The position numbers were made by a program, and so were the translations under genes. Source: Candidatus Latescibacterota bacterium (GTDB lineage Bacteria; Latescibacterota; UBA2968; UBA8231). From it: a stretch of DNA of 64,000 nucleotides. The notes beneath the pieces were generated by a model. It saw nothing but the letters and a program-made list of their open reading frames with translations. It was not told the DNA's origin and searched no databases. The stretch lies in contig OZ242005.1 of NCBI GenBank assembly GCA_965204725.1, positions 3,520,001 through 3,584,000 on the forward strand. Reading direction: 5' to 3'. Position 1 is the first letter of the stretch, and each line of letters begins with the position of its first letter. Below are positions 1-64,000 of this stretch, piece after piece.

Positions 1-615
1 CGCGCCCAGTTTATAGGGCTGGAAATGGGCGACCCCTTGGTCGCGGTGGAGCCCGACAGCATCGCGGAAAAACAGGGGGAGTTGGTCATCTATTTTCCGT
101 CCAACCGCATCGTGGCCGCAGACAATAGGCCGCTGCGGCTGCTATTCAAAACGGGCGTCTTCAGTTTTAATGCCCTGTTTGAGGGCGAGGTGTTTGTCGT
201 GGGGGGGGAAGGACAGCCCCAATCCATCGATCCCGGCGACGCCAACGCGGCCGTATCGACCAATTCCATCGAGGTGCTGGCGCGGAGCGAGGAGTTGGAT
301 GTGCTGAGCGCATTAGACGTAAGAGCAACCGTAGTGACCCCGAATGGCGACGGGCGCAACGACACGCTTGAACTGGCCTATTCCCTGCTCGGCGTCCAAG
401 CCAGCCAAGTGGTCTTTGCAATCTACGATTTGCGCGGGCGCAAAGTGCATGCGCTAGCGGCCAATTCGAGAAGCGAAGGGCGTTACGTCGAAGAGTGGGA
501 TGGACGGGGAGCGGGGACGGGGCGCGTGGCACCGGGCTTGTACCTCGCCCGACTTTCCGTCGCGACGGATGCGGGCGACTTCACGCGCACGCGCATTATT
601 GCGGTGGCCTACTAA
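1..615 (+). CDS. Secreted protein with C-terminal FlgD-Ig/CHU_C-like domain (5' partial)
   Basis: C-terminal TPNGDGRND...IYDLRGRKV...WDGR...PGLY...IAVAY; the frame is open from the window edge, so the true start is probably upstream. Confidence 0.75.
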   Translation, partial: RAQFIGLEMGDPLVAVEPDSIAEKQGELVIYFPSNRIVAADNRPLRLLFKTGVFSFNALFEGEVFVVGGEGQPQSIDPGDANAAVSTNSIEVLARSEELDVLSALDVRATVVTPNGDGRNDTLELAYSLLGVQASQVVFAIYDLRGRKVHALAANSRSEGRYVEEWDGRGAGTGRVAPGLYLARLSVATDAGDFTRTRIIAVAY

Positions 616-633
616 CGCTTTCGAGGATGTACC

Positions 634-2946
634 ATGAGAACACGCGCTGCGACTCGCCTTTTGTTCGTCGCCACCCTGTGGGCAGCAGGAGCCTATGCCG
701 ACGAACTGCGCCTGAGTAGCCCAGCGGACTGGCAGACGTGGGCTATTCCCAAGGGCACGCTAGAAATTGCCGACGACGGCAGCATTCGCCTAGCGTGGAT
801 GCGCCGCAATATAAACGCCGTGGCCGATGCCGCAGCGTTTTCCCATAGCGAGGGCAAGAAACAGGTTTTTGGCGGCATTCGCCAAGCCAACTCAAACCCC
901 CAAGACGCGGCCAACGTCATTGACCAAGACCCATCGACTTGGTGGCAGCCATCCGCCGACGATCCGCTCGAAGATTGGTGGATCGAAATCGACCTCGGTC
1001 GGCCGGTACTGGCGCGCAAGTTGCGCTTAGTCTTTCCCGACGAACTCAACGCCAAGCCCTTCCGCAATTTCACTGCTTACATAAGCAACGGAGTCGATAC
1101 GCGCTTTGGCGTAACCTACAATCCGGTCGCTGTCACTACAAAACCCAATGTGGAGCGCGTTTTCGAGGTCGATCTAAAGCGAATTGAGTTCGGTCAGGCC
1201 AGCGGCGAACACCTCATAGAGCAAGACACGCTAGATTTTGCCCTCGTTCAGCATGTGCGCCTAGTCCCCACGGAAAAGAATCCGGGCGCGGCGCTGGCCG
1301 AGGTCGAAGTGGATGCACTCGGCGATAATCTCGCCATCGGCACGGTGGAACGGGGCGGGTCGGCGCGAGCGGGGCGGAGCGAAGACAAGATCGGCATGAT
1401 CTTCGACGGGGATGTCAATACCAACTGGCGGGTTGCGGTCGGCGGCGATCAGGCCAAGGTGGGCAATCTCAGGACCTACGTCGAAGACGGCGATTGGTTT
1501 GAATGGGACTTGGGCGCCACCTTCTGGGTGGACCACCTTTCTCATCTGGACCTGACGGTTGAAGAGGGGTCTCGCGGCAGCACCTCCAACGGCGCCAAGC
1601 TATTTATCCTCACCACCTCCGACGGCACGCCGGCCAGCGGCCTGACTAGCGACCGCATCCGCAGCAATTTCGACTACCAAGAACTCAGCGACGTATTCAA
1701 CGACATACTGCCCTTCCAACAGTCGTATCACTTTGCATTCCCGCTGCGGAAAATCCGCTACATCTTCTACCACCGCAGCGGCATTCCGGCTCGCCTACAG
1801 ATCCGCCAGTCGGTTTTTGAATACATCCTCCACGGCGAAGGGCACGTGGCAGCGACGGAAATGGTGTCGGACTTCATCGACTTAGGAGCCATGAAGAGCG
1901 TGAGCGAGTTGTCGTGGGACGCCGATTTACCCGCCGGTACGCAGATCGAAATTCGCTCGCAGACGGGCAATACCTTTGAACTGCAAAAGAGGTACTACCA
2001 CAAAAACGGCACGGAACTGGATTCGGCCCGCTTTGGCAAGCTGCCCAAGAGCGTGCGCGGGCGCATCGACATCCTCAAGCTCAAAGGGCCGGATTGGAGC
2101 GGCTGGAGCCAGCCCTACGATTTTCCCGCGGAGGCATTCCTCTCGCCGACGCCCAGACAATTTCTGCAACTACAGGTTCGACTGGCCAACGACGATCCCC
2201 AGCTAACGCCGGTCCTGCGCTCCCTGACGCTAAAATTCGACGACCCGCTCGTCAGCGGTGGCATTGCTGCCCGCATATTGCCGCGCGAGGTCGGGCTAGA
2301 TTCGCTACAGCGCTTTACGTATTTGCTGCAACCGACCTTTGAGCGCAACGACCAAGGCTTTGACGAGGTTTTTATTCAAGTGCCGGGCGCGGTGCAAGAG
2401 GTCGGCGTCCGAGTCGGCGGACAGCGGGTGCAGCCGAGGGACGTTGAGCTGGCGGACGGGCTGCTAAGGGTCGGGCTGCCGGAGCGGGTGCGGGAGGATT
2501 CGGTGGAAGTGCTGTTTACCGCGCAGGTAACGACCAATGCCACTCTCTTTGAGGCCTGGGCCGGGGACAGCCAGCAGAATGTGCGCCAAGGCGTCGAACC
2601 CTTAGAGCCGCGTTCCATGATCGTTTTTGTGCCCGAGGTGGCCGGTGGAGTTTTGCTGCGCCACGTGCAAGTGACTCCGATTGTTACGCCCAACGGCGAT
2701 GGCGTAAACGACGAAGCGCGCATCAACTTCATCGTGGTCCAAGTTGAGGGCAATCCCAACGTAGATATCTACGACCTAACCGGATCGCACCTGCGGACGC
2801 TCGACTTAGGCGACACGGGTTTCGCGTGGGATGGCCGGGACGATGCGGGAGCGGTTTTGCCACCCGGGGTGTATGTCTGCCGCATCCAGATGGAAGCCGA
2901 CTCTGGAGACCAGTCGGTGTACCGCACCATTCGTTTGGCCTATTAA
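634..2946 (+). CDS. Secreted discoidin (F5/8C)-like plus FlgD-Ig/CHU_C-like domain protein
   Basis: Signal peptide (AYA|D); NVIDQDPSTWW...WIEIDLG and FDGDVNTNW...FEWDLG motifs; C-terminal TPNGDGVND...WDGRD...PGVY...IRLAY. Confidence 0.75.
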   Translation: MRTRAATRLLFVATLWAAGAYADELRLSSPADWQTWAIPKGTLEIADDGSIRLAWMRRNINAVADAAAFSHSEGKKQVFGGIRQANSNPQDAANVIDQDPSTWWQPSADDPLEDWWIEIDLGRPVLARKLRLVFPDELNAKPFRNFTAYISNGVDTRFGVTYNPVAVTTKPNVERVFEVDLKRIEFGQASGEHLIEQDTLDFALVQHVRLVPTEKNPGAALAEVEVDALGDNLAIGTVERGGSARAGRSEDKIGMIFDGDVNTNWRVAVGGDQAKVGNLRTYVEDGDWFEWDLGATFWVDHLSHLDLTVEEGSRGSTSNGAKLFILTTSDGTPASGLTSDRIRSNFDYQELSDVFNDILPFQQSYHFAFPLRKIRYIFYHRSGIPARLQIRQSVFEYILHGEGHVAATEMVSDFIDLGAMKSVSELSWDADLPAGTQIEIRSQTGNTFELQKRYYHKNGTELDSARFGKLPKSVRGRIDILKLKGPDWSGWSQPYDFPAEAFLSPTPRQFLQLQVRLANDDPQLTPVLRSLTLKFDDPLVSGGIAARILPREVGLDSLQRFTYLLQPTFERNDQGFDEVFIQVPGAVQEVGVRVGGQRVQPRDVELADGLLRVGLPERVREDSVEVLFTAQVTTNATLFEAWAGDSQQNVRQGVEPLEPRSMIVFVPEVAGGVLLRHVQVTPIVTPNGDGVNDEARINFIVVQVEGNPNVDIYDLTGSHLRTLDLGDTGFAWDGRDDAGAVLPPGVYVCRIQMEADSGDQSVYRTIRLAY

Positions 2947-2987
2947 AACAGTACGTGTTGCACAGCGGTAAAAAAGGGAGGGAACAA

Positions 2988-5642
2988 ATGGGCCGGAAGT
3001 TTTTCGGTGCTCTGCTAACGGGTTGCCTTTTGGCAGGTGGCGCGTTAGCCGAAGGCCTGCAATCGGGCTTTCTCAACCCCTATGTAACCAGTGGGGTGCG
3101 GATATCGCCCCAGACCATCGCGCCGACTATGCGGAAATGGTATCTGCCCCAGACGCTCTACGACATCTACGGATGGAAAAACTGGGAGTACACCAACTAC
3201 GCCAAAGATCGCTACGAGCGCTATACCGACATCGTGCTGCAAGGCCAACGATTTTACGATATCTACGGCAATTACATCACGCGCGGCTGGAGGATCTACG
3301 AGTGGGCGCAGCAGCACCCCACGGAAACGGGCAGTGCAATCGATAAGTCTGTGGAGTTCAACAACTGGTTCAACAACCTCGTCATTTCAACGGCGTCGCA
3401 GGGCCAATACCACATGGCGTTGACCGTGGGCGAGCAGCTAAGGACCACCCTGACGCCAATGACCTTTTCCAAACCGCTGTTCAACGGCTTGCAGTGGGAT
3501 TTCCTCTCCGATAAATACGCCCTGACGCTACTCGCCTCGCGCACGGACAACCCCGCTCTGGCCGCCACGGCGACCAACCGCGACCAAGGGGCTACGGTGC
3601 GGACGATCTTCACCAATCTGCTCGGCCTGCGCGGCACGGCCCAGATCGGCGATTTTATCAGGCTGGGCACCACTTACGTCAACGCGGGCCACTGGAACAG
3701 CTCGGAGAGCTTTGGCAACAACTCGCTCAAGGGCACACTCGGCGGCAACCTACAGGCGGGCAACGTGCAGCGCCTCCTAGTGCGTCTGTCCGACGATTCG
3801 CCCGAGGATGGCGAAGGAGGGGCGTTGCTCTTTTTGCACCGCGTGTACATAAATGGCGTGGAGCATCCCGAAATTTCCGACCGGGCACTCGTTGATGGCG
3901 GCGTCCGGCGGCAGGGACGCTGGGAGGCCAGCGGTGGCAACAACATCATCATTACCTACGACATCGAGCGCGACTTCACGCCCATTCCCGGCGAAGACGA
4001 GATCATCGACTTCAAGGAAATCAAAAAGATCGAGATCGAATTGGTCTTAGCCAACGACTACGCCGTTGAAGTCACTTCCAATATGCAGGTCAACAACACG
4101 GGCGAGCCCGTATTTTTGCCTGTCACCCGCGCCGCGAAAAACATCAAGGACGGCTCCAACCAGCGCGTGGTGCGCTTTAGCTACGGCTTGCCAACGGCCA
4201 ACGAAGTCGCCGGTCTCACCATGGAAATCGACGACCTCTTAGGCGGGTTTAACTTGCGCGCCGAATACAACATTAACCGCAAGTACCGCCGCTTCCCCAA
4301 CCAGAACTTCACCTACAATCAGGCGTTGGGGAAAGAGAGTGCCGAGGGCTACTATGCAACGGCGTCGCACAATAGGTATCCGTGGTTCGCCTATGGCGAA
4401 ATTTTTAGCATGGACCCAGGCTACCAAACATTTATGTTCGTACCCGACAGCAACGGGCGCATCAACTACGAAAGTGCCGTAAACAACGTCTATGAATTCG
4501 TAGATGACAACGACGACCAAGACCGCTTCCCCGACTGGCGTCGGCGTACCTTTAGCAGTTCCTCGTCGGAGCGTTTGCTGATCCAGCGGGCTGACGTGGC
4601 GGTCTTTCCCGGCTACGACGAGAACAACGACTTGGTGTCGGATTTCAACCAGAACGACAACGGCATGCCGGACTATCTAGAGCCTTTTGTGCGCTACGAT
4701 GTCGATCCACTGGAGTTTCTCTACGGCACGGACATGAACAACAACACCGTGATCGACCGCTTTGAGAACGACGAGGAAGCGGACTACCCGTATCCGCGCG
4801 ACCACCGCGGTTACAACTTCTACGGTGGTGCCGAACTCAAGCCGGGCAGCCGCATAATGGTCGGTCGCATGCGCGAGTGGCTGCTGAGCAGCAATCGCCG
4901 CAGCAAGTCGCTCTACGGTCTGTTGACCCTGACTCACGAGATGCCTCGGCACGGTTTGCAGGTCCAGCTCTACAACGGCCTTCGCCGGGTTGAGGATAAC
5001 ATCCCCGAAAACGTCATTTTGTGGGTGCAGAGTCCGCGCACGCGGGGCGATATGCGCCCCTTTGTCGATCCCCTGATTGCGCAAAACGCGCTGGTCAACA
5101 CCACCTTTCTGAGTGCGCAGACGCGCAAATACGCCCCGCTCAATCTGGAAACCAAGCTGAAGTACGAGATCTATCACCAGCGCGGCGACCAGCCGTCAGC
5201 AAACCGGCAGGACGAGGAGCTCCTCGCGCTGATCACCAAGGCGGACCTGCCCATTCCGTTGGGTAAACACGTGCTGTGGCCCAAGTGGAAACAGCTCTAC
5301 AAGCGGCGCTCGCCCACCGACAAAAGCGAGTTGGAGAACAACGAGCTAGCGGAAATTTTCTTCTTCGTATGGCAGCAGGAGCTGCTCAGCACAATGCGCT
5401 TAGAATCCGGCATCGAGTACGAGATTTTCAGGAACATGGTCCCGCGCACCGATCCACTGCCCGCCGGCTATGTAGATGATTTTGAACAGTTCGTGATTGC
5501 GGCCCAGCTATCCAATCGCTCGGACTATCTGGGCTATCGCCTGACGACCAACATCGGCGGGCGCTGGGAGCGGCGCGATTTCCGCGACGAGACGACGACG
5601 GATCTGGTGCTTTTTCTGAGCATGTTTGCCGGCTTGCAATAG
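2988..5642 (+). CDS. Large exported hypothetical protein, probable outer-membrane beta-barrel with Ca-binding repeats
   Basis: ATG at 2988 after GGGAGGGA RBS; signal peptide (ALA|E); DDNDDQD, DENNDLVSD and DMNNNTVID motifs; amphipathic strands ending FLSMFAGLQ. Confidence 0.6.
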   Translation: MGRKFFGALLTGCLLAGGALAEGLQSGFLNPYVTSGVRISPQTIAPTMRKWYLPQTLYDIYGWKNWEYTNYAKDRYERYTDIVLQGQRFYDIYGNYITRGWRIYEWAQQHPTETGSAIDKSVEFNNWFNNLVISTASQGQYHMALTVGEQLRTTLTPMTFSKPLFNGLQWDFLSDKYALTLLASRTDNPALAATATNRDQGATVRTIFTNLLGLRGTAQIGDFIRLGTTYVNAGHWNSSESFGNNSLKGTLGGNLQAGNVQRLLVRLSDDSPEDGEGGALLFLHRVYINGVEHPEISDRALVDGGVRRQGRWEASGGNNIIITYDIERDFTPIPGEDEIIDFKEIKKIEIELVLANDYAVEVTSNMQVNNTGEPVFLPVTRAAKNIKDGSNQRVVRFSYGLPTANEVAGLTMEIDDLLGGFNLRAEYNINRKYRRFPNQNFTYNQALGKESAEGYYATASHNRYPWFAYGEIFSMDPGYQTFMFVPDSNGRINYESAVNNVYEFVDDNDDQDRFPDWRRRTFSSSSSERLLIQRADVAVFPGYDENNDLVSDFNQNDNGMPDYLEPFVRYDVDPLEFLYGTDMNNNTVIDRFENDEEADYPYPRDHRGYNFYGGAELKPGSRIMVGRMREWLLSSNRRSKSLYGLLTLTHEMPRHGLQVQLYNGLRRVEDNIPENVILWVQSPRTRGDMRPFVDPLIAQNALVNTTFLSAQTRKYAPLNLETKLKYEIYHQRGDQPSANRQDEELLALITKADLPIPLGKHVLWPKWKQLYKRRSPTDKSELENNELAEIFFFVWQQELLSTMRLESGIEYEIFRNMVPRTDPLPAGYVDDFEQFVIAAQLSNRSDYLGYRLTTNIGGRWERRDFRDETTTDLVLFLSMFAGLQ

Positions 5643-5677
5643 CCCCAGACAAAATTGGCAACCCAGCGGCCAATTGA

Positions 5678-7456
5678 ATGAAATCCCACCGACCGCATCC
5701 TTCCCGCGATATATGCTCTTTCTCGCGGCCCATCGTTGCGGTTTTCTTTAGCTGGGGTATGGCACTGATCGCGGGGTGCTCAAGTGAAACGCCCACTCCA
5801 GCACCAGAAGCCACTGCGTCCAAGCCCAAATTGGCTGGCAGCACCCGGCCGAAATTCGTCGATGCCACGGCCGCGGCCGGCATCCATTTTACTCATCTGA
5901 ACGGCGGGAGCGGTCGTTTCTACTACGTGGAGACCTATGGCTCGGGGGCGGCTTTTATCGACTACGACAGCGATGGCGACGAAGACCTATACTTGGTCAA
6001 TGGGGCCATGTTGCCGGGTTTTTTGGAGCGGCGCGTACCGAAAAACGCCCTGTATCGAAACAGGGGCGATGGGAAATTCGAGGAAGTGGACGCCGGGGTC
6101 GGCGATGAAGGGTATGGCATGGGGGTCTGCGCGGGAGATTACGACAACGACGGTCACGTGGATCTCTACGTCACGAACTTTGGCACCAATGTGCTGTATC
6201 GCAACGGCAGCGGCGGTTCGTATGTCGATGCGACCGAGGCCGCTGGCGTCGGCGACGAGCGCTTGAGCACGAGCGCGGCCTTTGCCGACATCGACAACGA
6301 CGGCGACCTCGACCTATACGTGGCCAACAATACCGATTTTACCCTTGAAAACCACAAAGAGTGCCGGCACGGTTCTATACGAGTCTATTGCGGCCCCGGT
6401 CAGTACCAGGGCGCGTCGGGGATTATGTACCGCAATGAAGGCAATGGAACGTTTGCCGACGCAACCGAAGAAATGGGCGTTTACAACGACCGCGGTCGTC
6501 AACTCGGCGTGGTATTTGGCGATTACGACGAAGACGGCGATGCCGATCTGTTTGTCGCCAACGATATGACTCCGAACTTCCTCTTTCGCAACGAGGGGGG
6601 GACGCGATTTTCCAATGTTGGGCTGGAGGCCGGCGTCGCCTTCAGCCCAGACGGCAAACCCGAGGCCGGCATGGGCACAGACTTTGGCGACTACGACCGG
6701 GACGGACTCCTCGACATCGTCGTCTGCAACTTCCAGTGGGAGCACTGTCGCGTGTTAAAAAACGAGCGGGGTGGCGTATTTAAGGACCAGATACACGAGT
6801 CCAAACTAGCCGAACCGACCTTCTCGACCTTGACCTTTGGCACGGACTTTTTCGATTACGACAACGACGGAGACCTCGACCTGTTCCTAGCCAACGGACA
6901 CGTCGAACCGAATATAGAAATTATCGACCGCGCCGGGCCTTCCTACGCACAGCGGGATCAGCTATTCCACAACGACAACGACGGCACGTTCACCGACGTC
7001 AGCGCCGACTCGCCCGGACTAGCCGCGGCCGCGGTCGGGCGCGGATCAACCACCGCCGACTACGACAACGACGGCGACCTCGACCTGTTCGTAGCCAACA
7101 ACAACCAGCGCGGACTGCTGCTGCGCAACGACGGCGGCAACCGCCACCACTGGCTGTCCGTACGCACCGTGGGCTCCCGCAGCAACCGCGACGGCATCGG
7201 CGCACGTATCCGGGTGGTCGCTGGCGACCTGCACCAAATCGAAGAAGTGCGGTCGGGCAGTTCGTATCTGTCGCAGAACGCGCTGCGGGTACACTTTGGC
7301 TTGGGGATGCACACGCGGGTGGATCGGCTGGAGATCCGCTGGCCGAGCGGGATAACGCAGGTGTTGGAGGACGTGGCCGTCGATCAATTCCTCACCATCC
7401 GAGAGCCAGCGGGCCAGCAATCCGCGCAAGGGCAAGGCCAGCGTGACGAGATTTAA
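5678..7456 (+). CDS. CRTAC1-family protein (FG-GAP/VCBS repeats plus ASPIC/UnbV domain), probable lipoprotein
   Basis: Repeated DYDNDGDLDL motifs; C-terminal GSSYLSQN...HFGLG...IRWPSG; lipobox-like IAGC. Confidence 0.9.
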   Translation: MKSHRPHPSRDICSFSRPIVAVFFSWGMALIAGCSSETPTPAPEATASKPKLAGSTRPKFVDATAAAGIHFTHLNGGSGRFYYVETYGSGAAFIDYDSDGDEDLYLVNGAMLPGFLERRVPKNALYRNRGDGKFEEVDAGVGDEGYGMGVCAGDYDNDGHVDLYVTNFGTNVLYRNGSGGSYVDATEAAGVGDERLSTSAAFADIDNDGDLDLYVANNTDFTLENHKECRHGSIRVYCGPGQYQGASGIMYRNEGNGTFADATEEMGVYNDRGRQLGVVFGDYDEDGDADLFVANDMTPNFLFRNEGGTRFSNVGLEAGVAFSPDGKPEAGMGTDFGDYDRDGLLDIVVCNFQWEHCRVLKNERGGVFKDQIHESKLAEPTFSTLTFGTDFFDYDNDGDLDLFLANGHVEPNIEIIDRAGPSYAQRDQLFHNDNDGTFTDVSADSPGLAAAAVGRGSTTADYDNDGDLDLFVANNNQRGLLLRNDGGNRHHWLSVRTVGSRSNRDGIGARIRVVAGDLHQIEEVRSGSSYLSQNALRVHFGLGMHTRVDRLEIRWPSGITQVLEDVAVDQFLTIREPAGQQSAQGQGQRDEI

Positions 7457-9002
7457 CGGGGGGCTATGGCTGGTATGGCTGGTGTGGATAACGGCTGTTG
7501 GCTGCGGTGGCGCGGTAGAAGAGGCTCCTGAAGACCCGCGGGCGATAGAACTGAGTTATTTGGATCGCATCCGCGCCGATTCCAGCGACGTAGTAGCACA
7601 CTACGAACTAGGGACGTTCTATGTACAACACGCCGTGTATGGGGAGGCACTGAAACATTTCAGCGAGACCTTCCGCATCGACTCGTCGCACGTAGGGGCA
7701 TTGCTGGGGGCCGGAGAAGTCCTGACCCGGCAGGGCGAATTGAAACGGGCGTTGGCCGTATATCGCAAGGCCATTGCGCTCGCGCCCGACAGCGCAGCGG
7801 CCTATCGCCAGCTCGGCCAACTCTACTTGCGCACAGACGACGATGCCAAGGCGCGGGCGACGTTTGCAAAGGCGTTGCAATTGGCTCCCAATCACGCTCC
7901 AGACCACTACAACCTAGGCGTGGCGCATGCCCGAGATCACGACTACGAGACCGCCGCCCAGCATCTACGGCGAGCACTAAAAATAGACCCGGAGTACGCG
8001 TTGGTTTACTACAGTCTGGGAGAGATGTACTGCGCCAAGATGGGGCAATGCGAACGCGCCGTGGACTTGGCGAGCAAAGCCGTCAAAATAGAGCCTCGGC
8101 GCACCCGCTACCGCACGGCGTTAGGGCACATCTACATGCGGTTGAATCGCCATGCAGAAGCGGAGGCCGCCTTTCGCGCGGCCATTGAGCGCGATTCGGC
8201 TTACGTAGAGGCACTAAATGGGCTGGGGATGGTGCTCGCCCGCCAAGGCAAGGAGGCCGAAGCAGCCGCGGTACTCGAGCAAAGCATCGCTCTGGACCCG
8301 GCTTATCCAGCCGCGCACTTGGCCCTGTCCAAAGTGTACATGAAGCAGGGAAAGGCCGAGGAAGGGCAGCGGCAGATCGAGATGTTCAAGCGCCTTGATC
8401 CGCATTTCGATGCCATTCGCGATCAGCGTTTGCGCCTCAAAGGCCATGCCGACGATGCCGTAGCCCGCTACAACTTGGGAGCGATCTACGCGAAGCTCGG
8501 TTTTGCCGAAATAGCGGCTCGCGAGTACAAAGCCTCGCTCAAGATTAATCCCGCCCAGATACAGGCTTGGCAGAATTTGGGCACGGCCTATATGCGGCTG
8601 GAGCGGGTTGACGATGCCATCACAGCCTATCGCCAAGCCCTGACCTTAGACGAGGACTATGCGCTGGCGTGGTTTAATCTCGGCAACGCCTATTTGATGA
8701 AAGACTATCCAGTGCAGGCGCGCTCGGCCTATGAGCGCGCTTTGGCGATAAAGGCTCACTACATCGACGCGATAAACGGCCTCGGTAATGCCAAACTGCG
8801 CGAGGGCCATGCCCGGGAGGCCATCGACGATTTTAAGGCGGTTTTGCGGGCCGATTCCACCTATGTCGGTGCCCATTATGGTTTGGCCGTGGCCTACCGA
8901 GAAGTAGGAGATTCACTTGCGGCTCAGCAGCAGATACGCCTCTTTGCGCGCAAGCAAAAAGAATTACAAAGCAGACGCGCCGACCACCGCTGGGACAAGT
9001 AA
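7443..9002 (+). CDS. Tetratricopeptide-repeat lipoprotein
   Basis: Many TPR units (AHYELG, HYNLG, ALNGLG, AWQNLG); AVGC lipobox; overlaps the upstream gene. Confidence 0.9.
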   Translation: MTRFNGGLWLVWLVWITAVGCGGAVEEAPEDPRAIELSYLDRIRADSSDVVAHYELGTFYVQHAVYGEALKHFSETFRIDSSHVGALLGAGEVLTRQGELKRALAVYRKAIALAPDSAAAYRQLGQLYLRTDDDAKARATFAKALQLAPNHAPDHYNLGVAHARDHDYETAAQHLRRALKIDPEYALVYYSLGEMYCAKMGQCERAVDLASKAVKIEPRRTRYRTALGHIYMRLNRHAEAEAAFRAAIERDSAYVEALNGLGMVLARQGKEAEAAAVLEQSIALDPAYPAAHLALSKVYMKQGKAEEGQRQIEMFKRLDPHFDAIRDQRLRLKGHADDAVARYNLGAIYAKLGFAEIAAREYKASLKINPAQIQAWQNLGTAYMRLERVDDAITAYRQALTLDEDYALAWFNLGNAYLMKDYPVQARSAYERALAIKAHYIDAINGLGNAKLREGHAREAIDDFKAVLRADSTYVGAHYGLAVAYREVGDSLAAQQQIRLFARKQKELQSRRADHRWDK

Positions 9003-9022
9003 CCACTAAGAAAGGATAAACG

Positions 9023-9940
9023 ATGGCGCGATTTGACGACATGAAGGGGGTCTTCGGCTTGCTGCCGACTCCGTACCGGGAAGACCTCGAGATTCACATC
9101 GACGACCTGAAGAAGGTCGCCAACTTCTGCTGCGAAAGCGGCCAGCACGGCATCGTCTGGCCGGTGATGGTCGGGGAGTTTTGGTTTTTGGGCGAGGAGG
9201 AGCGGATCCGAGGGCTGGACGCGGTGCTGGAGGAGGTCAACGGCCGCTTGCCCGTGGTCTTTGGCTGTTCTGGGCTGTCGGTGCCGCAGGTGCTGCTCTA
9301 TGCGCGGGCGGCGCGAAAAGCCGGGGCGGATTCGATTATCGCCATGACGCCGGCGCGCACCGACGCCGCCACGGCCATGGACCTGTACCGGCGCTTGGCT
9401 GGGGTGTTCGACGGGCCGATCATGGTGCAGAATGCCGACCTGTACGCGCCGTTGCGCGGCGAGCAGGTGGCGCAACTGGTCGACGAGATCCCGCAGATCG
9501 AATACGTCAAGGAGGAGCGGCAGCCCGGCCCTAAGCACATCGCCGAGGTGGCCGAGATGGTCGGCGACCGGGTCAAGTGCATCTTCGGCGGGGCGGCGGG
9601 CAAGTTTTTACCCGACGAGATGCGCCGCGGAGCCAATGGCAATATGCCCGCCTGCGAGCTGGCCGATGTACTGGCCAAGATCACCGAGTTGTGGTGGGCC
9701 GGGCAAGAGGAGGAGGCGCGTGCGATGCACCGCCGCTTGTTGCCGCTGATCGTGCTTGAGAATCACCCCTTTATGCGCTATATCCTCAAGTGCCGTGGGG
9801 TGTTCAGCACGCTGGTGGAACGAGCACCGGCAGGCAAGCTGGCACTGGACGAAGGCGACAAACGAGAGATCGCCACTCTACTGGAGACCGTCGCCGGGGA
9901 CATCGAGGCATTTCCGATAGTACCGGAGCATTCGCACTAG
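9023..9940 (+). CDS. Dihydrodipicolinate synthase (DapA/NAL) family lyase
   Basis: GVFGLLPTPY, GEFWFLGEEER, IMVQN and Schiff-base YVKEE motifs; RBS AAGGA. Confidence 0.85.
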   Translation: MARFDDMKGVFGLLPTPYREDLEIHIDDLKKVANFCCESGQHGIVWPVMVGEFWFLGEEERIRGLDAVLEEVNGRLPVVFGCSGLSVPQVLLYARAARKAGADSIIAMTPARTDAATAMDLYRRLAGVFDGPIMVQNADLYAPLRGEQVAQLVDEIPQIEYVKEERQPGPKHIAEVAEMVGDRVKCIFGGAAGKFLPDEMRRGANGNMPACELADVLAKITELWWAGQEEEARAMHRRLLPLIVLENHPFMRYILKCRGVFSTLVERAPAGKLALDEGDKREIATLLETVAGDIEAFPIVPEHSH

Positions 9941-9957
9941 GTCGTCGCTCGGCGGGA

Positions 9958-10820
9958 CTACGCCAACTCCGGGTACTGCGCCGCGTAGATCGTCAACTTC
10001 GTCGCCGCCCCGATCTGTTCTAGTTCCGGCCGCCGCCCCGACAAGCGCAAGCTGTCGCGGACCAAATTCAAAAACCCCTCGCCCCGCGCTTCGAGAAAAC
10101 TAGATCCCGTAATCGGGCTTTCGTAGTAGCGCATGAAGCCAGCGAGAAACTGATTCCGACGCGCCGGCTGACACCCAGCGTACAAATTTTCAATGGTCAA
10201 GGTGTTGTAGAGCGCTCCGGGATTTTGGAACTCGATGCGGTCGGGGAACATGCGAATGATGATCTGCGATCCGGCAACTCCGTAGTCCCGATGAATGACG
10301 GCGTTTACGACGGCCTCTTGGAGTGCAGTGTATATGTAGCTGGGATAATCCCGGCGACCGTCGCCGCTTTTCCGCGAAGCGATTGGCGTCAAAGGAGAGG
10401 CTTGGAAGTACGACACAATTTTGGCGATTTGCTCGGGTAACGGCCCGGTGATTTGCCGGCTATCCACGGTGTTGCCATCGGGAATGTCGTGGTGGTACAC
10501 CGCCAGATCGATGTACGCGCCGGCAATGTACTGCTCGGGCTGCCAGGCAAAGAGCAGGATGCCCAAATGCGTCGGCGTGGCCCCCAGTGCCGAGCTCACA
10601 GCCAGTTTATGCGCCACCAGCGTGGAAGCCCAGTCGGCTGGCGTGGACCAATCGGGGAAGCGCCGACTGAAGTACTGTTCGAGCCGGGTTTTGTCCAAGT
10701 CGTCGAGGCTGCTACCGACCATGGGTCGCTCCTCAAGCGGGCTAGCCAAGCGACGCTCCGTCAACATGCGGGCCAGCCGTTCGGCCGGGATCAACTGGCG
10801 GAGGAATCGCCCGTCGCTCG
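9958..10820 (-). pseudogene. 5'-truncated AlbA/RecG-C (HATPase_c_4) ATP-binding protein
   Basis: ALQEAVVNAVIHRDY, IRMFPDRIEFQNPG, RRNQFLA and EARGEG motifs; N-terminal AlbA_2 domain absent; the frame hits a stop just upstream of TSDGRFLR. Confidence 0.65.
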
Positions 10821-11182
10821 TCTAGTGTAACAAGCGGCTCTATCTCCTGCTCAATTTTGCGGCGCAATGTGCGCTCGGCGACATCGAGATCGTAGCGGGT
10901 CTGAAGATTGATCCAGAACTCAGGCGTCGTGTCTAAGTAGTGCCCGAGGCGCAGCGCAGTATCGGTTGTGACGCTACGACGTCCGAGCACAATATCGTTC
11001 AGCCGTGGCCGCGAAACCTTGATCGCCTGAGCGAGCCGGTACACGCTAATCTCCAGCGGAATCAGGAACTCGTCGCGCAGGATCTCGCCGGGATGCACCG
11101 GCGGCAACCGCCGCCCAGAGGCTACATCCGAGAAGTCGATCTCGCGCCGGTCCAGTTCTTCGCGTTTGATGGTCATGCTCAT
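10742..11182 (-). CDS. higA: HigA family antitoxin (HTH-XRE)
   Basis: PPVHPGEILRDEFL...TALRLGHYLDTTPEFWINLQTRYDL; directly downstream of higB; atypical C-terminal extension. Confidence 0.92.
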   Translation of the reverse strand: MSMTIKREELDRREIDFSDVASGRRLPPVHPGEILRDEFLIPLEISVYRLAQAIKVSRPRLNDIVLGRRSVTTDTALRLGHYLDTTPEFWINLQTRYDLDVAERTLRRKIEQEIEPLVTLDERRAIPPPVDPGRTAGPHVDGASLG

Positions 11183-11190
11183 TTATCTCC

Positions 11191-11472
11191 TCAATGATAG
11201 TCCACAATCTCGACCTTCCACGCTTCTCCATCGCGCCAGACAAAGCAGATACGCCAGCGGTCATTGACTCGAATACTGTATTGCCCTCGGCGGTCTGACC
11301 GCAAAGCCTCGAGACGATTACCGGGCGGGGAACTTAGATCGTCGAGCCGACCAGCCGCATCAATTGCCAAGAGCTTCGCCCGCGCTCGCCGCTGGAGCTG
11401 TACGGGCAGGCCGCGTACGGCATGACCCGCAAAGATCGCTGCGGTGCGTTTATCCGCAAAGCTCTTGATCAT
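11191..11472 (-). CDS. higB: HigB (RelE/ParE superfamily) toxin
   Basis: MIKSFADK...PPGNRLEAL...GQYSIRVNDRWRICFVW...EIVDYH. Confidence 0.93.
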   Translation of the reverse strand: MIKSFADKRTAAIFAGHAVRGLPVQLQRRARAKLLAIDAAGRLDDLSSPPGNRLEALRSDRRGQYSIRVNDRWRICFVWRDGEAWKVEIVDYH

Positions 11473-11995
11473 CGGCCGATCCAAGCAACGCCTGATACGC
11501 CACCAACGCCCCTGCCACGTGAACATTCATCGACGGCCCCTTGCCGTACATGGGGATATAGACCGCTCCATCGCATAAGGCCAACGTCTGGCGATAGACG
11601 CCCTTGGTCTCGTTGCCGAGCACCAAACACACTTTGTCCGGGAAATCGTATTCCAAATAGCACACCGCCCCCTGCACCATTTCCAACGCCACCAAGTGAT
11701 ACCCTTCGTCCCGCAGAGCATTCGCCGCCTCGTCCATGCGCCCGATCCGCCGCCAAGCCACGCGCCGCTCATGGCCCCGAGCCGTGCGCTCAATATCCTC
11801 GTGCGGCGGCACGGGCGTCACACCCGTAAAGACCAACTCCCGCGCTCCACACGCATCGGCAATGCGAAACATCGAGCCGACATTGAGCGGGTCTTCGACG
11901 CTCTGCAACAGAAAGGCCAACTCCGCCTTGGGCGGATAGCGCTGCGTCGCATCCGCAAAGAGCCGCTTTACTTCCACTTTGCGCAAGGGGCGCAT
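11450..11995 (-). CDS. TrmH/SpoU family RNA methyltransferase
   Basis: DPLNVGSMFRIADA, LVLGNETKGV and IPMYGKGPSMNVHVA SPOUT motifs. Confidence 0.9.
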   Translation of the reverse strand: MRPLRKVEVKRLFADATQRYPPKAELAFLLQSVEDPLNVGSMFRIADACGARELVFTGVTPVPPHEDIERTARGHERRVAWRRIGRMDEAANALRDEGYHLVALEMVQGAVCYLEYDFPDKVCLVLGNETKGVYRQTLALCDGAVYIPMYGKGPSMNVHVAGALVAYQALLGSADDQELCG

Positions 11996-12003
11996 GGGCC
12001 GGC

Positions 12004-12831
12004 TTAAAAGCGGATGGCCTTGTACTGCTTCACGTGCTCGGTAATGGCGACCTCCACCGGCAATCGCTCCATGCTCGACGCGCCGTAGAACCCATGGACG
12101 CCCGTGGTGTTTTGCAACACGTACTCAGCGTCGGCCGGCTCTGAAATCGGCCCCCCGTGGCACAGCACAATCACTTCCTCAGACACGCCACGCGCCGCGT
12201 CGCCTATCGCCTGCACAACCCCCACCGATTCCTCCAAAGTCAGGGCGGTCGTCGCGCCAATCGCGCCCTTGGTGGTAAGCCCGGTATGCGCCACCACAAT
12301 GTCGGCCCCGGCCCCGGCCATAAGCTCGCCCTCGGCGGGATTAAAGGCATAAGGCGTCGTCAACAAACCCATCTCGTGCGCCGTGCGGATCATCTCCACC
12401 TCCACTCCATACCCCATCCCGGTCTCCTCCAAGTTTTGCCGATACAACCCGTCAATCAGCCCCACGGTCGGAAAATTCTGCACCCCGGAAAACCCGATGG
12501 CCGCCACCTCGCGCAAGAAAACATCCATCTGCCGGAACGGATCCGTCCCGCACACGCCAGCCAACACCGGCGTATCCTCCACCACCGTCAACACCTCCCC
12601 GGCCATATCCATCACAATCGCATTGGCGTCCCCGTAGGGCATGGTCCCAGCCAGCGACCCCCGGCCGGCCATGCGAAATCGCCCGGAGTTGTAAATCACA
12701 ATCAAGTCAACTCCGCCAGCCTCCTCGAACTTCGCGCTGATCCCGGTCCCGGCACCCGCGCCGATAATGGGAATCCCAGCGGCGATGTGGCGTCGCAACC
12801 GCATGAGCACTTCTTCTCTTGTAAACGCCAT
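12004..12831 (-). CDS. PEP-hydrolase-like TIM-barrel protein (TBST family)
   Basis: [47 protein letters not shown] and [12 protein letters not shown]. Confidence 0.9.
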
Positions 12832-12837
12832 GGCCGC

Positions 12838-13251
12838 CTATCCGTTTAGTGCCTTTTCTATCCGCACCCCGTCCATCTTCCGCAGCTCGGCCTCCGGCCC
12901 AAACGGCGCATACACGGCGATCAACTTCATCGTCCCCACGCCGCTATTCACGGTCGAGTGATACACGGCCGTCGGAATGTGTACGAGCTCGCCCGGGCCG
13001 ATCTCCTTTTCCAGCGTACCCGATTCTAGTTCCACCGTCTGAATTCCAGTGCCTTCTATCACGTAGAGGATCTCCTCGCTATACGGATGGTTGTGGCGCA
13101 CGTGCCCTTGGCCCGGCGCCAGCTCCACTACGCCGCAGCTAAAGTGCTCGGCCGCGGTCACCAGCGGCTCGGAAAGCCAGTTTAACCGGCCCCAGTCAAA
13201 GACTTGGGTATCCACATCGGCGCATTGCACGAAGGTCTTTTTCTCGCTCAT
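12838..13251 (-). CDS. Cupin domain protein
   Basis: GHVRHNHPYSEEILYVIEG...IPTAVYHST; ATG at 13251 overlaps the upstream stop. Confidence 0.88.
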   Translation of the reverse strand: MSEKKTFVQCADVDTQVFDWGRLNWLSEPLVTAAEHFSCGVVELAPGQGHVRHNHPYSEEILYVIEGTGIQTVELESGTLEKEIGPGELVHIPTAVYHSTVNSGVGTMKLIAVYAPFGPEAELRKMDGVRIEKALNG

Positions 13252-14480
13252 AACTCTCCTGCTTTCTCGGCAATCAGCTCCAGCAGCAGCGCGGTCGCTG
13301 CGGCTGCAAACGCTGGATCGTTGATGTTGTGATCGACTTCGCGGACGAGGATGCCCTCGTCCAAGTTGGCTTTGAGGGCGTCGCCAAAGGCGCGGTCGGC
13401 TGCGCGGTCGCAAAACAACTCGCCATCGCCGTCGAGAATCGACACCCCTCTGAGCGGAATGAGCACGCCGACCGGGCCTTGGGCCGCGTTGAGCTTTTCG
13501 GCAAATATCCGGCCCATCAGCGCGTTCTCCTCGGCATTGGTGCGCATCAAGGTCACGGCTGGATTCCACTCGTAAAAGAGCCGCGTACCGTCCTTGTACT
13601 TTGGCGGCACGTCAGCCATGCCGCCAAAATTGGCCATATCCACGCAGCCGGGGACCACTACTTGGGGCAAACCCGCCCGGCCGGCCGCGCTCAAGCGATC
13701 TGGCCCCGCGCTGAAGACGCCGCCGCACACTTCGTCGGCCCACTCGGTGGTGGTAATGTCCAGAACCGCATCCACCAAGCCCTCGGCGATGAGCGACTCC
13801 ATAGTGCGGCCGCCCGTGCCCGTGGCGTGAAAAACCAAGACCTCGTACCCGCTCGCCGACAGGGCCTCGCTGCATGCGTTCACGCATTCGGTGGTGTTGC
13901 CAAACATCGATGCGACGACGATCGGCTTGTCGTCGCCGGCCGGGGCTGGCTCGGCCTCAACCATGCCGCAGATCGCGCCCGCGGCCCGCGTGAAAATTAC
14001 CCGCGAAATCCGATTGACCCCAGCCACATCCACAATTGACGGAATGAGCACGACGTCCTTGCTGCCCACGTACGCGGCCGTGTCGCCGGCCGCCACGGTC
14101 GAAACGCACACTTTGGGAACTCCCACCGGCAGGGCGCGCATGGCCGCCGTCACCACGCTGCTGCCGCCGGACCCACCCATGCCGACAATACCGTCAAACC
14201 GGCCCTCGGCGTACCCTTGCTCCGCCACCTTGGCCGCGCCCTCCCCCATAGCCTTCATGGCGGCACCGCGGTCGCCAGCCGCACGCAACGACTCCAGCGA
14301 CGCGCCAGCCGCCGCGGCCACCTCGCTGGCAGCCACATCCACCCCAAAGGCTTCGCACCCGCCCAGAACGCCCGTGTTCACGGCCAGCACTTCGTGGCCG
14401 CGAGCCAAAATCTGCTCGCGCAAGAAGGCGTACTCCACGCCCTTTGTGTCAAACGCCCCAACCATCATAATTGTAGCCAT
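13248..14480 (-). CDS. Tm-1-like ATP-binding protein (UPF0261)
   Basis: GAFDTKGVE, GGSGGS, ALPVGVPKVCVST, SMFGNTT, FHATGTGG and NINDPAFA. Confidence 0.9.
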   Translation of the reverse strand: MATIMMVGAFDTKGVEYAFLREQILARGHEVLAVNTGVLGGCEAFGVDVAASEVAAAAGASLESLRAAGDRGAAMKAMGEGAAKVAEQGYAEGRFDGIVGMGGSGGSSVVTAAMRALPVGVPKVCVSTVAAGDTAAYVGSKDVVLIPSIVDVAGVNRISRVIFTRAAGAICGMVEAEPAPAGDDKPIVVASMFGNTTECVNACSEALSASGYEVLVFHATGTGGRTMESLIAEGLVDAVLDITTTEWADEVCGGVFSAGPDRLSAAGRAGLPQVVVPGCVDMANFGGMADVPPKYKDGTRLFYEWNPAVTLMRTNAEENALMGRIFAEKLNAAQGPVGVLIPLRGVSILDGDGELFCDRAADRAFGDALKANLDEGILVREVDHNINDPAFAAAATALLLELIAEKAGEL

Positions 14481-14514
14481 AACGGCCTCCTAAGATAGTG
14501 CCTGACCCTTTGGA

Positions 14515-16749
14515 TCAGCGGCTTTGAGCAAAGCGCCGCAACCGGAGCGCGTTCATCACCACCGACACCGACGAAAAGGCCATCGCTAGGCTCGCCAGCA
14601 TCGGATTGAGCAGCGGGCCGCCGAACAGGTGTAGTGCGCCCGCGGCCACCGGAATGCCCGCGGCATTATAAAAAAATGCCCAGAACAAATTCTGCCTTAT
14701 GGTCCGCACGACCGCTCGGCTCAGTTCAATAGCCCGCGCCACATCCGCCAACCGACTGTGCATCAGCACCACCGGCGCCGACGCGGCCGCCACATCCGTC
14801 CCCGTGGCAAAGGCCATGCCCACATCGGCCGCGGCCAGTGCCGGCGCGTCGTTGATCCCATCGCCGACCATGGCGACGCAACGGCCCTCGGCCTGCAATG
14901 CCTGCACAACCGCCGCCTTGTCTGCGGGCAAGACACCGGCATGTACGGTCTCAATCCCCACTTGACGCGCCACGGCTTCAGCGGCCGGACGCCTGTCGCC
15001 GGTGAGCATCACCACCTCCAAGCCGCATTGACGCAATCGAACCACGTCGTCCTTGCTCTGCGGACGGGGGCGGTCGGCCAAAGACACGCGGCCTATCAGC
15101 GACCCGGCGACCGCGACCCACACGACGGTAGCACCAGCCGCCGGATCGCGATCTTCGTCTATGCGAACTCCCACTCCCGCCATCATGGCGCGATTGCCCA
15201 CCGCCACATCCTCGCCTTCCACCTCGGCCCGCGCCCCCTTGCCCGGGCTCGCCACCACTTCGCTCGCCTTCGGCACGGCCAAGTCCCGCTCGACCGCAGC
15301 CGTCACAATCGCCGCAGCGAGCGGATGCTCCGAGCCGCGCTCCACGGCTGCGGCCAAGCTCAGCACCTCGTCGGCGTGGCCTCCGTTTAAGGGCTCCACT
15401 CCGACTACCTGCGGCCGTCCTTCGGTAATCGTGCCGGTTTTGTCCAGCACCACGGCATCTACTTTGTGCGCCGTTTCCAGTGCTTCTGGGCTTTTGAACA
15501 AGATGCCTAAACGCGCACCTCGGCCCGTGCCGACCATAATGGCGGCCGGCGTGGCCAAGCCCAAGCTGCACGGGCAGGCGATGATCAACACGGCCACAAA
15601 AACCTGCAACGCAAAGCTCAAACCCTCCCCGGCCCACAGCCAACCCACTCCGGCCACCAAGCCCAAGGCCAAGACGACCGGCACAAAATATCCGGCGACG
15701 ACATCGGCTAGGCGGGCAATCGGGGCCTTGCCCGCCTGTGCGGCCTCGACTAAGCGCACCATTTGCATCAGCAGCGCGTCCCCGGCCCCCCGCGTTGCAC
15801 GCACCACGAGCGCACCCGCGCCGTTGAGGCTGCCGCCGGTCACGGCATCGCCCGGGGCCTTGGCCGCCGGCAGCGACTCGCCGGTCAGCAGCGACTCATC
15901 CACCGTAGAATTTCCTGCGATGACTTCGCCGTCGGCTGGGACGCGCTCGCCCGGGCGCACGCGCAGACAGTCTCCCACCGCGATGGCGTCGGCTGCAATT
16001 TCCCGCTCTCCATCGCCTTCGACTAACACCGCCTTGTCGGGCCTGAGTTGCAGCAGTGAGCCTATGGCCTCCTCGGCCCGCAACCGCGAGCGCGCTTCGA
16101 GATAGCGGCCCATCAGCATAAAGGTGACGATCGTGGCAACCGACGGGAAATAGGAGTCAAACGCCGCGACCGTCCCCACGGCCACGGCTCCCAACCCCCA
16201 AGCACTGTAAGCCCAAGCCGCGGCCGTGCCAATGGCGATTAGCGAAAACATGTTGGGGCGGCCTCGCCACAAAGCCTGCCCGCCCTCGGCGTAGATCGAG
16301 CGGCCAACCCACAGCACCGGCAGCACCAACAGCAGGTGCAAAACGCCCACTCGTAGCGGATGCTGTTCCAAAGACAACGCCGCAACCGATCCGCCCATCT
16401 GCTCGGCCATCTCCACCGCAAAGAGCGGCAGCCAAAACGCAGCGGCCCACCGCAAGGCCCCGGCCTGCTCGGCCAGCGCGGCCCGCTTGCGCGCCTGCCG
16501 CCTAGCCGCCCCTTCGGCCTCGGGTGCTTGCGGCCGTGCCGCAAACCCCGCTTTTGCCACGGCCACGGCAATGCTTTCCTCATCTACGGCCGCCGGGTCA
16601 AAGCGCACGGCCATCTGCTCGGTCGCCAAGTTCACGTCGGCCTTTTCGACGCCGGCCAAGCCAGACACCTGCTGCTCGACCTGCCGCACACAGCCCGCGC
16701 AGTGCATGCCCTCAATGGCAAAATGCTGCTCTCTACCGTTTTCCGTCAC
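14515..16749 (-). CDS. copA: Copper-type P1B heavy-metal ATPase
   Basis: GMHCAGC metal-binding domain, TGES, IACPCSLG, DKTGT, SEHPLA, GDGINDAP, YN and MAFSS; GTG start at 16749. Confidence 0.93.
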   Translation of the reverse strand: MTENGREQHFAIEGMHCAGCVRQVEQQVSGLAGVEKADVNLATEQMAVRFDPAAVDEESIAVAVAKAGFAARPQAPEAEGAARRQARKRAALAEQAGALRWAAAFWLPLFAVEMAEQMGGSVAALSLEQHPLRVGVLHLLLVLPVLWVGRSIYAEGGQALWRGRPNMFSLIAIGTAAAWAYSAWGLGAVAVGTVAAFDSYFPSVATIVTFMLMGRYLEARSRLRAEEAIGSLLQLRPDKAVLVEGDGEREIAADAIAVGDCLRVRPGERVPADGEVIAGNSTVDESLLTGESLPAAKAPGDAVTGGSLNGAGALVVRATRGAGDALLMQMVRLVEAAQAGKAPIARLADVVAGYFVPVVLALGLVAGVGWLWAGEGLSFALQVFVAVLIIACPCSLGLATPAAIMVGTGRGARLGILFKSPEALETAHKVDAVVLDKTGTITEGRPQVVGVEPLNGGHADEVLSLAAAVERGSEHPLAAAIVTAAVERDLAVPKASEVVASPGKGARAEVEGEDVAVGNRAMMAGVGVRIDEDRDPAAGATVVWVAVAGSLIGRVSLADRPRPQSKDDVVRLRQCGLEVVMLTGDRRPAAEAVARQVGIETVHAGVLPADKAAVVQALQAEGRCVAMVGDGINDAPALAAADVGMAFATGTDVAAASAPVVLMHSRLADVARAIELSRAVVRTIRQNLFWAFFYNAAGIPVAAGALHLFGGPLLNPMLASLAMAFSSVSVVMNALRLRRFAQSR

Positions 16750-16765
16750 GTTCCAACCTCGCAAC

Positions 16766-17254
16766 TCAGTCGAGCGCGTCCAGCCGTTGCTTGATCCGCG
16801 CCCAAGTTGTTTCCTCAACCGCCGTATCATGCGGCGGCAGCGGCGGGGTACTCTCGGGATCGCCGGGATTGAACACCTTTCCCGCCGTAGAATCACCATC
16901 GTCGCCAGCCCCATCCTCGTGCGTCCCCTCGGGATTGGGATCGCCCACCACCCAAGTACCGGCTGGATCGCCCAACTCCGCCCCATTGGAGGCGCCGTCG
17001 CCATCGGAGTCCAAGGCCGCTAGCGCTGGATCCCAAATCACTTCACCGGCTGGACCAGCCGCGGTGAGGAAGTTGGTTAGGATCTCCAAGCCAAACGGGT
17101 TGAGCGGCGATCCACCGCCAGCTACGTGGCAGGTGTTGCAGCTAGCCGCAGAGCCGTTGGGAATCTGCCTTACGCGCTTGCTACGCGCAGCCGCCTCCTC
17201 GGCAACCAAGCCACCAACAAAGAGCGCACCTACCAGCAGAACTCGCAAAGTCAT
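16766..17254 (-). CDS. Secreted temptin-like protein with CxxCH motif and C-terminal TAVEETTWARIK tag
   Basis: Signal peptide; IPNG...CNTCH...GGGSPLNPFG...W...LDSDGDGASNGAELGDP...W; ends 16 nt before the copA start. Confidence 0.7.
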   Translation of the reverse strand: MTLRVLLVGALFVGGLVAEEAAARSKRVRQIPNGSAASCNTCHVAGGGSPLNPFGLEILTNFLTAAGPAGEVIWDPALAALDSDGDGASNGAELGDPAGTWVVGDPNPEGTHEDGAGDDGDSTAGKVFNPGDPESTPPLPPHDTAVEETTWARIKQRLDALD

Positions 17255-17425
17255 AGAAAATCTCCTTTTCTCGTCGTTCACCAGAGGTTTCGTTCTTTAG
17301 AACATGACTACGCTTAACCCGATAAGTCAACACAGGCCCTTGCGAGAACGCCCGCCGGTTCGCCCCGCACCGCCAAATCGCGCATATTCTCCTAGCCCTA
17401 GTCCATTCCACAGGAGGCAACGTTC

Positions 17426-19246
17426 ATGTCCACCGCTCAGCGTCTCGACCTAAGCCAAGTGCGGCCGCCGATTGATGTCGATCCAGCGACCTGCGTCTAT
17501 CACCGGCTCGCACCGGCGAGCGAATTTGCCGCCGGCGAGGGCCGGTCCTTTACAGTCGAAGGCATTCACCTCGCGGTGTTTCTCTACGAGGGGGCCTTTC
17601 ACGCCGTTGACAATCGCTGCCCGCACATGGGCTACCCCATGTCCAAAGGCAGCATCCGCGACGGGGTGCTTATATGCCACTGGCACCACTGGGAATTTGA
17701 CCTAAAGACGGGCGGCTGCCTGCTGACTTCGGGCGACGACCTGAAAGCCTTTCCCGTGGAGGTGCGCGACGACGGCTGCGCGTGGGTCGGCATCCCGCCC
17801 GGCGAGCGGGAAGAGGCCCGCCGGCGGCTCGTGGCTCGCGGCAAGCGCATCCTCGAACAAGGGCTTAAGGACCGCAGCTCCTTCCTCATCGCCAAAGCGG
17901 TCGCCGCCCTCCGCCAGACCGGGGCCACCCCGCAGGAAATCATCCAGCAGGGCCTTTACTACGGCGCGCACAAAACCAACGAAGGCTGGTCCTCGGGCGT
18001 CGCCATCCTAACCCTCGCGGCGAACTTGTGGGACGACATTGCCGAGGCCGACCAAAACCTTTTCCTCGTCCACGGCTTGACCCAGATCTCGCGGCGCACC
18101 TCTGGCTCGTCGCGCCGCCAGCGCTTCCCCTTTCCCCGCACCAAGGCCGACCAAAATTTGGCCACCCTCAAGCGCTGGTTTCGCACCTTTGTCGATCAGC
18201 GGCACCACGGCGCGGCCGAGCGCATCTTGCTGACCTTGCACGACCGCGACTGCGGCAAGGAAACCCTCGCGGATTTTGTCTTTACGGCCGCCACGGACTT
18301 CTACTTCACCGGCGACGGGCACGCCCTCGACTTTGCCAACAAAATGTTCGAGGCCCTCGACTCCGTGGACTGGGTCGGTGCCCACGAGATCCTCCGCCCG
18401 ATCGTCGTCGATCTGGTCAGCCGCACCCGCCACGAAGAGACCTCGCGCTGGGCCGACAGCCTGCCGGCCTTAGAAAGCATCTTCTCGCGCCTAGACGCGA
18501 TCTGGGAGGACAACCAGCGCAACGAAGCCACCCTCGACGTCTCCGCCTTCGCCCAAGTCATGCTCGGCGACGATTTTGAACCCATTCTCGCCCGCGTCGA
18601 AGCGGCCCTGCGCGCGGGCGTACCGCCGACCCAGCTCTGCCGCGCCATGACCTACGCCAGCGCGTTGCGCACCCTGCGCTTCCACCTCAAAAACGAGGGC
18701 GATTGGCACGACGTCGCCAACATATATTCCTACGCCCACGCTCTATACGCGGCCTTCCACTACGCCGCCAGCAAGGAGCTGTTGCGCGCCATTTTTCACG
18801 GCGCAGTCTTTCTCACGTACCTGCGCTGGCTCAACATGCCGGCCGCCCGCGTCCCCCAGCTTGGACAAACGCTTGGCGAGGACTTCGCCTCCAGCGAGGC
18901 CATGCTCCAGCGTCTAGGGGAACTGGCTGACTTCCAGAAGGTCTTTGAGGCCGAACTCCTCGTCAGCCAGTACCTCGCAGAAGGACGCGACATCACCCAG
19001 CTCCGGTACGCCTTGGCCCACATCATGCTCCGCGAAGACGCCGAGCTGCACATGTTCCAAGTGCTCGAAGCCGCGTTCCGGCACTACGACTTGAGCAGCG
19101 ATCCAGCGGAAAAGCGCGTCCACCTTTTGGCCGCGACCCGCTACATCACCGCGCAGAAGGTGATGAAGAACATCCTCTGGTCCACCCAAAACGCCGAGCG
19201 GCTCCAGCGCGGCGAGCTCCTCAGCGAGCGCGAAGACGACGATTGA
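17426..19246 (+). CDS. Rieske [2Fe-2S] domain protein with long helical C-terminal region
   Basis: CPHMG...CHWHHW Rieske ligands; RBS AGGAGG; DGHALDFANK motif. Confidence 0.85.
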   Translation: MSTAQRLDLSQVRPPIDVDPATCVYHRLAPASEFAAGEGRSFTVEGIHLAVFLYEGAFHAVDNRCPHMGYPMSKGSIRDGVLICHWHHWEFDLKTGGCLLTSGDDLKAFPVEVRDDGCAWVGIPPGEREEARRRLVARGKRILEQGLKDRSSFLIAKAVAALRQTGATPQEIIQQGLYYGAHKTNEGWSSGVAILTLAANLWDDIAEADQNLFLVHGLTQISRRTSGSSRRQRFPFPRTKADQNLATLKRWFRTFVDQRHHGAAERILLTLHDRDCGKETLADFVFTAATDFYFTGDGHALDFANKMFEALDSVDWVGAHEILRPIVVDLVSRTRHEETSRWADSLPALESIFSRLDAIWEDNQRNEATLDVSAFAQVMLGDDFEPILARVEAALRAGVPPTQLCRAMTYASALRTLRFHLKNEGDWHDVANIYSYAHALYAAFHYAASKELLRAIFHGAVFLTYLRWLNMPAARVPQLGQTLGEDFASSEAMLQRLGELADFQKVFEAELLVSQYLAEGRDITQLRYALAHIMLREDAELHMFQVLEAAFRHYDLSSDPAEKRVHLLAATRYITAQKVMKNILWSTQNAERLQRGELLSEREDDD

Positions 19247-19290
19247 GAAAAGGATCACCGCGCCGAAATCTATTGGAATGAGCTTTAACC

Positions 19291-19323
19291 ATGAAAATCG
19301 GTACTCGCACTGTCGATTTTCAT
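19291..19323. promoter_or_regulatory. Operator-like inverted repeat ATGAAAATCG-N13-CGATTTTCAT
   Basis: Perfect 10-bp inverted repeat ending 13 nt before the DUF4143 ATPase start codon. Confidence 0.55.
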
Positions 19324-19336
19324 TATATTTCTACGT

Positions 19337-20521
19337 ATGATTCCGCGCCCACAGCCCATTGATCGTTTGCATACGGCCCTGTCCAGAAGCCCGTTGGTAC
19401 TGCTCGCCGGCCCGCGCCAATGCGGCAAAACCACCCTCGCCCGCGAGTTCGTGCGGGAGGATTCGGCCAACTACTTCGATTTGGAGGATCCGGTCAGTCT
19501 CGCTCGGCTCGACCAGCCAATGACCGCGTTAGAGACGCTGCGCGGCCTCGTCGTCATAGACGAAGTGCAGCGGCGACCGGACTTGTTTCCGGTTCTGCGG
19601 GTGCTGGCGGACCGCCGCGACGCACCGGCCCGATTCCTCATCTTGGGGAGCGCGTCCGGCGACTTGTTGCGCCAGTCTTCGGAGAGCCTAGCCGGACGGG
19701 TTGAGCACCTTACCCTCGGCGGCTTTCAGCTAGGCGAGGTGGGCACTGACCAAGCCGGTACTCTGTGGCTGCGCGGCGGTCTGCCGCGGTCGTACCTCGC
19801 AGCCGACGACGCTGCAAGCCACCAATGGCGCAAGGACTTCATTCAGACCCTGCTGGAGCGCGACATGCCCCAATGGGGAGCGCGGACCCCGGCTGTTGCG
19901 CTGCATCGCTTCTGGACCATGCTCGCCCACTATCACGGGCAAACTTGGAACGCGGCCGCGCCGGCCCGCGCCTTGGACGTGAGCGCATCTACAACGCGGC
20001 ACTATCTCGATCTGCTGACCGATGCCTTCATGATTCGCCAATTGCAGCCTTACTACGCGAACATCGCCAAGCGGCAAGTCAAGGCACCCAAAATCTATCT
20101 GCGCGACAGCGGCCTATTGCACCAGTTGCTCGCCATTCGGACGGAGGGCGAACTGATGAATCATCCCAGCCTGGGCGCGTCGTGGGAGGGTTTTGTCATC
20201 GAGCAGTTGCTTGCCTTGCTGCAACCCGAGGAGGCCTTTTTCTGGAGCACTCATCAGGGGGCTGAAATAGACCTCGTGTTGCGCCAGAATGGCCGCTGGT
20301 TAGGCGTCGAATGCAAGCGCACGGACGCGCCGCGCCTGACGCGCTCCATCCACACTGCCCTCGACGATCTAAAGCTCGAACGGGTCATTATCGTGTACCC
20401 CGGCCAAAAGTCATACGCCCTCAACGCGCAGGTCAATGTCGTGCCATTGCGCGTACTCGGCACCGCACAGGATGCGGGCGTCGGCTATGAAGCATTCACA
20501 GGAGTAGAAACGGCGCGGTGA
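19337..20521 (+). CDS. AAA+ ATPase (AAA_14) with DUF4143 / PD-(D/E)xK C-terminus
   Basis: GPRQCGKTT, IDEVQ, LGSAS, ESLAGR, PKIYLRDSGL and EIDLV...GVECK. Confidence 0.92.
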   Translation: MIPRPQPIDRLHTALSRSPLVLLAGPRQCGKTTLAREFVREDSANYFDLEDPVSLARLDQPMTALETLRGLVVIDEVQRRPDLFPVLRVLADRRDAPARFLILGSASGDLLRQSSESLAGRVEHLTLGGFQLGEVGTDQAGTLWLRGGLPRSYLAADDAASHQWRKDFIQTLLERDMPQWGARTPAVALHRFWTMLAHYHGQTWNAAAPARALDVSASTTRHYLDLLTDAFMIRQLQPYYANIAKRQVKAPKIYLRDSGLLHQLLAIRTEGELMNHPSLGASWEGFVIEQLLALLQPEEAFFWSTHQGAEIDLVLRQNGRWLGVECKRTDAPRLTRSIHTALDDLKLERVIIVYPGQKSYALNAQVNVVPLRVLGTAQDAGVGYEAFTGVETAR

Positions 20522-20549
20522 TCTTGTCGGTGCGCCACCACCCTTCTCC

Positions 20550-21638
20550 TTACTTTCGCCCTGTAAGTTTGTGCATGATCGCTTCAAGCGGCCCTAGCTT
20601 GTAGCGGGCTAGCCATAGGTGTGAGAACACGACGCCGACTACGGAAAATGCGGTGGCCGCAAACAACGCCCGGGGCAACGTCTGTGCAGTACCCATCCAA
20701 CCCACGGCTTCCAGCACCGACATGCCAAGCACCACGTGAGCCACGTATAGGGTAAGGGAAAGCTGCCCCGTTCTCACGAACGGACGAATCCAAGCGGCGT
20801 CCTCATATCGTTCGCCAAGCGCGACGGAGGCTGCGACGACGGCACTCGCTGTGCCAACTCCTGCGATCATGTAGAGTGGCATCGGAGGCATCGCGCTAGT
20901 TCCGAAGATCGCGACGACAATCTCCCGCTCAGCAGCACCAACTCCTGCTGAGAGCGCATGCACCAAGAACCAACTGATGCCCTCGGCCGCCAGAGCTGCC
21001 CCGAGACCCCAAGCGAAGACGCGCCAGCGGACGGAACGGTCCCCCATATCTCGACGGCCAAGGATCATGCCCACGAACAGGAACGCAAGCCACGGAATTA
21101 CCGGATGGAAACCATTGTAAAACAAATGGCGGACCATGCCCGACGGGGTCCAAAAGCCCGCGTACTCCAGTGTATCCCAATCCCACTCTCGCTCGTAATC
21201 CAATGCGAATAACATCACCGCGAAAGCGATCACGAGCAGAGTGCTATACGTCCAGAGTTGACGGGTGGAAGCAGCCAACGCGAAGGCTGCTACTCCTATG
21301 TAAATTCCGTAGAAATGGAGAATGTCGGCGGGGTAAATCGCGGCATAAAGCATGCCGGCGGCGAAGAGAAACAACGCCCGCCTCAGCAGTGTGTTGCGTT
21401 CCTTCGCCACTTGCTCGCGATCGCCCGAGGCACGACCTCTTTGAGATGCTAGAGAGACCCCTACACCAGCAAGGACCACAAAAGTAGCTGCTGCCCGTCC
21501 GTCAAACATGCCGGCTAGGCGGACGAGCCAGTCCGGGCCGTTCTGCTCGGCCCCCATCACGATCTTGAAATTCACGACGACCATGCCAAAGACGGCAAGC
21601 GCTCTGGCAAAGTCATAGCCAATGATTCGCTTTTTCAC
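20550..21638 (-). CDS. DUF418 / HGSNAT-like multipass membrane protein
   Basis: RIIGYDFARALAVFGM, DILHFYG, GQLSLTLYVAH and GPLE; GTG start at 21638. Confidence 0.8.
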   Translation of the reverse strand: MKKRIIGYDFARALAVFGMVVVNFKIVMGAEQNGPDWLVRLAGMFDGRAAATFVVLAGVGVSLASQRGRASGDREQVAKERNTLLRRALFLFAAGMLYAAIYPADILHFYGIYIGVAAFALAASTRQLWTYSTLLVIAFAVMLFALDYEREWDWDTLEYAGFWTPSGMVRHLFYNGFHPVIPWLAFLFVGMILGRRDMGDRSVRWRVFAWGLGAALAAEGISWFLVHALSAGVGAAEREIVVAIFGTSAMPPMPLYMIAGVGTASAVVAASVALGERYEDAAWIRPFVRTGQLSLTLYVAHVVLGMSVLEAVGWMGTAQTLPRALFAATAFSVVGVVFSHLWLARYKLGPLEAIMHKLTGRK

Positions 21639-21711
21639 CTGAGAGACCCCTTGGAGAAAATTTAATCCGTCCTCTGGGCGGTGGAGCAGCGTCCGCAGCC
21701 CCACTGTATAT

Positions 21712-21938
21712 CTACCTAAAACGCAGCTTCCACTCCTCAACCGCGCAGTAGAGGACCGGCACAATCGGCGCGGTTAGCACCACCGCAATCATGCCGCCGA
21801 AGGTGGGAATGGCCATCGGCAGCATGAGGTCTGCGCCGCGTCCACTCGCCGTCAGCACGGGGATCAGTGCCAAGATCGTGGTGGCCACGGTCATCAGACA
21901 GGGGCGGATGCGCCGCACCCCAGCAGCGAGCGCGGCGC
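21712..21938 (-). pseudogene. Duplicated 3' end of cusA (copy of 26059-26280)
   Basis: 21717-21938 aligns gap-free to 26059-26280 with 8 mismatches counted by eye; encodes RRIRPCLMT...EEWKLRFR*. Confidence 0.93.
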
Positions 21939-21983
21939 ATCGACAGCTTTTGCCGAGGCACTTCTTCAGGCTCTGAACTGCGC

Positions 21984-23546
21984 TTAAACAGTTCGCCTCA
22001 AATGGAACAGATCAGGCGATCGGCGGTCCCGTTCAAAAAGCGTTTGCCAATCCAACGCTAAAAGCAACCCAAACAGCTTCTCTTCTTTTAGCGTCGTCCA
22101 CTCTGTTCCGAACCATATCTCGGCCAATTCCCGTAAGCGAAATGGTCCCTTCGCTCCTCTTGCCATCAGATAGGCATATACCTCAGAGAGCTTGTTAAGA
22201 CGGAGTTGTCTCCCGTCTGCGATGCCCGCTCGCTGAGTATAGGTATATTCGCCGCCATTTTCGGGGAGTTGCACATCCACGGCCGGAGACCTCTCTCGCA
22301 CGGATTTAGCCAACTTCTTCCTCGCGGAGTCATCACCGTGTACGAAAAAGCATGTGCGCGGACGCAGTTTTTCGACCAATTCCGTCAGTTCTCTCTGATC
22401 CGCGTGGGCCGAAAGCGAGTATTGCTTCACGTCACACTCCACACTCACCTCCTGTCCATCAAGATTCAGGACACGCTCATCCTGCAACTTGCGCCCAGGA
22501 GTTCCTTCGGCCTGATAGCCTGTAAAAGCTATCAGGTTCTTCGGATCACCAGCTAAACGCTTGGCGTAATAATTCTTCGATACACCACCGTTCAACATCC
22601 CCGAAGATGCCACGATACAACAGGGAGGTCCTGACAAAATGCGATCGCGATGACCCTTTGAATCAACCCTCTTTACGAAAGCTGAATAAAAAATATCCTC
22701 GCTGCCTTTCGCTTTGCATTGCAAGGAAGGCGAGAGATCGTCAACAAAACGCGAATACACATCATTGACCTTTTGCACCATCCCGTCAACATACACCGGA
22801 ATCTGCTTCTGTTCCATGTGGCCCTTCAAGATCTGAAGGACCTCCTGAGAACGTGCCACGGCAAACGCTGGGATCAACACTTTGCCGCCTGCTTCAACCA
22901 CTTCGACCACATCCCGTACAAGCGCAGCCTCTTCTTGAGCGCGATCTTTATGCAGGCGACCGCCATAAGTCGATTCCATCACCATCACATCGGGGCGACA
23001 CCACTCTGGAATAACCATGCCGGGAATAGTCAACTGATCGGCAACCGATACATCACCCGTCAGCAGAATACTTTCCCGCTTGCCTTGGATGTAGATCATT
23101 GCAGCGCCCAAAATGTGACCGGCACGAATCCACGTAGCTTTCACGCCGTCGCATATCTGTACGGGTTCCATATACCGCACTAATTCCATACGGCTCAAGG
23201 CTTCACGGACATCGTTAGATAGCCTAGGAGACTCGCGTTCTTCCCGTCTCACAGCATCGTCTAACAACACCTGTGTAATATCTTTCGTCGCATGCGTACA
23301 ATACACCTTTTCGGGCAACCTGTTCTCTTTTACAAGCACAGGCAGAGCACCCGTGTGGTCGCTATGAGCGTGGGTCAACAGTAGAGCGTCAGGTTTGTCC
23401 AAAGCACCCAAATCAGGCCGCTTTGAATTTTTCCCAGGTCCCATTCGGATGCCTGCATCTACCAGAATACGGCATCCAGCGATCTCAATTAACGTACAGG
23501 AAGCACCAACCTCGTTGGCACCTCCGAAGAAACGTAGCTTGATCAT
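21984..23546 (-). CDS. MBL-fold beta-CASP nuclease (CPSF73/Ysh1-like)
   Basis: GGANEVGASC, THAHSDH, AGHILG, TGD, MESTYG, PAFAVARSQE, ASSGML, SAHAD and VHG; extra C-terminal ~75 aa. Confidence 0.9.
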   Translation of the reverse strand: MIKLRFFGGANEVGASCTLIEIAGCRILVDAGIRMGPGKNSKRPDLGALDKPDALLLTHAHSDHTGALPVLVKENRLPEKVYCTHATKDITQVLLDDAVRREERESPRLSNDVREALSRMELVRYMEPVQICDGVKATWIRAGHILGAAMIYIQGKRESILLTGDVSVADQLTIPGMVIPEWCRPDVMVMESTYGGRLHKDRAQEEAALVRDVVEVVEAGGKVLIPAFAVARSQEVLQILKGHMEQKQIPVYVDGMVQKVNDVYSRFVDDLSPSLQCKAKGSEDIFYSAFVKRVDSKGHRDRILSGPPCCIVASSGMLNGGVSKNYYAKRLAGDPKNLIAFTGYQAEGTPGRKLQDERVLNLDGQEVSVECDVKQYSLSAHADQRELTELVEKLRPRTCFFVHGDDSARKKLAKSVRERSPAVDVQLPENGGEYTYTQRAGIADGRQLRLNKLSEVYAYLMARGAKGPFRLRELAEIWFGTEWTTLKEEKLFGLLLALDWQTLFERDRRSPDLFHLRRTV

Positions 23547-23700
23547 GACTTCTCCTTTTCACAGTTGATCTCACAGGGACGATTCTATATCGCCCTGCTA
23601 GCATCTTGAAAGGCGCGTCATAGCACGATCCTAAAAGGATCAGAATGCGACTATTGAGCCGCGAAGTGCGACGCATCGAGAAAAAATATGAGGCGAATTG

Positions 23701-23743
23701 GTAGGGGGTGACCGATGAAGGAAATACAGCGGTCACCCCCTAC
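23701..23743 (-). terminator. 14-bp stem hairpin (terminator or processing site)
   Basis: GTAGGGGGTGACCG-N15-CGGTCACCCCCTAC, 7 nt after the microprotein stop; no strong U-tract. Confidence 0.55.
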
Positions 23744-23750
23744 TGATCAA

Positions 23751-23921
23751 TCACTTGCCCTTGCCTTTGGGGCTCTGTTGGTCCTGACTTTTACGCGATT
23801 GCCAATCATTGGGTCTCTGATTGTATTTTCGCCCTTGCCAATAAACATCGTTATTGGGATTCAACTGATTGGCGCGATTGTCAGCACCAGCTTTACCGCC
23901 TCCGCTACGGGATTTAGCCAT
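23751..23921 (-). CDS. 56-aa basic microprotein (MAKSRSGGGKAGADNRANQLNPNNDVYWQGRKYNQRPNDWQSRKSQDQQSPKGKGK)
   Basis: Translated by hand (below the ORF-track cutoff); strong RBS AAAGGAGGTG upstream of the ATG; hairpin downstream. Confidence 0.75.
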   Translation of the reverse strand: MAKSRSGGGKAGADNRANQLNPNNDVYWQGRKYNQRPNDWQSRKSQDQQSPKGKGK

Positions 23922-23968
23922 CTGTCATCACCTCCTTTCTCATGGGAATTTATCGCCTCACGGGAACA

Positions 23969-25714
23969 CTATGCTTTCCAATTGAGACGATCATCTTTCT
24001 CTCTTGTTCGATGTAGTTCTTTTCGACGTGTTCGCATAGCACCTGCCTCATCAATTTCTTTTCCAAGCGTCAAAAGATGAGCTTGGCGAAGCCACCAAAA
24101 CGCCTCAAATAGGGGACGACGCGGCGATGCACCGCGCTCTAAATTCGGTTTTCTCCGGTCTATATGCCGAATCTGCCTGTGTGCTCTTTTAGCCAATTTT
24201 CGGCACTCTTCATCGGGATCATTTTTAGAGAGCCAAAACAGTGTTCTATGAGCCCTTCCGCCGGGATTAACGCGCAGTGCCGTCAACGCCTGCACGTAGC
24301 ACTGCCGCCATACAGGCCGCGGTTCTACAAACTCTTCACGATTAGCATTTGTATCGTTTTTTTGGGTTTTGAGTCGTCCAAGGCAAAACTTGGCGAGCTC
24401 TTCACGCAAATCCTGCAACTGCGGGTCTCGGTCCAGTTCTGCCCGCAGGTTCTGAGGATACATGGCGATTTCGATCCACAGAGGTATTTCACTATACGGA
24501 TGAGGAGGGGCCTCTCTTCCAAGTTCGCCCCAAGGGCGAAGATCGGATGTAACGGCCGGCACGTTCATCTCCGTAAAGGCCAGCAATAAAGGCTTCAGGC
24601 GTTTCCACGGGTCGGCAAAAATTAGCAAAATATCAAAAGCCTTTCTGTAAAAATCGGACACTTCTCCTATCGAATTTTTCTCCTCAAAGGCTTTTGGGCT
24701 ATCCCGTAACACCGCCCGCAACATTCCTATATGCCTAGCGGCACTTTCGATAAGCCGACTTCTCAATTCTGGAGAGAGTTCGGATTCCAACCCGCCCATG
24801 CTACTGCTGTAAATTATCTTGGCTAATCGCCACCAAGCTTTAGTCAATGAGGAGCATTCCTGATTCGACTCTGGTGCTTTCGCTTCCAGAAGTTCCAAAA
24901 ATGGAATTAATTCACGTGCAACAATCCGCCATCCGTCATTCAGGGAATCTAAACCGGCCACATTCAAGGCATAACCAATAGCATTCAGAAGTCCGAGAAT
25001 CTCATCTCCTAAAACACCTTCTGGAACATCAGAAAAATGTTCCAATAACGTGTCCAAGCGGATTGTGCCGTGATGGTCTGTGCCTGAACGAAATCGCTGG
25101 ATTAACCAGAATTCGAGCTGTTTGGGATCTTCAAAATCACTGCTGGACCAGCTTCGTTGAATGGGACTCAAGAGATCAAAATCAACGACCTGCACTAAGG
25201 GCATACCATTTGGAAAAAGAAATCGAAGCAAATCATCAAGTTTATGAATAGACGACTTTAGTCTGTTCCAATCCAAACGCTCAGCGCAAAAATTTGCATG
25301 CTCTTGAAACTCGTCAGCCCATTGCGGAATATCCCAGACGCCGTCCGATCTCACAGGCTTAGGATTGGACTGGATCGTCTCACCTAAATACACAGGTCCA
25401 AAGCCAAGCATAGTGCTAAAAAGAAACGCCAAGCGGGTTTGACGATCTTTCTCAACCTGAACTTGTCCTTCTAAGTCTTTCAAGATGCTAGGCAGGACGT
25501 ATTCAAAACTGTCCTCAAAACCTTCTTTGAAGATAGAGGCACTATTAGAATCAGAGTTGCCAAAACAGTCGGGACGTTCAAAGACTTGTACTAGCCATCC
25601 CTGATCCGCCTCGCAGAAACCAGCATCTTGAAGGTGCTGTTTCAGTTCTTCTGAGTAAGAAAAATCTTTTGAAGGAAATACGAGACCGTTCCGGCCATTT
25701 TCAGCTTTGCTCAT
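23969..25714 (-). CDS. Hypothetical ~580-aa helical protein
   Basis: Long ORF in AT-richer DNA; ATG at 25714 with GGAG RBS; HEAT-like C-terminus (NDPDEECRKLA...LFEAFWWLRQAHL). Confidence 0.75.
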   Translation of the reverse strand: MSKAENGRNGLVFPSKDFSYSEELKQHLQDAGFCEADQGWLVQVFERPDCFGNSDSNSASIFKEGFEDSFEYVLPSILKDLEGQVQVEKDRQTRLAFLFSTMLGFGPVYLGETIQSNPKPVRSDGVWDIPQWADEFQEHANFCAERLDWNRLKSSIHKLDDLLRFLFPNGMPLVQVVDFDLLSPIQRSWSSSDFEDPKQLEFWLIQRFRSGTDHHGTIRLDTLLEHFSDVPEGVLGDEILGLLNAIGYALNVAGLDSLNDGWRIVARELIPFLELLEAKAPESNQECSSLTKAWWRLAKIIYSSSMGGLESELSPELRSRLIESAARHIGMLRAVLRDSPKAFEEKNSIGEVSDFYRKAFDILLIFADPWKRLKPLLLAFTEMNVPAVTSDLRPWGELGREAPPHPYSEIPLWIEIAMYPQNLRAELDRDPQLQDLREELAKFCLGRLKTQKNDTNANREEFVEPRPVWRQCYVQALTALRVNPGGRAHRTLFWLSKNDPDEECRKLAKRAHRQIRHIDRRKPNLERGASPRRPLFEAFWWLRQAHLLTLGKEIDEAGAMRTRRKELHRTREKDDRLNWKA

Positions 25715-26041
25715 GCTACACTCCAAGCTATATCCTGTGGACAATCTGGGTAAAACCCAAATTGCGAACCCGTCGGATTCCCGACCGAAGGACTATCAGG
25801 AACGGAAGAGATGCAAAAGGCATCAAAGCAACGAGGTTCTCATCTGCCTAAAACTTTTCCTATCCTGTGATCCTTGTCAACCCCTAACGATTTTTTTGTT
25901 AAGCCAAAACAGTCTCATAAATATCTGAGGCTATCAGGGGCAGACCGGACACCGGCCCTCCTGCGTTCACCTGCGACTTTGCCTTCGTGCCGCCGCCTGT
26001 ACTGCATATATAACACCCCTACCAACGAAATGTGTCACCTC

Positions 26042-29000
26042 TCACCAGCGAGCGCGCTTAAACCGCAGCTTCCACTCCTCAACCGCGCAGTAGAGCACCG
26101 GCACAATCGGCGCAGTTAGCACCACCGCAATCATGCCGCCGAAGGTGGGAATGGCCATCGGCAGCATGAGGTCTGCGCCGCGTCCACTCGCCGTCAGCAC
26201 GGGGATCAGCGCCAAGATCGTAGTGGCCGCAGTCATCAGACAGGGGCGGATGCGCCGCACCCCAGCGGCGAGCGCGGCGCGACGCATCGCCTCGACAGTC
26301 GCTGGTTTTTGCGCCCTAAAGACTTGGCCCAGATAGGTCGCCGCGATCACGCCGTTGTCCGAGGCAATGCCAAACAGCGCGAGAAAACCCACCCACACGG
26401 CCACGCTCAAGTTCAAAGGACGGATGTGGAAGAGGGCGCGCATCTCCGTGCCGAAGACGGAGCAATCCAAAAACCATTCCTGCCCGTAGAGCCACAGCAT
26501 GGCAAAGCCGCCAGCCCACGCCACCGCAACCCCGGAAAAGACCATCAGAGCCGTGACCGCGTTGCCAAACTGGAAATAGAGAATGAGGAAAATTGTCGCC
26601 AGCGCGAGCGGCAGCAGCACGTTGAGCTTCTTCTGCGCCCGCAGTTGGTTTTCGTAACTACCGGCGAAGGTATAGCTGACGCCGGTCTCCAGCACGAGAT
26701 CGCCGCTGGCCCTTTTGCTGGCCAAATGCGCTCGGCATGCTTCCACCACATCGACCTCGGCGTACCCCGGCTTTTTGTCGAAGAGCACATAGCCGAGCAA
26801 AAACGTATCCTCGCTCTTGATGACCTGAGGGCCGCGTACGTAGCGAATCTCGGCCAGCTCGCCCAAGGGGATCTGCGCCCCGTCCGGCGCGGGCACCAAA
26901 ATTCGCACCAGTTCCTCGACGCTGTCGCGCAACTCTCGCAGGTAGCGCACTCGCACTGGGTAGCGCTCGCGGCCTTCCACCGTGGTGGTGACCCGCTTGC
27001 CCCCGATGGCGATCTCAATTACGTCCTGCACCTTTTGCAGGGGGATGCCGTGGCGGGCAATGGCCTCGCGGTCAATGTGGATCTCCAAGTAGGGCTTGCC
27101 GATGATGCGGTCGGCGTTGACGGTCGCCGCCTCAACCGCGGGCACTTCCTTGAGCAAGCGCTCCAGCACCAAGCCGGCGCGCTCAATGGCCTCCAAGCTA
27201 GGGCCTTTGATCTCAATGCCCATTGGGGCGCGCATTCCGCTCTGCAACATGACGAGCCGCGCGGCAATCGGCTGCAACTTCGGCGCCGAAGTAGAGCCGG
27301 GAATCTGGCCGGCCCGGGCGATCGCCGCCCATATATCGTCGGGGCCTTGGATGCCCGGCCACGCCGCCCGGCCCGGATTGAGCGCGAGATCCAAGGGCGG
27401 ACGCCACAAGCGGAAGGGCCGCCCATCGGCGTTGGGCACGAGGCGGCCGGCCTCGTCGCGCAGGTAGCGGCCCGGCACCGTGTAGGGCGCGCCATCCGGG
27501 GCGGGCGCGGGCGTACCATCCGGGGCGCGAAACAGGTCTGGGACGCGCTCGTCAAAAGCGAATAGCAGGCGGCGGCCGGCCTCGTCGGTGAGGTATTCCG
27601 CACGATAGTTGACGATAGTCTCAATCATGGAAATCGGTGCGGGGTCCAGCGGGGTCTCCGCCCGCCCGAGCTTGCCCACTGCGGACTCCACTTCTGGTAT
27701 CTGCGCAATGGCCGCGTTTTGCTTTTGCAGGACGTCGAGCACCTCGCCGATGGAGGCGTGGGGCATGGTCGTCGGCATCCACAGGAAAGAACCTTCGTCG
27801 AGGGGGGGCATAAACTCTTTGCCCAACCCGGGCAGCGCCTCGGCGAGGGCCATAAAGGGCGCTGTGTTGCGTAGGGAGGGCGGCACGACGCCGAAGACGC
27901 GGGCAAAACCCAGCCACGCGGACGCCCCGGCCAGCAGCAGCAACAAGGGGAAGAGCAGGGCCAAGCCCTTGTGATCCAAGCACCACCGCAGCACGCGGGG
28001 GAACGCGACTTGCAAGACGCGAAAAAGGGCCAACAGGCCGCCGATCAATCCGGCAGCAAAGAGAAAGTTGCGCCATCCGCCCTTTTCCGGGCCGAGGGGC
28101 AACCAGTGTTCGGCCAACACGACTACTACTCCGCAGGCCGCGGCGGCAATGGCCCCTCGCGCCACCCACAAGCGCACTCGCTCTGGTACGCGGGCGGCGA
28201 GTAGGTGATACGTCCCAATGGCTATCAGCAGCAGGCCGATCCACTTCGACAGAACCAAGGCTACCCCGAGGCCACAGACAGCCCAAAGGCCGGGTGCCCA
28301 ACGACTCAGACGCACGGCAAACGCGCAGTGCGCCAAGGCCGGCAAAACCGTCAGCGACAGCCACACCGCGGCCAACAGCGCAAAGGTCTTGGTAAAGGCC
28401 AGCGGCGCGAAGAGCTTGCCCTCGGCCCCTTCCATGGCAAAGACGGGCAAAAAGCCCACTACCGTGGTGAGCACGGCCGTCAGCACGGCTCCGCCGACCT
28501 CGCGCGTGGCGCGGAATACCACTTCCAAGCGGTCGTCCTCTGCGTCGGCATCCTCTAAGTGCTTGAGGATGTTCTCGCTGATGACGATGCCCATATCGAC
28601 CATGGTGCCGATGGCAATGGCAATGCCGGAGAGGGCGACTATATTGGCTTCCACGCCAAAGACCTTCATGGCGGCGAAGCAGGCGAGCACGGCCAGCGGC
28701 AACAGCCCAGAGACCAGCGCGGCCCCGCGCAGATTCATCACCAGCACCAAGACCACGATCACCGTTACCAACACTTCCTCGCTCAGCGCACGCTCCAGCG
28801 TGCCCAAGGTCTCCTCAATCAAGCCGGATCGATCGTAAAAGGGAATCACTTGTACTTGGCTGACCCGCCCGTCGGGCAGGGTTTTCTGGGGCAAACTCGG
28901 GGCGATTTCCGCGATCTTGGCTTTAACGCTCTCAATGGCTGCTAGGGGGTTGGTGCCAAAGCGCGCCACCACCACGCCGCCGACCACCTCGGCGCCTTCC

Positions 29001-29902
29001 TTGTCCAACGCGCCGCGCCGCAGGGCCGGCCCTAGCGCGACCCGCGCGACGTTTTTGACGTAAATCGGGACGTTGTTCCGCGCTTTAATGACGGCGTTTT
29101 CAAGGTCGGCTAGTCCTTTGACAAAGCCGATGCCGCGGATGACGTACTCGGCTCGATTCAACTCGACCGTGCGCGCCCCCACGTCTCGGTTGGACATGCG
29201 CACCGCGTGGAAGACCTCGTCGAGCTGCACCCCATAGGCGCGCAGCGCGTCTGGGTTGACGTCGATTTGGTATTCCTGCACGAACCCGCCCACGGACGCC
29301 ACTTCGCTGACCCCCTCGGCCGCCAACAGAGCATAGCGCACCTGCCAGTCCTGAATGCGGCGCAGCTCGTGCAGATCCCAGCCGCCGGTGGGCGCGCCCT
29401 GTTCGTCGCGGCCTTCTAAGGTGTACCAGAACACTTGCCCCAAGGCCGTTGCGTCCGGTCCTAGGGCCGGCTGGACGCCCTCGGGCAGGAGGCCGGCCGA
29501 CAGGCTGTTGAGTTTCTCGAGGATGCGGGAACGCGACCAATAAAAATCAACCTCTTCGGCAAAAATTACATAAATGCTCGAAAAGCCAAACATCGAGAAG
29601 CTGCGGATCGTCTCGACGCCCGGGACGCCCAAAAGCGCCGTGGTCAGCGGGTAGGTCACCTGATCTTCCACGTCTTGCGGCGAGCGACCCGGCCACTCGC
29701 TGAAGACGATCTGTTGGTTCTCGCCGATGTCTGGAATCGCATCTACGGGCACGGGGTCGCGCGGCAGCCATGCCAGTTCCCAAGTAAAGGGGGCGACCGC
29801 AAGGCCCCAAGCCACGAGGCCGACCAACATGAGCGCGGCGACCAATTTGCGCGTGAGAAAGAAGCGCACCACGCGGTCGAGCAGCGAGTTTTGCCCTGCC
29901 AT
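26042..29902 (-). CDS. cusA: CusA/SilA heavy-metal efflux RND permease
   Basis: PVDAIPDIGENQ, GIAIAIGTMVD, EFMPPLDEG, LWMPTTMP and RRIRPCLMT. Confidence 0.92.
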   Translation of the reverse strand: MAGQNSLLDRVVRFFLTRKLVAALMLVGLVAWGLAVAPFTWELAWLPRDPVPVDAIPDIGENQQIVFSEWPGRSPQDVEDQVTYPLTTALLGVPGVETIRSFSMFGFSSIYVIFAEEVDFYWSRSRILEKLNSLSAGLLPEGVQPALGPDATALGQVFWYTLEGRDEQGAPTGGWDLHELRRIQDWQVRYALLAAEGVSEVASVGGFVQEYQIDVNPDALRAYGVQLDEVFHAVRMSNRDVGARTVELNRAEYVIRGIGFVKGLADLENAVIKARNNVPIYVKNVARVALGPALRRGALDKEGAEVVGGVVVARFGTNPLAAIESVKAKIAEIAPSLPQKTLPDGRVSQVQVIPFYDRSGLIEETLGTLERALSEEVLVTVIVVLVLVMNLRGAALVSGLLPLAVLACFAAMKVFGVEANIVALSGIAIAIGTMVDMGIVISENILKHLEDADAEDDRLEVVFRATREVGGAVLTAVLTTVVGFLPVFAMEGAEGKLFAPLAFTKTFALLAAVWLSLTVLPALAHCAFAVRLSRWAPGLWAVCGLGVALVLSKWIGLLLIAIGTYHLLAARVPERVRLWVARGAIAAAACGVVVVLAEHWLPLGPEKGGWRNFLFAAGLIGGLLALFRVLQVAFPRVLRWCLDHKGLALLFPLLLLLAGASAWLGFARVFGVVPPSLRNTAPFMALAEALPGLGKEFMPPLDEGSFLWMPTTMPHASIGEVLDVLQKQNAAIAQIPEVESAVGKLGRAETPLDPAPISMIETIVNYRAEYLTDEAGRRLLFAFDERVPDLFRAPDGTPAPAPDGAPYTVPGRYLRDEAGRLVPNADGRPFRLWRPPLDLALNPGRAAWPGIQGPDDIWAAIARAGQIPGSTSAPKLQPIAARLVMLQSGMRAPMGIEIKGPSLEAIERAGLVLERLLKEVPAVEAATVNADRIIGKPYLEIHIDREAIARHGIPLQKVQDVIEIAIGGKRVTTTVEGRERYPVRVRYLRELRDSVEELVRILVPAPDGAQIPLGELAEIRYVRGPQVIKSEDTFLLGYVLFDKKPGYAEVDVVEACRAHLASKRASGDLVLETGVSYTFAGSYENQLRAQKKLNVLLPLALATIFLILYFQFGNAVTALMVFSGVAVAWAGGFAMLWLYGQEWFLDCSVFGTEMRALFHIRPLNLSVAVWVGFLALFGIASDNGVIAATYLGQVFRAQKPATVEAMRRAALAAGVRRIRPCLMTAATTILALIPVLTASGRGADLMLPMAIPTFGGMIAVVLTAPIVPVLYCAVEEWKLRFKRARW

Positions 29903-31353
29903 CAGTGGCCTCCGTGGTGGTGCTCGGGCGCGGAGGACGCGCTGCCTGCTGGATACATCGCACTGGGCTGGGCGCGAATCTGGAGGGCGCTGTCAATTTT
30001 GAACGCGCCGTTGACTACGACTTGCTCGCCCTCGCGCAGGCCCTCGCGAACCAAGTAGTAATCCCCCGCCCGCGGCCCGAGCACGACCTCGCGGCCCTCG
30101 TATAGGCCCTCGCCGAGCGCGACGTACACCACGGCGCGTTTGCCCGTCAGCAGCGGCACCGAAGCGGGCACCACCAGCGGCTGCTCGCGCCCCGTCTCAT
30201 CGCCAGTGCCATAGCCTAGCTCTTCGGCGCGGACTAGATCCATGCCGCAAATGTCGCAGGTGCCCGGCTCGTCGCGGACGATTTCTGGATGCATCGGGCT
30301 GATCCATTTGCCAACGAGGGCGGCAGACAGGGCGCGCCCGTTGGCCCCCACCTCGGCTTGGGCCACGGCCCACACCAGCATCCCCGGCTTCAGCCGACCT
30401 TGCTCGTTGGCCACGTTGACCCGCACGCGCACCGTGCGCGTGCGCTCGTCAAGCACTGGATCGACGAAGGATATTTGGCCGGTGAACACCTCGCCCGGAT
30501 AGGCTTGGGTTGAAAATTCGACGGCCTGACCGTAGTGGATCCAAGACAGGTCCGACTCGTAGGCGCGCAGCTCTAGCCACAGCCGCGACAAGTCCGCGAT
30601 GGTGTAAATCGGCGTCCCGGTCTGCACGTACGCGCCCTCGCTGAGATGCTTTTCGATGACCACGCCGCCAGTGGGCGCGTAGATCGTCAGATGGTCGGAG
30701 GCGCGGCCGGTGTGCTCAACGCGCTCGATTTGCTCCTCCTTCAGCCCGAGCAAGCGCAGCTTTTCGCGCGCGGCCGCAACCAGCACCGGCTGCCCAACCG
30801 CCGCGCCGCTGTCAACCAATCGCTCGCGGGCGCGCAGGGCCTGAATAAGCTCCTCTTGGGCGGTCAACAACTCAGGACTGTACAGATAGGCTATGTGGTC
30901 GCCCTCTTCGACTCGCACGCCCGTATAGTCCACGTACAGCCGGTCGATCCGGCCCGCTACCCAAGCGGTGATGGAGCGAACTTGCGTCTCATCAACCGCG
31001 ATCTTGCCGACCATCCGCGTCTCGACCGGCGCGGCGCGGCGCTCGACCGGCGCGGTCTGGATGCTGGCAAGCTGCTCGGCGGCCGGCGAGAGGCGCGACT
31101 GGCGCGGCCCCAAGGAGTCGCCAACCTCGGGCGCGGTCACTCGGATTAGGTCCATCCCGCAGATTGGGCACTGACTCGGCCCGGGCTGGCGGATCTGCGG
31201 GTGCATTGAGCAGGTCCACGTTTCGGCCTGCTCGGCAACGGCCGCTGGGGCGCGGTCGCTCGGTGTATCCGAGCCGCCCAAACCCCAGCCCACGGCCAAG
31301 CCGACGATCCCGGCCGCGATGCCGGTCGCTATTATTTGCTTTGTCGCTTTCAT
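29902..31353 (-). CDS. cusB: CusB-type periplasmic adaptor with two heavy-metal-binding domains
   Basis: CSMHPQI...CPICGMDL and SPMHPEI...CDICGMDL; YSPELLTAQEE; His-rich tail. Confidence 0.9.
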   Translation of the reverse strand: MKATKQIIATGIAAGIVGLAVGWGLGGSDTPSDRAPAAVAEQAETWTCSMHPQIRQPGPSQCPICGMDLIRVTAPEVGDSLGPRQSRLSPAAEQLASIQTAPVERRAAPVETRMVGKIAVDETQVRSITAWVAGRIDRLYVDYTGVRVEEGDHIAYLYSPELLTAQEELIQALRARERLVDSGAAVGQPVLVAAAREKLRLLGLKEEQIERVEHTGRASDHLTIYAPTGGVVIEKHLSEGAYVQTGTPIYTIADLSRLWLELRAYESDLSWIHYGQAVEFSTQAYPGEVFTGQISFVDPVLDERTRTVRVRVNVANEQGRLKPGMLVWAVAQAEVGANGRALSAALVGKWISPMHPEIVRDEPGTCDICGMDLVRAEELGYGTGDETGREQPLVVPASVPLLTGKRAVVYVALGEGLYEGREVVLGPRAGDYYLVREGLREGEQVVVNGAFKIDSALQIRAQPSAMYPAGSASSAPEHHHGGH

Positions 31354-32612
31354 GGTTGGATTTCCTCTGTGGTTGCAAGCTCGCCGACCAGCTTTTCAAT
31401 CTCGGCCCAATGCAGGGCTTGGTCGGTGTGTGCGCGTTCGTACGCGAGCTGGAACGCGAGCAGGGTGCGTTGGGCGTCGATGACCGCGAGAAAATCGCTG
31501 CGGCCAGCGGCAAAGGCGCGTTGCGTTACGCTGAGCATAAGCTCGGCCTTGGGCAGCAGGCTGTCTTGGTAGAGCGCCCTGCGACTTTGGGCGTCGCGCT
31601 GCTTGTACAAGGCCAACTCTAGCTCGGCAACGAGCCTATTCTCCTCGTCCGCAAGGCCCTGCAAAGCGGCTTGATGGCTCAGCTTAGCCGCACGTTTTCC
31701 CTCCTCGTAGGCCGAGCGCCACAAGGGCAGGTTGACCGTCGCCATGGCGATCAGGGGATTCTCGCCGCGGTCACCGATGTGGATGTAATCGAGACTCACG
31801 GTCAAGTTTGGGTAGAACCGCTTGCCGGCCAATTCAACGCCTAGGGACTGCGCCCGCGCTTGCGCTTGCCGCGCTTGCCGCGTTGGGTTTGCGGCCAGCA
31901 AGCGGCCCTTTAGCTCTTCCTCGTCGAGGGCCAACGCGGCCATGGGCAGCGAGTCGGGCACGGCTATCGGGGCGGTCGCCGCGCGGCCGAGTGCCGCATT
32001 TAAGCGGGCCGAGGCCGGACGCCGCTGCTGACGCAGGCTGCGTAGCCGATCCGCTAAGCGGCCCAATTCCACCTGTGCCTTGAGCACGGCCGCGTGTTCC
32101 CCGGTGCCGCCGCGATAGCGGGTGCGGCCTACCTCTTCTAGATGCGACAACAGGCGCACGTTGCTCTCGGTGACGGCGATGGCTCGCTCCAAAAAGTAGC
32201 AGTCGTAGTACGCGGCCTTGACCGCAAAGACCAGCGACCGCCGCGCCGCCTCATAGCGTTGGCCCTCAACTTCGGCTTCTTGCTCGGCGATTTGTCCCTT
32301 GAGGTTCAACGTGCCCTTCCAAGGGAAGGTTTGCGCCGCACTCACGCGCATTTCTTGCGGGCCGGTGCGCGTCTCCACCGGGCGTGCGAAATAGCCGTAG
32401 GTCAGGCGGGGGTCGGCCCAAGCACTCGCCGGGGCCACCTTGGCTAGGGCGGCTTGATAGTGCGCCAAAGCCTGCTTGAGCTTGGGGTTGTGCTGTTCAG
32501 CATAGCGCACATACTCCGCGAGCTCGGCTCGGGGGTCGAGCACTGCTTCCTGCGACCAAACTGGTATTGCAAGCAGACCCGCTAGCAGCAGGGCCGTTCT
32601 ATTTTTGTACAT
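31350..32612 (-). CDS. TolC/CusC family outer-membrane efflux protein
   Basis: Signal peptide; AEQHNP, QTFPWKG, YP and DFLAVIDAQR; operon position. Confidence 0.88.
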   Translation of the reverse strand: MYKNRTALLLAGLLAIPVWSQEAVLDPRAELAEYVRYAEQHNPKLKQALAHYQAALAKVAPASAWADPRLTYGYFARPVETRTGPQEMRVSAAQTFPWKGTLNLKGQIAEQEAEVEGQRYEAARRSLVFAVKAAYYDCYFLERAIAVTESNVRLLSHLEEVGRTRYRGGTGEHAAVLKAQVELGRLADRLRSLRQQRRPASARLNAALGRAATAPIAVPDSLPMAALALDEEELKGRLLAANPTRQARQAQARAQSLGVELAGKRFYPNLTVSLDYIHIGDRGENPLIAMATVNLPLWRSAYEEGKRAAKLSHQAALQGLADEENRLVAELELALYKQRDAQSRRALYQDSLLPKAELMLSVTQRAFAAGRSDFLAVIDAQRTLLAFQLAYERAHTDQALHWAEIEKLVGELATTEEIQP

Positions 32613-32680
32613 GCAAATACTCCTCGCCGCACGGGGCCGGGATCACGTATAGGCAGGCCCCCGCAAATTGAGTGGTAGAC

Positions 32681-32761
32681 TCCGTCATTCCCGCGAACGC
32701 GGGAATCCAGCCGGTATCGTCTATACACAAGAGACGACCACCAGAGTCTTCAGACCGCTTC
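32681..32761. repeat. Partial copy of the MITE at 40876-41010, containing the GTCATTCCCGCGAACGCGGGAATCC hairpin
   Basis: 81 bp aligning to 40930-41010 (8 mismatches by eye); both copies followed by TTAG. Confidence 0.85.
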
Positions 32762-32787
32762 TTAGGACAAACTCGGTGCGGCGAGAA

Positions 32788-33144
32788 TCAGATCAGGAAG
32801 GAACAGTAGAGCTGGAAGAGCGGGGGATGGAGTTGGGGAATGCGGTTGGGCAGCGACTCCAGTGCCGACGAGCGAGGTGGGGCAGGAGCGGTCGCCGCCA
32901 TGCCGCCTGAGGGCATAGCGGCAGACGGCGGCTCGGCTGGGGGGACGAACTGAGAGGACGCGCTGTTGGATTCAGTACGCAGACAGCAACAACCCGTTTG
33001 CATGCCGACGTCGCCGCAAGCATTGGCGACGTGGCAGGGCATGGGGGCGGCCTCTGCGACCGGAGCGCAGAGGACCTGCAAGCCGCTACAGGCGAGGGCC
33101 AGCAGCAGGGCTAAAGACGTGGTTACGGGACGCAGGTTTTTCAT
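32788..33144 (-). CDS. Small exported Cys/His-rich protein upstream of the metal-efflux operon
   Basis: Hydrophobic N-terminus, MPCH...C...GCCC, Pro-rich linker, C-terminal PPLFQLYCSFLI. Confidence 0.65.
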   Translation of the reverse strand: MKNLRPVTTSLALLLALACSGLQVLCAPVAEAAPMPCHVANACGDVGMQTGCCCLRTESNSASSQFVPPAEPPSAAMPSGGMAATAPAPPRSSALESLPNRIPQLHPPLFQLYCSFLI

Positions 33145-33205
33145 GGTAATCAATCGAGTACGCAGATAGACGACTGCCAACACAAAAAAGTTTCAACTGA
33201 GTCCG

Positions 33206-33922
33206 CTACTTGGGCACCATCTTGCGGACGCCGCGCTCGTACACCACTTCGTACTCGCCCTCCGGCACCGCCATGCCGCGCACGGCTAGCTCGCCCATCG
33301 TCACCAGCGGCTCGGACGCCAGCAGCAACTCGTCAAACGACTCTTCGGGCGTCTTGCCGGTGGTGTCTAAGACGACCGTGCGGTTTTGGTGGGTAAACAG
33401 CGATGCGGCGATCTCCGCTTCAAAGTCCGCTTTGACCTCGGCGATGTGCTCGCGGCGCACAACCGGATATTCGTGCGGGCTGTCCTGCATCCGCCGAGCG
33501 ATCTCCTCGTCCGAGGCCGTTACGTGGAACAGCACCACATCCGGCAGATGGGCCTCTAACACCAAAGACTCGTAGAGACGCTGGAAGCCGTAGTGGAAGT
33601 TCGGGTAGTAAAAGCTGTGCGGGTCGTCGCCGTAAAAGCGCGTGTACACAGCCTCCTCTAAGTGCCAGCCGACGATCAGCGGACAGGCGTACTTTTTGAT
33701 GATTTCTACGTGATAGTGGATTTGCATCCGCTGCCCGCGCTCCTTCACGTCGTTGGGTAGGCCGAGCATGAGCTCGCGCGACGCCGGGCTGAGCGAGGCG
33801 TCGGGGATGGTGAAGTGATCGTCGGTGTGGATGGGGACGCGGCGGTGCCGGTAGTATTTCCCGAGCATGGTGGCCAGCGTACTTTTCCCCGCGTATTCAA
33901 TGCCTGCGAAAATGCTGCGCAT
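33206..33922 (-). CDS. P-loop NMP-kinase-like protein
   Basis: N-terminal FAGIEYAGKST Walker A; LPDVVLFHVTAS...RR lid; LDTTGKTPEES. Confidence 0.6.
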   Translation of the reverse strand: MRSIFAGIEYAGKSTLATMLGKYYRHRRVPIHTDDHFTIPDASLSPASRELMLGLPNDVKERGQRMQIHYHVEIIKKYACPLIVGWHLEEAVYTRFYGDDPHSFYYPNFHYGFQRLYESLVLEAHLPDVVLFHVTASDEEIARRMQDSPHEYPVVRREHIAEVKADFEAEIAASLFTHQNRTVVLDTTGKTPEESFDELLLASEPLVTMGELAVRGMAVPEGEYEVVYERGVRKMVPK

Positions 33923-34011
33923 TCTATTCTCCCTCCGGGCTTTTCAAGACGGCGTTGTCGGATATATTGTCAAAGGTAAGTCGCCGCACACCCTCCAGCA
34001 AACGCCCGCTT

Positions 34012-35028
34012 ATGCCCGCTCGCTCAGCCAAAATCGGCGTCCTCGTCGCTCAGCTCGGCACGCCGCAAGCACCCACCGCCCGCGCCCTGCGGCCCTATCT
34101 GCGCCAATTTCTCTCCGACCCGCGCGTCATCGACCTCCACCCTCTCAAGTGGTATCCCATTCTCTATCTTTTGGTCCTCACCCGCCGACCCGCGCGCTCG
34201 GCCGCCCTGTACGCCAATATCTGGACCGACGAAGGCTCGCCGCTCATGGTCCATTCCCAAGCGCAAACCCGCGGCTTGCAAGAGCGGTTGGGCGCGGCCT
34301 ATCGGGTCGTGCTCGGCATGCGCTACGGCGAGCCGAGCATTGCCCGCGCGGTACAGTCCCTAGAGCGGGAAGGCGTCGAGCGCATCCTCGTCTTTCCCAT
34401 GTACCCGCAGTTTTCCTGCGCCACCACCGGCTCGATCTACGACGCGGTCACCCGCGCGGCCTTGGGCCGGCGCTGTCCGTGGTTTTTTGACCGCAAACGT
34501 CAGATGCCTGCCCTGCGCTTCGTCCCGCCCTACGCAGACCATCCCGCGTACATCAACGCGCTCAAACAATCGGTCGCCGAAGCGGTCGCCCGCCTCCGTT
34601 GGACCCCCGACCGCTACCTAATCACCTTCCACGGCATTCCCCAGCGCTACGTCGATGAAGGCGACCCTTACCGCCGCCAGTGCGAGGAAACTGCGCGGCT
34701 GCTAGCCACAGCCCTTGGGTTGGCAGACGACGAGTGGACCAACGGCTTCCAATCGCGCTTTGGCAAAGAGCCTTGGCTAGAGCCTTATACCGAGGATGTG
34801 CTGGCGCGTCTCGGGGGGCAAGGCGTGCGCCGCTTAGTCGCCGTCTGCCCCGGCTTCACCGCCGACTGCCTCGAGACGCTCGACGAAATTGGCCGCGAAG
34901 GGGCCGAGCTGTTTTCCCACGGCGGCGGTCAACAGTTCCACTTAGTACCCTGCCTCAACGACCACCCGGCCTGGCTCGACGCCATGGCAGCCATCGCCCG
35001 CCAAGAACTGGCCGGCTGGGATGCCTGA
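34012..35028 (+). CDS. hemH: Ferrochelatase
   Basis: GVLVAQLGTP, FLSDPRVI, GMRYGEPSI, FHGIP, FQSRFG and GFTADCLETLDEI. Confidence 0.95.
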   Translation: MPARSAKIGVLVAQLGTPQAPTARALRPYLRQFLSDPRVIDLHPLKWYPILYLLVLTRRPARSAALYANIWTDEGSPLMVHSQAQTRGLQERLGAAYRVVLGMRYGEPSIARAVQSLEREGVERILVFPMYPQFSCATTGSIYDAVTRAALGRRCPWFFDRKRQMPALRFVPPYADHPAYINALKQSVAEAVARLRWTPDRYLITFHGIPQRYVDEGDPYRRQCEETARLLATALGLADDEWTNGFQSRFGKEPWLEPYTEDVLARLGGQGVRRLVAVCPGFTADCLETLDEIGREGAELFSHGGGQQFHLVPCLNDHPAWLDAMAAIARQELAGWDA

Positions 35029-35046
35029 CGGCAAGGGGTCATTTGC

Positions 35047-35076
35047 TTGACAATCCTGAGTTTTTTTTGTCATACT
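35047..35076 (+). promoter_or_regulatory. Sigma70-type promoter TTGACA-N18-CATACT
   Basis: Near-consensus hexamers ending 15 nt upstream of the ATG at 35092. Confidence 0.55.
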
Positions 35077-35091
35077 TAGCGCGGCTCTGCT

Positions 35092-36201
35092 ATGGACAAG
35101 CTACCCCCCGCACTCGAACGCAAACTCATCCGGCTCGGCACTCATCTCATTGACCAAAAGCGCGGCCGGCGCATCGTCGAGCCGACCAAAAACCGCGATG
35201 GCTTCTGGTTTGGCGGCGGCAACACAGTGCGCGACCCCAGCGATGGTAGCCTCTGGCTCATAGGCCGCTATCGCGACGCCGGCGACAGCCGCACCGGGCT
35301 GACCGCAGGGACCCGAGGCCGCGCCCTAGCCCTCTTTCGCTCGACGGACCATGGACGGAGCTTTGCTGAGGTTCGCACTTGGGACAAATCCGATCTCTAC
35401 TGCAACTCGACCGTGCTCAGCATTGAAGGCAGTGCGCTGCGCCTCAACAAACGCCGCGTTCAAGTGCTGGTCTCCACCGAAAAGGTTCGCCTTTACCCAC
35501 GGCCCGTCGCTGCTTTTCAGAAGCCGGGCACCGGCGTCTGGAGCATTGACACCTTCTCCGCCTCCTCCATGGACCGGCTCGACCCCCAGCAGTCGATTGC
35601 CCCGCTGCTGACCAGCGATGACCCAGCCTATCTACACCTCAAAGACCCCAACCTCTCGACCGGAATGGGCCGGCAGCCTCTGCTGCTGTATTGCGCCCAC
35701 CCGTACACTTGGTCTGCGAGCACTTCGGGCCGTGGCGTACTCACGGGTCAGTCGGGCGAAAGCCACGACCACGATTTCTTTCCCCGCGGCCCCACCTGGG
35801 ATGTGGCTGCCTCGCGCGTCACCTGCCGTCTGCCCGTGCCCAAAGTGGGCGCATTCGCTTGTTTGCCCTCGCTCTCGCTCTATTTCTACGACGGGGCCGA
35901 GTCCATGCGTCCACTCAAAGCGCATGCAAGGGGGGTAGCTCGACCGCGCGGGTACTCCTGCGAGGAATTGGGCGGCTTGGCCTATGGCTTCGATCGCCAG
36001 TTTCCGCGCCTCCACCGCCTCAGCCGCCTCGAGCCGCTCTTCGTCTCGCCGGAAGGCACTGGCTGCTCGCGCTACGCATCCGTGCTGACCGAAGCGGACG
36101 GAGGGCTTTTCGCCACTTGGCAGCGCTCAACCTCCACTCGCTCGCAGCCGCTTTTCGGCCACCGGCTCACACCAGCGCGAGTCGAGTCCCTGCTCTCTTG
36201 A
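35092..36201 (+). CDS. Hypothetical protein, possible beta-propeller (sialidase-like Asp-box)
   Basis: One Asp-box STDHGRSF, KDP motif, beta-rich sequence. Confidence 0.5.
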   Translation: MDKLPPALERKLIRLGTHLIDQKRGRRIVEPTKNRDGFWFGGGNTVRDPSDGSLWLIGRYRDAGDSRTGLTAGTRGRALALFRSTDHGRSFAEVRTWDKSDLYCNSTVLSIEGSALRLNKRRVQVLVSTEKVRLYPRPVAAFQKPGTGVWSIDTFSASSMDRLDPQQSIAPLLTSDDPAYLHLKDPNLSTGMGRQPLLLYCAHPYTWSASTSGRGVLTGQSGESHDHDFFPRGPTWDVAASRVTCRLPVPKVGAFACLPSLSLYFYDGAESMRPLKAHARGVARPRGYSCEELGGLAYGFDRQFPRLHRLSRLEPLFVSPEGTGCSRYASVLTEADGGLFATWQRSTSTRSQPLFGHRLTPARVESLLS

Positions 36202-36266
36202 AATTTTTAGCTGTATGTGTACAGAGTTGTCTCTTGAGTCAACGGAGCAATCCCTAGCAGCACGTT

Positions 36267-36404
36267 TTACTTTGAACGCCTAGGTTTTGGTGCGGGCGGC
36301 TTCTTTGAGGGAGGCTTTCGGGGTGGCGGTGGCTTAGGCGGTGGCGGGCGCGAAGGGCGCGGTGGCTGACTTCCTATAATTGAATCTTCTCTAGGTCTGT
36401 GCAT
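36267..36404 (-). CDS. Possible 45-aa Pro/Lys-rich peptide
   Basis: MHRPREDSIIGSQPPRPSRPPPPKPPPPRKPPSKKPPAPKPRRSK; start overlaps the end of the upstream gene. Confidence 0.35.
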   Translation of the reverse strand: MHRPREDSIIGSQPPRPSRPPPPKPPPPRKPPSKKPPAPKPRRSK

Positions 36405-36885
36405 AGTATCCTTGAATGGTTTCGTAGGCCGCTTTCGTCGCCTTTTCATGGATGCGTTTATGCTCTGAAATACCGCACAGAGTCGCCCATTCCGTCACGT
36501 CTGTCATATCGTCTCTCAGATGGCGAAATTTCTCTTCTAGGGCATCCTCTGCCAAAAGCTCTTCTCGTTCTACCTCATTCCACAAATCGCGCCACTGGTT
36601 CAGCATTCTATCGCATCGGACACAGATGATCCCAAGCAGTGCTGCCTTTTTCTCGTAGTTCATAACGGCATCCCAAACAACGGCTCCAGCTAAGAAAGCC
36701 GCTACGATGAGGTTGATCCATTCGGGAAGGCTTTCCACGAATGCCGTTATGCCGGTCATGCAGAACAGAAGAATAGCCCCCCGGAGAATCCAACGGCATC
36801 TATTGTAATATCGGGCCAGATCGCCATAATACCGGACTAGTCGTTCTGCGTCCACTAGCTGATTCCAAATTTCATCGCGCAGCAT
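36391..36885 (-). CDS. Two-TM SLATT-like membrane protein
   Basis: N-terminal helix, two closely spaced TM segments, charged helical tail; AT-richer than its neighbours. Confidence 0.55.
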   Translation of the reverse strand: MLRDEIWNQLVDAERLVRYYGDLARYYNRCRWILRGAILLFCMTGITAFVESLPEWINLIVAAFLAGAVVWDAVMNYEKKAALLGIICVRCDRMLNQWRDLWNEVEREELLAEDALEEKFRHLRDDMTDVTEWATLCGISEHKRIHEKATKAAYETIQGYYAQT

Positions 36886-36903
36886 ATCAGACCTGCTTTA
36901 CTA

Positions 36904-36964
36904 GGTAGTCTTGCGGTAGTCTTGCAGCTATTGGAAGGTACAGAACGAGATAGAAACCTGTCAA
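36904..36964 (-). promoter_or_regulatory. Promoter TTGACA-N18-TACCTT followed by an 11-bp tandem repeat
   Basis: Hexamers at 36964-36959 and 36940-36935; GGTAGTCTTGC x2 at 36904-36925. Confidence 0.5.
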
Positions 36965-37016
36965 CGGAGTCATAACTTGTTGGCCGCCGTTGGGGTAGAG
37001 GGACGCCATGCCGCGG

Positions 37017-39119
37017 CTACGCTACCGAGACTTCGTACTGGCCGGCCCGTCGCAATACCATCACCACCCGCTCCGCTTGGCTGATTAGTTCCTGCACGTA
37101 GGAGTTGGGGTGGGCCTTCTCGTTGCGCCACACCGTCTCGCCGTTGATTTCGATTTGGGGGAAGCGTTTGTCGCAACGGGGTAAGGCAAGATGCGTTTGG
37201 CCGTCGTGCGGAACGGCAAGGTGCGCGGAAAAGCCGCCGCTGTATGCCCCCCACGCGATCTCGACATCGCCGTGTGGCGTGGGCACGACGCCCTCGGCGC
37301 GTTCGAGCCCGGACAACTGCGGCCGAATCTCCAAGATCCCCTCGGCCTTCGACTCAACCCCTAGCACATGCGCCGCGAGCAAGCTCTCCGGCCCCGGTTG
37401 CGCGGTCAACGAGCCGGCCTTCTCGCCCCACGTCTGTCCCGGACGCGCCAGCAAGCGGCCCCACTTTCTCTGTACGTACGCTAAAGCCGCCGAGCCGGCG
37501 TCCGCTTGCCACAGCGCCCCGGCGACAAAAAACGCCTGCCACAAATCGTCTTCGGCCGCCGAGCCGCCGGATAGGTGCTGCGCCACCTGTGCCTGCTGGC
37601 TGGGGTTGGCCAAAGCAAAGTAGAGTACCAAGGCATTCGTCCAGCGGCTGCAATCACCAGCCCCAGCGGCAGCGGCAAAAAGCCCTTGCGCTTCGCTCCA
37701 AGCGGCTTGCAATTCCTGCTGCGCCCGATGATGGGCGCGCTCGCATTGGGCGGCTTGCTGGCGGTCGCCCATGCGTCGGCACAAGGCGGCGACCGCTTGC
37801 CAAGCCCCGGCTCGCAACGCGACCGCAGCGGTCGCTGGCGCGGCTTCGGCCTCGGCCGTTTGCAAGCCGCTCACTAGGCTCGCTAGCGGCACGGCAGCCG
37901 ACTGGTCGCCGCCGTACCGCTGCACCCGCTCGACAGACAGCGCGTGGAAACAGGCCTGTTCCCCGCCAAGCGGTGCTTTGCTACCCGTCAGCACGGCGCG
38001 CGCTGTGTCCACGCAGCCGGTCGCGCACCAATCGTTCATGGCCCAAACGTAGAAGTGGTCCCAGCGGATCGGTTCCTCCCCGAGATCGTACCCCTCTTGT
38101 CGGCTAGCGGCTACGGTTTGTTCCCCGGTCTGCCACAGCCGCTCCCAGTCTTTGTCTGCGGTTGTAAAGCACCCGCGCACTGCAACGGCTACGCGCCGCT
38201 CCACCAGCGAGACACTGTCTATTTCTATCTCTTCTAGGCACGGTCCGACCCGCACCACTAGGTAGCGACACGTCGCCAAGTGCGGCACGGTCCACTCCTG
38301 TAACCCATCGCGGCACACGTAGCGCAAACGCGATTCCACCGCGCCCGACGCCCGCGCAAAACCTAGGTCAATCACCGCGCTGGACCGGCCCCGCAGCCGC
38401 AGATGGGGGAATCCGCGCAGCAATCGTCCGAAGTCTAAAACCAAATACGCGGCCCGGGCTGGATCTGTTGCCTGCACCAAACACTGGGCTTTACCGGGGG
38501 CCAGCAACGCTTCCCGCCGCACACACTTGGCGGTCTGCATGGGCGCGGGATACGCGATCCATTCGAGTTCCCCTTCGCTAGCGACCTCGCTAAAAGCCAC
38601 CACCTCCCGCGCTGACACCATGCTTTCCACCGCCGGCAACGGCGACCAATCCCTCGGCTCGGGGCCAGCCACCACGGCTGCTTCCTGCCATCCCGCAAAC
38701 CGCCCCTTAGTCCACTCGGTCGGCTCCAACCCGGCGGCGTAGCCGGCCGGCCCTTGCCAAGCACTGGCCGGCTGCACCTGCCAAGGCGCACCCGTGTACA
38801 GCACCTGCTCGGCCCCATCGCTGCGCTCGATTGCTCCCTCGGCGCGAAACCAGTCGGCTACGCCGCGGCCGACGGCAAAGACCAAGAGCACGTTTTCGCC
38901 CTCCCGCAGCGCAGCCTCCAACGCGAACCGCTCCCACACGGCCACTTCAGCCGCCGCTGGCCCCAATCCCCGGCCCACGCGCTCGCCGTTCAAATACACC
39001 TCGTATGGGCCACTCGCAGCACAGCGCAGCAGCCCTTTGACTGCTGCGCTGCTCAGGTGGAATTTGAGGCGGATGTACACGGCCGGCGCGGCCGGGTGCC
39101 ATATAGCTTGCGAGCGCAT
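37017..39119 (-). CDS. Alpha-L-rhamnosidase (GH78)-like protein, divergent
   Basis: YEVYLNGERVG, LVLDFG, and HVLGV...IRPQL...AEGVVPTPHGDVEIAW domain signatures. Confidence 0.65.
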   Translation of the reverse strand: MRSQAIWHPAAPAVYIRLKFHLSSAAVKGLLRCAASGPYEVYLNGERVGRGLGPAAAEVAVWERFALEAALREGENVLLVFAVGRGVADWFRAEGAIERSDGAEQVLYTGAPWQVQPASAWQGPAGYAAGLEPTEWTKGRFAGWQEAAVVAGPEPRDWSPLPAVESMVSAREVVAFSEVASEGELEWIAYPAPMQTAKCVRREALLAPGKAQCLVQATDPARAAYLVLDFGRLLRGFPHLRLRGRSSAVIDLGFARASGAVESRLRYVCRDGLQEWTVPHLATCRYLVVRVGPCLEEIEIDSVSLVERRVAVAVRGCFTTADKDWERLWQTGEQTVAASRQEGYDLGEEPIRWDHFYVWAMNDWCATGCVDTARAVLTGSKAPLGGEQACFHALSVERVQRYGGDQSAAVPLASLVSGLQTAEAEAAPATAAVALRAGAWQAVAALCRRMGDRQQAAQCERAHHRAQQELQAAWSEAQGLFAAAAGAGDCSRWTNALVLYFALANPSQQAQVAQHLSGGSAAEDDLWQAFFVAGALWQADAGSAALAYVQRKWGRLLARPGQTWGEKAGSLTAQPGPESLLAAHVLGVESKAEGILEIRPQLSGLERAEGVVPTPHGDVEIAWGAYSGGFSAHLAVPHDGQTHLALPRCDKRFPQIEINGETVWRNEKAHPNSYVQELISQAERVVMVLRRAGQYEVSVA

Positions 39120-39121
39120 AC

Positions 39122-40504
39122 TCAATGGACGGGCATCCGCAACCCCACCAGTCGCGTCCCTTGCGATCCGAGCACCCGCACCATAAACGCATCCCCCGGC
39201 TCAATTGCTTCCAACACATCCTCGTACTCTGCCACGGTTTCCACCCACTCGCCGTTTATCTGCTGAATGAGCATCCATCGGCGCAAACCCCGCTTGGCCG
39301 CCTCACTGCCTCTGGCCACCTGCACGATCACCACCCCCGATTCGTCTTGGTAGCCCAAGCGTTCCGCCCACTCGTCCTTTAGGTCCTCCACCCGGATCCC
39401 CAGCGGCCCACGCGCCTCGTTGGAATCGCGGGGCTCGGCTGCGGAGGCTAAGGCCTCCTCGGTCAGCGACTCCAACTCGACCTTGACGCGCTTCTTCTCG
39501 CCCTCGCGCAACACCAGCAACTCGACCTCCACGCCGGGGGCGGTGCGCCCGATCTGACTCCTTAGATCGACTGCGTTGTGGACGGGCTGGCCATCGACTT
39601 CAAGCACGATGTCGTCTCTTTTGACGCCGGCCTTATCCGCCGCTCGCCCAGAGACCACGTTGCGGATCAACACGCCTTGGGTGTTGTCCAGCCCCATGGC
39701 TTCGGCCAACAGCGGATCCAAGTTGTCGATCCTCACACCGAGCAAACCGCGCCGCACCTCGCCGTGCTCAATGAGCTGCTCGGCCACGTGTTTGACCAAG
39801 TTGATTGGAATGGCAAAGCCAATGCCTATATTGCCGCCGTCGTTGCTGGTGATGGCGGTGTTGAGGCCCACGAGCTCCCCGCGCAAGTTGATTAGGCCCC
39901 CGCCGCTATTGCCCTTGTTGAGGGCGGCATCGGTCTGGATGAAAGAGCCGTACTCGCGGCCAAAACGATCCCGCCCCAGCGCACTGACCGTGCCCATAGT
40001 CACGGAGTGGGCAAAGCCCAAGGGATTGCCTATGGCCATCACCCACTCGCCCTCGCGCAACTGGTCTGAGTCGCCCAATGTCAGGGTGGGTAGGTTTTCG
40101 GCGTCGATCTTCAGCACGGCCACATCGCTCAAGGTGTCGCGACCGACCACCTCGGCTGCAAAAAACCGCGAATCGGTCGCTTCTACGCGGATATTGTCGG
40201 CGCGGCGAATCACGTGGTTGTTGGTGATGACGTACTGCTGGCCGTCAAACTCAACGATCACGCCCGAGCCTTGGCCCTGGTGCCATTGGTCGGGGGCGCG
40301 GAAGGGCCTTCGCCACGGCAGGTCAAGTACGCGGCCCTCCTCCGTGCCCTCGGTAGTGATTTTTACGACGCCGTGCTTAACCTGCGCGGCGAGTTCGGCA
40401 AAGCCATCGCTCATCTGGCGCAAAAGCTGCATGTTGTCGCTGGCTCGGGCATTGCCAGCTATGGCGAGGCTTAGAATGAATAGGGAAAAGCACAACTTCC
40501 GCAT
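39122..40504 (-). CDS. DegP/DegQ (HtrA, Do) serine protease with two PDZ domains
   Basis: GQGSGVI, TNNHV, DVAVLK and QTDAALNKGNSGG; signal peptide. Confidence 0.93.
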   Translation of the reverse strand: MRKLCFSLFILSLAIAGNARASDNMQLLRQMSDGFAELAAQVKHGVVKITTEGTEEGRVLDLPWRRPFRAPDQWHQGQGSGVIVEFDGQQYVITNNHVIRRADNIRVEATDSRFFAAEVVGRDTLSDVAVLKIDAENLPTLTLGDSDQLREGEWVMAIGNPLGFAHSVTMGTVSALGRDRFGREYGSFIQTDAALNKGNSGGGLINLRGELVGLNTAITSNDGGNIGIGFAIPINLVKHVAEQLIEHGEVRRGLLGVRIDNLDPLLAEAMGLDNTQGVLIRNVVSGRAADKAGVKRDDIVLEVDGQPVHNAVDLRSQIGRTAPGVEVELLVLREGEKKRVKVELESLTEEALASAAEPRDSNEARGPLGIRVEDLKDEWAERLGYQDESGVVIVQVARGSEAAKRGLRRWMLIQQINGEWVETVAEYEDVLEAIEPGDAFMVRVLGSQGTRLVGLRMPVH

Positions 40505-40825
40505 GGTATTCCTCTCTGAAAAGGGTGTGAAAGTACGGATAATTTTCAAGGTTCACAAAAAAAGACGACAAGCACTAAATCGCGGTTCCCGCTTCAGGCG
40601 GCTTCTCAGAAGCGTTCTAAAATTAGGGTTTCAGTTTCTGATTCGGTTGAGAAACCGTAGGGCTTCCTGCAAAATGGGACATTGTGGCACTCAAGGGGCT
40701 GGAATGAGTAAAAAAGGGCGTGGATCTGTCAGACGAGACTCAGGCGAAAGAGTGCCAACTTCCTCGCGGTGGTTGAAGTCGGCCTAAGTTTGCGTATGCC
40801 TTTTCTGCTGTTGCCGCTACATCCG

Positions 40826-40872
40826 GGATCGAGGGCGTCCCGCCCTCGACGAGGGCAAGATGCCCTCGATCC
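40826..40872. repeat. Inverted REP doublet (REPIN-like)
   Basis: GGATCGAGGGCGTCCCGCCCTCG-A-CGAGGGCAAGATGCCCTCGATCC; arms match 20/23 and each arm is itself a hairpin. Confidence 0.7.
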
Positions 40873-40875
40873 TTA

Positions 40876-41010
40876 GAGGCTGTCTGAAAACCCACCTTGG
40901 GTCCTGTTGAACAAGCCGTAGAGACAGGATCCGTCATTCCCGCGAAAGCGGGAATCCAGCCGGTACCGTTTAGACGCAAGGGACGACTACCAGAGTTTTC
41001 AGACCGCTTC
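40876..41010. mobile_element. 135-bp MITE, IS5-family (IS1031-like) ends
   Basis: TIRs GAGGCTGTCTGAAAA / TTTTCAGACCGCTTC (13/15 match); TTA on both flanks; internal GTCATTCCCGCGAAAGCGGGAATCC hairpin. Confidence 0.75.
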
Positions 41011-41077
41011 TTAGAAAATTGGAGGCTAGTGCGTGTAGTAAGAAAGTCGGCTGTAAAAGCAGGTCCTCGTCGGCGAT

Positions 41078-42244
41078 CTATTTGATCCCCACGGCCCGGC
41101 GCAGCGGCTCGGCCTCGTCGGTCCGTTCCCAGACGAACTCGGGCTCCTCGCGGCCAAAGTGGCCGTAGTTGGTGGTCTTTCGGTAGATGGGCCGCCTCAG
41201 TTGGAGGGTCTCGATGATGCCCTTGGGAGTTAGGGCGAAAACCTTGGGCACGGCCGCGGCGATCTCCTCGTCGGGCGCGACGCCCGTGCCAAAGGTATCG
41301 ACCCGCACGGATACGGGCGCGGCCACGCCAATGGCATACGCCAGTTGCACTTGGCAGCGGGCGGCCAAGCGGGCGGCCACCACGTTCTTGGCCACACAGC
41401 GCGCCATGTAGTGGGCGCTGCGGTCCACCTTGCTGGGGTCCTTGCCGGAAAAGGCCCCGCCGCCGTGCGGACACGCGCCCCCGTACGTATCGACGATGAT
41501 CTTGCGGCCGGTCAATCCGCAGTCGCCGGTCGGCCCCCCGATGACGAAGCGACCGGTGGGATTGACGTGATACTGGGTGCCTTCGTCGAGCAGATGGGCG
41601 GGGATTACTTCTTTTATAACCTGCTCGATCATGTCTTTTGCGATCTGATCGTGCCGGGCCTCCGGGGCGTGTTGGGTCGAGAGGACTACGGCTCCTACTC
41701 GCACGGGCTGGCCGTTTTCGTACTCGACCGTGACCTGAGACTTGGCGTCCGGGCGCAGGTAGGGAATTTTCCCGCCTTGGCGCAGCCGCGTCAGGTGCTG
41801 CATAAGCCCGTGCGCGAGGGTGATGGGCAGCGGCATGAGCTGAGGGGTTTCGCGGCAGGCATAGCCAAACATCATGCCTTGGTCGCCAGCACCTTCTTCC
41901 TTGTGCAGCCCCTCGCCCGCGTTGACGCCTTGGGCTATATCGGCCGATTGCTGGCCCAAAGCCACGAGAATTTTGCACGAGCGAAAGTCAAAACCCTGCT
42001 CGGGATCGCAGTAGCCAATATCGGCGATGACCTGCCTGACGAGGGCCTCAATGTCTAGGCGAGCCTCGCTTTTAACCTCGCCGGCGACTACGACTCGGTC
42101 GGTGGTGACGAGGGTCTCGCAGGCGACCCGGGCGTTGGGGTCTTCGGCGAGCATGGCGTCAAGGACGGCGTCGGAAATCTGGTCGGCGACTTTGTCGGGG
42201 TGCCCTTCGGACACGGATTCGGAAGTAAACATGGATTTGGACAT
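41078..42244 (-). CDS. metK: S-adenosylmethionine synthetase
   Basis: [19 protein letters not shown] and [16 protein letters not shown]. Confidence 0.98.
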
Positions 42245-42266
42245 GGTGTATTATCGAGCTCCTTCA

Positions 42267-44030
42267 CTAAGACTTATGATGCCAGAAGGGCATGTACTCG
42301 CCGACGGAATCCTCCAAGTGTTGGCGCACTTCGGCCCCGGTATCCATGGCCAAGCACTCGTCGGCGATCTGCCGCGCCTTGTCAGCGCGGATGGCGCGAA
42401 TGACCTCCTTGACCTCCGGGATGAGGCCGGGGCTTAGGCTCAGACAATCCAGCCCGAGGCCGAGCAAGAGCGTCGTGGCCAAGGGGTCGCCGGCCATCTC
42501 GCCGCAGATGCTCACCGGCGTGTTCGTGCGCTGGCCGCTGTCGGTGACCATCTTGATCAAGCGCAAGACCGCCGGGTGAAACGGGTCGTAGAGCCAAGCC
42601 ACTTTGCTCATGCCCCGATCGACAGCCAATGCGTATTGGGTCAGATCGTTGGTGCCGAGGCTGAAAAAATCGACTTCGCTGGCAAAGTGATCGGCCATCA
42701 AAGCCACGGACGGCACTTCGACCATGATGCCTAGCTTGCAGTGCTCGGCAAAGGGCTGCCCGGCCGCGCGCAACTCGTCTTTGGTTTCCTCCACTAGCTC
42801 CCGGATGCGCCGCAACTCGTTTAGGCTGGATAGCATCGGCAACAAGATGTGCGTCTCGCCGTGTACTCCGGTCCTGAGCAGGGCGCGCAACTGCGTCTTG
42901 AACAGGTCTGGGGTATCGAGGCAAATGCGGATGCCGCGCCACCCCAAGAAGGGGTTGGCCTCGGGCGGCACCTCCAAGACGTGGGACAGCTTGTCGCCGC
43001 CCAAGTCCATGGTGCGGATCACCACGGGATGCGGGCTGAGCGATTTGACGAGGGAGGAATAGACCTTGAACTGCTCCTCCTCGGAGGGCAAGCGGTAGTT
43101 GAGATACAGGAACTCGGTGCGGTACATGCCCACGCCGCGGGCACCGTGGTCGAGCGCCATCTGCACTTCGGTCGGCACATCGACGTTGGCCATCAACGCG
43201 ATTTCCCGCCCGTCTTGGGTAACGGCGGGCAAGCCGCGCCGTCGCTCTAGGTTGCGCTCGCGCTGGAGCTGACGCCGGCGACGCGCTCGATAATGCCGCT
43301 CGCCGCGGGCATCGGGCCGCAAGTGGACCTGGCCTTCGTTGCCATCGACAACTACTAGGTCGCCATCTGCTACGTGCCGCGAACAATCGCCGGTGCCGAC
43401 GACCGTGGGCAGTTGCAACGAGCGGGCGATGATGGCCGCGTGTGAAGCCGCGCCGCCGGCATCGAGCACCACGCCTTTGATCCGGCGGCGCTCTAGGCGC
43501 ACCATCTCCGAGGGCAGCAAGTCGTGCGCTAGGACAATCGTGTTGGCGCGGAGCGAATCGAGGGCTTTGACCTCGCCCCCGGCCAATCGCATCAACACCT
43601 GATTTTCTATATCTACAACGTCGCTTATCCGCGCCCGCAGGTATTCGTTTTCAATGTTGCCGAAGGCCTCTTTGACTCTCTCCAACTCCGCGGCGTACGC
43701 CCGCTCGGCCGAATAGTGCTTTTCGCGAATCAAGGCCTCGGTCCGCGCGGCGATGGACGGGTCCTCTATCATGGCGAGCTGGGCGTCGAACATCTGCGCC
43801 AACTCCTCGCCCTGCTCGCTGGCGACCCAGCGGCGAATGCGGCGGATTTCGTCCCCAGCTTGGTGGAGTATGTTGCGAAAGCGCTCAACCTCCTCCCCAA
43901 CCAAGTGCTGCGCCACGCGGCGGCGGGTGATGACCGGGGCCCGCTTGTGGTATGCGAAAGCTCGGCCAATGCCAATGCCGGAGGAGACGCAGATGCCATT
44001 GAAAACTTTATGTGCGCTGGTCGTGGTCAA
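42267..44030 (-). CDS. ptsI: PTS enzyme I (PEP-protein phosphotransferase)
   Basis: GGAASHAAIIARS, GMYRTEFL, EANPFLGWRG, LGTNDLTQY and CGEMAGDP. Confidence 0.95.
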   Translation of the reverse strand: MTTTSAHKVFNGICVSSGIGIGRAFAYHKRAPVITRRRVAQHLVGEEVERFRNILHQAGDEIRRIRRWVASEQGEELAQMFDAQLAMIEDPSIAARTEALIREKHYSAERAYAAELERVKEAFGNIENEYLRARISDVVDIENQVLMRLAGGEVKALDSLRANTIVLAHDLLPSEMVRLERRRIKGVVLDAGGAASHAAIIARSLQLPTVVGTGDCSRHVADGDLVVVDGNEGQVHLRPDARGERHYRARRRRQLQRERNLERRRGLPAVTQDGREIALMANVDVPTEVQMALDHGARGVGMYRTEFLYLNYRLPSEEEQFKVYSSLVKSLSPHPVVIRTMDLGGDKLSHVLEVPPEANPFLGWRGIRICLDTPDLFKTQLRALLRTGVHGETHILLPMLSSLNELRRIRELVEETKDELRAAGQPFAEHCKLGIMVEVPSVALMADHFASEVDFFSLGTNDLTQYALAVDRGMSKVAWLYDPFHPAVLRLIKMVTDSGQRTNTPVSICGEMAGDPLATTLLLGLGLDCLSLSPGLIPEVKEVIRAIRADKARQIADECLAMDTGAEVRQHLEDSVGEYMPFWHHKS

Positions 44031-44299
44031 GCCTGCTCCTCGAATGTGCTCTCCAGCAGGGAGACCATGGCCTCGACGGCCGCGGCCTCGTCCTCACCCT
44101 CGGCCCGCACGGCGACTTGGGCCCCTTGCTCGGCCGCCAGCATCATCACGCCCATGATGCTCTTGCCGTTGACCCCATCGACGTCGCCTTTGGACAGGTA
44201 AATCTCGGCGTTGAATTGGGCCGCCGTCTGCACCAAGAGCGCGGCCGGACGAGCGTGAATGCCTAGCGGATTGTTGATCGTGGCCGTCTTTTCAACCAT
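44027..44299 (-). CDS. ptsH: Phosphocarrier protein HPr
   Basis: GIHARPAA (His15) and GKSIMGVM (Ser46). Confidence 0.95.
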   Translation of the reverse strand: MVEKTATINNPLGIHARPAALLVQTAAQFNAEIYLSKGDVDGVNGKSIMGVMMLAAEQGAQVAVRAEGEDEAAAVEAMVSLLESTFEEQA

Positions 44300-44314
44300 G
44301 GCCTATTGCTACTC

Positions 44315-45064
44315 CTATCGTTCTTGCGCGTGTACTGCTCGGCTTAGGGCGTACAGGCGCTGCTGATCGTCTTCGACGACGCTGCCCGTGACGACGAAAT
44401 CTGCGCCGGCCTCCACCTTGGCCCGCGCCACCTTGGGGTCGCGAATGCCGCCGCCGACGACGACCGGCACTGAGACGCAATCGGCGACCGCGCTCACCAT
44501 TTCGTCGGGCACCGGAGCACACGCGCCGCTGCCGGTCTCTAGGTAAATGAGCCGCATGCCCAAGTACTCGGCGGCCAAAGCGTGGGCCATGGCAATATCG
44601 GTCTTGTCGCGCGGAATGGGCCGGGTATCGCTCATAAATTCCACGGAGGTCAGGGTCCCAGACTCGACCAGCATATATCCGGTGGGGATGGTCTCAATGC
44701 CGTACTCGCGGATTAAGGGGGCGGCCTTGACGTGCTCGCCGATCAAGAACTCGGGGTTGCGCCCGCTAACCAGCGACAGAAAGAGGATGGCATCGGCCGT
44801 AGGGACCATTTGGCCCGCGCTGCCGGGAAAGCTGATCACCGGCACATCGACTTGGGTGCGGACGCGCTCGAAACAGACCGCATTGCGCGACGAGAACATC
44901 AGGCTCGTGCCGATGAGAATGGCATCGGCCCCGGCCGCAACGCAGAGCTGGGCGCGCGCCTCCAATTCGTCGGGCTCCAAGCGATCGGGGTCCAGCAGGG
45001 GCAGGTAGCCAGCACCGCGACGCTGGCGGATGTCCAGTAGGTGTTGCAGTACACTGCTAGTCAC
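44315..45064 (-). CDS. Geranylgeranylglyceryl phosphate synthase, group II (PcrB family)
   Basis: LLDPD, FPG, SLVSGRNPEFLIGEHV, TGYMLV, IYLETGSG, VGGGIR and VVTG. Confidence 0.9.
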   Translation of the reverse strand: MTSSVLQHLLDIRQRRGAGYLPLLDPDRLEPDELEARAQLCVAAGADAILIGTSLMFSSRNAVCFERVRTQVDVPVISFPGSAGQMVPTADAILFLSLVSGRNPEFLIGEHVKAAPLIREYGIETIPTGYMLVESGTLTSVEFMSDTRPIPRDKTDIAMAHALAAEYLGMRLIYLETGSGACAPVPDEMVSAVADCVSVPVVVGGGIRDPKVARAKVEAGADFVVTGSVVEDDQQRLYALSRAVHAQER

Positions 45065-45076
45065 AAATTAGCTCGT

Positions 45077-47686
45077 CTATTTTAGCTGCTGCTCGACGAT
45101 GCGCGCCACTTGTTCTAGGGCTGAGTCGAGTTTGTCTGGGTCGCGCCCGCCGGCTTGGGCCAAGTGCGCCTTGCCGCCGCCCGAGCCGCCGGCTAGCTGC
45201 GCCACGCCGCGCACAATGTCGCCGGCCTTCAGCCCGCGGTCCTTAATCACATCGTCGGTGACAACGGCGATGAAGGAAACCTTGCCGCCGATATCCGCCC
45301 CCAAGACGCCGACCCCCGACCCCAAGCTCTCGCGCAGTCCGTCGGCCATGGTTCGCAGGCTGGGGACGTCCTCTGCTTGGGTGCGCCGCGCCACAACCGC
45401 GACCCCTTGCACTTGCTGCGCTCCACTCGACAGATCGCTCGTCTCTAGCGCGGCAACCCGCCGCCGCAATTCGTCGAGGGTGCGCTCCAACTGGCGATTG
45501 CGCCCCAAGAGCGTCTCGATTTTGTCGGCGAGTGCTTCGGGCGCGGCGTTGAGCCGGGCACCCAAGTCGGCCAATATCTGCCGCCGCTGGTGCGCGACGC
45601 GCTCGGCACCTGCGCCGGTCAACGCCTCGCTGCGCCGGACGCCCGCGGCAATGCCGCTTTCGGCGACCAAATCGAACGCGCCGATTTCGCCGGTCGAGCG
45701 CACGTGGGTGCCGCCGCATAGCTCTAGGCTAAAGTCACCGATCTGCACTACGCGAACTTGGTCCTCGTATTTTTCCCCGAAGAGCGCCTGCGCCCCCATG
45801 GCCTTGGCTTTTTCCAACTCTTCGCGGAAGGTGCTCACAGCTAGATCGGCGCGAATCTGCTCGTTGACTCGCTCTTCGATTTCGCGCAACTGCTCCGGCG
45901 TCACCGCGGCGAAATGCGAAAAGTCAAAGCGCAAGCGGTCCGGCGCGACCAGCGAACCCATCTGCCCTACGTGCTCGCCGAGCGTCCGCCGCAACGACTC
46001 GTGCAACAAATGGGTGGCCGTGTGGTTGCGCTCGGCGTCTATGCGGGCTTGGCGATCTACGCGGGCATCAACGGCCCCGGTCAACGCATCGGCTTCGCCT
46101 GCTACTAGACGCCCTTTGTGGACGATGCGGTCGTGCGCTTTCTGGACGTCTTCCACTTCGACGATAAAGTTTTCGCCCTCAATGCGCCCTTGGTCGCCGA
46201 CTTGGCCCCCGGCCTCGGCGTAGAAAGGGGTGCGGTCTAACACGAGCCACACCCGGCCATCCGCGCCTCCTTCGGCCTGCACCACCTGAGCTTCTACTTC
46301 CAACTCGTCGTAGCCGACGAAGAGCGAATGCGCTGCCGCCAAGGTATGGCCGACGCCTTCGGTCGCACTAAACTGGGTACGGGTGGCTTGGCGCGACCGC
46401 TGCCGTTGGGCCGCGAGTGCGCGGTCGAATTCCTCCCGCTCGACCAGTGGGATCCCCTGTTCGCGGGCCATTAGCTCCGTCAGGTCCAGCGGGAAACCGT
46501 AGGTGTCGTAGAGCTGGAAGGCATCGCCGCCGGTGATCTGACCCCGGGCGGCAAACTGCGCGAAGATGTCCAAGCCGCGGTCGAGCGTCTTGCCAAAACC
46601 TTCCTCCTCAGCGTGGATGACGCCGGCGATGTGGTCCTTCCGCGCCGCGATCTCCGGGAAGACATGGCCCATCGTTTCGCTCAACGGGCTGACTAGCTGA
46701 TGAATAAAGGGGCCATGCTGGTCGAGCTGGCGGGCGTAGCGGGCGGCGCGGCGCAAGATGCGGCGCAGGACGTACCCTCGGCCCTCGTTGGCGGGCATCG
46801 CGCCATCGGCCATGGCGAAGCTGAGTGCGCGTACGTGGTCGGCGACGACCTGCATGGGGATGCGGTGCTCGCCGCGGTACTCTTTGCCCGCCAGTTCCCC
46901 GATGCGGCCGATGAGCGGCTGAAAGACGTCGGTCTCGTAGTTGCTCTCGGCGCCCTGCAAGAGGCTGCACATTCGCTCAAAACCCATGCCGGTATCCACG
47001 TGCTTTTCCGGCAGGGGGTGCAGTGCCCCCGTCTCGTCGCGGTTGTACTGGATGAAGACCAAGTTCCAGATCTCGACCAAATCGCCCGTGTCGTCGAGAA
47101 TCATGCGGCGATCCTGCGCGGCTAGATCGTCTCCTAGGTAGTAATGAATCTCGGAGCAGGGGCCGCAGGGGCCGGTCGCGCCCATTTCCCAGAAGTTTTC
47201 CTTGGCTGGTAGGCGAACTACGCGGCCCGGCAGCAAGTCGGTGCATTCATACCAGAGGGCCTCGGCGTCGGCGTCGGCTGCTACCGCGTCGTCGCCGACA
47301 AAGACGGTGGCCCACAGCCGCTCCTTTTCCAAGCCAAAGTGCTCGGTAATTAACTCCCAGCCCCACTCAATGGCCTCTTTTTTGAAGTAGTCGCCAAAGG
47401 ACCAGTTGCCCAGCATCTCAAAGAAGGTGTGGTGCCAAGGGCTGTAGCCGACTTCGTCGAGGTCGTTGTGCTTGCCCGAGACCCGCACGACCTTCTGCGT
47501 GTCAACCGCTCGGGTGTAGTCGCGCCGGCCCAAGCCCAAGAATACATCCTTGAACTGGTTCATGCCGGCGTTGGTGAAATAGAGCGTGGGGTCGTCTTGG
47601 GGCACGACCGGGGCACTCGGTACGCGCACGTGACCCTTACCCTCAAAAAACCGGAGGAACGCCTCTCTAATCTCCCGCGACTTCAC
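45077..47686 (-). CDS. alaS: Alanine--tRNA ligase
   Basis: FTNAGMNQFK, HHTFFEMLGNWSFGDYFK, NHTATHLL, ELCGGTHV and GGSGGG. Confidence 0.98.
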   Translation of the reverse strand: MKSREIREAFLRFFEGKGHVRVPSAPVVPQDDPTLYFTNAGMNQFKDVFLGLGRRDYTRAVDTQKVVRVSGKHNDLDEVGYSPWHHTFFEMLGNWSFGDYFKKEAIEWGWELITEHFGLEKERLWATVFVGDDAVAADADAEALWYECTDLLPGRVVRLPAKENFWEMGATGPCGPCSEIHYYLGDDLAAQDRRMILDDTGDLVEIWNLVFIQYNRDETGALHPLPEKHVDTGMGFERMCSLLQGAESNYETDVFQPLIGRIGELAGKEYRGEHRIPMQVVADHVRALSFAMADGAMPANEGRGYVLRRILRRAARYARQLDQHGPFIHQLVSPLSETMGHVFPEIAARKDHIAGVIHAEEEGFGKTLDRGLDIFAQFAARGQITGGDAFQLYDTYGFPLDLTELMAREQGIPLVEREEFDRALAAQRQRSRQATRTQFSATEGVGHTLAAAHSLFVGYDELEVEAQVVQAEGGADGRVWLVLDRTPFYAEAGGQVGDQGRIEGENFIVEVEDVQKAHDRIVHKGRLVAGEADALTGAVDARVDRQARIDAERNHTATHLLHESLRRTLGEHVGQMGSLVAPDRLRFDFSHFAAVTPEQLREIEERVNEQIRADLAVSTFREELEKAKAMGAQALFGEKYEDQVRVVQIGDFSLELCGGTHVRSTGEIGAFDLVAESGIAAGVRRSEALTGAGAERVAHQRRQILADLGARLNAAPEALADKIETLLGRNRQLERTLDELRRRVAALETSDLSSGAQQVQGVAVVARRTQAEDVPSLRTMADGLRESLGSGVGVLGADIGGKVSFIAVVTDDVIKDRGLKAGDIVRGVAQLAGGSGGGKAHLAQAGGRDPDKLDSALEQVARIVEQQLK

Positions 47687-48155
47687 TGTCTAGCTCCTTC
47701 CAAACCTGTTCGACCGCTGCCCTAGCCATTTGCTCATCGCAACCGCGCCGGGCCAAAAAGCCCAGCATCCGCCGCTTGGCTTTGGTGGGCGTCAAGCCCC
47801 GGTAGCGCCAAGCCTGCTTGTTTAGCAGCTCGACCGCCTGTTCGCCCGAAGCGAGCACCGGGGCGAACTCGGCGAGGACCTCGTCAACGACGCTGGCGGG
47901 CACGCCTTTGTGCCGGAGGTCTTGGGCTAGTTTGCGCGCACCATTGGCCCGCTGCAACCGCGCCTCAACCCAGCGCCGGGCAAACTCGCGGTCGTCGAGG
48001 AGCTTCTGACGCTGTAAGTCGGCAATAACCTCGGCAACCACCTCGGCGGCAAAGCCCTTCTCCCCTAGCTTGTCGCGCACTTCGGCTACGGACCGCGCTC
48101 TATAGCTGAGGTAGCGATAGGCCGCGTCCTTGGCCTTTTGCCGTTGGTCGTCCAC
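47667..48155 (-). CDS. recX: RecA regulator RecX
   Basis: YLSYRARS..E, LLDDREFA and FLARRG; directly downstream of recA. Confidence 0.92.
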   Translation of the reverse strand: MDDQRQKAKDAAYRYLSYRARSVAEVRDKLGEKGFAAEVVAEVIADLQRQKLLDDREFARRWVEARLQRANGARKLAQDLRHKGVPASVVDEVLAEFAPVLASGEQAVELLNKQAWRYRGLTPTKAKRRMLGFLARRGCDEQMARAAVEQVWKELDSEVAGD

Positions 48156-49220
48156 TTATTCATCCGCCTTGCTGGCCTCGTCTCGTTCCACCGCCGCCTC
48201 AAGCCCCAACTCAACTCGCAGCTTGTGCTCTATCTCCGTGGCCACGGTTGCGTTTTCGCGCAGAAAGGTCCGGGCGTTGTCGCGGCCCTGCCCCAAGCGC
48301 TCGCCATTGTAGGAGAACCACGCCCCACTCTTGGCAATCAGCCCCTTGTCAACGCCGATGTCGATCAAATCGCCCTCCCAAGAGATGCCAATTTGGTCGC
48401 CGTGGAAAATCAGGTCGAACTCGGCTTCGCGAAAAGGGGGGGCCACTTTGTTTTTGGCGATCTTGACCCGAGTGCGATTGCCTATATCGAGGTCGCCGTT
48501 TTTGACGCGGGCAATGCGGCGGATGTCGATGCGCACCGAGGAGTAGAAAGGCAGGGCGCGCCCGCCGGTGGTGGTCTCCGGGTTGCCGAACATCACGCCG
48601 ATCTTCATGCGCAACTGGTTGAGGAAAATCAGACAGGTGTGCGAGCGGTTGATCGAGCCAGCCAGCTTGCGCAGGGCCTGAGACATCAGCCGCGCGTGTA
48701 AGCCCACGTGCGAATCGCCCATGTCGCCCTCCAACTCGGCTTGGGGAACCAGCGCGGCCACCGAATCGACCACGATGATATCAAAGGCACCGCTGCGGAC
48801 CAAGGTATCGACGATTTCGAGGGCCTGCTCGCCCGAATCCGGCTGCGATATGATCAAATTTTCCACATCGACGCCAATGCGCCGAGCGAAGCTGACATCT
48901 AGGGCGTGTTCGGCGTCGATAAAGGCCGCCGTGCCGTTCTGCTTTTGCGACTCGCGGATGGCGTGGAGCGAGAGCATGGTCTTGCCCGCTCCTTCTGGAC
49001 CGGATATTTCGACGATCCGCCCCTTGGGCAAGCCACCGATGCCCAAGGCTGCATCAACCGCCAGCGATCCGGTAGAGATCGCCTCTACCTCTTGCACCCC
49101 CCCCTCGTCGCCGAGGCGCATAATCGACCCCTTGCCGTACTGCTTTTCAATCTGCGACATCGCCAGTTCGAGTGCTCTGGCCTTGTTGCGGTCTGCGCGG
49201 TGTCCGTTCTCTTTCGCCAT
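48156..49220 (-). CDS. recA: Recombinase A
   Basis: [36 protein letters not shown] and KNKVAPPF; ATG at 49220. Confidence 0.98.
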
Positions 49221-49255
49221 GGAAATCCCCTCAGTTGAGTTGAAGTGGTATCGGC

Positions 49256-49705
49256 CTAGCCCGCCCACTCGACCAAATAGGACGACGAGCGAATGACCGC
49301 GTTGCTGTACAGGCCGGCGATCACGTCGTCGGCCACAATGCCCCACCCTCCGGGCAGGGCTTCTAGCTGTCGCGCCGGGGGCGGCTTGACCACATCGAAG
49401 GCGCGGAAGACGAAGAAACCCGCGATAACCGTCCCAACGTCCGGGGGCAAAAACGCCACTGCAAAGAGAAAGCCCACCCCCTCGTCAACGACGACCTGCC
49501 CGGGGTCCTTGCCCCATTCCGGGGCCGCCCGGCCCGCGCTGTACACGCCAAGGGCCGAGGCGGCCAAAAGCACCCCGAGCCACTGCAGCATTCCCAAAGG
49601 CGGGAAAAACAACCCGTACAACACAGCGACGAGCGCGGTGCCAGCCGTACCGGGGGCCCATGGGGCATAGCCGACAAAAAAAAGCGTGGCGATCAGTCGG
49701 TTCAG
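49256..49705 (-). CDS. pgpA: Phosphatidylglycerophosphatase A (start uncertain)
   Basis: [27 protein letters not shown] and [10 protein letters not shown]. Confidence 0.9.
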
Positions 49706-49731
49706 AACAAACGCGTTCCTCTGCGCCGCGC

Positions 49732-50334
49732 TTAGGGTTCCTTGTAGGAAGAGGTCGCGCGGAACAGGTAGTGAAAACCCGATAGCAGCGTCAGCAGCAG
49801 CACCCCCGCCAACAAGGCATTGGCCAAAAGTTGGATTAGCTGGTCGTCGAGAAAGAAGAGATGACCTGCGGCAAAACGCCCCATAGCCTCCTCGAGGCCA
49901 ATGACAAAGAGTATGAAAATTACCGTGAAAAGCTGGACCGCGGTCTTCCACTTGGCCAAGCGCGAAGTGACCATCGGGCGGCCCCGGTACAGCCCGTAGA
50001 GGCGCATGCCCGTAATTAGGATGTCGCGCCCGACGATGGGCAAGACCAGCCAAAAATTGACCATTTTATCCAACGCGAGCGCAACGAGCGCCGACGTTAC
50101 CAAGATCTTGTCGGCCAATGGATCCAAGAAGCGCCCCAGCGGCGTCACTTGGTTGCCGGCACGCGCTAGTTTGCCGTCGTAGAAGTCGGTTAGCGAAGCC
50201 GCGCTGAAGACGACGAAGGCGAGACTTTTCAAATACCAAGTATCGGTGAGGAGCAACAGCAAAAACAGCGGCGTCAAACCGATCCTGAGCGCGGTCAGTC
50301 CGTTGGGCAAGTTAAAAATATCGCGCCGGTTCAT
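49732..50334 (-). CDS. pgsA: Phosphatidylglycerophosphate synthase
   Basis: LPNGLTALR and TDFYDGKLAR...GRFLDPLADK CDP-alcohol phosphotransferase motif. Confidence 0.93.
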   Translation of the reverse strand: MNRRDIFNLPNGLTALRIGLTPLFLLLLLTDTWYLKSLAFVVFSAASLTDFYDGKLARAGNQVTPLGRFLDPLADKILVTSALVALALDKMVNFWLVLPIVGRDILITGMRLYGLYRGRPMVTSRLAKWKTAVQLFTVIFILFVIGLEEAMGRFAAGHLFFLDDQLIQLLANALLAGVLLLTLLSGFHYLFRATSSYKEP

Positions 50335-50341
50335 GACAACC

Positions 50342-50938
50342 TTACAGCGAAGACCGGCCGGCAAAGGCGAGGGAGAGGGTGACGCTGTCGGCCAAGTCCA
50401 AATCCGCGCCCACCGGCAAGCCGCGTGCCAGCCGCGACACCTTAGTCAGCGGCATGAGCTGCTGCGCGATGAAGTGAGCGGTGGCATCGCCCTCGGCGTT
50501 GGCGTTGAGCGCGAGCATGACTTCCTGTACGCCCTGCTGCCGCACGCGCTCGACCAAGGAGTCGATGTGCAAATCCTCGGGCAGCACGCCGTCTTGGGGG
50601 GAGAGCACCCCACCGATCACGTGATACGCTCCAGAGTAGAACTGACTCATCTCAAAGGCCAGCACGTCGCTGGCTTCGGCCACCACGCAGAGGAACTGCT
50701 GGTCGCGCCGGGTGTCGCGACAGACTTCGCATAGCGGCTCGTCCTTTTGGGTGAAATTATAGCAGGTTGTGCAGTGGTCGATTTGGTCTTTGGCGGCAAC
50801 GAGTGCCTCGGCGAGCAGCTCGGCATCCTCGCGCGGCCTCTTGACCACATAGAGCGCCAAGCGCTGGGCTGTCTTGCGACCAATACCGGGCAGCTTGGCA
50901 AATGCGACGATCAAGTCTTCAAGGGCCAGAGGTTCCAT
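50342..50938 (-). CDS. recR: Recombination protein RecR
   Basis: LPGIGRKTAQRLA, C4 zinc finger, Toprim EGDATA and RLARGLPVG. Confidence 0.96.
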   Translation of the reverse strand: MEPLALEDLIVAFAKLPGIGRKTAQRLALYVVKRPREDAELLAEALVAAKDQIDHCTTCYNFTQKDEPLCEVCRDTRRDQQFLCVVAEASDVLAFEMSQFYSGAYHVIGGVLSPQDGVLPEDLHIDSLVERVRQQGVQEVMLALNANAEGDATAHFIAQQLMPLTKVSRLARGLPVGADLDLADSVTLSLAFAGRSSL

Positions 50939-50945
50939 AGGTCTC

Positions 50946-52580
50946 TCAGACTAACTCGCCGTCAAAAGTGTCGAGCACCGAGCGCAAGGCGGGGTCGGCC
51001 TCGGGCGGGGGCGCCGCCTGTGGGGCCGGCTGATCTCCTTTTTTTACTACGGCCTCCAAGCGCAGCCGCTGCCCGTACTGGGCCTCGGCTATCCCCTCTA
51101 GGCTTTCTCGATTTTTGAGCACTTGATTCATGGCAAAGCGGTCGGCGGCACCAAAGCTCAGCTTGAGCACGTGGCCCTCTAGCCCGTCTAAAGCCGCCCC
51201 ATTGAGAAAATGGGCCAGCGACGGCTTGGCGGCGCGCACGGCATTGACTAACTCGGCCCAAGTGGTGCGCACCTGATCAAAGCTCAGACCGCCAGCCGCA
51301 TTGCTCGACTCAGCAGGGGCGGCAATTTGCTGCTGGGCCGGGGGCGGAGGCGCAGCCGGTTCATTGCGCTTACTTGGACTTGGCGGCGGGGGCGCAGCCG
51401 GTTCGCGGCGACGGCTCGGGGGCGAGGGCGCAGCCGGGCGCGGCGCGGCACTTTCGAGCGACTGCAAGCGGCGCAGCAGCTCGCCCACATCGACAGACCG
51501 CCCCATCAGCGCCAGATGCACCAAGGCGATTTCCACGCGGAAGCGCGGCTGTACCGAGCGCTTTATATCCGCTTCTAAATCGAGGAGCGACTGCATCATG
51601 CGAAGTAGGTCGGCGACCGCCATGGCATCCGCGAGCTCGCCGCAGCGGCGGCGGGCGTCTTCGGCTAGGTCCAGCTCATCGGCCCGGCCCTGTATCTTAG
51701 CGAAGAGCAGGTGGCGCAAAAGCTCGACTAGGCCATAGACGAACTCCTCAATATCGGCCCCTTCGTCAACGGCTTGGGCGACGAGCTCCAGCACCCGGTC
51801 GGGCGCAGCGTCGCGCAGGGCGTCGAGCAATTCAAAATAGAGGCCGTGGTCGACGAGCCCCAGTACCTGAACCACGGCTTGCTGCGACACCTCCGGCTCA
51901 AAGGAGACCACTTGATCGAGTAGGCTCTCGGCGTCGCGCAAGGCACCGTCCGCACGGCTAGCCAGCAGGTGGAGTGCGCCCTCTTCGACCGCGATGCCTT
52001 CGGCTTGGGCAATGGTGGCGAGATGAGCGGCGATCTGCCCGGTTGAGATGCGGCGAAAATTGAAACGCTGACAGCGCGAGAGAATGGTTTCGGGGACCGC
52101 TTGCACCTCGGTGGTGGCGAAGATGAAAACCACGTGCTCCGGCGGCTCCTCCAGCGTCTTCAACAGCCCATTGAATGCCGCGGTCGAGAGCATGTGAACT
52201 TCGTCGATGATGTAGATCTTATAGACGCCTTCGGTCGCGGCGTAGCGCACCACCTCGCGCAACTCGCGGATGTCATCGATGCCATTGTTGGAGGCCCCGT
52301 CGATTTCCAGCACGTTCATGCTGATGGAGGCCGCGATGCTCTGGCAGGAATCGCACTCCTCGCAGGGATTGCCGTCGCGGGCCGCGACGCAGTTGAGGAC
52401 CTTGGCGAGAATCCGGGCGGTCGTGGTCTTGCCCACGCCGCGCGGGCCGCAAAACAGGTAGCACTGGGCGACGCGCCCGGAATGGACGGCGTTCTTTAAG
52501 GTGGCCGTGATATGCTCCTGCCCGACGACTTCGTCGAATTGGCGAGGACGCCACTTGCGCGCTGTTACCTGATAGGCCAT
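50946..52580 (-). CDS. dnaX: DNA polymerase III subunit gamma/tau
   Basis: ARKWRP, GPRGVGKTT, IIDEVHML, KTLEEPP and SRCQ. Confidence 0.97.
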   Translation of the reverse strand: MAYQVTARKWRPRQFDEVVGQEHITATLKNAVHSGRVAQCYLFCGPRGVGKTTTARILAKVLNCVAARDGNPCEECDSCQSIAASISMNVLEIDGASNNGIDDIRELREVVRYAATEGVYKIYIIDEVHMLSTAAFNGLLKTLEEPPEHVVFIFATTEVQAVPETILSRCQRFNFRRISTGQIAAHLATIAQAEGIAVEEGALHLLASRADGALRDAESLLDQVVSFEPEVSQQAVVQVLGLVDHGLYFELLDALRDAAPDRVLELVAQAVDEGADIEEFVYGLVELLRHLLFAKIQGRADELDLAEDARRRCGELADAMAVADLLRMMQSLLDLEADIKRSVQPRFRVEIALVHLALMGRSVDVGELLRRLQSLESAAPRPAAPSPPSRRREPAAPPPPSPSKRNEPAAPPPPAQQQIAAPAESSNAAGGLSFDQVRTTWAELVNAVRAAKPSLAHFLNGAALDGLEGHVLKLSFGAADRFAMNQVLKNRESLEGIAEAQYGQRLRLEAVVKKGDQPAPQAAPPPEADPALRSVLDTFDGELV

Positions 52581-52622
52581 TTGCGTTGCTCGACAGAGCT
52601 AAGTTGAAGGGAAAAACTAAAA

Positions 52623-52893
52623 GGCCGTGCACCCATCTTCGACCCCGCCCTCAGGCCTATCCAGTGCCAGTTGGCTCCAACCGGACGACTCTGCGGCACA
52701 CCAAGAGACATTCCTACCGCTGCTACCTTCCGGTCCTGACGGGGTTCAGAAGTTCTTGATTGCGCAGAATCCGGCCTTCAACACCACTTTGCTCTGGTCG
52801 AACAAGAGGAACGAAAACCTCTGGATGGGAATTCAATCCCGCTATAGCGGATTGCGGGTACAGGGCACCGCTATCTCCCCATCTAGCACGACC
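52623..52893 (-). ncRNA. ffs: Large bacterial SRP RNA (Alu plus S domains, ~270 nt)
   Basis: Minus strand starts GGTCGTGCTAGATGGGGAG..GCGGTGCCCTGTACCCGCAATCCGCTATAGCGGG; helix 8 GTCAGGACCGGAAGGTAGCAGC; 3' GCACGGCC pairs with the 5' end; lies upstream of dnaX. Confidence 0.93.
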
Positions 52894-52931
52894 TAAAATT
52901 CTGCATTTAACCAACGGGCACCCGGAAAATA

Positions 52932-53007
52932 TGGTGGAGCAGATGGGGATCGAACCCACGACCTCCAGATTGCGAACCTGGCGCTCTCCCAGCTGAGCTA
53001 CTGCCCC
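52932..53007 (-). tRNA. tRNA-Ala(CGC)
   Basis: GGGGCAGTAGCTCAG...CCAGG-TTCGCAA-TCTGG...GGTTCGATCCC...CCA, 76 nt. Confidence 0.96.
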
Positions 53008-53021
53008 ATCCGGATCAATTA

Positions 53022-53112
53022 TGGCGGAGAGAGTGGGATTCGAACCCACGGTAGGGGGTTGCCCTACACACGATTTCCAGTCGTGCACCTTCGACCACTC
53101 GGCCATCTCTCC
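53022..53112 (-). tRNA. tRNA-Ser(GGA)
   Basis: GGAGAGATGGCCGAGTGG...CACGA-CTGGAAA-TCGTG, long variable arm, GCCA end. Confidence 0.96.
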
Positions 53113-53133
53113 ACAAAAGCATTTTGCCTTAGA

Positions 53134-53223
<90 letters not shown>

Positions 53224-53228
53224 CCAAT

Positions 53229-53714
53229 CTACTTGGCCGCTCGCAGGGCCGTAAAAAACCCCTTGAGCAGCTCGGCACATTCTCGCTTTAGCACTCCGCC
53301 GCGGACCTGACAGCGATGATTGAGCCGCGGATCCTCCGCGACATTGCGCAACGAGCCGCAAGCACCGGATTTGGGATCTGCGGCCCCGAAGACCAACCGC
53401 GGCACCCGGGCCAAAACCACAGCCCCAGCGCACATGGCACAAGGCTCCAAGGTGGCATAGAGCGTCGTCGCCAACAGCCGCCGCGTCCCCAGTGCGGCTG
53501 CGGCTTGGCGCAAAGCCAACATCTCTGCGTGTGCCGTGGGATCCTGCGACGCTTCAATGGCATTGCCGGCTCGGCCCAAAACCCGCCCGGCTCTAACGAC
53601 GACAGCACCGACAGGCACCTCGCCGCGATGGCCGGCTAGCTCGGCCTCGCGCAGGGCCTCGCGCATCCAATGACCGTCTTCGGCGAATGAGCTAAGTTCT
53701 TCCGTATAGTTCAT
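53229..53714 (-). CDS. tadA: tRNA adenosine(34) deaminase
   Basis: EVPVGAVVV, DPTAHAE, TLEPCAMC and DPKSGACGS. Confidence 0.95.
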   Translation of the reverse strand: MNYTEELSSFAEDGHWMREALREAELAGHRGEVPVGAVVVRAGRVLGRAGNAIEASQDPTAHAEMLALRQAAAALGTRRLLATTLYATLEPCAMCAGAVVLARVPRLVFGAADPKSGACGSLRNVAEDPRLNHRCQVRGGVLKRECAELLKGFFTALRAAK

Positions 53715-53793
53715 TATGAGGCCGTTTTAAGGGGCCTCCCAAGCGGTGAAAATATAACGGCTGCCCAAAACAAGAGCAAGGCTTAGTGGCGCT

Positions 53794-54225
53794 TCAAAAG
53801 CGCTTGCGATAATGGTCGCGGGGGAACGAAGAAGAGGCCCGACGCTGCCAGTAACTTTTCGCGTCGGGAGCGATTTTGCGGTCGAGCGGGTCGCGCCCCA
53901 AAAGGCGCATACCCAACCCGATTAGCGTAAAAAGCGTGTAGAAAACCAGCCCCAAGAGCAGGTGGATATTGACAAAGGCCACGATTTTCGCCAGCCACAT
54001 ATAGGGAAAGTAGATCGGCTTGAGCGCGACGGGCAGCACCAGTCCGGCCCCGAGCAGCACCAGCGAGGCCGCGTGGACAAGCTGGGCGAGGCCGCTAGCT
54101 TCTACGTACCACAGATAGCCGCCTAGCAAGGCCAGCAACGCCGCCAGCACGAGTCCGAATCGGCGCAAATCGCCGCGGTTGGGAACCGCAATCCCCCAAT
54201 AGCTCTTGGCCTCAGTCAAGCTCAA
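53794..54225 (-). CDS. SxtJ family membrane protein
   Basis: DLRRFG, three TM segments, WM...LGLVFY...G...RLLGRDPL...SYW; coupled to the carbamoyltransferase. Confidence 0.8.
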   Translation of the reverse strand: MSLTEAKSYWGIAVPNRGDLRRFGLVLAALLALLGGYLWYVEASGLAQLVHAASLVLLGAGLVLPVALKPIYFPYMWLAKIVAFVNIHLLLGLVFYTLFTLIGLGMRLLGRDPLDRKIAPDAKSYWQRRASSSFPRDHYRKRF

Positions 54226-56035
54226 ACTCCTCTTGCCAATCCCGCTCTTCCTGCCACTGCGGCTGGTCTTGCTTGTCCAAGATATAAGAGCCTAGGACCA
54301 AAAAATCCATCTCGGTCCGCATGAAGCAGCGATAGGCGTCTTCTGGGCTTTGGACGATAGGTTCGCCGCGCACGTTGAAGGACGTGTTGACGACCACGGG
54401 ATATCCGGTCAGGCTCTGAAAGGCGCGAATCACGTCGTAGTAGCGCGGGTGATCTTGCCGGCGCAGTGTCTGCACCCGCGCCGAGTAATCGACGTGGGTG
54501 ACGGCCGGCATGTCCGAGCGCGGCACGTTTAGCTTGTCAATGCCGAACAGCCGCTGCTGGTCCTCGCTCATGGGAATCTGCCGTTCTGCTTTAATTGGGG
54601 CCACTTGCAGCATGTAGGGCGAGTCGGCATCTAGCTCAAAAAACTCGTGTACGCATTCGCGCAGGACCGTCGGGGCAAAGGGGCGGAAACTCTCGCGGAA
54701 CTTGATCTTGCGGTTCATCACCGACTGCATCTGGGGGGAGCGCGGGTCGCCTAAAATCGACCGGGCGCCGAGCGCCCGCGGCCCAAATTCCATCCGCCCC
54801 TGAAAAAAGCCGACGACCTTGCCCGCGGCCAAGAGCTCGGCCACGCGCACCGGCAACTCGTCCTCGGCGAGCTTGTGCGCCACCCCCGCCTGCTTCTCAA
54901 GGTATTGGTAGATTTCTTCGTCCCCGTACTCCGGCCCCAACAGCGACGCCCGCATCGCGTCGTTTTCGCCATCTGCCATGCGCTCGTGGCCCAAGTGGTT
55001 GTACCACAGCACCAGCGCGACGCCCAAGGCCCCGCCGGCATCGCCCGCGGCCGGCTGGATCCAGATGTTTTCAAAGGGGGCCTCGCGCAAAATGCGGCCG
55101 TTGCCGACGCAGTTGAGGGCCACGCCACCGGCCAGACACAAGTTTTTGAGCTTGGTTTCTCTGTACACCGTGCGGGCAATGCGCAACATGACTTCCTCGG
55201 TGACGACCTGACAGGAGCGCGCAATATCCATCTCGCGCTGAGTCAGCGGCGTCTCGGGCGACCGCGGCGCTCCCCCAAACAGCTCGTCCATTGCCCGACT
55301 GGTCATCGTCAGGCCGGATAGGAAGTTGAAATAACGAGTATTGAGCTTGAAAGAGCCGTCGTCCTTCAGGTCAATGATCTCGTCGAGCATGAGATCGACG
55401 TATTTAGGCTCGCCATAAGGGGCCAACCCCATCAGCTTGTACTCGCCGGAGTTGACCTTAAAGCCGGCAAAATAGGTAAAAGCCGAATAGAACAAACCGA
55501 GCGAGTGGGGAAACTTGATGTCGGCTAGCGTGTGAATTTCGGCACCTCGGCCGTAGCCGTAGCTGGTCGTGGTCCACTCGCCCACCCCGTCCAGAGTAGC
55601 AATGGCCGCTTCTTGGTACGGAGACGGATAGAAAGCCGACGCGGCGTGCGACTCGTGATGGTCGCCGAACAGCACGGGGACATCGCAACCTAGCTGCTCT
55701 TGAATCAACTGCGGGATCCACAGTTTTTCTTCGAGCCATACCCGCATGCTCTTCCAGTAGAGGCGAAGGCCCAACGGCGCCGTGCCGAGATGGGTCTCTA
55801 GCAGGCGTTCAAAGGTCAGCAAGGGTTTGTCGTAAAACCCCACGCAGTGCAGGTCTTTGGCCTCAATACCGCCCTCTCGCAGGCAGTACTCGACGGCGCG
55901 GGAGGGAAAGTTTGGATCGTGCTTAATGCGCGAGAATCGCTCCTCCTGCGCCGCGGCGACAATCGCTCCGTCGCGCACCAAACAGGCCGCACTATCGTGA
56001 TAAAACGCGGAAATGCCGAGGATGTGAGTGGCCAT
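54212..56035 (-). CDS. Carbamoyltransferase (CmcH/NodU family)
   Basis: GISAFYHDSAA, EERFSR, HHESHAASAF, GEYKLMGLAPYG, EFGPRALG and NTSFNVRGEP. Confidence 0.95.
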   Translation of the reverse strand: MATHILGISAFYHDSAACLVRDGAIVAAAQEERFSRIKHDPNFPSRAVEYCLREGGIEAKDLHCVGFYDKPLLTFERLLETHLGTAPLGLRLYWKSMRVWLEEKLWIPQLIQEQLGCDVPVLFGDHHESHAASAFYPSPYQEAAIATLDGVGEWTTTSYGYGRGAEIHTLADIKFPHSLGLFYSAFTYFAGFKVNSGEYKLMGLAPYGEPKYVDLMLDEIIDLKDDGSFKLNTRYFNFLSGLTMTSRAMDELFGGAPRSPETPLTQREMDIARSCQVVTEEVMLRIARTVYRETKLKNLCLAGGVALNCVGNGRILREAPFENIWIQPAAGDAGGALGVALVLWYNHLGHERMADGENDAMRASLLGPEYGDEEIYQYLEKQAGVAHKLAEDELPVRVAELLAAGKVVGFFQGRMEFGPRALGARSILGDPRSPQMQSVMNRKIKFRESFRPFAPTVLRECVHEFFELDADSPYMLQVAPIKAERQIPMSEDQQRLFGIDKLNVPRSDMPAVTHVDYSARVQTLRRQDHPRYYDVIRAFQSLTGYPVVVNTSFNVRGEPIVQSPEDAYRCFMRTEMDFLVLGSYILDKQDQPQWQEERDWQEEFELD

Positions 56036-56042
56036 AAGGAGC

Positions 56043-56071
56043 TTGACAAACTGGGGTATTGCAGCGATACT
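56043..56071 (+). promoter_or_regulatory. Sigma70-type promoter TTGACA-N17-GATACT upstream of lysA
   Basis: Near-consensus hexamers with 17-nt spacer in the divergent AT-rich intergenic region. Confidence 0.6.
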
Positions 56072-56127
56072 AAAAAGGTTTCATAAGCTACGGATTCTAT
56101 TGAAAAATATCAAGTTAGGTTCATTTA

Positions 56128-57399
56128 ATGGAACGGCTTTCACTCCTGTCTGAAGACCAAATTCGCGCCGTCCAACGCCAGTTTGGGACGCCCTCCTTTG
56201 TCTATGACCAAAAGACCTTGGAATCCCAAGCCCAAAAGGCCCTGACCTTTCCCAACGCCTACGGTCTGACCGTGCGCTATGCGGTGAAAGCCTGCCCCGC
56301 AGCCGGCGTGATCCGCATTCTCAACCGCGCCGGCCTGCACATCGACGCGAGCAGTGGGTACGAAGCACGGCGGGCCATGCGCGCGGGCGTCCCCGCGGCC
56401 CAGATTCAGATTACGGCCCAGCAACTACCCGACAATTTAGCAGACCTCGTGGGCCAAGGCGTCCTCTTCAATGCCTGTTCCCTGCATCAGCTCGCAGCCT
56501 ATGGCCGGCTCTTTCCGGGCCGCGAGGTCTCCGTGCGCGTCAACCCAGGCTTGGGCTCGGGACATAGCAATCGCACCAATACGGGCGGCCCTTCGGCCAG
56601 CTTCGGCATCTGGCACGAACACCTCGGGCAAGTGCGGGCCACGGCCGCGGCCCACAACTTGCACATCACCGGCTTGCACAGCCATATCGGCTCGGGCAAC
56701 GACCCGGCAGTCTGGCAGCACTGCGCTCGGCTAACGCTCGGCGTGGCCGCCCAGTTGCCCGAGGTCCGGCGCGTGAATATGGGCGGCGGCTTTAAGGTCG
56801 GGCGCATGGCCGCCGAAGCATCGACCGACTTGCGCACAGCCGGCCAACCGGTCGCCAGCGAATTCAATCGCTTCGCTCGCGAGCACGGCCGCAAACTGCA
56901 TCTCGAAATCGAACCGGGGACCTTCTTGGTGGGCAATGCCGGGGCCATCGTCTGTAGCGTCGTTGACGTCGTTGACACCGGCCAAGAGGGGTATTCCTTC
57001 ATCAAGGTCGATAGCGGCATGACCGAAGCACTGCGCCCCAGCCTGTACGGGGCGCAACATCCCATCGTCGTAGTTCCGGCCACGCCAGAGGAGCGCGGCC
57101 AAGGCGAGTACCTAATCGCCGGGCATTGCTGTGAAAGTGGGGACATCCTCACGCCGGCCCCGGGCAACTCCGAAGAGCTAGCCCCGCGCGTCCTCGCCGA
57201 GCCGCGCATTGGCGACGCGGTTTTTATCGGCGGCAGCGGGGCCTACTGCGCGGGCATGGCCGCCAAAAACTACAATTCCTTCCCGGAAGCGTGCGAAGTA
57301 CTGGTCGGCACCGACGGCGAACTCCACCTGCTGCGCCAGCGACAGACCCTCGACCAAATCGTCGCCAACGAGTCCCTACCCGCTTTCCTCAGCACCTGA
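56128..57399 (+). CDS. lysA: Diaminopimelate decarboxylase
   Basis: YAVKA (PLP Lys), HSHIGSG, GGGF, EPG, CESGD and GAY. Confidence 0.88.
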   Translation: MERLSLLSEDQIRAVQRQFGTPSFVYDQKTLESQAQKALTFPNAYGLTVRYAVKACPAAGVIRILNRAGLHIDASSGYEARRAMRAGVPAAQIQITAQQLPDNLADLVGQGVLFNACSLHQLAAYGRLFPGREVSVRVNPGLGSGHSNRTNTGGPSASFGIWHEHLGQVRATAAAHNLHITGLHSHIGSGNDPAVWQHCARLTLGVAAQLPEVRRVNMGGGFKVGRMAAEASTDLRTAGQPVASEFNRFAREHGRKLHLEIEPGTFLVGNAGAIVCSVVDVVDTGQEGYSFIKVDSGMTEALRPSLYGAQHPIVVVPATPEERGQGEYLIAGHCCESGDILTPAPGNSEELAPRVLAEPRIGDAVFIGGSGAYCAGMAAKNYNSFPEACEVLVGTDGELHLLRQRQTLDQIVANESLPAFLST

Positions 57400-58419
57400 G
57401 CCGCGCAGCTTCGGGTCCAGCGCGTCGCGCAACCCATCGCCGAGCAGGTTGTACAGGGTCACGGTCGCAAAAATGGCTACGCCCGGCACGACCACCAGCC
57501 ACCAAGCGGCCGCATTGCTGCGCGCCCCGGCCAGCAGGGCACCCCAAGTGATCGCTTCGGCCGGCATCCCCACGCCCAAAAAGCTCAGGCCCGACTCGGC
57601 GAGGATGGCACCGGCCACCCCAAAGGCCGCCGGGATCAAAATTGGGCCGATGGCGTTGGGTAGGATGTGGCGGAACATAATCCGCCCGTTTGAGTACCCG
57701 AGGCTGCGGGCCGCGGCCACGTAGTCGTAGCTACGCACCTGCAAAAACTGCGAGCGGGTCAAGCGGGCAATACCGACCCAACTCGTAAGGCCGATGATGA
57801 TCATGACGAAAAACAGGCTCGGCGGGAAAAACGCCGCGACCGTCAGGATTAGGAAGAAGCTGGGGATCGCGGCCCACAGCTCGAAAAGGCGCGAGAGTGC
57901 CAAGTCGATCCAGCCGCCAAAGTAGCCGGCCAACGCGCCCAAGGCCAAGCCAATGGCCAGCGATATGCCCACGGCCACTAGGCCGATGGTCAAGGCGTAG
58001 CGCGTACCGTGAATCAGCCCCGAGAGGACATCGCGTCCCAAGCGGTCTGTGCCCAACCAGTGCTCGGCCCCGGGGGGCTGGTACTTCTCCGGCAGGCGCA
58101 CTTCGCCCGGGGCATAAGGGACCAGCGGGAAGATGGCCTCCTCTAGATCGAGCTTTTTGAAATTGCGCCGACGCTTCAATTCGGCTGGCCAGTCCATCAG
58201 CCCTAGATAGACTGCGTACTGGCGAAAGGCCGGAAAGTACAGCTCGCCCTTGTATTTCATGTAGTACGGCTTGTCGCCAGCGAGTAAATCGGCACTCAAG
58301 GCGACGAGCCCCAGCAAGACCACGCCCAAGAGGCTGAGCAGAGCGGGTCTGTTGTTCTTGAACTGCCTCCAGACGACCTGCCAGTAGGACTGCCCTTGTG
58401 CAACCCCCTCCCCACTCAT
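57376..58419 (-). CDS. Peptide/nickel ABC permease (OppC/DppC-like)
   Basis: HWLGTDRLGRD, YVAAARSLG...RHILPN and GDGLRDALDP. Confidence 0.92.
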   Translation of the reverse strand: MSGEGVAQGQSYWQVVWRQFKNNRPALLSLLGVVLLGLVALSADLLAGDKPYYMKYKGELYFPAFRQYAVYLGLMDWPAELKRRRNFKKLDLEEAIFPLVPYAPGEVRLPEKYQPPGAEHWLGTDRLGRDVLSGLIHGTRYALTIGLVAVGISLAIGLALGALAGYFGGWIDLALSRLFELWAAIPSFFLILTVAAFFPPSLFFVMIIIGLTSWVGIARLTRSQFLQVRSYDYVAAARSLGYSNGRIMFRHILPNAIGPILIPAAFGVAGAILAESGLSFLGVGMPAEAITWGALLAGARSNAAAWWLVVVPGVAIFATVTLYNLLGDGLRDALDPKLRGSGAEESG

Positions 58420-59715
58420 CTAGGCACTCGCAAAGTCGATGCGCGGGTCCACGGCCTTGAGCAGAATATCCGCCGCCAAGATACCGGCCAGCGACAGAGC
58501 CGAGCCAATGGTGAAGAGCGCCATCGCCATGGGATAGTCGCGCACGATGACCGACTGGAAGGCCAAAAAGCCCATGCCCGGAATGGTGAAGATCGTCTCG
58601 ATAAACACCGAGCCGGCGATCATCCCCGGCAAAAGCCCGGCCATCAGCGTAACAATGGGAATCAGGGAGTTGCGCAGCACGTGGCGCAGCACTACCACCC
58701 GGTAGCGCAGGCCCTTGGCTTGGGCGGTGCGCACGTAGTCCAGCCGCAAATTCTCCAGCATACTGGTGCGCATATAGCGCGAGATACCGGCGAAGCTGGC
58801 GTAGGTCGAGGCCAGTATCGGCAAGACCATGTGGTGGGCGTGGTCGGTCAACAGCCGCCAGAATCCCCAGTCCTCTCCAGCGTCTAGGGATTGAATCCCA
58901 GAGGCCGGAAACCAGTGCAAGAACTCCTTGTTGCAAAAAAACAAGATCAACAGCATGCCGACCCAAAACGAAGGCATCGACCAGAGCATGAAGGTCCCGG
59001 TGGTAACTAAGCGGTCCATAACGCTATTCTGCTCAACCGCGATCGCGATGCCCAGCGGCACGCCGATTAGATAGGCAAAGACTAGGCTGATGAGGTTGAT
59101 TTCGAGCGTGATGGGCAGCCGGTCGAGGATGTGGTCAATGACCGGTTCTTGGTCTTTGAAGGAGCGGCCCAAATTCAGCGTCACCAAACGCCAGCCACCC
59201 GTCTGCATCAGCTCCAAGCCCGACCCGGCATAAGCGTAGTTTTGGACGGGCGAGAAAAGGCGGCTTTGCCAGAAAGGCGATTCGACTAGCTCGTCGATGC
59301 GCTCGGGACGCCGGCCGCGAAAGTGTTCCAAAAAGCGCGCCTTGCGCTCGGCCCCCTCAAGCGAGGCGAGCTCGGCCCGCGCCGCGGCTGGCAGCTCGTC
59401 GAGCACGGCGTCGGCCAACAAGGCCCCGCGCTCGAATGCGCTTAGGTCCTCCACTCGTAGGACCAAGTTGGAAAGCCAGTGCAAATATTGGAGGTACAGC
59501 GGTTGGTCTAGCCCGAGTTGGCGGCGCAAATCCCGGCGCGTCTTTTCCATGTCCGCCTGATGGTCGGTGGAGAGGCCCTCGCCGCTAGCGGCCCCGCCCA
59601 AGAAGAGATCGACCGGATCGCCGGGCGCCAAGCGCATAATCAGGAAGGTCAGCAGGGTGATGCCGAGGAGCGTCGGGATGGCGAGCAGAATGCGCTGGAT
59701 GGTGTACTGCAACAT
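58420..59715 (-). CDS. Peptide/nickel ABC permease (OppB/DppB-like)
   Basis: APGDP, LGLDQP, DYVRTAQAKGL...HVLRN, ETIF and DPRI. Confidence 0.92.
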   Translation of the reverse strand: MLQYTIQRILLAIPTLLGITLLTFLIMRLAPGDPVDLFLGGAASGEGLSTDHQADMEKTRRDLRRQLGLDQPLYLQYLHWLSNLVLRVEDLSAFERGALLADAVLDELPAAARAELASLEGAERKARFLEHFRGRRPERIDELVESPFWQSRLFSPVQNYAYAGSGLELMQTGGWRLVTLNLGRSFKDQEPVIDHILDRLPITLEINLISLVFAYLIGVPLGIAIAVEQNSVMDRLVTTGTFMLWSMPSFWVGMLLILFFCNKEFLHWFPASGIQSLDAGEDWGFWRLLTDHAHHMVLPILASTYASFAGISRYMRTSMLENLRLDYVRTAQAKGLRYRVVVLRHVLRNSLIPIVTLMAGLLPGMIAGSVFIETIFTIPGMGFLAFQSVIVRDYPMAMALFTIGSALSLAGILAADILLKAVDPRIDFASA

Positions 59716-59743
59716 GGGGATGGCGAACTACAGCGTGGGCGAT

Positions 59744-60754
59744 TTATTCCTCTAGTTCTTCTAGTTCTGCGGCGCGATCAAACGCCGCCTCGCTCTCCTC
59801 GACCAAGTCCTTGTGGGCATAAACCGTCCCCAAGTGCATCCACACCAATGCGTTGTTGGGCATTTGTTCGGCGAGTTGCTCCAACAGGGGCAACGCCCCG
59901 TCCATGTCGTCGGTGGCCAAGTGGACCATGGCGAGATTGTAGAGCGCGTCCCCGTCGTCGGGTTTGAGCGCTAGGACCTGCTCGTAGGCCCGCTTGGCCG
60001 CCGTGTATTTTTCTTGCTGCCAGTAGAGGTTGCCCAAGTTAAAGTGGGGCCTGAAATCGTCCGGGGTCCGCTCAATGATCGTGCGATAATTGGCCTCAGC
60101 ACCCTCGTAGTCCTCGGCTTGGGCTTGGGCTTGGGCGAGATTGGTCAGGCCATTGAGGTTTTCGGGATCGATCTTGACCCCCTGCGACAAGGCGCGGATG
60201 GCGTCGTTGAGACGTTCCTTTTTTAGGTAGAGCGACCCTAGGTTAAAAAAGGCCCGGGCGTCTTCTGGGTCCGCCGACGCGATCTTCTGGTAGGTGGCAA
60301 TGGCCGCATCCGTGCTGTCGATCTGGTAATAGACATACGCGAGGTTGCGCCAAGCGTCGAGCGCGCCCTCGTCAATGAGGGTGGCGTTGTGAAACGAATG
60401 CCGCGCCAAGGCGTAATTCGGGGCCTCGCCTTGGGCATGGCCGACGCCGGCATTGTACTCGCGCACCCAGTAGAGGCGGCGAGTTTGCTCAATTTCCGTC
60501 TGAAACTTGGGGCTGATCGCAGCCGAACTATTCAAGTGAGCAACCATTTCGCCATAGCGGCCCTCGGCCCCTAAGAGCTTGCCCATGAGATAGTGGGCTT
60601 CGGCGTTGTCGGGTTCGTTCTGCAAGACCAAGACGAGTTGTTCTCGGGCCTTTTGCGGCTTCTCTTCCTTGATATAGAGCTTGGCGGCCGTCATGGTCGA
60701 ACTCTGACATCCCAATCCGGCGACGAGCACCGCCAGCCAACCTGCAAACTTCAT
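59744..60754 (-). CDS. TPR lipoprotein
   Basis: MKFAGW...GLGC lipobox; multiple TPR units. Confidence 0.85.
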   Translation of the reverse strand: MKFAGWLAVLVAGLGCQSSTMTAAKLYIKEEKPQKAREQLVLVLQNEPDNAEAHYLMGKLLGAEGRYGEMVAHLNSSAAISPKFQTEIEQTRRLYWVREYNAGVGHAQGEAPNYALARHSFHNATLIDEGALDAWRNLAYVYYQIDSTDAAIATYQKIASADPEDARAFFNLGSLYLKKERLNDAIRALSQGVKIDPENLNGLTNLAQAQAQAEDYEGAEANYRTIIERTPDDFRPHFNLGNLYWQQEKYTAAKRAYEQVLALKPDDGDALYNLAMVHLATDDMDGALPLLEQLAEQMPNNALVWMHLGTVYAHKDLVEESEAAFDRAAELEELEE

Positions 60755-60785
60755 AAGAATCTCCTTTGGCGACCGCCTACCCTGT

Positions 60786-61820
60786 TCAGAAACCGAACTG
60801 AAAGGTAAACGTATTGAGTGCGTCGAAATAATCGACCGTGGTGTAGGCGTAATCAACGCGCAAATTTTTGAGCGTCCCAGCCTCTACATTCAACCCAAAG
60901 CCGAAGCTGGTGCCATAGATGTAGTCGTCGGCCGAGCGGGGCGCGTAATCAAAGCCCGCGCGCAGGGCGAAGAAATCGCTCACCAGATACTCGGCCCCCA
61001 ACCGGTACTGGTCGTAGGCGAAGTTGTTGTGCCGGAAGACCGAGGACACGTTGAGCGCGCCTAGCCCCGCGGGCGTATAGCGGTAGCTCAGACCGAGTTC
61101 AAACGTCGAGGGCAGGTCGGCCGAACTAGCCTGTACATTGTAATCAGCCGGGCCGCGCCGCACTCCATCAATCTGGCCGCGCCGCAACAGGTCGGAACCG
61201 CCAAACTGCATCCGCGTCCCAATGTGCTTGAGCGCGACGCCCAAGTCCAAGCCGGCAATCCCTCCCAGATTGGCGTATTGCAGGCCGGCACTAAACGAAG
61301 TCGCCGCGGCCTCGACGCGCTGGATGCGGTTGACGACATAATGGCTGGTGAAACCAACGGCGATGCGGTCGGTCAGCGCTCGGGCGAAGGTCAGGCCCAG
61401 CGTGAAGAAGGTCGGCGAAAAAGTCGCACCGGTGCCGTCTGGATTGGCCTCGGTGGTCACCGGAATGTCGCCAAAGCTCAGGGCCTTGATGTCGAAAGCG
61501 AGCGAACCGATGCTCTTGAAATTCGCGCCGGTAGCCAGATAGTTGATGCGGGTATCTGCCAGATACGACATCGTCGAGAACAGGATGCCCGCGTTGGATT
61601 CGGACTTGGACAGCCCTGCCGGGTTCCAGTGCAGGGATTCCAGCCCGGAGCTGGTGGCGATCGCGGCACCGCCCAAGGCCATGTCGCGGGCACCAACCGG
61701 AATCAGCAGTTCCGGGGCTGCGGCCGTCCCGGCGCGGTCATAGCCGTCGGCAAAGGCCGGAGCCGAGGCGAAAACCAACGCCAGCAGGATCGTCGAGATG
61801 CAAAGCTTGTGTCGAAGCAT
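60786..61820 (-). CDS. PorV/PorQ family outer-membrane beta-barrel
   Basis: GTAAAPELLIPVGARDMALGGA...HWNPAGL; VDYAY; terminal Phe (FQFGF). Confidence 0.88.
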   Translation of the reverse strand: MLRHKLCISTILLALVFASAPAFADGYDRAGTAAAPELLIPVGARDMALGGAAIATSSGLESLHWNPAGLSKSESNAGILFSTMSYLADTRINYLATGANFKSIGSLAFDIKALSFGDIPVTTEANPDGTGATFSPTFFTLGLTFARALTDRIAVGFTSHYVVNRIQRVEAAATSFSAGLQYANLGGIAGLDLGVALKHIGTRMQFGGSDLLRRGQIDGVRRGPADYNVQASSADLPSTFELGLSYRYTPAGLGALNVSSVFRHNNFAYDQYRLGAEYLVSDFFALRAGFDYAPRSADDYIYGTSFGFGLNVEAGTLKNLRVDYAYTTVDYFDALNTFTFQFGF

Positions 61821-61842
61821 GGAATGGCCTCCTGTTTCTCCC

Positions 61843-64000
61843 CTAGAAGTTCTGCAAGAACTGCTGCTCTTGGATGATGGCCAGCTTGAGGACGCGGCTC
61901 ATGCCGGTCCCCGGTAGCTCGATATGGGCGATGTACATGCCGCTGGCCACCGGCAGTTCGTTGTGGTTTTGCAGATCCCAGCGCGTGAACTGCGACGGAT
62001 CGTCTTTCTCAATCGTACGCACCAGCGTACCGCTCATGTCGAAGATGCGGATATTCGCCTTGGGCGGCAGGTGGCTGAAGGTCACGAAATGGTTGTAGCG
62101 GCTGGTCTCCGCCTCGTTGACCCCTAAGTAGGGATTGGGAAAGACGTTGATCTTTGAGACGCTTTCCTTGGCCAACGCTTCGGAGTACCGCTCGGCCGTC
62201 ACGCTGAACTCAAACTCGTCTTCACCAGCCACCACGGTATTGCCGATGGTGATCTTTATGACGTCGCCCGTTGACCAGACCGAAGCTCCGCCCTGCAAAA
62301 AGAAGTAAACCCACGTGGTGTTTTCGTCTGTCAACTCGTGGATCTTGGCTGGGTCGTAGTCGGTGTGGACGATGGTGATGTAGTCGCGCCCCGGCATGTT
62401 GTACGTCTGGTGATAGGCCACGCTGCCTTCGTCCCTCGATCCGTCGGCCCCGCGGTCGTAAAACACGGCGTTCAACTGGCGCGGATTGTCCGGGTCCTCC
62501 ACGTCCCAGACCTCAAAGGGCACGCGCTGGAGGAAGGCACCGGTCGAATCCGATACCTCGGCGGGCTTGAAGGGGTGCGCCGCAATATCGCGCTCGCCGC
62601 TGCCGCCGCTGACGCCCCCGAGGGTCGCCATCGAGCCGCCCTCAACGATGCTGGTCGAATCGGCACTCCATACGCCGGTGAAGCGGAACTCAATGTCGCG
62701 CACGAGCCGAATGTCACCGGCCCCGCCGCCATCCCAGAAAGTCGAGCCATAGCCATCGGCAAAGCCGAAGAGCGTACCGTCGCCCCAGAGTGTGAGGTCG
62801 CCATCGTCAGGATTGGCGTCGTTGGTCACTGCGGCGCTGATGTAGGTCGTCGGGTTGGTAAAGACCAGATTACCCACTTTCACTTGCAGGCCATCGACGA
62901 TGGGATAGCTCTCGTCGAGGGAAATGTTGCTCTCCCGGTCAATTACCCGCTCCCCGTCGCGCAACAGGCTCCAAGTCGCGTCGTCGTTGAAGGCTACCTT
63001 GTAGGTCGCCTCTTGCAGGGCGGTCGGATCGATCACCAGCGGATATACGCTGGCATCGCCAATGCCGTTGGTGTGTTCGACGGATAGCGTATCACCCGGT
63101 GCCTCGTGAGTGCGGGTGATGCCCGGAGGCGCGACTTGTGGTACACAAGTGATGATCTGCGGGCTGCTCTCTAGGGTGGTGGTCGTGGCCGCGTCTTCCG
63201 AAGTGGCGCGATTGTACGCGGTCACCGCGAAGTGGTACTGCTGGCCGTTGACCAACGGGCCGCCGCGCAATGCGTCGTCGCCCAGCGTGATATAGCGTTG
63301 GAGGCCTCGGTCGTTGCCGATCTGCAAAGGCACGTCGAGCACCACGCCGGATTGCTCGTCGAGCGCGATACCCAATATGGTCGTCACGCCGTTGACTAAA
63401 TCAAAAGTGGCGACCCGAGTGCCTTGGCTCAGCGTCGCCTCGGCGGAAGGCAGTTGATAGACATTGTAGCCTTCAAAATCAAAACCGGGCGAACCCGTGC
63501 CTTCGGTCTCAGCCACCGACGCTGGGTCCCAACCCCAGTTGAGTACAATGGTCTGATCCAACTCAATTAGGCGGACATTGGGCCGGGCCGGCGGCTTGGG
63601 GACCTGAAAGAAGCTGTTGTACGCGTCCTGCACGAACTGGTCGGTAAACTTGAGCTTGGAGACGCTGCGCAGGCGGTCGGTGCTGCTCGCGCCCAAAAGT
63701 GCGACCACCACTTCTTGCGTGTCTCCCAATGCCATCTCAAACGGGCCGGTCGCCATTACGATGCGCCGGTCGCCGGCCGGCAATGGGATTCCGTCGTTCC
63801 AGCCCGTGGCTCGCGTTGGGTCGCCAGCGAGCGTGAACTTGGTATCCTCGTTGGTCAGCGGATTGGTATAGGGCACGGGGTTTTCAATGTCGGCCTGCGG
63901 CTGGAAGCCCTGCAACAGGTTGTACCACTGCAAGGTTCCGTCGTACTCCTGCAAGTCCGGGTCGCTAATCGACGACCCAGCCGCAAAGTACACGAAAGCG
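61843..64000 (-). CDS. Large secreted protein with T9SS type-A-like C-terminal domain (5' partial)
   Basis: DFEGYNVY, INVFPNPY, IRIFDMSGTLVRTI, WDLQN and VASGMYIAHI; adjacent to the PorV-family gene. Confidence 0.85.
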   Translation of the reverse strand, partial: AFVYFAAGSSISDPDLQEYDGTLQWYNLLQGFQPQADIENPVPYTNPLTNEDTKFTLAGDPTRATGWNDGIPLPAGDRRIVMATGPFEMALGDTQEVVVALLGASSTDRLRSVSKLKFTDQFVQDAYNSFFQVPKPPARPNVRLIELDQTIVLNWGWDPASVAETEGTGSPGFDFEGYNVYQLPSAEATLSQGTRVATFDLVNGVTTILGIALDEQSGVVLDVPLQIGNDRGLQRYITLGDDALRGGPLVNGQQYHFAVTAYNRATSEDAATTTTLESSPQIITCVPQVAPPGITRTHEAPGDTLSVEHTNGIGDASVYPLVIDPTALQEATYKVAFNDDATWSLLRDGERVIDRESNISLDESYPIVDGLQVKVGNLVFTNPTTYISAAVTNDANPDDGDLTLWGDGTLFGFADGYGSTFWDGGGAGDIRLVRDIEFRFTGVWSADSTSIVEGGSMATLGGVSGGSGERDIAAHPFKPAEVSDSTGAFLQRVPFEVWDVEDPDNPRQLNAVFYDRGADGSRDEGSVAYHQTYNMPGRDYITIVHTDYDPAKIHELTDENTTWVYFFLQGGASVWSTGDVIKITIGNTVVAGEDEFEFSVTAERYSEALAKESVSKINVFPNPYLGVNEAETSRYNHFVTFSHLPPKANIRIFDMSGTLVRTIEKDDPSQFTRWDLQNHNELPVASGMYIAHIELPGTGMSRVLKLAIIQEQQFLQNF

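Follow-up and report, generated by a model that had tools for sequence, protein, structure and literature searches.

The locus considered here raises the question of how the 3′ end of an intact copper-efflux gene, cusA, came to be duplicated on either side of several kilobases of AT-richer DNA in which no integrase gene is found. By the window we mean the whole 64-kb stretch of Candidatus Latescibacterota DNA that was analysed. The duplication is a 222-nt direct repeat (96% identity, both copies on the minus strand), of which copy B forms the terminus of intact cusA and copy A is an orphan tail; no other repeat in the window is as long, the runner-up among the six direct repeat families of at least 35 nt measuring 85 nt. 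An earlier reading made from the sequence alone (the sequence-only reading) had described this repeat, and alignment confirms its coordinates, its eight mismatches, its single Ala/Val change and the differing last codons, as well as the claim that about 4.1 kb of AT-richer DNA is bracketed by the copies: GC between them is 0.44-0.53, the minimum of the window, compared with 0.62-0.68 in the flanks. Seven of the mismatches are synonymous third-position changes and the eighth is a second-position change (GCG to GTG) private to copy A; the intact gene ends in KLRFKRARW and the orphan in KLRFR. Four changes are private to copy A, three of them synonymous, with no indels across 74 codons, and the two tails have in common two derived sites that set them apart from all 19 relatives in the tail alignment (L006 and L008 being left out). 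Features are collected in Table 1.

Table 1. Features of the cusA/Rieske locus, in window coordinates.
Feature	Coordinates	Strand	Remarks
Rieske-domain gene	17426..19246	+	Pfam Rieske; conserved right-hand flank, convergent with cusA
DUF4143 AAA ATPase	19337..20521	+	PADLOC candidate PDC-S01; cassette at the Rieske-proximal end of the hotspot
Cassette C2	20526..21716	-	DUF418/YeiB-type membrane acyltransferase-like gene (about 20550..21638); Pfam DUF418, HGSNAT_cat, Acyl_transf_3
Orphan cusA tail (copy A)	21712..21940	-	Repeat proper 21717-21938; in frame to KLRFR*; private Ala to Val
Joint J1	21940..21941	.	Non-homologous; connects the C1 terminator with cusA sequence lying about 231 nt ahead of the KLR codon
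Truncated C1 terminator	21941..21965	-	5′ arm 21951-21965, loop 21946-21950, 3′ arm 5 nt (21941-21945)
Cassette C1	21941..26062	-	4,122 bp, GC 0.44-0.53; begins after the R codon of ...KLR, stops within its own terminator
Beta-CASP metallo-beta-lactamase-fold nuclease	21984..23546	-	520 aa; Pfam Beta-Casp, RMMBL, Lactamase_B
Palindrome GATCCTTTTAGGATC	23627..23641	-	In a conserved stretch of about 100 nt that precedes the effector gene
Terminator-like hairpin	23701..23743	-	17-nt arms, 94% complementary, then T-rich run; 3′ of small ORF
Small ORF	23751..23921	-	56 aa (MAKS...DNRANQLNPNN...); Shine-Dalgarno AAGGAGGTGAT
p591	23969..25714	-	581 aa from conserved Met (ORF from 25744); all-alpha solenoid, unassigned family
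cusA	26042..29902	-	Intact; 1286-aa RND pump of the CusA/CzcA type for heavy-metal efflux; Pfam ACR_tran, TIGR00914
Repeat copy B	26059..26280	-	3′ terminus of intact cusA
cusB	29902..31353		Upstream of cusA
OEP gene	31350..32612		Upstream of cusA

The cusA product is well assigned (Pfam ACR_tran, E 5.5e-167; TIGR00914, 743.6 bits at a cutoff of 701). Cassette C2 gave no tblastn match in any of the 80 loci compared; relatives of its DUF418 protein exist in other assemblies at 83-98% identity, and assemblies of the same species contain either p591 at 97-99% or the DUF418 protein at 98% identity.

The boundaries of C1 can be read from the relatives, which are referred to by locus number. Its left boundary, immediately after KLR, is common to the window, L001, L003 and L005, and the homology of relatives with an empty site ends at 26063. 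The closest species, L001, is collinear with the window from 32675 to 21941 at 90.9% identity, its C1 being diverged to the same degree as the flanks (85-96%); both L001 and L005 carry C1 without a second cusA tail. The right end of C1 in L001, L005, L018 and L015 is an intact hairpin and U-run with the conserved sequence AAAGCTGTCGGGGCAC, which in L001 forms 15 pairs (-30.3 kcal/mol, z -5.6) followed by CAUUUUAU. In the window this terminator is cut, and its z score is -1.07 as against -5.6 in L001. The putative joint responsible, J1, lies outside the repeat, and an orphan boundary that cuts the C1 terminator is seen in the window only. The sequence-only reading had taken this edge to be eroded by short deletions; compared with cusA, 5 nt (TCGCG) are indeed missing, but the adjoining CTGTCG is the 3′ arm of the C1 hairpin. 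Both partners of J1 contain this hexamer, which in cusA precedes the repeat by 17 nt, and it is therefore a candidate for the microhomology through which an illegitimate joint formed. Joining through these 6 nt leaves 10 further bases missing relative to cusA; a 2-nt overlap (CG) with one 5-nt deletion is equally possible.

We compared the locus with those of 21 related species, all represented by metagenome-assembled genomes, and find that the convergent junction between cusA and the Rieske gene is a site of variable content in the Candidatus Latescibacterota. The Rieske gene lies downstream of cusA in 18 of the 21, and is absent within 10 kb in the remaining three, where synteny is lost. Six have an empty junction, in which 10 nt separate the Rieske gene from the last base of the cusA stop codon and the stop-to-stop spacer is about 6 nt; in 12, differing cassettes of 1.3-7.6 kb intervene. 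The relatives filling the site are sponge-type bacteria, and many of their alternative cassettes are of the defence type. Hotspot contents include pVip in L002 and L003 (NF038283, 315 bits, cutoff 180), type II restriction-modification in L017 and L018, and, from Pfam and PADLOC, PDC-S01, PDC-M09A, SLATT, Fic and ATPases; there is non-defence cargo too, namely an FGE-sulfatase, LacI with Calx-beta and an oxidoreductase. The site has the attributes of a core defence hotspot: conserved core-gene flanks, and differing contents among which are known and candidate defence genes. The proposal that the cusA terminus acts as a recombination hotspot is thus upheld, the junction being other than empty in 15 of the 21 relatives with contents that differ, and the arrangement is not a fixed one, as the 222-nt duplication was found in none of the 21.

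The description of the island as integrase-free holds as well. No integrase or transposase Pfam family was found in 43 ORFs of the window (eight around the island and 35 more), or in 53 scanned hotspot ORFs, of 76 listed, from 13 variable regions of the relatives, and none of those 13 regions contains an integrase-bearing element. The cassette junctions are moreover scattered over about 40 nt and more. On the cusA side they follow CTGCG, GTGG, GTGGC, GTGGCG, GCGGTCAG or the stop codon, and on the Rieske side they fall 10, 53 or 119 nt into the tail of the gene. In occupied loci the last 2-15 codons of cusA are exchanged for cassette read-through sequence, so that the idea of cassettes bringing their own gene end is correct at this scale; it does not extend to the 222-nt duplicate, which is not a replacement end carried by an attachment site.

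Orphaned gene ends recur at the site, and their 5′ ends differ. Fragments of the cusA 3′ end lie downstream of a full-length copy in the window (222 nt, then DUF418), in L018 (two, of 83 and 75 nt, followed by C1 and restriction-modification genes) and in L009 (one, of 45 nt), and L018 amounts to a three-layer stack of ATPase cassette, tail, C1, tail and restriction-modification system. Orphan Rieske tails measure 119 nt in L013 and L017, where a DUF4143 ATPase cassette lies beside them, 53+31 nt in L006 and L008, and 10 nt in L007.

We think it probable that, at this integrase-free hotspot, C1 and C2 were stacked by additive, homology-driven recombination with a close relative. The window would then hold two tandem cassettes, C1 (p591, the small ORF and the beta-CASP nuclease) and C2 (the DUF418 membrane protein), and the 222-nt orphan tail would be the footprint of one additive recombination between the cusA-C1 and cusA-C2 alleles of a closely related lineage. 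Most likely, a donor fragment that took in the last 231-238 nt or so of cusA, the body of C1 and part of its terminator would have closed on itself at CTGTCG to form J1, and the circle would have entered by a single RecA-type crossover in the cusA tail; a linear route that combines a homologous crossover with an illegitimate joint is topologically equivalent and indistinguishable here. It is by inference that we invoke such a circle or a one-ended mechanism, and likewise any direction of transfer. Given the near-nil spacer, both core genes would survive only if the incoming DNA brings an intact gene end, which would explain why orphan tails of both cusA and Rieske recur. Judged from the sequence, the 222-nt duplicate is flank DNA carried along in a homology-driven event and not the gene end of an attachment site.

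Because two derived sites are common to both tails, the partner is taken to be a close relative. The differences between the tails are mostly synonymous (seven of eight overall, three of the four private ones), which fits divergence within working genes of separate genomes, although with four private sites our own estimate is about p 0.06; the suggestion of homologous acquisition from a relative, made in the sequence-only reading, agrees with these diverged copies. Since the C1 of L001 shows flank-like divergence, either cassette may have been the resident one, and a parental cusA-KLRFR-C2 allele without C1 was not present in the 80 loci.

A purely intragenomic origin would begin with a microhomology-driven tandem duplication between sister chromosomes, from position -231 of cusA to the C1 terminator, the DUF418 cassette later replacing the second C1 and the tails diverging in place. 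CTGTCG at both breakpoints and the two derived sites, which make the tails sisters, are as such a course predicts, and copy A ends in KLRFR as does the C1-type allele of L001, so that this tail would once have abutted C1-type sequence. The scheme nevertheless requires an extra replacement with two precise junctions and passes through an unstable 4.3-kb tandem repeat; moreover, drift in a pseudogene would have to span about 85% of the divergence between the window and L001, and would not be expected to give three synonymous changes among four private ones and no indel in 74 codons, small as these numbers are. We regard it as unlikely.

Site-specific integration is less plausible still. Here C1 would be the remnant of an integrative island, either e14-like or an integrase-less element mobilisable in cis, that used the cusA 3′ end as its attachment site and was moved in trans by a recombinase encoded elsewhere. 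In E. coli, prophage e14 occupies the 3′ terminus of the protein gene icd, of which a second, diverged terminus is left behind; e14 has its own integrase and a fixed short recombination core. A low-GC two-gene island that adjoins the 3′ terminus of a protein gene and lies between direct repeats resembles this arrangement, as do the shared left boundary of C1 after KLR in four loci and its right end at the terminator in L001, L005, L018 and L015. The cusA site differs from e14 in having neither integrase nor fixed core, and in the cutting of a terminator at its joint; boundaries differ across occupied loci, no recombinase family was found in the ORFs scanned, and L001 and L005 have C1 with no second tail. 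An attachment-site reading in which a site-specific recombinase would mobilise the cassette in trans is not supported: junctions are scattered, tails range through 222, 83, 75 and 45 nt, the Rieske gene is scarred in the same manner (119, 53 and 10 nt), the terminator-cutting joint is a one-off and none of the 13 scanned regions bears an integrase. Integron cassettes and integrase-less attC clusters also stack promoter-proximally with a hairpin at each cassette end, and the cassettes here share both properties; an integron or attC array was rejected, there being no IntI, no conserved AAC/GTT core by eye, a perfect 15-bp stem and U-run that make the hairpin a terminator, and multigene cassettes.

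The least probable account is an assembly or amplification chimera of co-occurring strains carrying cusA-C1 and cusA-C2, which the metagenomic origin of the relatives, the mostly synonymous tail divergence expected of two strains and the tendency of amplification chimeras to arise at microhomologies would favour, but assemblers join at long shared sequence where J1 shares 2-6 nt outside the repeat, L018, an independent complete chromosome, likewise runs from C1 to orphan tail to another cassette, and a 98%-identical DUF418 protein in another assembly extends 22 aa further upstream, matching the window to 21704.

Additive recombination at an integrase-free hotspot is of a kind already known, uniting core defence hotspots with C-terminal displacement. 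In the passages of PMC5361080 concerned with stacked T6SS and Rhs arrays, HFIR is proposed as their origin, and Rhs, CDI and T6SS effector-immunity loci resemble ours in having a full-length gene with a new 3′ end and cassette followed by a displaced old 3′ fragment and old cassette, in multilayer stacks (here L018), in being integrase-free and in the proposed combination of one homologous anchor with an illegitimate joint. The displaced tip in those loci is a polymorphic toxin, the cargo itself, whereas the tail duplicated here encodes a conserved membrane segment of a pump and is a passenger, the cargo consists of unrelated defence-type genes, and a second, convergent gene (Rieske) is scarred too. 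Experiments on E. coli conjugation, in the portions of PMC3240628 that report them, gave a duplicated homologous gene end in 56 of 60 integrants, with lacZ duplications of 109-950 bp in 14 sequenced clones; a circular molecule that had become shortened integrated through a single crossover to produce them. Like these, our insert is flanked by a gene-end duplication, apparently RecA-type and with no site specificity, and tails of 222, 119, 83 and 75 nt fall in or near that range; the lacZ case is a laboratory plasmid system, and ours would be a natural chromosomal event, with closure in a terminator hairpin. As described in excerpts of PMC10250203, the core defence hotspots (cDHS) of P. aeruginosa are bounded by core genes, contain variable low-GC DNA in which defence genes abound and are assigned to no mobile-element class, and transfer by flank homology is proposed. 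Fixed core flanks, variable low-GC content and no mobile-element class are common to both; the present hotspot is smaller (0-7.6 kb, versus a median of 26 kb), belongs to another phylum and retains orphan tails that record cassette addition.

C1 may itself serve in defence. Its nuclease is of the CPSF73/INTS11/aCPSF1/Cas14 type, matching solved structures in the PDB by sequence with E values between 1e-62 and 1e-48, and shares the fold and catalytic motifs of these proteins (all 48 sequences aligned keep D30, H59, H61, D63, H64, H144, D165, E191, H381 and H403); it differs from them in lacking KH domains, in a C-terminal extension of its own that is specific to the family and about 90 aa long, and in having p591 as partner. 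Both NCBIfam scores are below their cutoffs (aCPSF1, 313 bits; Cas14, 297 bits against 800), and type VII CRISPR-Cas was rejected on that Cas14 score together with the finding of no CRISPR array, no Rfam match and no Cas7 or Cas5. PADLOC 2.0 has no family for p591 or the nuclease, the L005 copies included.

The small ORF, without match in Pfam or PDB, is open with an identical Shine-Dalgarno sequence in all six C1-type loci, and its type tracks that of the effector. The palindrome GATCCTTTTAGGATC lies in a region shared by nuclease-type and viperin-type cassettes (0 of 100 shuffles matched) and may be an operator. p591 has 442 relatives, a clustering at 50% identity gave 459 clusters, and its conserved C-terminal half is rich in Arg, Trp and His; it found no match in Pfam, NCBIfam or PADLOC, and its predicted fold (AF2, pLDDT 86.6, pTM 0.85) none in PDB or BFVD at E<=0.001. 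The freshest lead from this locus is p591, a solenoid partnered by either a nuclease or a viperin.

The cusA tail duplication noticed earlier is real: its two copies (A and B in the table) are 96% identical in an ungapped alignment, match without a break over one stretch of 95 nt and form the longest pair among the direct repeats of the 64-kb window. Copy B is where cusA itself ends; this gene encodes a 1286-aa pump of the CusA/CzcA RND type and has cusB and the outer-membrane partner gene upstream of it, and copy A is an orphan whose frame stays open to its own stop codon. The copies differ at eight sites, seven of them synonymous at third codon positions and the other an Ala to Val substitution private to the orphan. 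GC content between the copies is 0.44–0.53 as against 0.62–0.68 outside, the lowest of any stretch in the window. The bracketed 4.1 kb, which we call C1, carries three co-oriented genes: p591, a small ORF, and a nuclease gene of 520 codons.

Features of the cusA–Rieske interval, with corresponding features of related loci (L numbers)
Feature	Position	Strand	Description
DUF4143 gene	19337..20521	+	AAA ATPase, PADLOC candidate PDC-S01; after C2
Rieske-domain gene			after DUF4143 gene; convergent with cusA
C2	20526..21716		DUF418/YeiB-type membrane protein gene; beyond orphan tail
Copy A	21717-21938	-	orphan cusA tail
J1	21940..21941		joint of C1 terminator and cusA sequence
C1	21941-26062		4,122-bp cassette
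Palindrome GATCCTTTTAGGATC	23627-23641		in conserved DNA upstream of the effector gene, nuclease or viperin
Small ORF	23751-23921	-	56 aa; between p591 and effector gene
p591	23969..25714	-	581 aa from conserved Met
Copy B	26059-26280	-	3′ end of cusA
cusA	26042..29902	-	RND pump
Intergenic repeat	32681-32765; 40930-41014		85 nt
Viperin gene	L002:13560-14534; L003:13743-14642		directly after p591 homologue, in nuclease position
Orphan Rieske tail	L013:7483-7601; L017:15047-15164		119 nt; beyond DUF4143 cassette
Split Rieske tail	L006, L008: 11006-11058; ~12147-12186		53 + 31 nt
Orphan Rieske fragment	L007: ~11003-11015		10 nt
Orphaned C1 end	L015:13749-14027		last ~100 nt of nuclease gene, and C1 terminator
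Three-layer stack	L018:11002-18595		between cusA and Rieske gene

CusA is longer than the ~1050 residues of its family models, which match it in separate stretches, suggesting that ~250 aa are inserted midway along the protein. The window also holds an 85-nt intergenic repeat, its copies 91% identical and containing the hairpin TCATTCCCGCGAA(A/C)GCGGGAATCC; one copy directly precedes the cus operon, at a point where synteny with the relatives is also lost.

Scanning the genome collection with the C-terminal 330 residues of CusA gave 80 loci, 21 of which (L001-L021) come from species representatives of Candidatus Latescibacterota, many of them complete chromosomes, with 85–98% protein identity. 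Two of these (L006 and L008) are labelled Gemmatimonadota/Gemmatimonadetes, yet their CusA is 94–95% identical and their loci are syntenic with those of Latescibacterota, and the labels probably reflect an older binning taxonomy. The site between the convergent cusA and Rieske genes is empty in six of the 21 (L004, L010, L011, L012, L014, L021), where cusA ends in ...KLRVAAWRSAE* and the Rieske stop codon follows ~6 nt on; in 12 it is filled with 1.3–7.6 kb of differing DNA, and in the remaining three (L009, L016, L019) the Rieske gene is absent within 10 kb. C1 is also present in L001 (91% nucleotide identity) and L005 (81%), both lacking a second tail, and in L018 with a truncated nuclease, and in L002 and L003 a prokaryotic viperin (NF038283, 315 bits against a cutoff of 180; PADLOC pVip) takes the place of the nuclease. 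Among the remaining cargo of defence type are a type II restriction-modification pair (L017, L018), AAA ATPases (L009, L018), PDC-M09A and SLATT (L015) and Fic (L019); an FGE-sulfatase, an oxidoreductase, and LacI with a Calx-beta giant make up non-defence cargo. Integrase, transposase and other recombinase families were not found in 53 of the 76 hotspot ORFs of at least 90 aa in the relatives (the other 23 being those of L001, L008 and L013, the DUF4143 gene of L017, p591 of L002 and L003, and ten of 91–130 aa that mostly overlap larger ORFs), nor in the 43 window ORFs scanned; the island and the DNA next to it are also free of Rfam families, CRISPR arrays and tRNAs.

The sequence-only reading had proposed that the cusA terminus acts as an attachment site or recombination hotspot taking up cassettes that carry their own replacement gene end. 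This interpretation is supported in part, but the attachment-site component is not, since the junctions scatter, the orphan tails vary in length and the Rieske gene is scarred in the same way. The cassettes join cusA after CTGCG (C1, L019, L020), GTGG (L017), GTGGC (L015), GTGGCG (L018), GCGGTCAG (L009) or the stop codon (L016), and the new CusA C-termini (FKRARW*, FR*, WVAKR* and others) are read-through into cassette sequence. Other junctions lie 10 nt (L007), 53 nt (L006, L008) or 119 nt (L013, L017) into the Rieske tail. The 119-nt orphan in the last two mirrors the cusA scar, and in L006 and L008 it is split in two by a later insertion. The Rieske fragment of L013 and L017 is fused to ~40 nt with similarity to the 3′ terminus of the restriction-modification endonuclease gene of L018, and L015 contains another orphaned gene end, all that is left there of C1.

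When, to obtain a base rate, each cusA tail was searched against its own locus (74 of the 80 loci were testable, six having too little downstream DNA), orphans appeared only in L009 (45 nt), L018 (83 and 75 nt) and possibly L067 (33 nt); a 20-nt inverted match in L060 is probably a hairpin. The L018 stack reads cusA, ATPase cassette, 83-nt tail, C1 (p591, the small ORF and a nuclease shortened at its N-terminus), 75-nt tail with an ending of the L017 type, type II restriction-modification pair, Rieske.

J1 is the joint between C1 and the orphan tail. The C1 end of L001, L005, L018 and L015 is a perfect hairpin of 15 pairs with a U-run after it (−30.3 kcal/mol and z −5.6 in L001), whereas in the window the hairpin has been cut so that no more than 5 nt of the 3′ arm are left (...AAAGCTGTCG/ATGCGCCGCG..., the slash marking the cut) and the residual fold is no better than shuffles (z −1.07). 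The partner is cusA sequence ~231 nt before the KLR codon. CTGTCG is present in both partners, and a crossover there requires ten further missing bases; an alternative 2-nt overlap, CG, requires one 5-nt deletion. Under either overlap J1 is a one-off illegitimate joint, neither an att-site edge nor cusA sequence eroded at the 5′ edge of the orphan. With its terminator cut, C1 is predicted to read through into the orphan tail and the DUF418 gene; a scan for promoter and terminator consensus sequences gave background levels.

The orphan tails of both genes, the cut terminator and the three-layer stack of L018 together suggest homology-driven additive recombination. The alleles cusA-C1 and cusA-C2, both belonging to a close lineage, would have merged additively through one homologous exchange and the illegitimate joint J1. 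An old duplication of the cusA tail in place fits less well, as the tails differ mostly at synonymous sites and three of the four changes private to the orphan are synonymous. Copies A and B also have two derived sites in common that set them apart from all 19 aligned relatives (L006 and L008 were dropped from this alignment), and these features together suggest that, while the two tails diverged, each was part of a working gene in one of two closely related genomes. L001 is the nearest species throughout cusB, cusA and C1 (85–96%), with the arrangement cusA-C1-DUF4143 and an intact terminator, and sliding identity over the same three segments shows no recombination breakpoint.

The best precedent for an additive merger is the integration of a shortened, re-circularised molecule by single crossover in E. 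coli, where 56 of 60 integrants carried homologous gene-end duplications, which measured 109–950 bp in 14 sequenced clones (PMC3240628). At the cusA–Rieske site the near-zero spacer between two needed genes would filter the outcomes, letting through only those insertions that come with an intact end to replace the gene's own, which would account for the repeated occurrence of tails from both genes.

The product of p591 has no match in Pfam, NCBIfam or PADLOC, and 16 diverse members of its family likewise have none in Pfam, although the family is large (442 matches; 459 clusters at 50% identity), with source names in Latescibacterota, Gemmatimonadota and Poribacteria; the plasmid and phage collections returned no match to it. 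A model built from a 52-sequence alignment is a confident all-alpha solenoid (pLDDT 86.6, pTM 0.85) for which a fold search turned up nothing beyond generic ARM/HEAT solenoids, with no match reaching E≤0.001 in either PDB or BFVD. An INTS11-binding HEAT protein (8uib_T; E 0.15, TM 0.22) is not a significant match, and a weak protein-atlas lead to DUF6138 (0.89, 155 shared features) was not confirmed by Pfam.

The nuclease is a beta-CASP metallo-beta-lactamase of the CPSF73/INTS11/aCPSF1/Cas14 type; its catalytic motif residues are all invariant among 48 relatives and its score falls below every curated cutoff. Neither Cas7, Cas5 nor a CRISPR array was found near its gene. A complex prediction for p591 (residues 115-591) with the nuclease scored 0.00, which speaks neither for nor against binding. 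A second size class of the nuclease, of 831–849 aa (P0318-P0389) and from the same phyla as the rest of the family, has ~300 extra C-terminal residues that match nothing in Pfam; these are not p591 fusions, and no naturally fused form of the two proteins turned up.

The small ORF (44–56 aa across loci) is open and preceded by an identical, strong Shine-Dalgarno sequence, AAGGAGGTGAT, in all six C1-type loci (the window, L001, L005, L018, L002 and L003), and the protein atlas gives weak leads only. It occurs in two sequence types that track the effector rather than the type of p591, NRANQLNPNN with the nuclease (four of four loci) and TPKDAARIQ...FAARAQRAA with viperin (two of two). A terminator-like hairpin lies 3′ of it, and the following ~100 nt are conserved across cassettes of the nuclease and viperin types and include the palindrome GATCCTTTTAGGATC, which may be an operator or promoter common to swappable effectors.

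We infer a defence role for C1 from its context. Homologues of p591 adjoin viperin or a CPSF-like nuclease in all six loci examined, making this a candidate new defence module, and 15 of the 120 p591 matches listed sit on contigs identical in size to one of the 120 nuclease matches listed (four of the 15 under 6 kb), an indirect sign that p591 and the nuclease may be adjacent in many genomes. Contigs elsewhere carry p591 at 97–99% identity (P0001-P0004), the nuclease at 96% (P0271) and the DUF418 protein at 98% (P0391). The p591 protein and the small ORF may make up a conserved core, for sensing or regulation, of an antiviral module family not described before, whose effector may be swapped between a CPSF73-like beta-CASP RNase and viperin, and which would be spreading among the sponge-associated phyla Latescibacterota, Gemmatimonadota and Poribacteria. 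On that reading C1 would be a cassette that the 222-nt tail addresses by homology, with a RecA crossover between the tails releasing a 4.3-kb circle able to re-enter the cusA of any relative. That both hold together, an antiviral core with a swappable effector and a cassette addressed by homology, we regard as speculative and rather doubtful.

The locus adds one more case to each of two known kinds, the integrase-free core defence hotspot and gene-end displacement, and the data point to homology-based recombination as the force driving the latter here. How integrase-free hotspots at core genes gain and stack their cargo is presented as an open question in the discussion of a P. aeruginosa hotspot study (PMC10250203), and the scars at the cusA/Rieske junction would make it directly testable given reads or genomes of the same species. 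The locus also points to a large protein family without annotation, that of p591, which is the most promising side lead. If the joint reading of module and cassette is true, the locus would be a natural record of how an integrase-free defence hotspot is constructed.

Follow-up and report, generated by a model that had tools for sequence, protein, structure and literature searches.

A horizontally acquired gene module, probably antiviral, with exchangeable effector genes behind a conserved structured RNA leader

Genes and boundaries of the low-GC block

The window, i.e. the complete 64-kb stretch of DNA that was analyzed, contains a block with three intact genes at positions 21939-26058. All three genes are located on the minus strand, and the GC content of the block is 0.46-0.52, versus about 0.62. 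In 5' to 3' order, they encode a large protein of 581 amino acids (c0), a microprotein of 56 amino acids, and a beta-CASP nuclease of 520 amino acids. The module as such had a GC content of 0.49, compared to 0.64 in its flanks, and the same tendency was found over 45 loci, with means of 0.482 for the modules and 0.531 for the flanks. A repeat search revealed that the block is flanked on both sides by a 222-nt direct repeat with 96% identity. The left copy (26059-26280) is the 3' end of an intact RND efflux gene of the AcrB/CusA type (26042-29902, Pfam ACR_tran), and the right copy (21717-21938) is a displaced duplicate of this gene end. Because of the atypical GC content and the flanking repeat, the block is regarded as foreign, horizontally acquired DNA. 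The original prediction had described three co-oriented genes of an island; all three minus-strand ORFs were recovered, their relatives, Pfam matches and invariant motifs characterize them as real genes and not as chance ORFs, and the island character was borne out by the low GC content and the bounding repeat.

Next to the right repeat copy lies a DUF418 gene (20550-21764), and a PADLOC candidate, PDC-S01, was found 1.4 kb away from the block at 19337-20521. The right repeat copy and the DUF418 gene are both missing from L001, L002, L003, and L007, four related loci that share the insertion site of the window, and the 222-nt repeat is missing in four of the five sister loci with a common site. 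Although the flanking repeat is present, no integrase or recombinase was found among the ORFs of the window or in the module, and the window contains no integrase gene beside att repeats, the arrangement typical of site-specific-integrase islands. In the lineage of the window, the module was probably introduced by a circular DNA that carried the 3' end of the RND gene and integrated there through single-crossover homologous recombination; an event of this kind would account for the flanking duplication with no integrase involved.

The constant first gene of the module encodes c0 (23969-25714, minus strand), a member of an undescribed family. The ATG that yields 581 amino acids agrees with the start of all homologues, while a TTG at 25744 would yield 591 amino acids. 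More than 443 full-length relatives with 58-99% identity were found, and 459 clusters at 50% identity, but searches of Pfam, NCBIfam, PADLOC, and PDB yielded no relative of c0. The AlphaFold (AF2) model had a pLDDT of 90.3 and predicted an all-alpha solenoid, in line with the helical protein originally predicted. Its description as HEAT-like appears to be only loosely right: no Pfam match, to HEAT or otherwise, was obtained at E<=1 for c0, and none for 20 distant family members, Foldseek searches of PDB and BFVD retrieved nothing at E<=1e-3, and the best matches, to designed armadillo proteins and karyopherins, were weak (E>=1.2e-3, TM<=0.30). Leads from the Atlas, to HEAT_2 and DUF6138 clusters, reached only 0.88-0.89. 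The N-terminal half of c0 is acidic and variable, whereas the C-terminal 120 or so amino acids are basic (+13 over residues 461-581), nearly invariant, and the best conserved part of the protein. This pattern is what would be expected of a variable sensing part combined with a conserved output or nucleic-acid-binding part. Pfam and Foldseek revealed neither a recognizable RNA-binding or sensing domain in c0 nor an HTH, WYL, nuclease, or recombinase signature. Within the module, c0 is the likely candidate for a sensor or regulator. The alignment of upstream regions of related loci showed that the 5' untranslated region of its gene (25715-25790, minus strand) is also conserved; it contains a short putative hairpin, GAATCC-N3-GGGTTC, and a second inverted repeat.

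The microprotein (23751-23921, minus strand), designated type A, is preceded by a strong ribosome-binding site, AAGGAGG. It is as basic as had been predicted (net charge +8), rich in Gly, Asn, and Gln, and carries the motif NRANQLNPNN..YW, of which NRANQLNPNN..Y is invariant across 12 loci. At least 5946 relatives were found in the database, typically 70-aa forms with two repeats, and no named protein was among the 120 matches listed. In other loci, type A is replaced by types B or C, so that three unrelated and interchangeable types exist. Microproteins of this kind resemble widespread small hydrophilic proteins, which could point to stress biology instead of immunity. Directly 3' of the stop codon, a 17-bp inverted repeat with 94% complementarity (23701-23743, minus strand) can form a hairpin, and the alignment revealed a hairpin at the same position in other loci. 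It does not qualify as a canonical terminator, as the T-run is offset and a terminator search did not list it.

The third gene (21984-23546, minus strand) encodes a beta-CASP RNase with a metallo-beta-lactamase fold of the CPSF73/aCPSF1/TTHA0252 type. Pfam matches were obtained to Beta-Casp (88.9 bits, cut-off 27.7), to RMMBL (54.7 bits, cut-off 21.6), and also to Lactamase_B_6. Residues D30, H59/H61/D63/H64, H144, D165, E191, H381, and H403 were invariant in an alignment of 43 sequences, verifying the intact metal motifs of the original prediction; they correspond to MBL motifs 1-4 (D, HxHxDH, H, D) and to the beta-CASP motifs, namely A (D/E), B (H), and C (H), and together with the Beta-Casp insertion domain they place the protein among the beta-CASP metallo-beta-lactamase nucleases. 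Phmmer searches of PDB retrieved the CPSF73/aCPSF1/IntS11/TTHA0252 group at E-values of 1e-62 to 1e-48, and the AF2 model (pLDDT 83.5) matched CPSF73 and aCPSF1 in Foldseek with TM values of 0.70-0.76. The fold thus resembles RNA-specific beta-CASP enzymes, and the protein is predicted to be an RNase. Three specific assignments were rejected: aCPSF1 (TIGR03675; 313.3 bits versus a cut-off of 580.2, with only profile positions 175-624 covered and the KH region absent), Cas14 (NF045584; 296.9 versus 800 bits, with neither an array nor cas genes in the window), and RNase J (TIGR00649; 42.3 versus 400 bits). The C-terminal tail of about 75 amino acids (residues 445-520, approximately) is real, as it aligned to residue 504 or further in 22 of the 25 related loci with a nuclease. 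Its predicted topology (H450-462, H471-479, H486-498, E504-506, E513-516; pLDDT 74-85) follows a helix-helix-helix-strand-strand order, which is compatible with a winged helix, and the tail may adopt this fold; it had no PDB sequence match at E<=10 and no match in the Atlas. The closest relatives outside of the module are proteins of 831-849 amino acids with 58% identity and the same tail, which are common in Gemmatimonadota and Latescibacteria and could be housekeeping proteins. Within the module, the nuclease gene is degraded, i.e. fragmented or split, in four of 25 loci (L002, L004, L014, and L016), while c0 is intact there, which would be less typical of a housekeeping gene than of an accessory one. 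None of the three proteins of the window matched PADLOC-DB 2.0 at E<=1, as had been expected if the module were novel.

Related loci and exchangeable downstream genes

The module was compared with 44 related loci, mostly from MAGs of Latescibacterota and Poribacteria, which were collected using c0 as the anchor. The gene for c0 was the first gene in all 44 loci, which is partly by construction since c0 was the search anchor. An effector gene in the same orientation was located downstream of it in the window and in 43 of the 44 loci, the exception being L024, which stops 457 nt past c0. In most of the loci, a microprotein of one of the three types came after c0. This linkage has been kept across at least three different chromosomal contexts, and most genomes contain one copy of the module. 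The downstream gene encoded a beta-CASP RNase in 25 loci (including the four with degraded copies), a prokaryotic viperin, usually together with a kinase, in 17 loci, and the B12 radical-SAM PADLOC candidate PDC-M51A in nine loci (E about 1e-88). Combinations of effectors were found in L011, L016, L019, L026, L028, and L040, and L011, L019, and L028 have a viperin and a beta-CASP RNase within one module. The viperins of the sister loci were recognized by the NCBIfam model viperin_w_prok (323 bits, cut-off 180) and by PADLOC pVip (E 1e-87 to 1e-118), and the kinase downstream matched VakA/PDC-M51B in PADLOC. The right end of the module is conserved as well: blastn of the reoriented window (11683-11761, corresponding to 21954-22032, minus strand) detected the final 48 nt of the nuclease gene and 30 nt downstream in L003 (90%) and L007 (89%), and about 80 nt of this right end are retained in viperin-bearing loci that lack the nuclease.

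These results clarify which parts of the original prediction can be kept. The three families do co-occur elsewhere, as the nuclease follows c0 in 25 loci, mostly with a microprotein in between, but the proposed fixed three-gene system had to be abandoned: nuclease and microprotein can each be exchanged, the former for two other kinds of cargo gene and the latter for two unrelated types. For c0 and the microprotein, the proposed roles of sensor and small regulator stay putative. The claim of an undescribed defence module was upheld in part and by association, through the viperin with its kinase, or PDC-M51A, in the same slot of sister loci. Because antiviral genes occupy the nuclease slot in these loci, a defence role of the module is plausible by association, the evidence being the gene neighbourhood.

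It could be argued that c0, the microprotein, and the nuclease are functionally unlinked neighbours that were acquired independently in a recombination hotspot. The downstream genes and microprotein types have indeed been swapped independently of one another, both the window and L014 have duplicated pieces of the 3' end of the RND gene where cassettes adjoin, and the identities to the window are discordant in L002 (c0 82%, nuclease 56%) and L014 (c0 61%, nuclease 82%). However, 43 of the 44 loci, at different chromosomal sites and in different phyla, agree in gene order, orientation, and spacing, and one leader RNA (see below) is common to all effector types. A correlation was also found between the pairwise identities of c0 and those of the nuclease (Pearson 0.78 over 21 loci, reached in 0 of 2000 permutations), but common descent could be enough to bring it about. 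In view of these data, we regard independent acquisition as very unlikely.

A second possibility is a stress or RNA-metabolism island, in which small hydrophilin-like proteins would accompany an RNase that processes RNA, c0 would be the scaffold, and the viperin and radical-SAM enzymes of sister loci would serve nucleotide metabolism. The microproteins are hydrophilic and rich in Gly and Asn, the type A family is very large across bacteria, and type C nearly reaches the cut-off of a seed-maturation-protein family (21.2 versus 22 bits). Furthermore, the nuclease is as near to CPSF73, aCPSF1, and TTHA0252 as to Cas14, and the same phyla often contain its long-form relatives. On the other hand, the sister-locus viperin passes the antiviral equivalog model of NCBI, both PDC-M51A and the neighbouring PDC-S01 are candidates drawn from defence islands, and the module differs from core metabolism in its atypical GC content, patchy occurrence, exchanged cassettes, and often decayed nuclease. 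A role in stress or RNA metabolism appears quite unlikely.

A conserved structured RNA leader

A conserved structured leader of about 150 nt precedes the downstream effector genes. In the window, the leader of the nuclease gene (23535-23685, minus strand) consists of a closing helix P1, hairpins P2 and P3, which form a three-way junction with it, a variable hairpin P4, and an anti-Shine-Dalgarno stretch, and it ends at the start codon. The anti-Shine-Dalgarno stretch pairs with the ribosome-binding site GAAAGGAG. The covariance model R1 detected the leader of the window with 118 bits (E 1.4e-21), and folding of this single sequence again yielded P1-P4 (z -2.08). At E<=0.01, the leader was found in 37 of the 44 loci as well as in the window; among the seven loci without a match at this threshold, one is cut by the contig end and another lacks the 5' end of the nuclease gene. 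A search of 790 kb yielded 46 matches at E<=1, all on the gene strand, and 44 of these end at the start codon of an effector gene. Loci with two effector units have two leaders, and a scan of the 64-kb window revealed no further copy.

Covariation showed that the leader forms an RNA structure. In the alignment, 94.8% of the cells were paired, versus 36-46% in slid controls, and compensatory changes were found in 11 pairs, versus two to four in the controls; they included three pairs of the helix between the anti-Shine-Dalgarno and Shine-Dalgarno stretches. None of 500 shuffles reached the observed values, but this significance is inflated because the sequences are mutually related, and the slid-partner control is the fairer comparison. 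Among the 726 paired cells, about 50 contain G-U, exclusively on the sense strand, in agreement with an RNA of this strand. No Rfam 15 match was obtained at E<=1 in positions 21500-26500 of the window, and in L003, L011, and L032 the only matches were a TPP riboswitch in the flank of L011 and a togavirus frameshift element below threshold, neither of which overlaps the leader. The leader is thus previously undescribed, and it is the strongest clue to the control of the module. It had been missed in the original prediction.

Could the leader be a metabolite-sensing riboswitch that alone controls the effectors, for example in response to a nucleotide or a nucleotide-derived alarm molecule, with c0 and the microprotein as a separate co-travelling defence or stress pair? 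The P1-P2-P3 core of about 70 nt is joined directly to the anti-Shine-Dalgarno platform, presumably the classic layout of translational riboswitches. In addition, the viperin with its kinase and the B12 radical-SAM enzyme, two of the three kinds of effector, both act on nucleotides, and c0 has no recognizable RNA-binding domain. However, the leader matches no Rfam family at E<=1, and no ligand can be named. Moreover, it lies behind c0 in every locus examined, which would be unnecessary for a purely cis-acting switch, but c0 was the search anchor. Control by a riboswitch alone is considered unlikely.

With one constant gene and, behind it, a series of exchangeable cassettes that each carry a conserved structured element, the arrangement is also reminiscent of a cassette-capturing, integron-like mobile element. 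In this case, c0 would act as a new type of recombinase, with the leader as its recombination site. The flanking duplication in the window and the lack of a known integrase in the module could be reconciled with this idea. Yet an element with G-U pairs on the sense strand only and a ribosome-binding site, which ends at a start codon, is an mRNA leader, and c0 is an alpha-solenoid without a nuclease or recombinase signature. Furthermore, most genomes contain just one copy, and the 222-nt repeat is missing from most sister loci with the common site. Such a mobile element is extremely improbable.

Proposed mode of action and relation to known systems

Our best reading is that the block is a horizontally acquired, modular antiviral cassette, in which translation of the effectors is gated by the leader and c0 is the candidate sensor or regulator; we give this reading as a whole an even chance of being correct. 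The constant part would comprise c0 and the small hydrophilic microprotein, whereas one or two effector units, all with the same leader in front, would make up the variable part. In the resting state, pairing of the anti-Shine-Dalgarno stretch with the ribosome-binding site would keep the effector untranslated. Upon infection, a trans-acting signal would remodel the leader and free the ribosome-binding site; the most likely agent would be c0, which could act, alone or together with the microprotein, through its basic and highly conserved C-terminal block. The RNase, as suggested by its fold and intact active site, would then cut phage or host RNA and thereby stop the infection directly or by abortive infection. 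Since known antiviral genes stand in for the nuclease in related genomes, the block probably represents an antiviral module of a new type.

Several known systems share features with the module. Closest to the pVip system are the 17 sister loci with a viperin behind c0 and the leader, usually together with the thymidylate-kinase-like VakA gene. However, the window lacks a viperin, and c0, the microprotein, and the leader are absent from the PADLOC pVip models; reportedly, they are also not included in the pVip description of Bernheim et al. 2021. Similarly, PDC-M51, a B12 radical-SAM protein with a kinase, is represented by PDC-M51A in the effector slot of nine sister loci and by the viperin-linked kinase, which matches PDC-M51B. 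PDC-M51 is absent from the window and is a candidate system only; we found no paper that names it.

In type VII CRISPR-Cas systems, Cas14 is a beta-CASP/MBL RNase that serves as an immune effector, a role that is proposed for the window nuclease. The likeness extends over residues 2-445 (NCBIfam 297 bits; PDB 8yhd, E 3.6e-56; Foldseek 9j9e and 8z4l), but the C-terminal region differs, and the window contains neither a CRISPR array nor Cas5 or Cas7 genes. The best matches in sequence and structure are CPSF73, aCPSF1 (FttA), IntS11, and TTHA0252. The nuclease has the metal motifs as well as the beta-CASP motifs in common with them, and it contains RMMBL, the domain for RNA specificity. It differs from this group in that the KH domains at the N-terminus of aCPSF1 are missing, the additional tail is present, and the gene lies in a low-GC accessory island and not at a core locus.

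An integron-like cassette system was rejected, as neither the module nor the window contains an integrase and what recurs at the 5' end of each cassette is an mRNA leader on the sense strand, and not a 3' attC site. Translational riboswitches, e.g. of the purine class, combine a three-way-junction aptamer with an anti-Shine-Dalgarno expression platform. The leader has the same junction followed by such a platform, but, in contrast to these riboswitches, it has neither an Rfam match at E<=1 nor a nameable ligand, and a specific protein gene is always alongside. Lastly, BrxR/WYL and CapH-CapP are conserved regulators upstream of diverse defence systems. Although c0 has no kinship with them in sequence or fold, and control of the module apparently operates via an RNA leader and not via a DNA operator, the logic would be the same, namely that one conserved gene is located upstream of interchangeable immune effectors.

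Constant and exchangeable genes

Three intact genes make up the module in the window: c0 (23969-25714, minus strand), which encodes a 581-aa protein, the gene of a basic 56-aa microprotein with a strong ribosome-binding site (23751-23921, minus strand), and the gene of a 520-aa beta-CASP protein (21984-23546, minus strand). With the c0 alignment as the query, 185,579 species genomes were scanned once, which yielded 44 related loci (L001-L044). Because this only genome scan was anchored on c0, leader or effector units that lack c0 escape detection. Nearly all loci stem from Latescibacterota and Poribacteria MAGs, the exceptions being one locus with the label Vicinamibacterales and two without classification, and there is usually one c0 copy per genome. 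The genes are intact and conserved, and clustering of the ORFs revealed a fixed layout, in which c0 comes first, followed in most loci by a microprotein gene and then by one or two co-oriented cargo genes.

The cargo was of three kinds. The beta-CASP RNase was present in 25 of the 44 loci, and four of these copies were damaged (a fragment in L004, a truncated gene in L014, and split genes in L016 and L002). In L016 the two parts of the RNase gene (12086-12907 and 13997-14944) are separated by a 375-aa minus-strand ORF (12915-14040), which may be an insertion sequence. Viperin was found in 17 loci, usually together with a thymidylate-kinase-like gene, and a B12-binding radical-SAM protein in nine. 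The viperin reached 323 bits with the NCBI antiviral equivalog model, versus a cut-off of 180, and matched the PADLOC pVip models with E-values of 1e-87 to 1e-118; the linked kinase matched VakA and PDC-M51B, and the B12 radical-SAM enzyme matched PDC-M51A (about 1e-88). Two of the three effector types are known or candidate antiviral genes. A RiPP cluster with the microprotein as the precursor peptide had been considered for the radical-SAM neighbours, and was rejected because the radical-SAM protein is viperin according to the curated models and because the type of microprotein changes irrespective of which gene lies downstream.

In the first cargo position, the RNase was found in 18 loci as well as the window, viperin was found in 17 loci, and PDC-M51A was found in eight; one locus ends at the end of its contig. 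Combinations were viperin-kinase-RNase (L011, L019), viperin-RNase (L028), and PDC-M51A with RNase (L016, L026, L040). The cargo differs at one and the same chromosomal site among related genomes: behind an RND efflux gene, the RNase occurs in the window, L001, L002, and L014, and viperin in L003 and L007. Likewise, L030 and L034 carry viperin in a Poribacteria context in which L037, L038, and L044 carry the RNase and L041 carries PDC-M51A. About 80 nt of the RNase 3' end remain behind the viperin cassette in L003 and L007, and a tail fragment remains in L004, which indicates that some single-cargo forms are deletions from multi-cargo forms.

The pairwise identities of c0 and the RNase were correlated (Pearson 0.78 for 21 loci, a value reached by 0 of 2000 permutations). 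L002 and L014, both of which are clearly discordant, were omitted from this test because their RNase ORFs are split. The correlation argues that the module is mostly inherited as a unit with occasional exchange of cassettes, and common ancestry by itself might also yield it. Beyond the 44 loci, the source contig was equal in size to that of a listed c0 entry for 15 of 86 listed short-form RNase entries, a comparison made by hand that is a rough proxy. The three-gene combination that had originally been proposed is borne out in part: the RNase accompanies c0 in 25 of the 44 loci and a microprotein is present in most, but the RNase and the type of microprotein are both exchangeable.

The module is compositionally foreign. 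In the window, the GC content is 0.46-0.52 across 21939-26058 and about 0.62 on either side, and in most loci the module lies below its flanks (mean 0.482 versus 0.531), with the widest gap in high-GC hosts such as that of the window. The block is bounded by a direct repeat of 222 nt with 96% identity (21717-21938 and 26059-26280), which represents the 3' end of an AcrB/CusA-type RND efflux gene (26042-29902). The order in the window is RND gene end, module, second RND gene end, and DUF418 gene. Such an order would be expected if a circular DNA carrying the RND 3' end plus the module had recombined by a single crossover into a chromosome containing RND-DUF418, for which an integrase would not be required. 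Neither an integrase nor a transposase nor a CRISPR array was found in the 64-kb window. Both repeat copies are equally distant from the sister loci, so that donor and recipient copies are indistinguishable. The same insertion site is used in L001, a Candidatus Latescibacterota MAG contig with 91% identity to the window over 10.7 kb, and in L002, L003, and L007, but neither the right repeat copy nor the DUF418 gene occurs in these four loci. Among the loci at that site, the right RND-end copy and the DUF418/acyltransferase-3 membrane gene (20550-21938) are specific for the window. L014 carries shorter duplicates of the RND end at two cassette junctions (7699-7781 and 11151-11189) and an additional 523-aa ORF between the RND gene and c0.

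Flanking direct repeats were also considered as a general signature of insertion. However, repeats of flanking DNA are confined to the window, L014 (39 nt), and L021 (44 nt), and a general signature is thus unsupported. The repeats in L029 and L032 are not flanking DNA, but represent the c0 upstream region and are derived from a degenerate second c0 copy, which lies with the duplicated upstream region behind the PDC-M51A cargo (L029, 11929-12339; L032, 6008-6493). Short repeats in L006, L033, and L034 are of uncertain meaning.

The remainder of the window is ordinary chromosome, with recA, recX, alaS, dnaX, recR, ferrochelatase, a CusB/OEP efflux set, and a P-type metal ATPase. Several further features were observed in the flanks. 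A 394-aa AAA_14 + DUF4143 ATPase (19337-20521, plus strand), 1.4 kb from the module, matched the PADLOC single-gene candidate PDC-S01 (E 7.5e-88), and similar proteins (cluster c23) lie near the module in L001 (a fragment), L007, L021, and L031. A gene group at 9961-11526 contains a HigB-like toxin gene of the RelE family (11194-11526, minus strand), an adjoining 146-aa ORF without a Pfam match (10745-11182, minus strand), and the gene of a HATPase_c_4 protein (9961-10794, minus strand) that weakly matched the N-terminal regions of PADLOC pAgo-associated models. Around a 164-aa ORF without a Pfam match (36394-36885), the GC content dips a second time, to a lesser extent (0.539, 36001-37000). 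The flank of L011 contains an ordinary TPP riboswitch (1958-2062, plus strand; 60.3 bits, above the gathering score), which is unrelated to the module.

Proteins of the module

The c0 protein matched no Pfam, NCBIfam, or PADLOC model, and the same was true for 20 distant members of its family. The family is large: a word-indexed search yielded more than 443 near-full-length relatives, and an exhaustive search yielded 459 clusters at 50% identity. Conservation is mostly located within residues 260-575 (approximately). The AlphaFold model, based on a 60-sequence alignment, is confident and all-alpha (pLDDT 90.3, pTM 0.88), in agreement with the helical protein of about 580 aa that had been read from the DNA. 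The HEAT-like label given to it was not confirmed: Foldseek found nothing at E<=1e-3 in the PDB and BFVD, the best matches being designed armadillo proteins and karyopherins with TM<=0.30, a profile search against PDB sequences yielded only designed helical repeats (E>=0.012), and the ESM Atlas contained only leads below 0.9. A HEPN-like Rx4-6H motif, sought by eye, was rejected, as the candidate arginine is not invariant and Foldseek gave no HEPN structure. The N-terminal 260 residues are acidic (net -21). A basic character (net +13) is seen in the last 120 residues, where most invariant Arg, His, and Trp positions are located. Tandem forms with two diverged c0 copies in a single reading frame occur in L042 (6297-9806) and in protein P0124 (1195 aa).

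A microprotein is present in about 38 of 45 loci (counted by eye), and three unrelated types were distinguished, namely type A (window), the Gly-rich type B with a WPSKTG.PSGGGR.NAP motif, and type C, which is near the seed-maturation-protein family. Hybrid and double forms were also noted (L025, L035). Type A contains an invariant NRANQLNPNN..YW motif and matched no Pfam or NCBIfam model, and the motif family comprises at least 5946 matches, small proteins without a functional name (P0394-P0513 among the matches listed). Among the matches listed, the relatives are mostly 70-aa proteins with two DNRANQ[LM]NPNNDAYW.SRG repeats, e.g. in a Flavobacterium. Prediction of a complex of c0 (60-row alignment) and the microprotein (12-row alignment) gave 0.00 versus a mark of 0.32, which is evidence neither way.

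The nuclease matched the Pfam families Beta-Casp, RMMBL, and Lactamase_B_6, and all catalytic residues are invariant in an alignment of 43 sequences. The original prediction of a beta-CASP nuclease with intact metal motifs was thus borne out, and the protein is, as judged from its sequence, a bona fide RNA-type beta-CASP enzyme. The closest solved relatives are archaeal aCPSF1, human CPSF73, IntS11, Cas14, and Thermus TTHA0252 (E 1e-62 to 1e-48), on which the AlphaFold model (pLDDT 83.5) superposes with TM 0.70-0.76. The nuclease scores under the curated cut-offs of aCPSF1, Cas14, and RNase J and is, therefore, assigned to none of these families; it is predicted to be a new beta-CASP RNase member outside the curated subfamilies tested. 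The extra tail of about 75 aa also stood: residues 445-520 (approximately) were modelled as three helices and two strands, a topology compatible with a winged helix. This label found no confirmation in sequence searches of the ESM Atlas and PDB, which yielded no match. The nearest relatives outside the module are proteins of 831-849 aa (P0321-P0392), in which the entire 520-aa unit, with its tail, is present at 58-59% identity and is followed by about 290 additional C-terminal residues without a Pfam match. Where the sources name it, this long form stems from Gemmatimonadota and Latescibacteria.

A structured leader RNA upstream of the cargo genes

The nucleotide sequence upstream of the cargo gene is conserved, whereas the frame in which it is read differs among the loci, and this region is thus noncoding. 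Its structure was derived from an alignment of 26 copies with RNAalifold. A closing helix, P1, and the hairpins P2 and P3 form a three-way junction of about 70 nt, which is accompanied by a variable hairpin, P4. The ribosome-binding site of the cargo gene, GAAAGGAG, is paired with a CCUUUC stretch directly 3' of P1. Pairing was found in 94.8% of 726 cells, versus 36-46% when the partners were slid by 1-3 columns, and two-sided changes were found in 11 of 29 pairs, versus 2-4 in the slid controls. The observed pairing and covariation values were reached by 0 of 500 shuffles of the aligned sequences, which are mutually related. For example, the pair 31-47 is A-U nine times, C-G eight times, and U-A six times. 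G-U pairs account for about 50 cells; read from the opposite strand, these would be A-C mismatches, and the structure thus belongs to the sense RNA. Taken together, the structure of the leader is conserved, including the pairing with the ribosome-binding site.

A covariance model of the leader, R1, was built from the alignment and used to scan 790 kb, comprising the window and the 44 loci. All 46 matches at E<=1 were on the gene strand, and 44 of them terminate at the cargo start codon, including 20 outside the model-building set. Two matches each were obtained in the two-cargo loci L011, L016, L019, and L028, and no further match was found elsewhere in the 64-kb window. With a threshold of E<=0.01, 37 of the 44 loci contain the leader, as does the window (23535-23685, 118 bits), and c0 is linked to an effector unit in every complete locus. 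The window copy alone folds into the same helices (-47.6 kcal/mol, z -2.08). The leader has no match in Rfam 15.

Three other readings of this region were rejected. A leader peptide (ORF starting MRRTSRLNS) is unlikely because the otherwise conserved upstream ATG is missing in five loci (L005, L008, L010, L023, L028); furthermore, the frames diverge after indels and the changes track base-pairing, not codons. A sigma-70 promoter for the nuclease gene had been read by eye in the P4 region, but this region is not conserved and the promoter scan lists none there. An integron-like attC site, as a reading of the repeated element, does not agree with a structure that belongs to the sense-strand mRNA leader and ends at the start codon.

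The 5' untranslated region of c0 (window 25715-25790, minus strand) is also conserved, at the same place in most loci. Two inverted repeats are found in it, the first of which forms a short hairpin (GAATCC-N3-GGGTTC) that appears to vary in a compensatory manner. R1 had no match in this region.

A possible role in defence

We rate the module as a candidate defence-island module with exchangeable effectors. In the mechanism that we envisage, the leader would hold the effector untranslated until it is opened by a signal, which c0 would deliver via the conserved and basic block at its C-terminus. Sensing would be the task of the N-terminal half of c0, which is acidic and variable, the microprotein may be involved, and the released effector of the window would be an RNase that cuts phage or host RNA. 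The chances that this is a linked antiviral module with a leader-gated effector appear to be about even. The specific step, opening of the leader by c0, is a tentative proposal that we regard as rather unlikely. The same doubt applies to the fuller reading, a new class of immune modules in which the interchangeable effectors, namely the beta-CASP RNase, viperin, and the B12 radical-SAM enzyme, are all locked by one undescribed RNA element, and in which c0, as the infection sensor, opens this lock by binding to the RNA, perhaps with the microprotein as a co-factor or decoy. The main rival also starts from the conserved leader, which would be a small-molecule riboswitch, and treats c0 as a passenger or as a protein with a separate function; we consider this improbable. 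Non-immune readings and readings without a link between the genes share most of the remaining probability.

PADLOC recognises no protein of the module, as had been expected for a novel system. Within the scope of our searches, which covered databases, open-access full text, and bioRxiv, there is no description of the c0 family, of the leader RNA, or of a single leader that serves viperin, PDC-M51A, and a beta-CASP RNase alike. Nothing was found in open-access full text and bioRxiv on the microprotein motifs, on "PDC-M51", or on beta-CASP joined with anti-phage defense, and the entries listed in these sources for prokaryotic viperin with beta-CASP, Poribacteria with viperin, or viperin with riboswitch and anti-phage concerned other topics.

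If the proposed role is true, a large unannotated family (459 clusters, no structural relative) would gain an immune role in a module that spreads among uncultured phyla (Latescibacterota, Poribacteria, and Vicinamibacterales-labelled MAGs). The leader would be, to our knowledge, the first cis-regulatory RNA common to several unrelated antiviral effectors, viperin included, and the first riboregulator operated by a protein, or by an alarm molecule, that is dedicated to such effectors. It would also offer a direct handle on the silencing of costly effectors until they are needed. In addition, CPSF73-type beta-CASP RNases would join the stand-alone antiviral effectors as a new class outside CRISPR type VII. 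Even without a defence role, the leader RNA and the c0 family are well-defined new objects, and the module is compact (about 4 kb), so that its synthesis and testing in a laboratory host should be easy. With a conserved gene in the first position, its layout is similar, in logic only, to that of defence regulators located upstream of swappable effectors.
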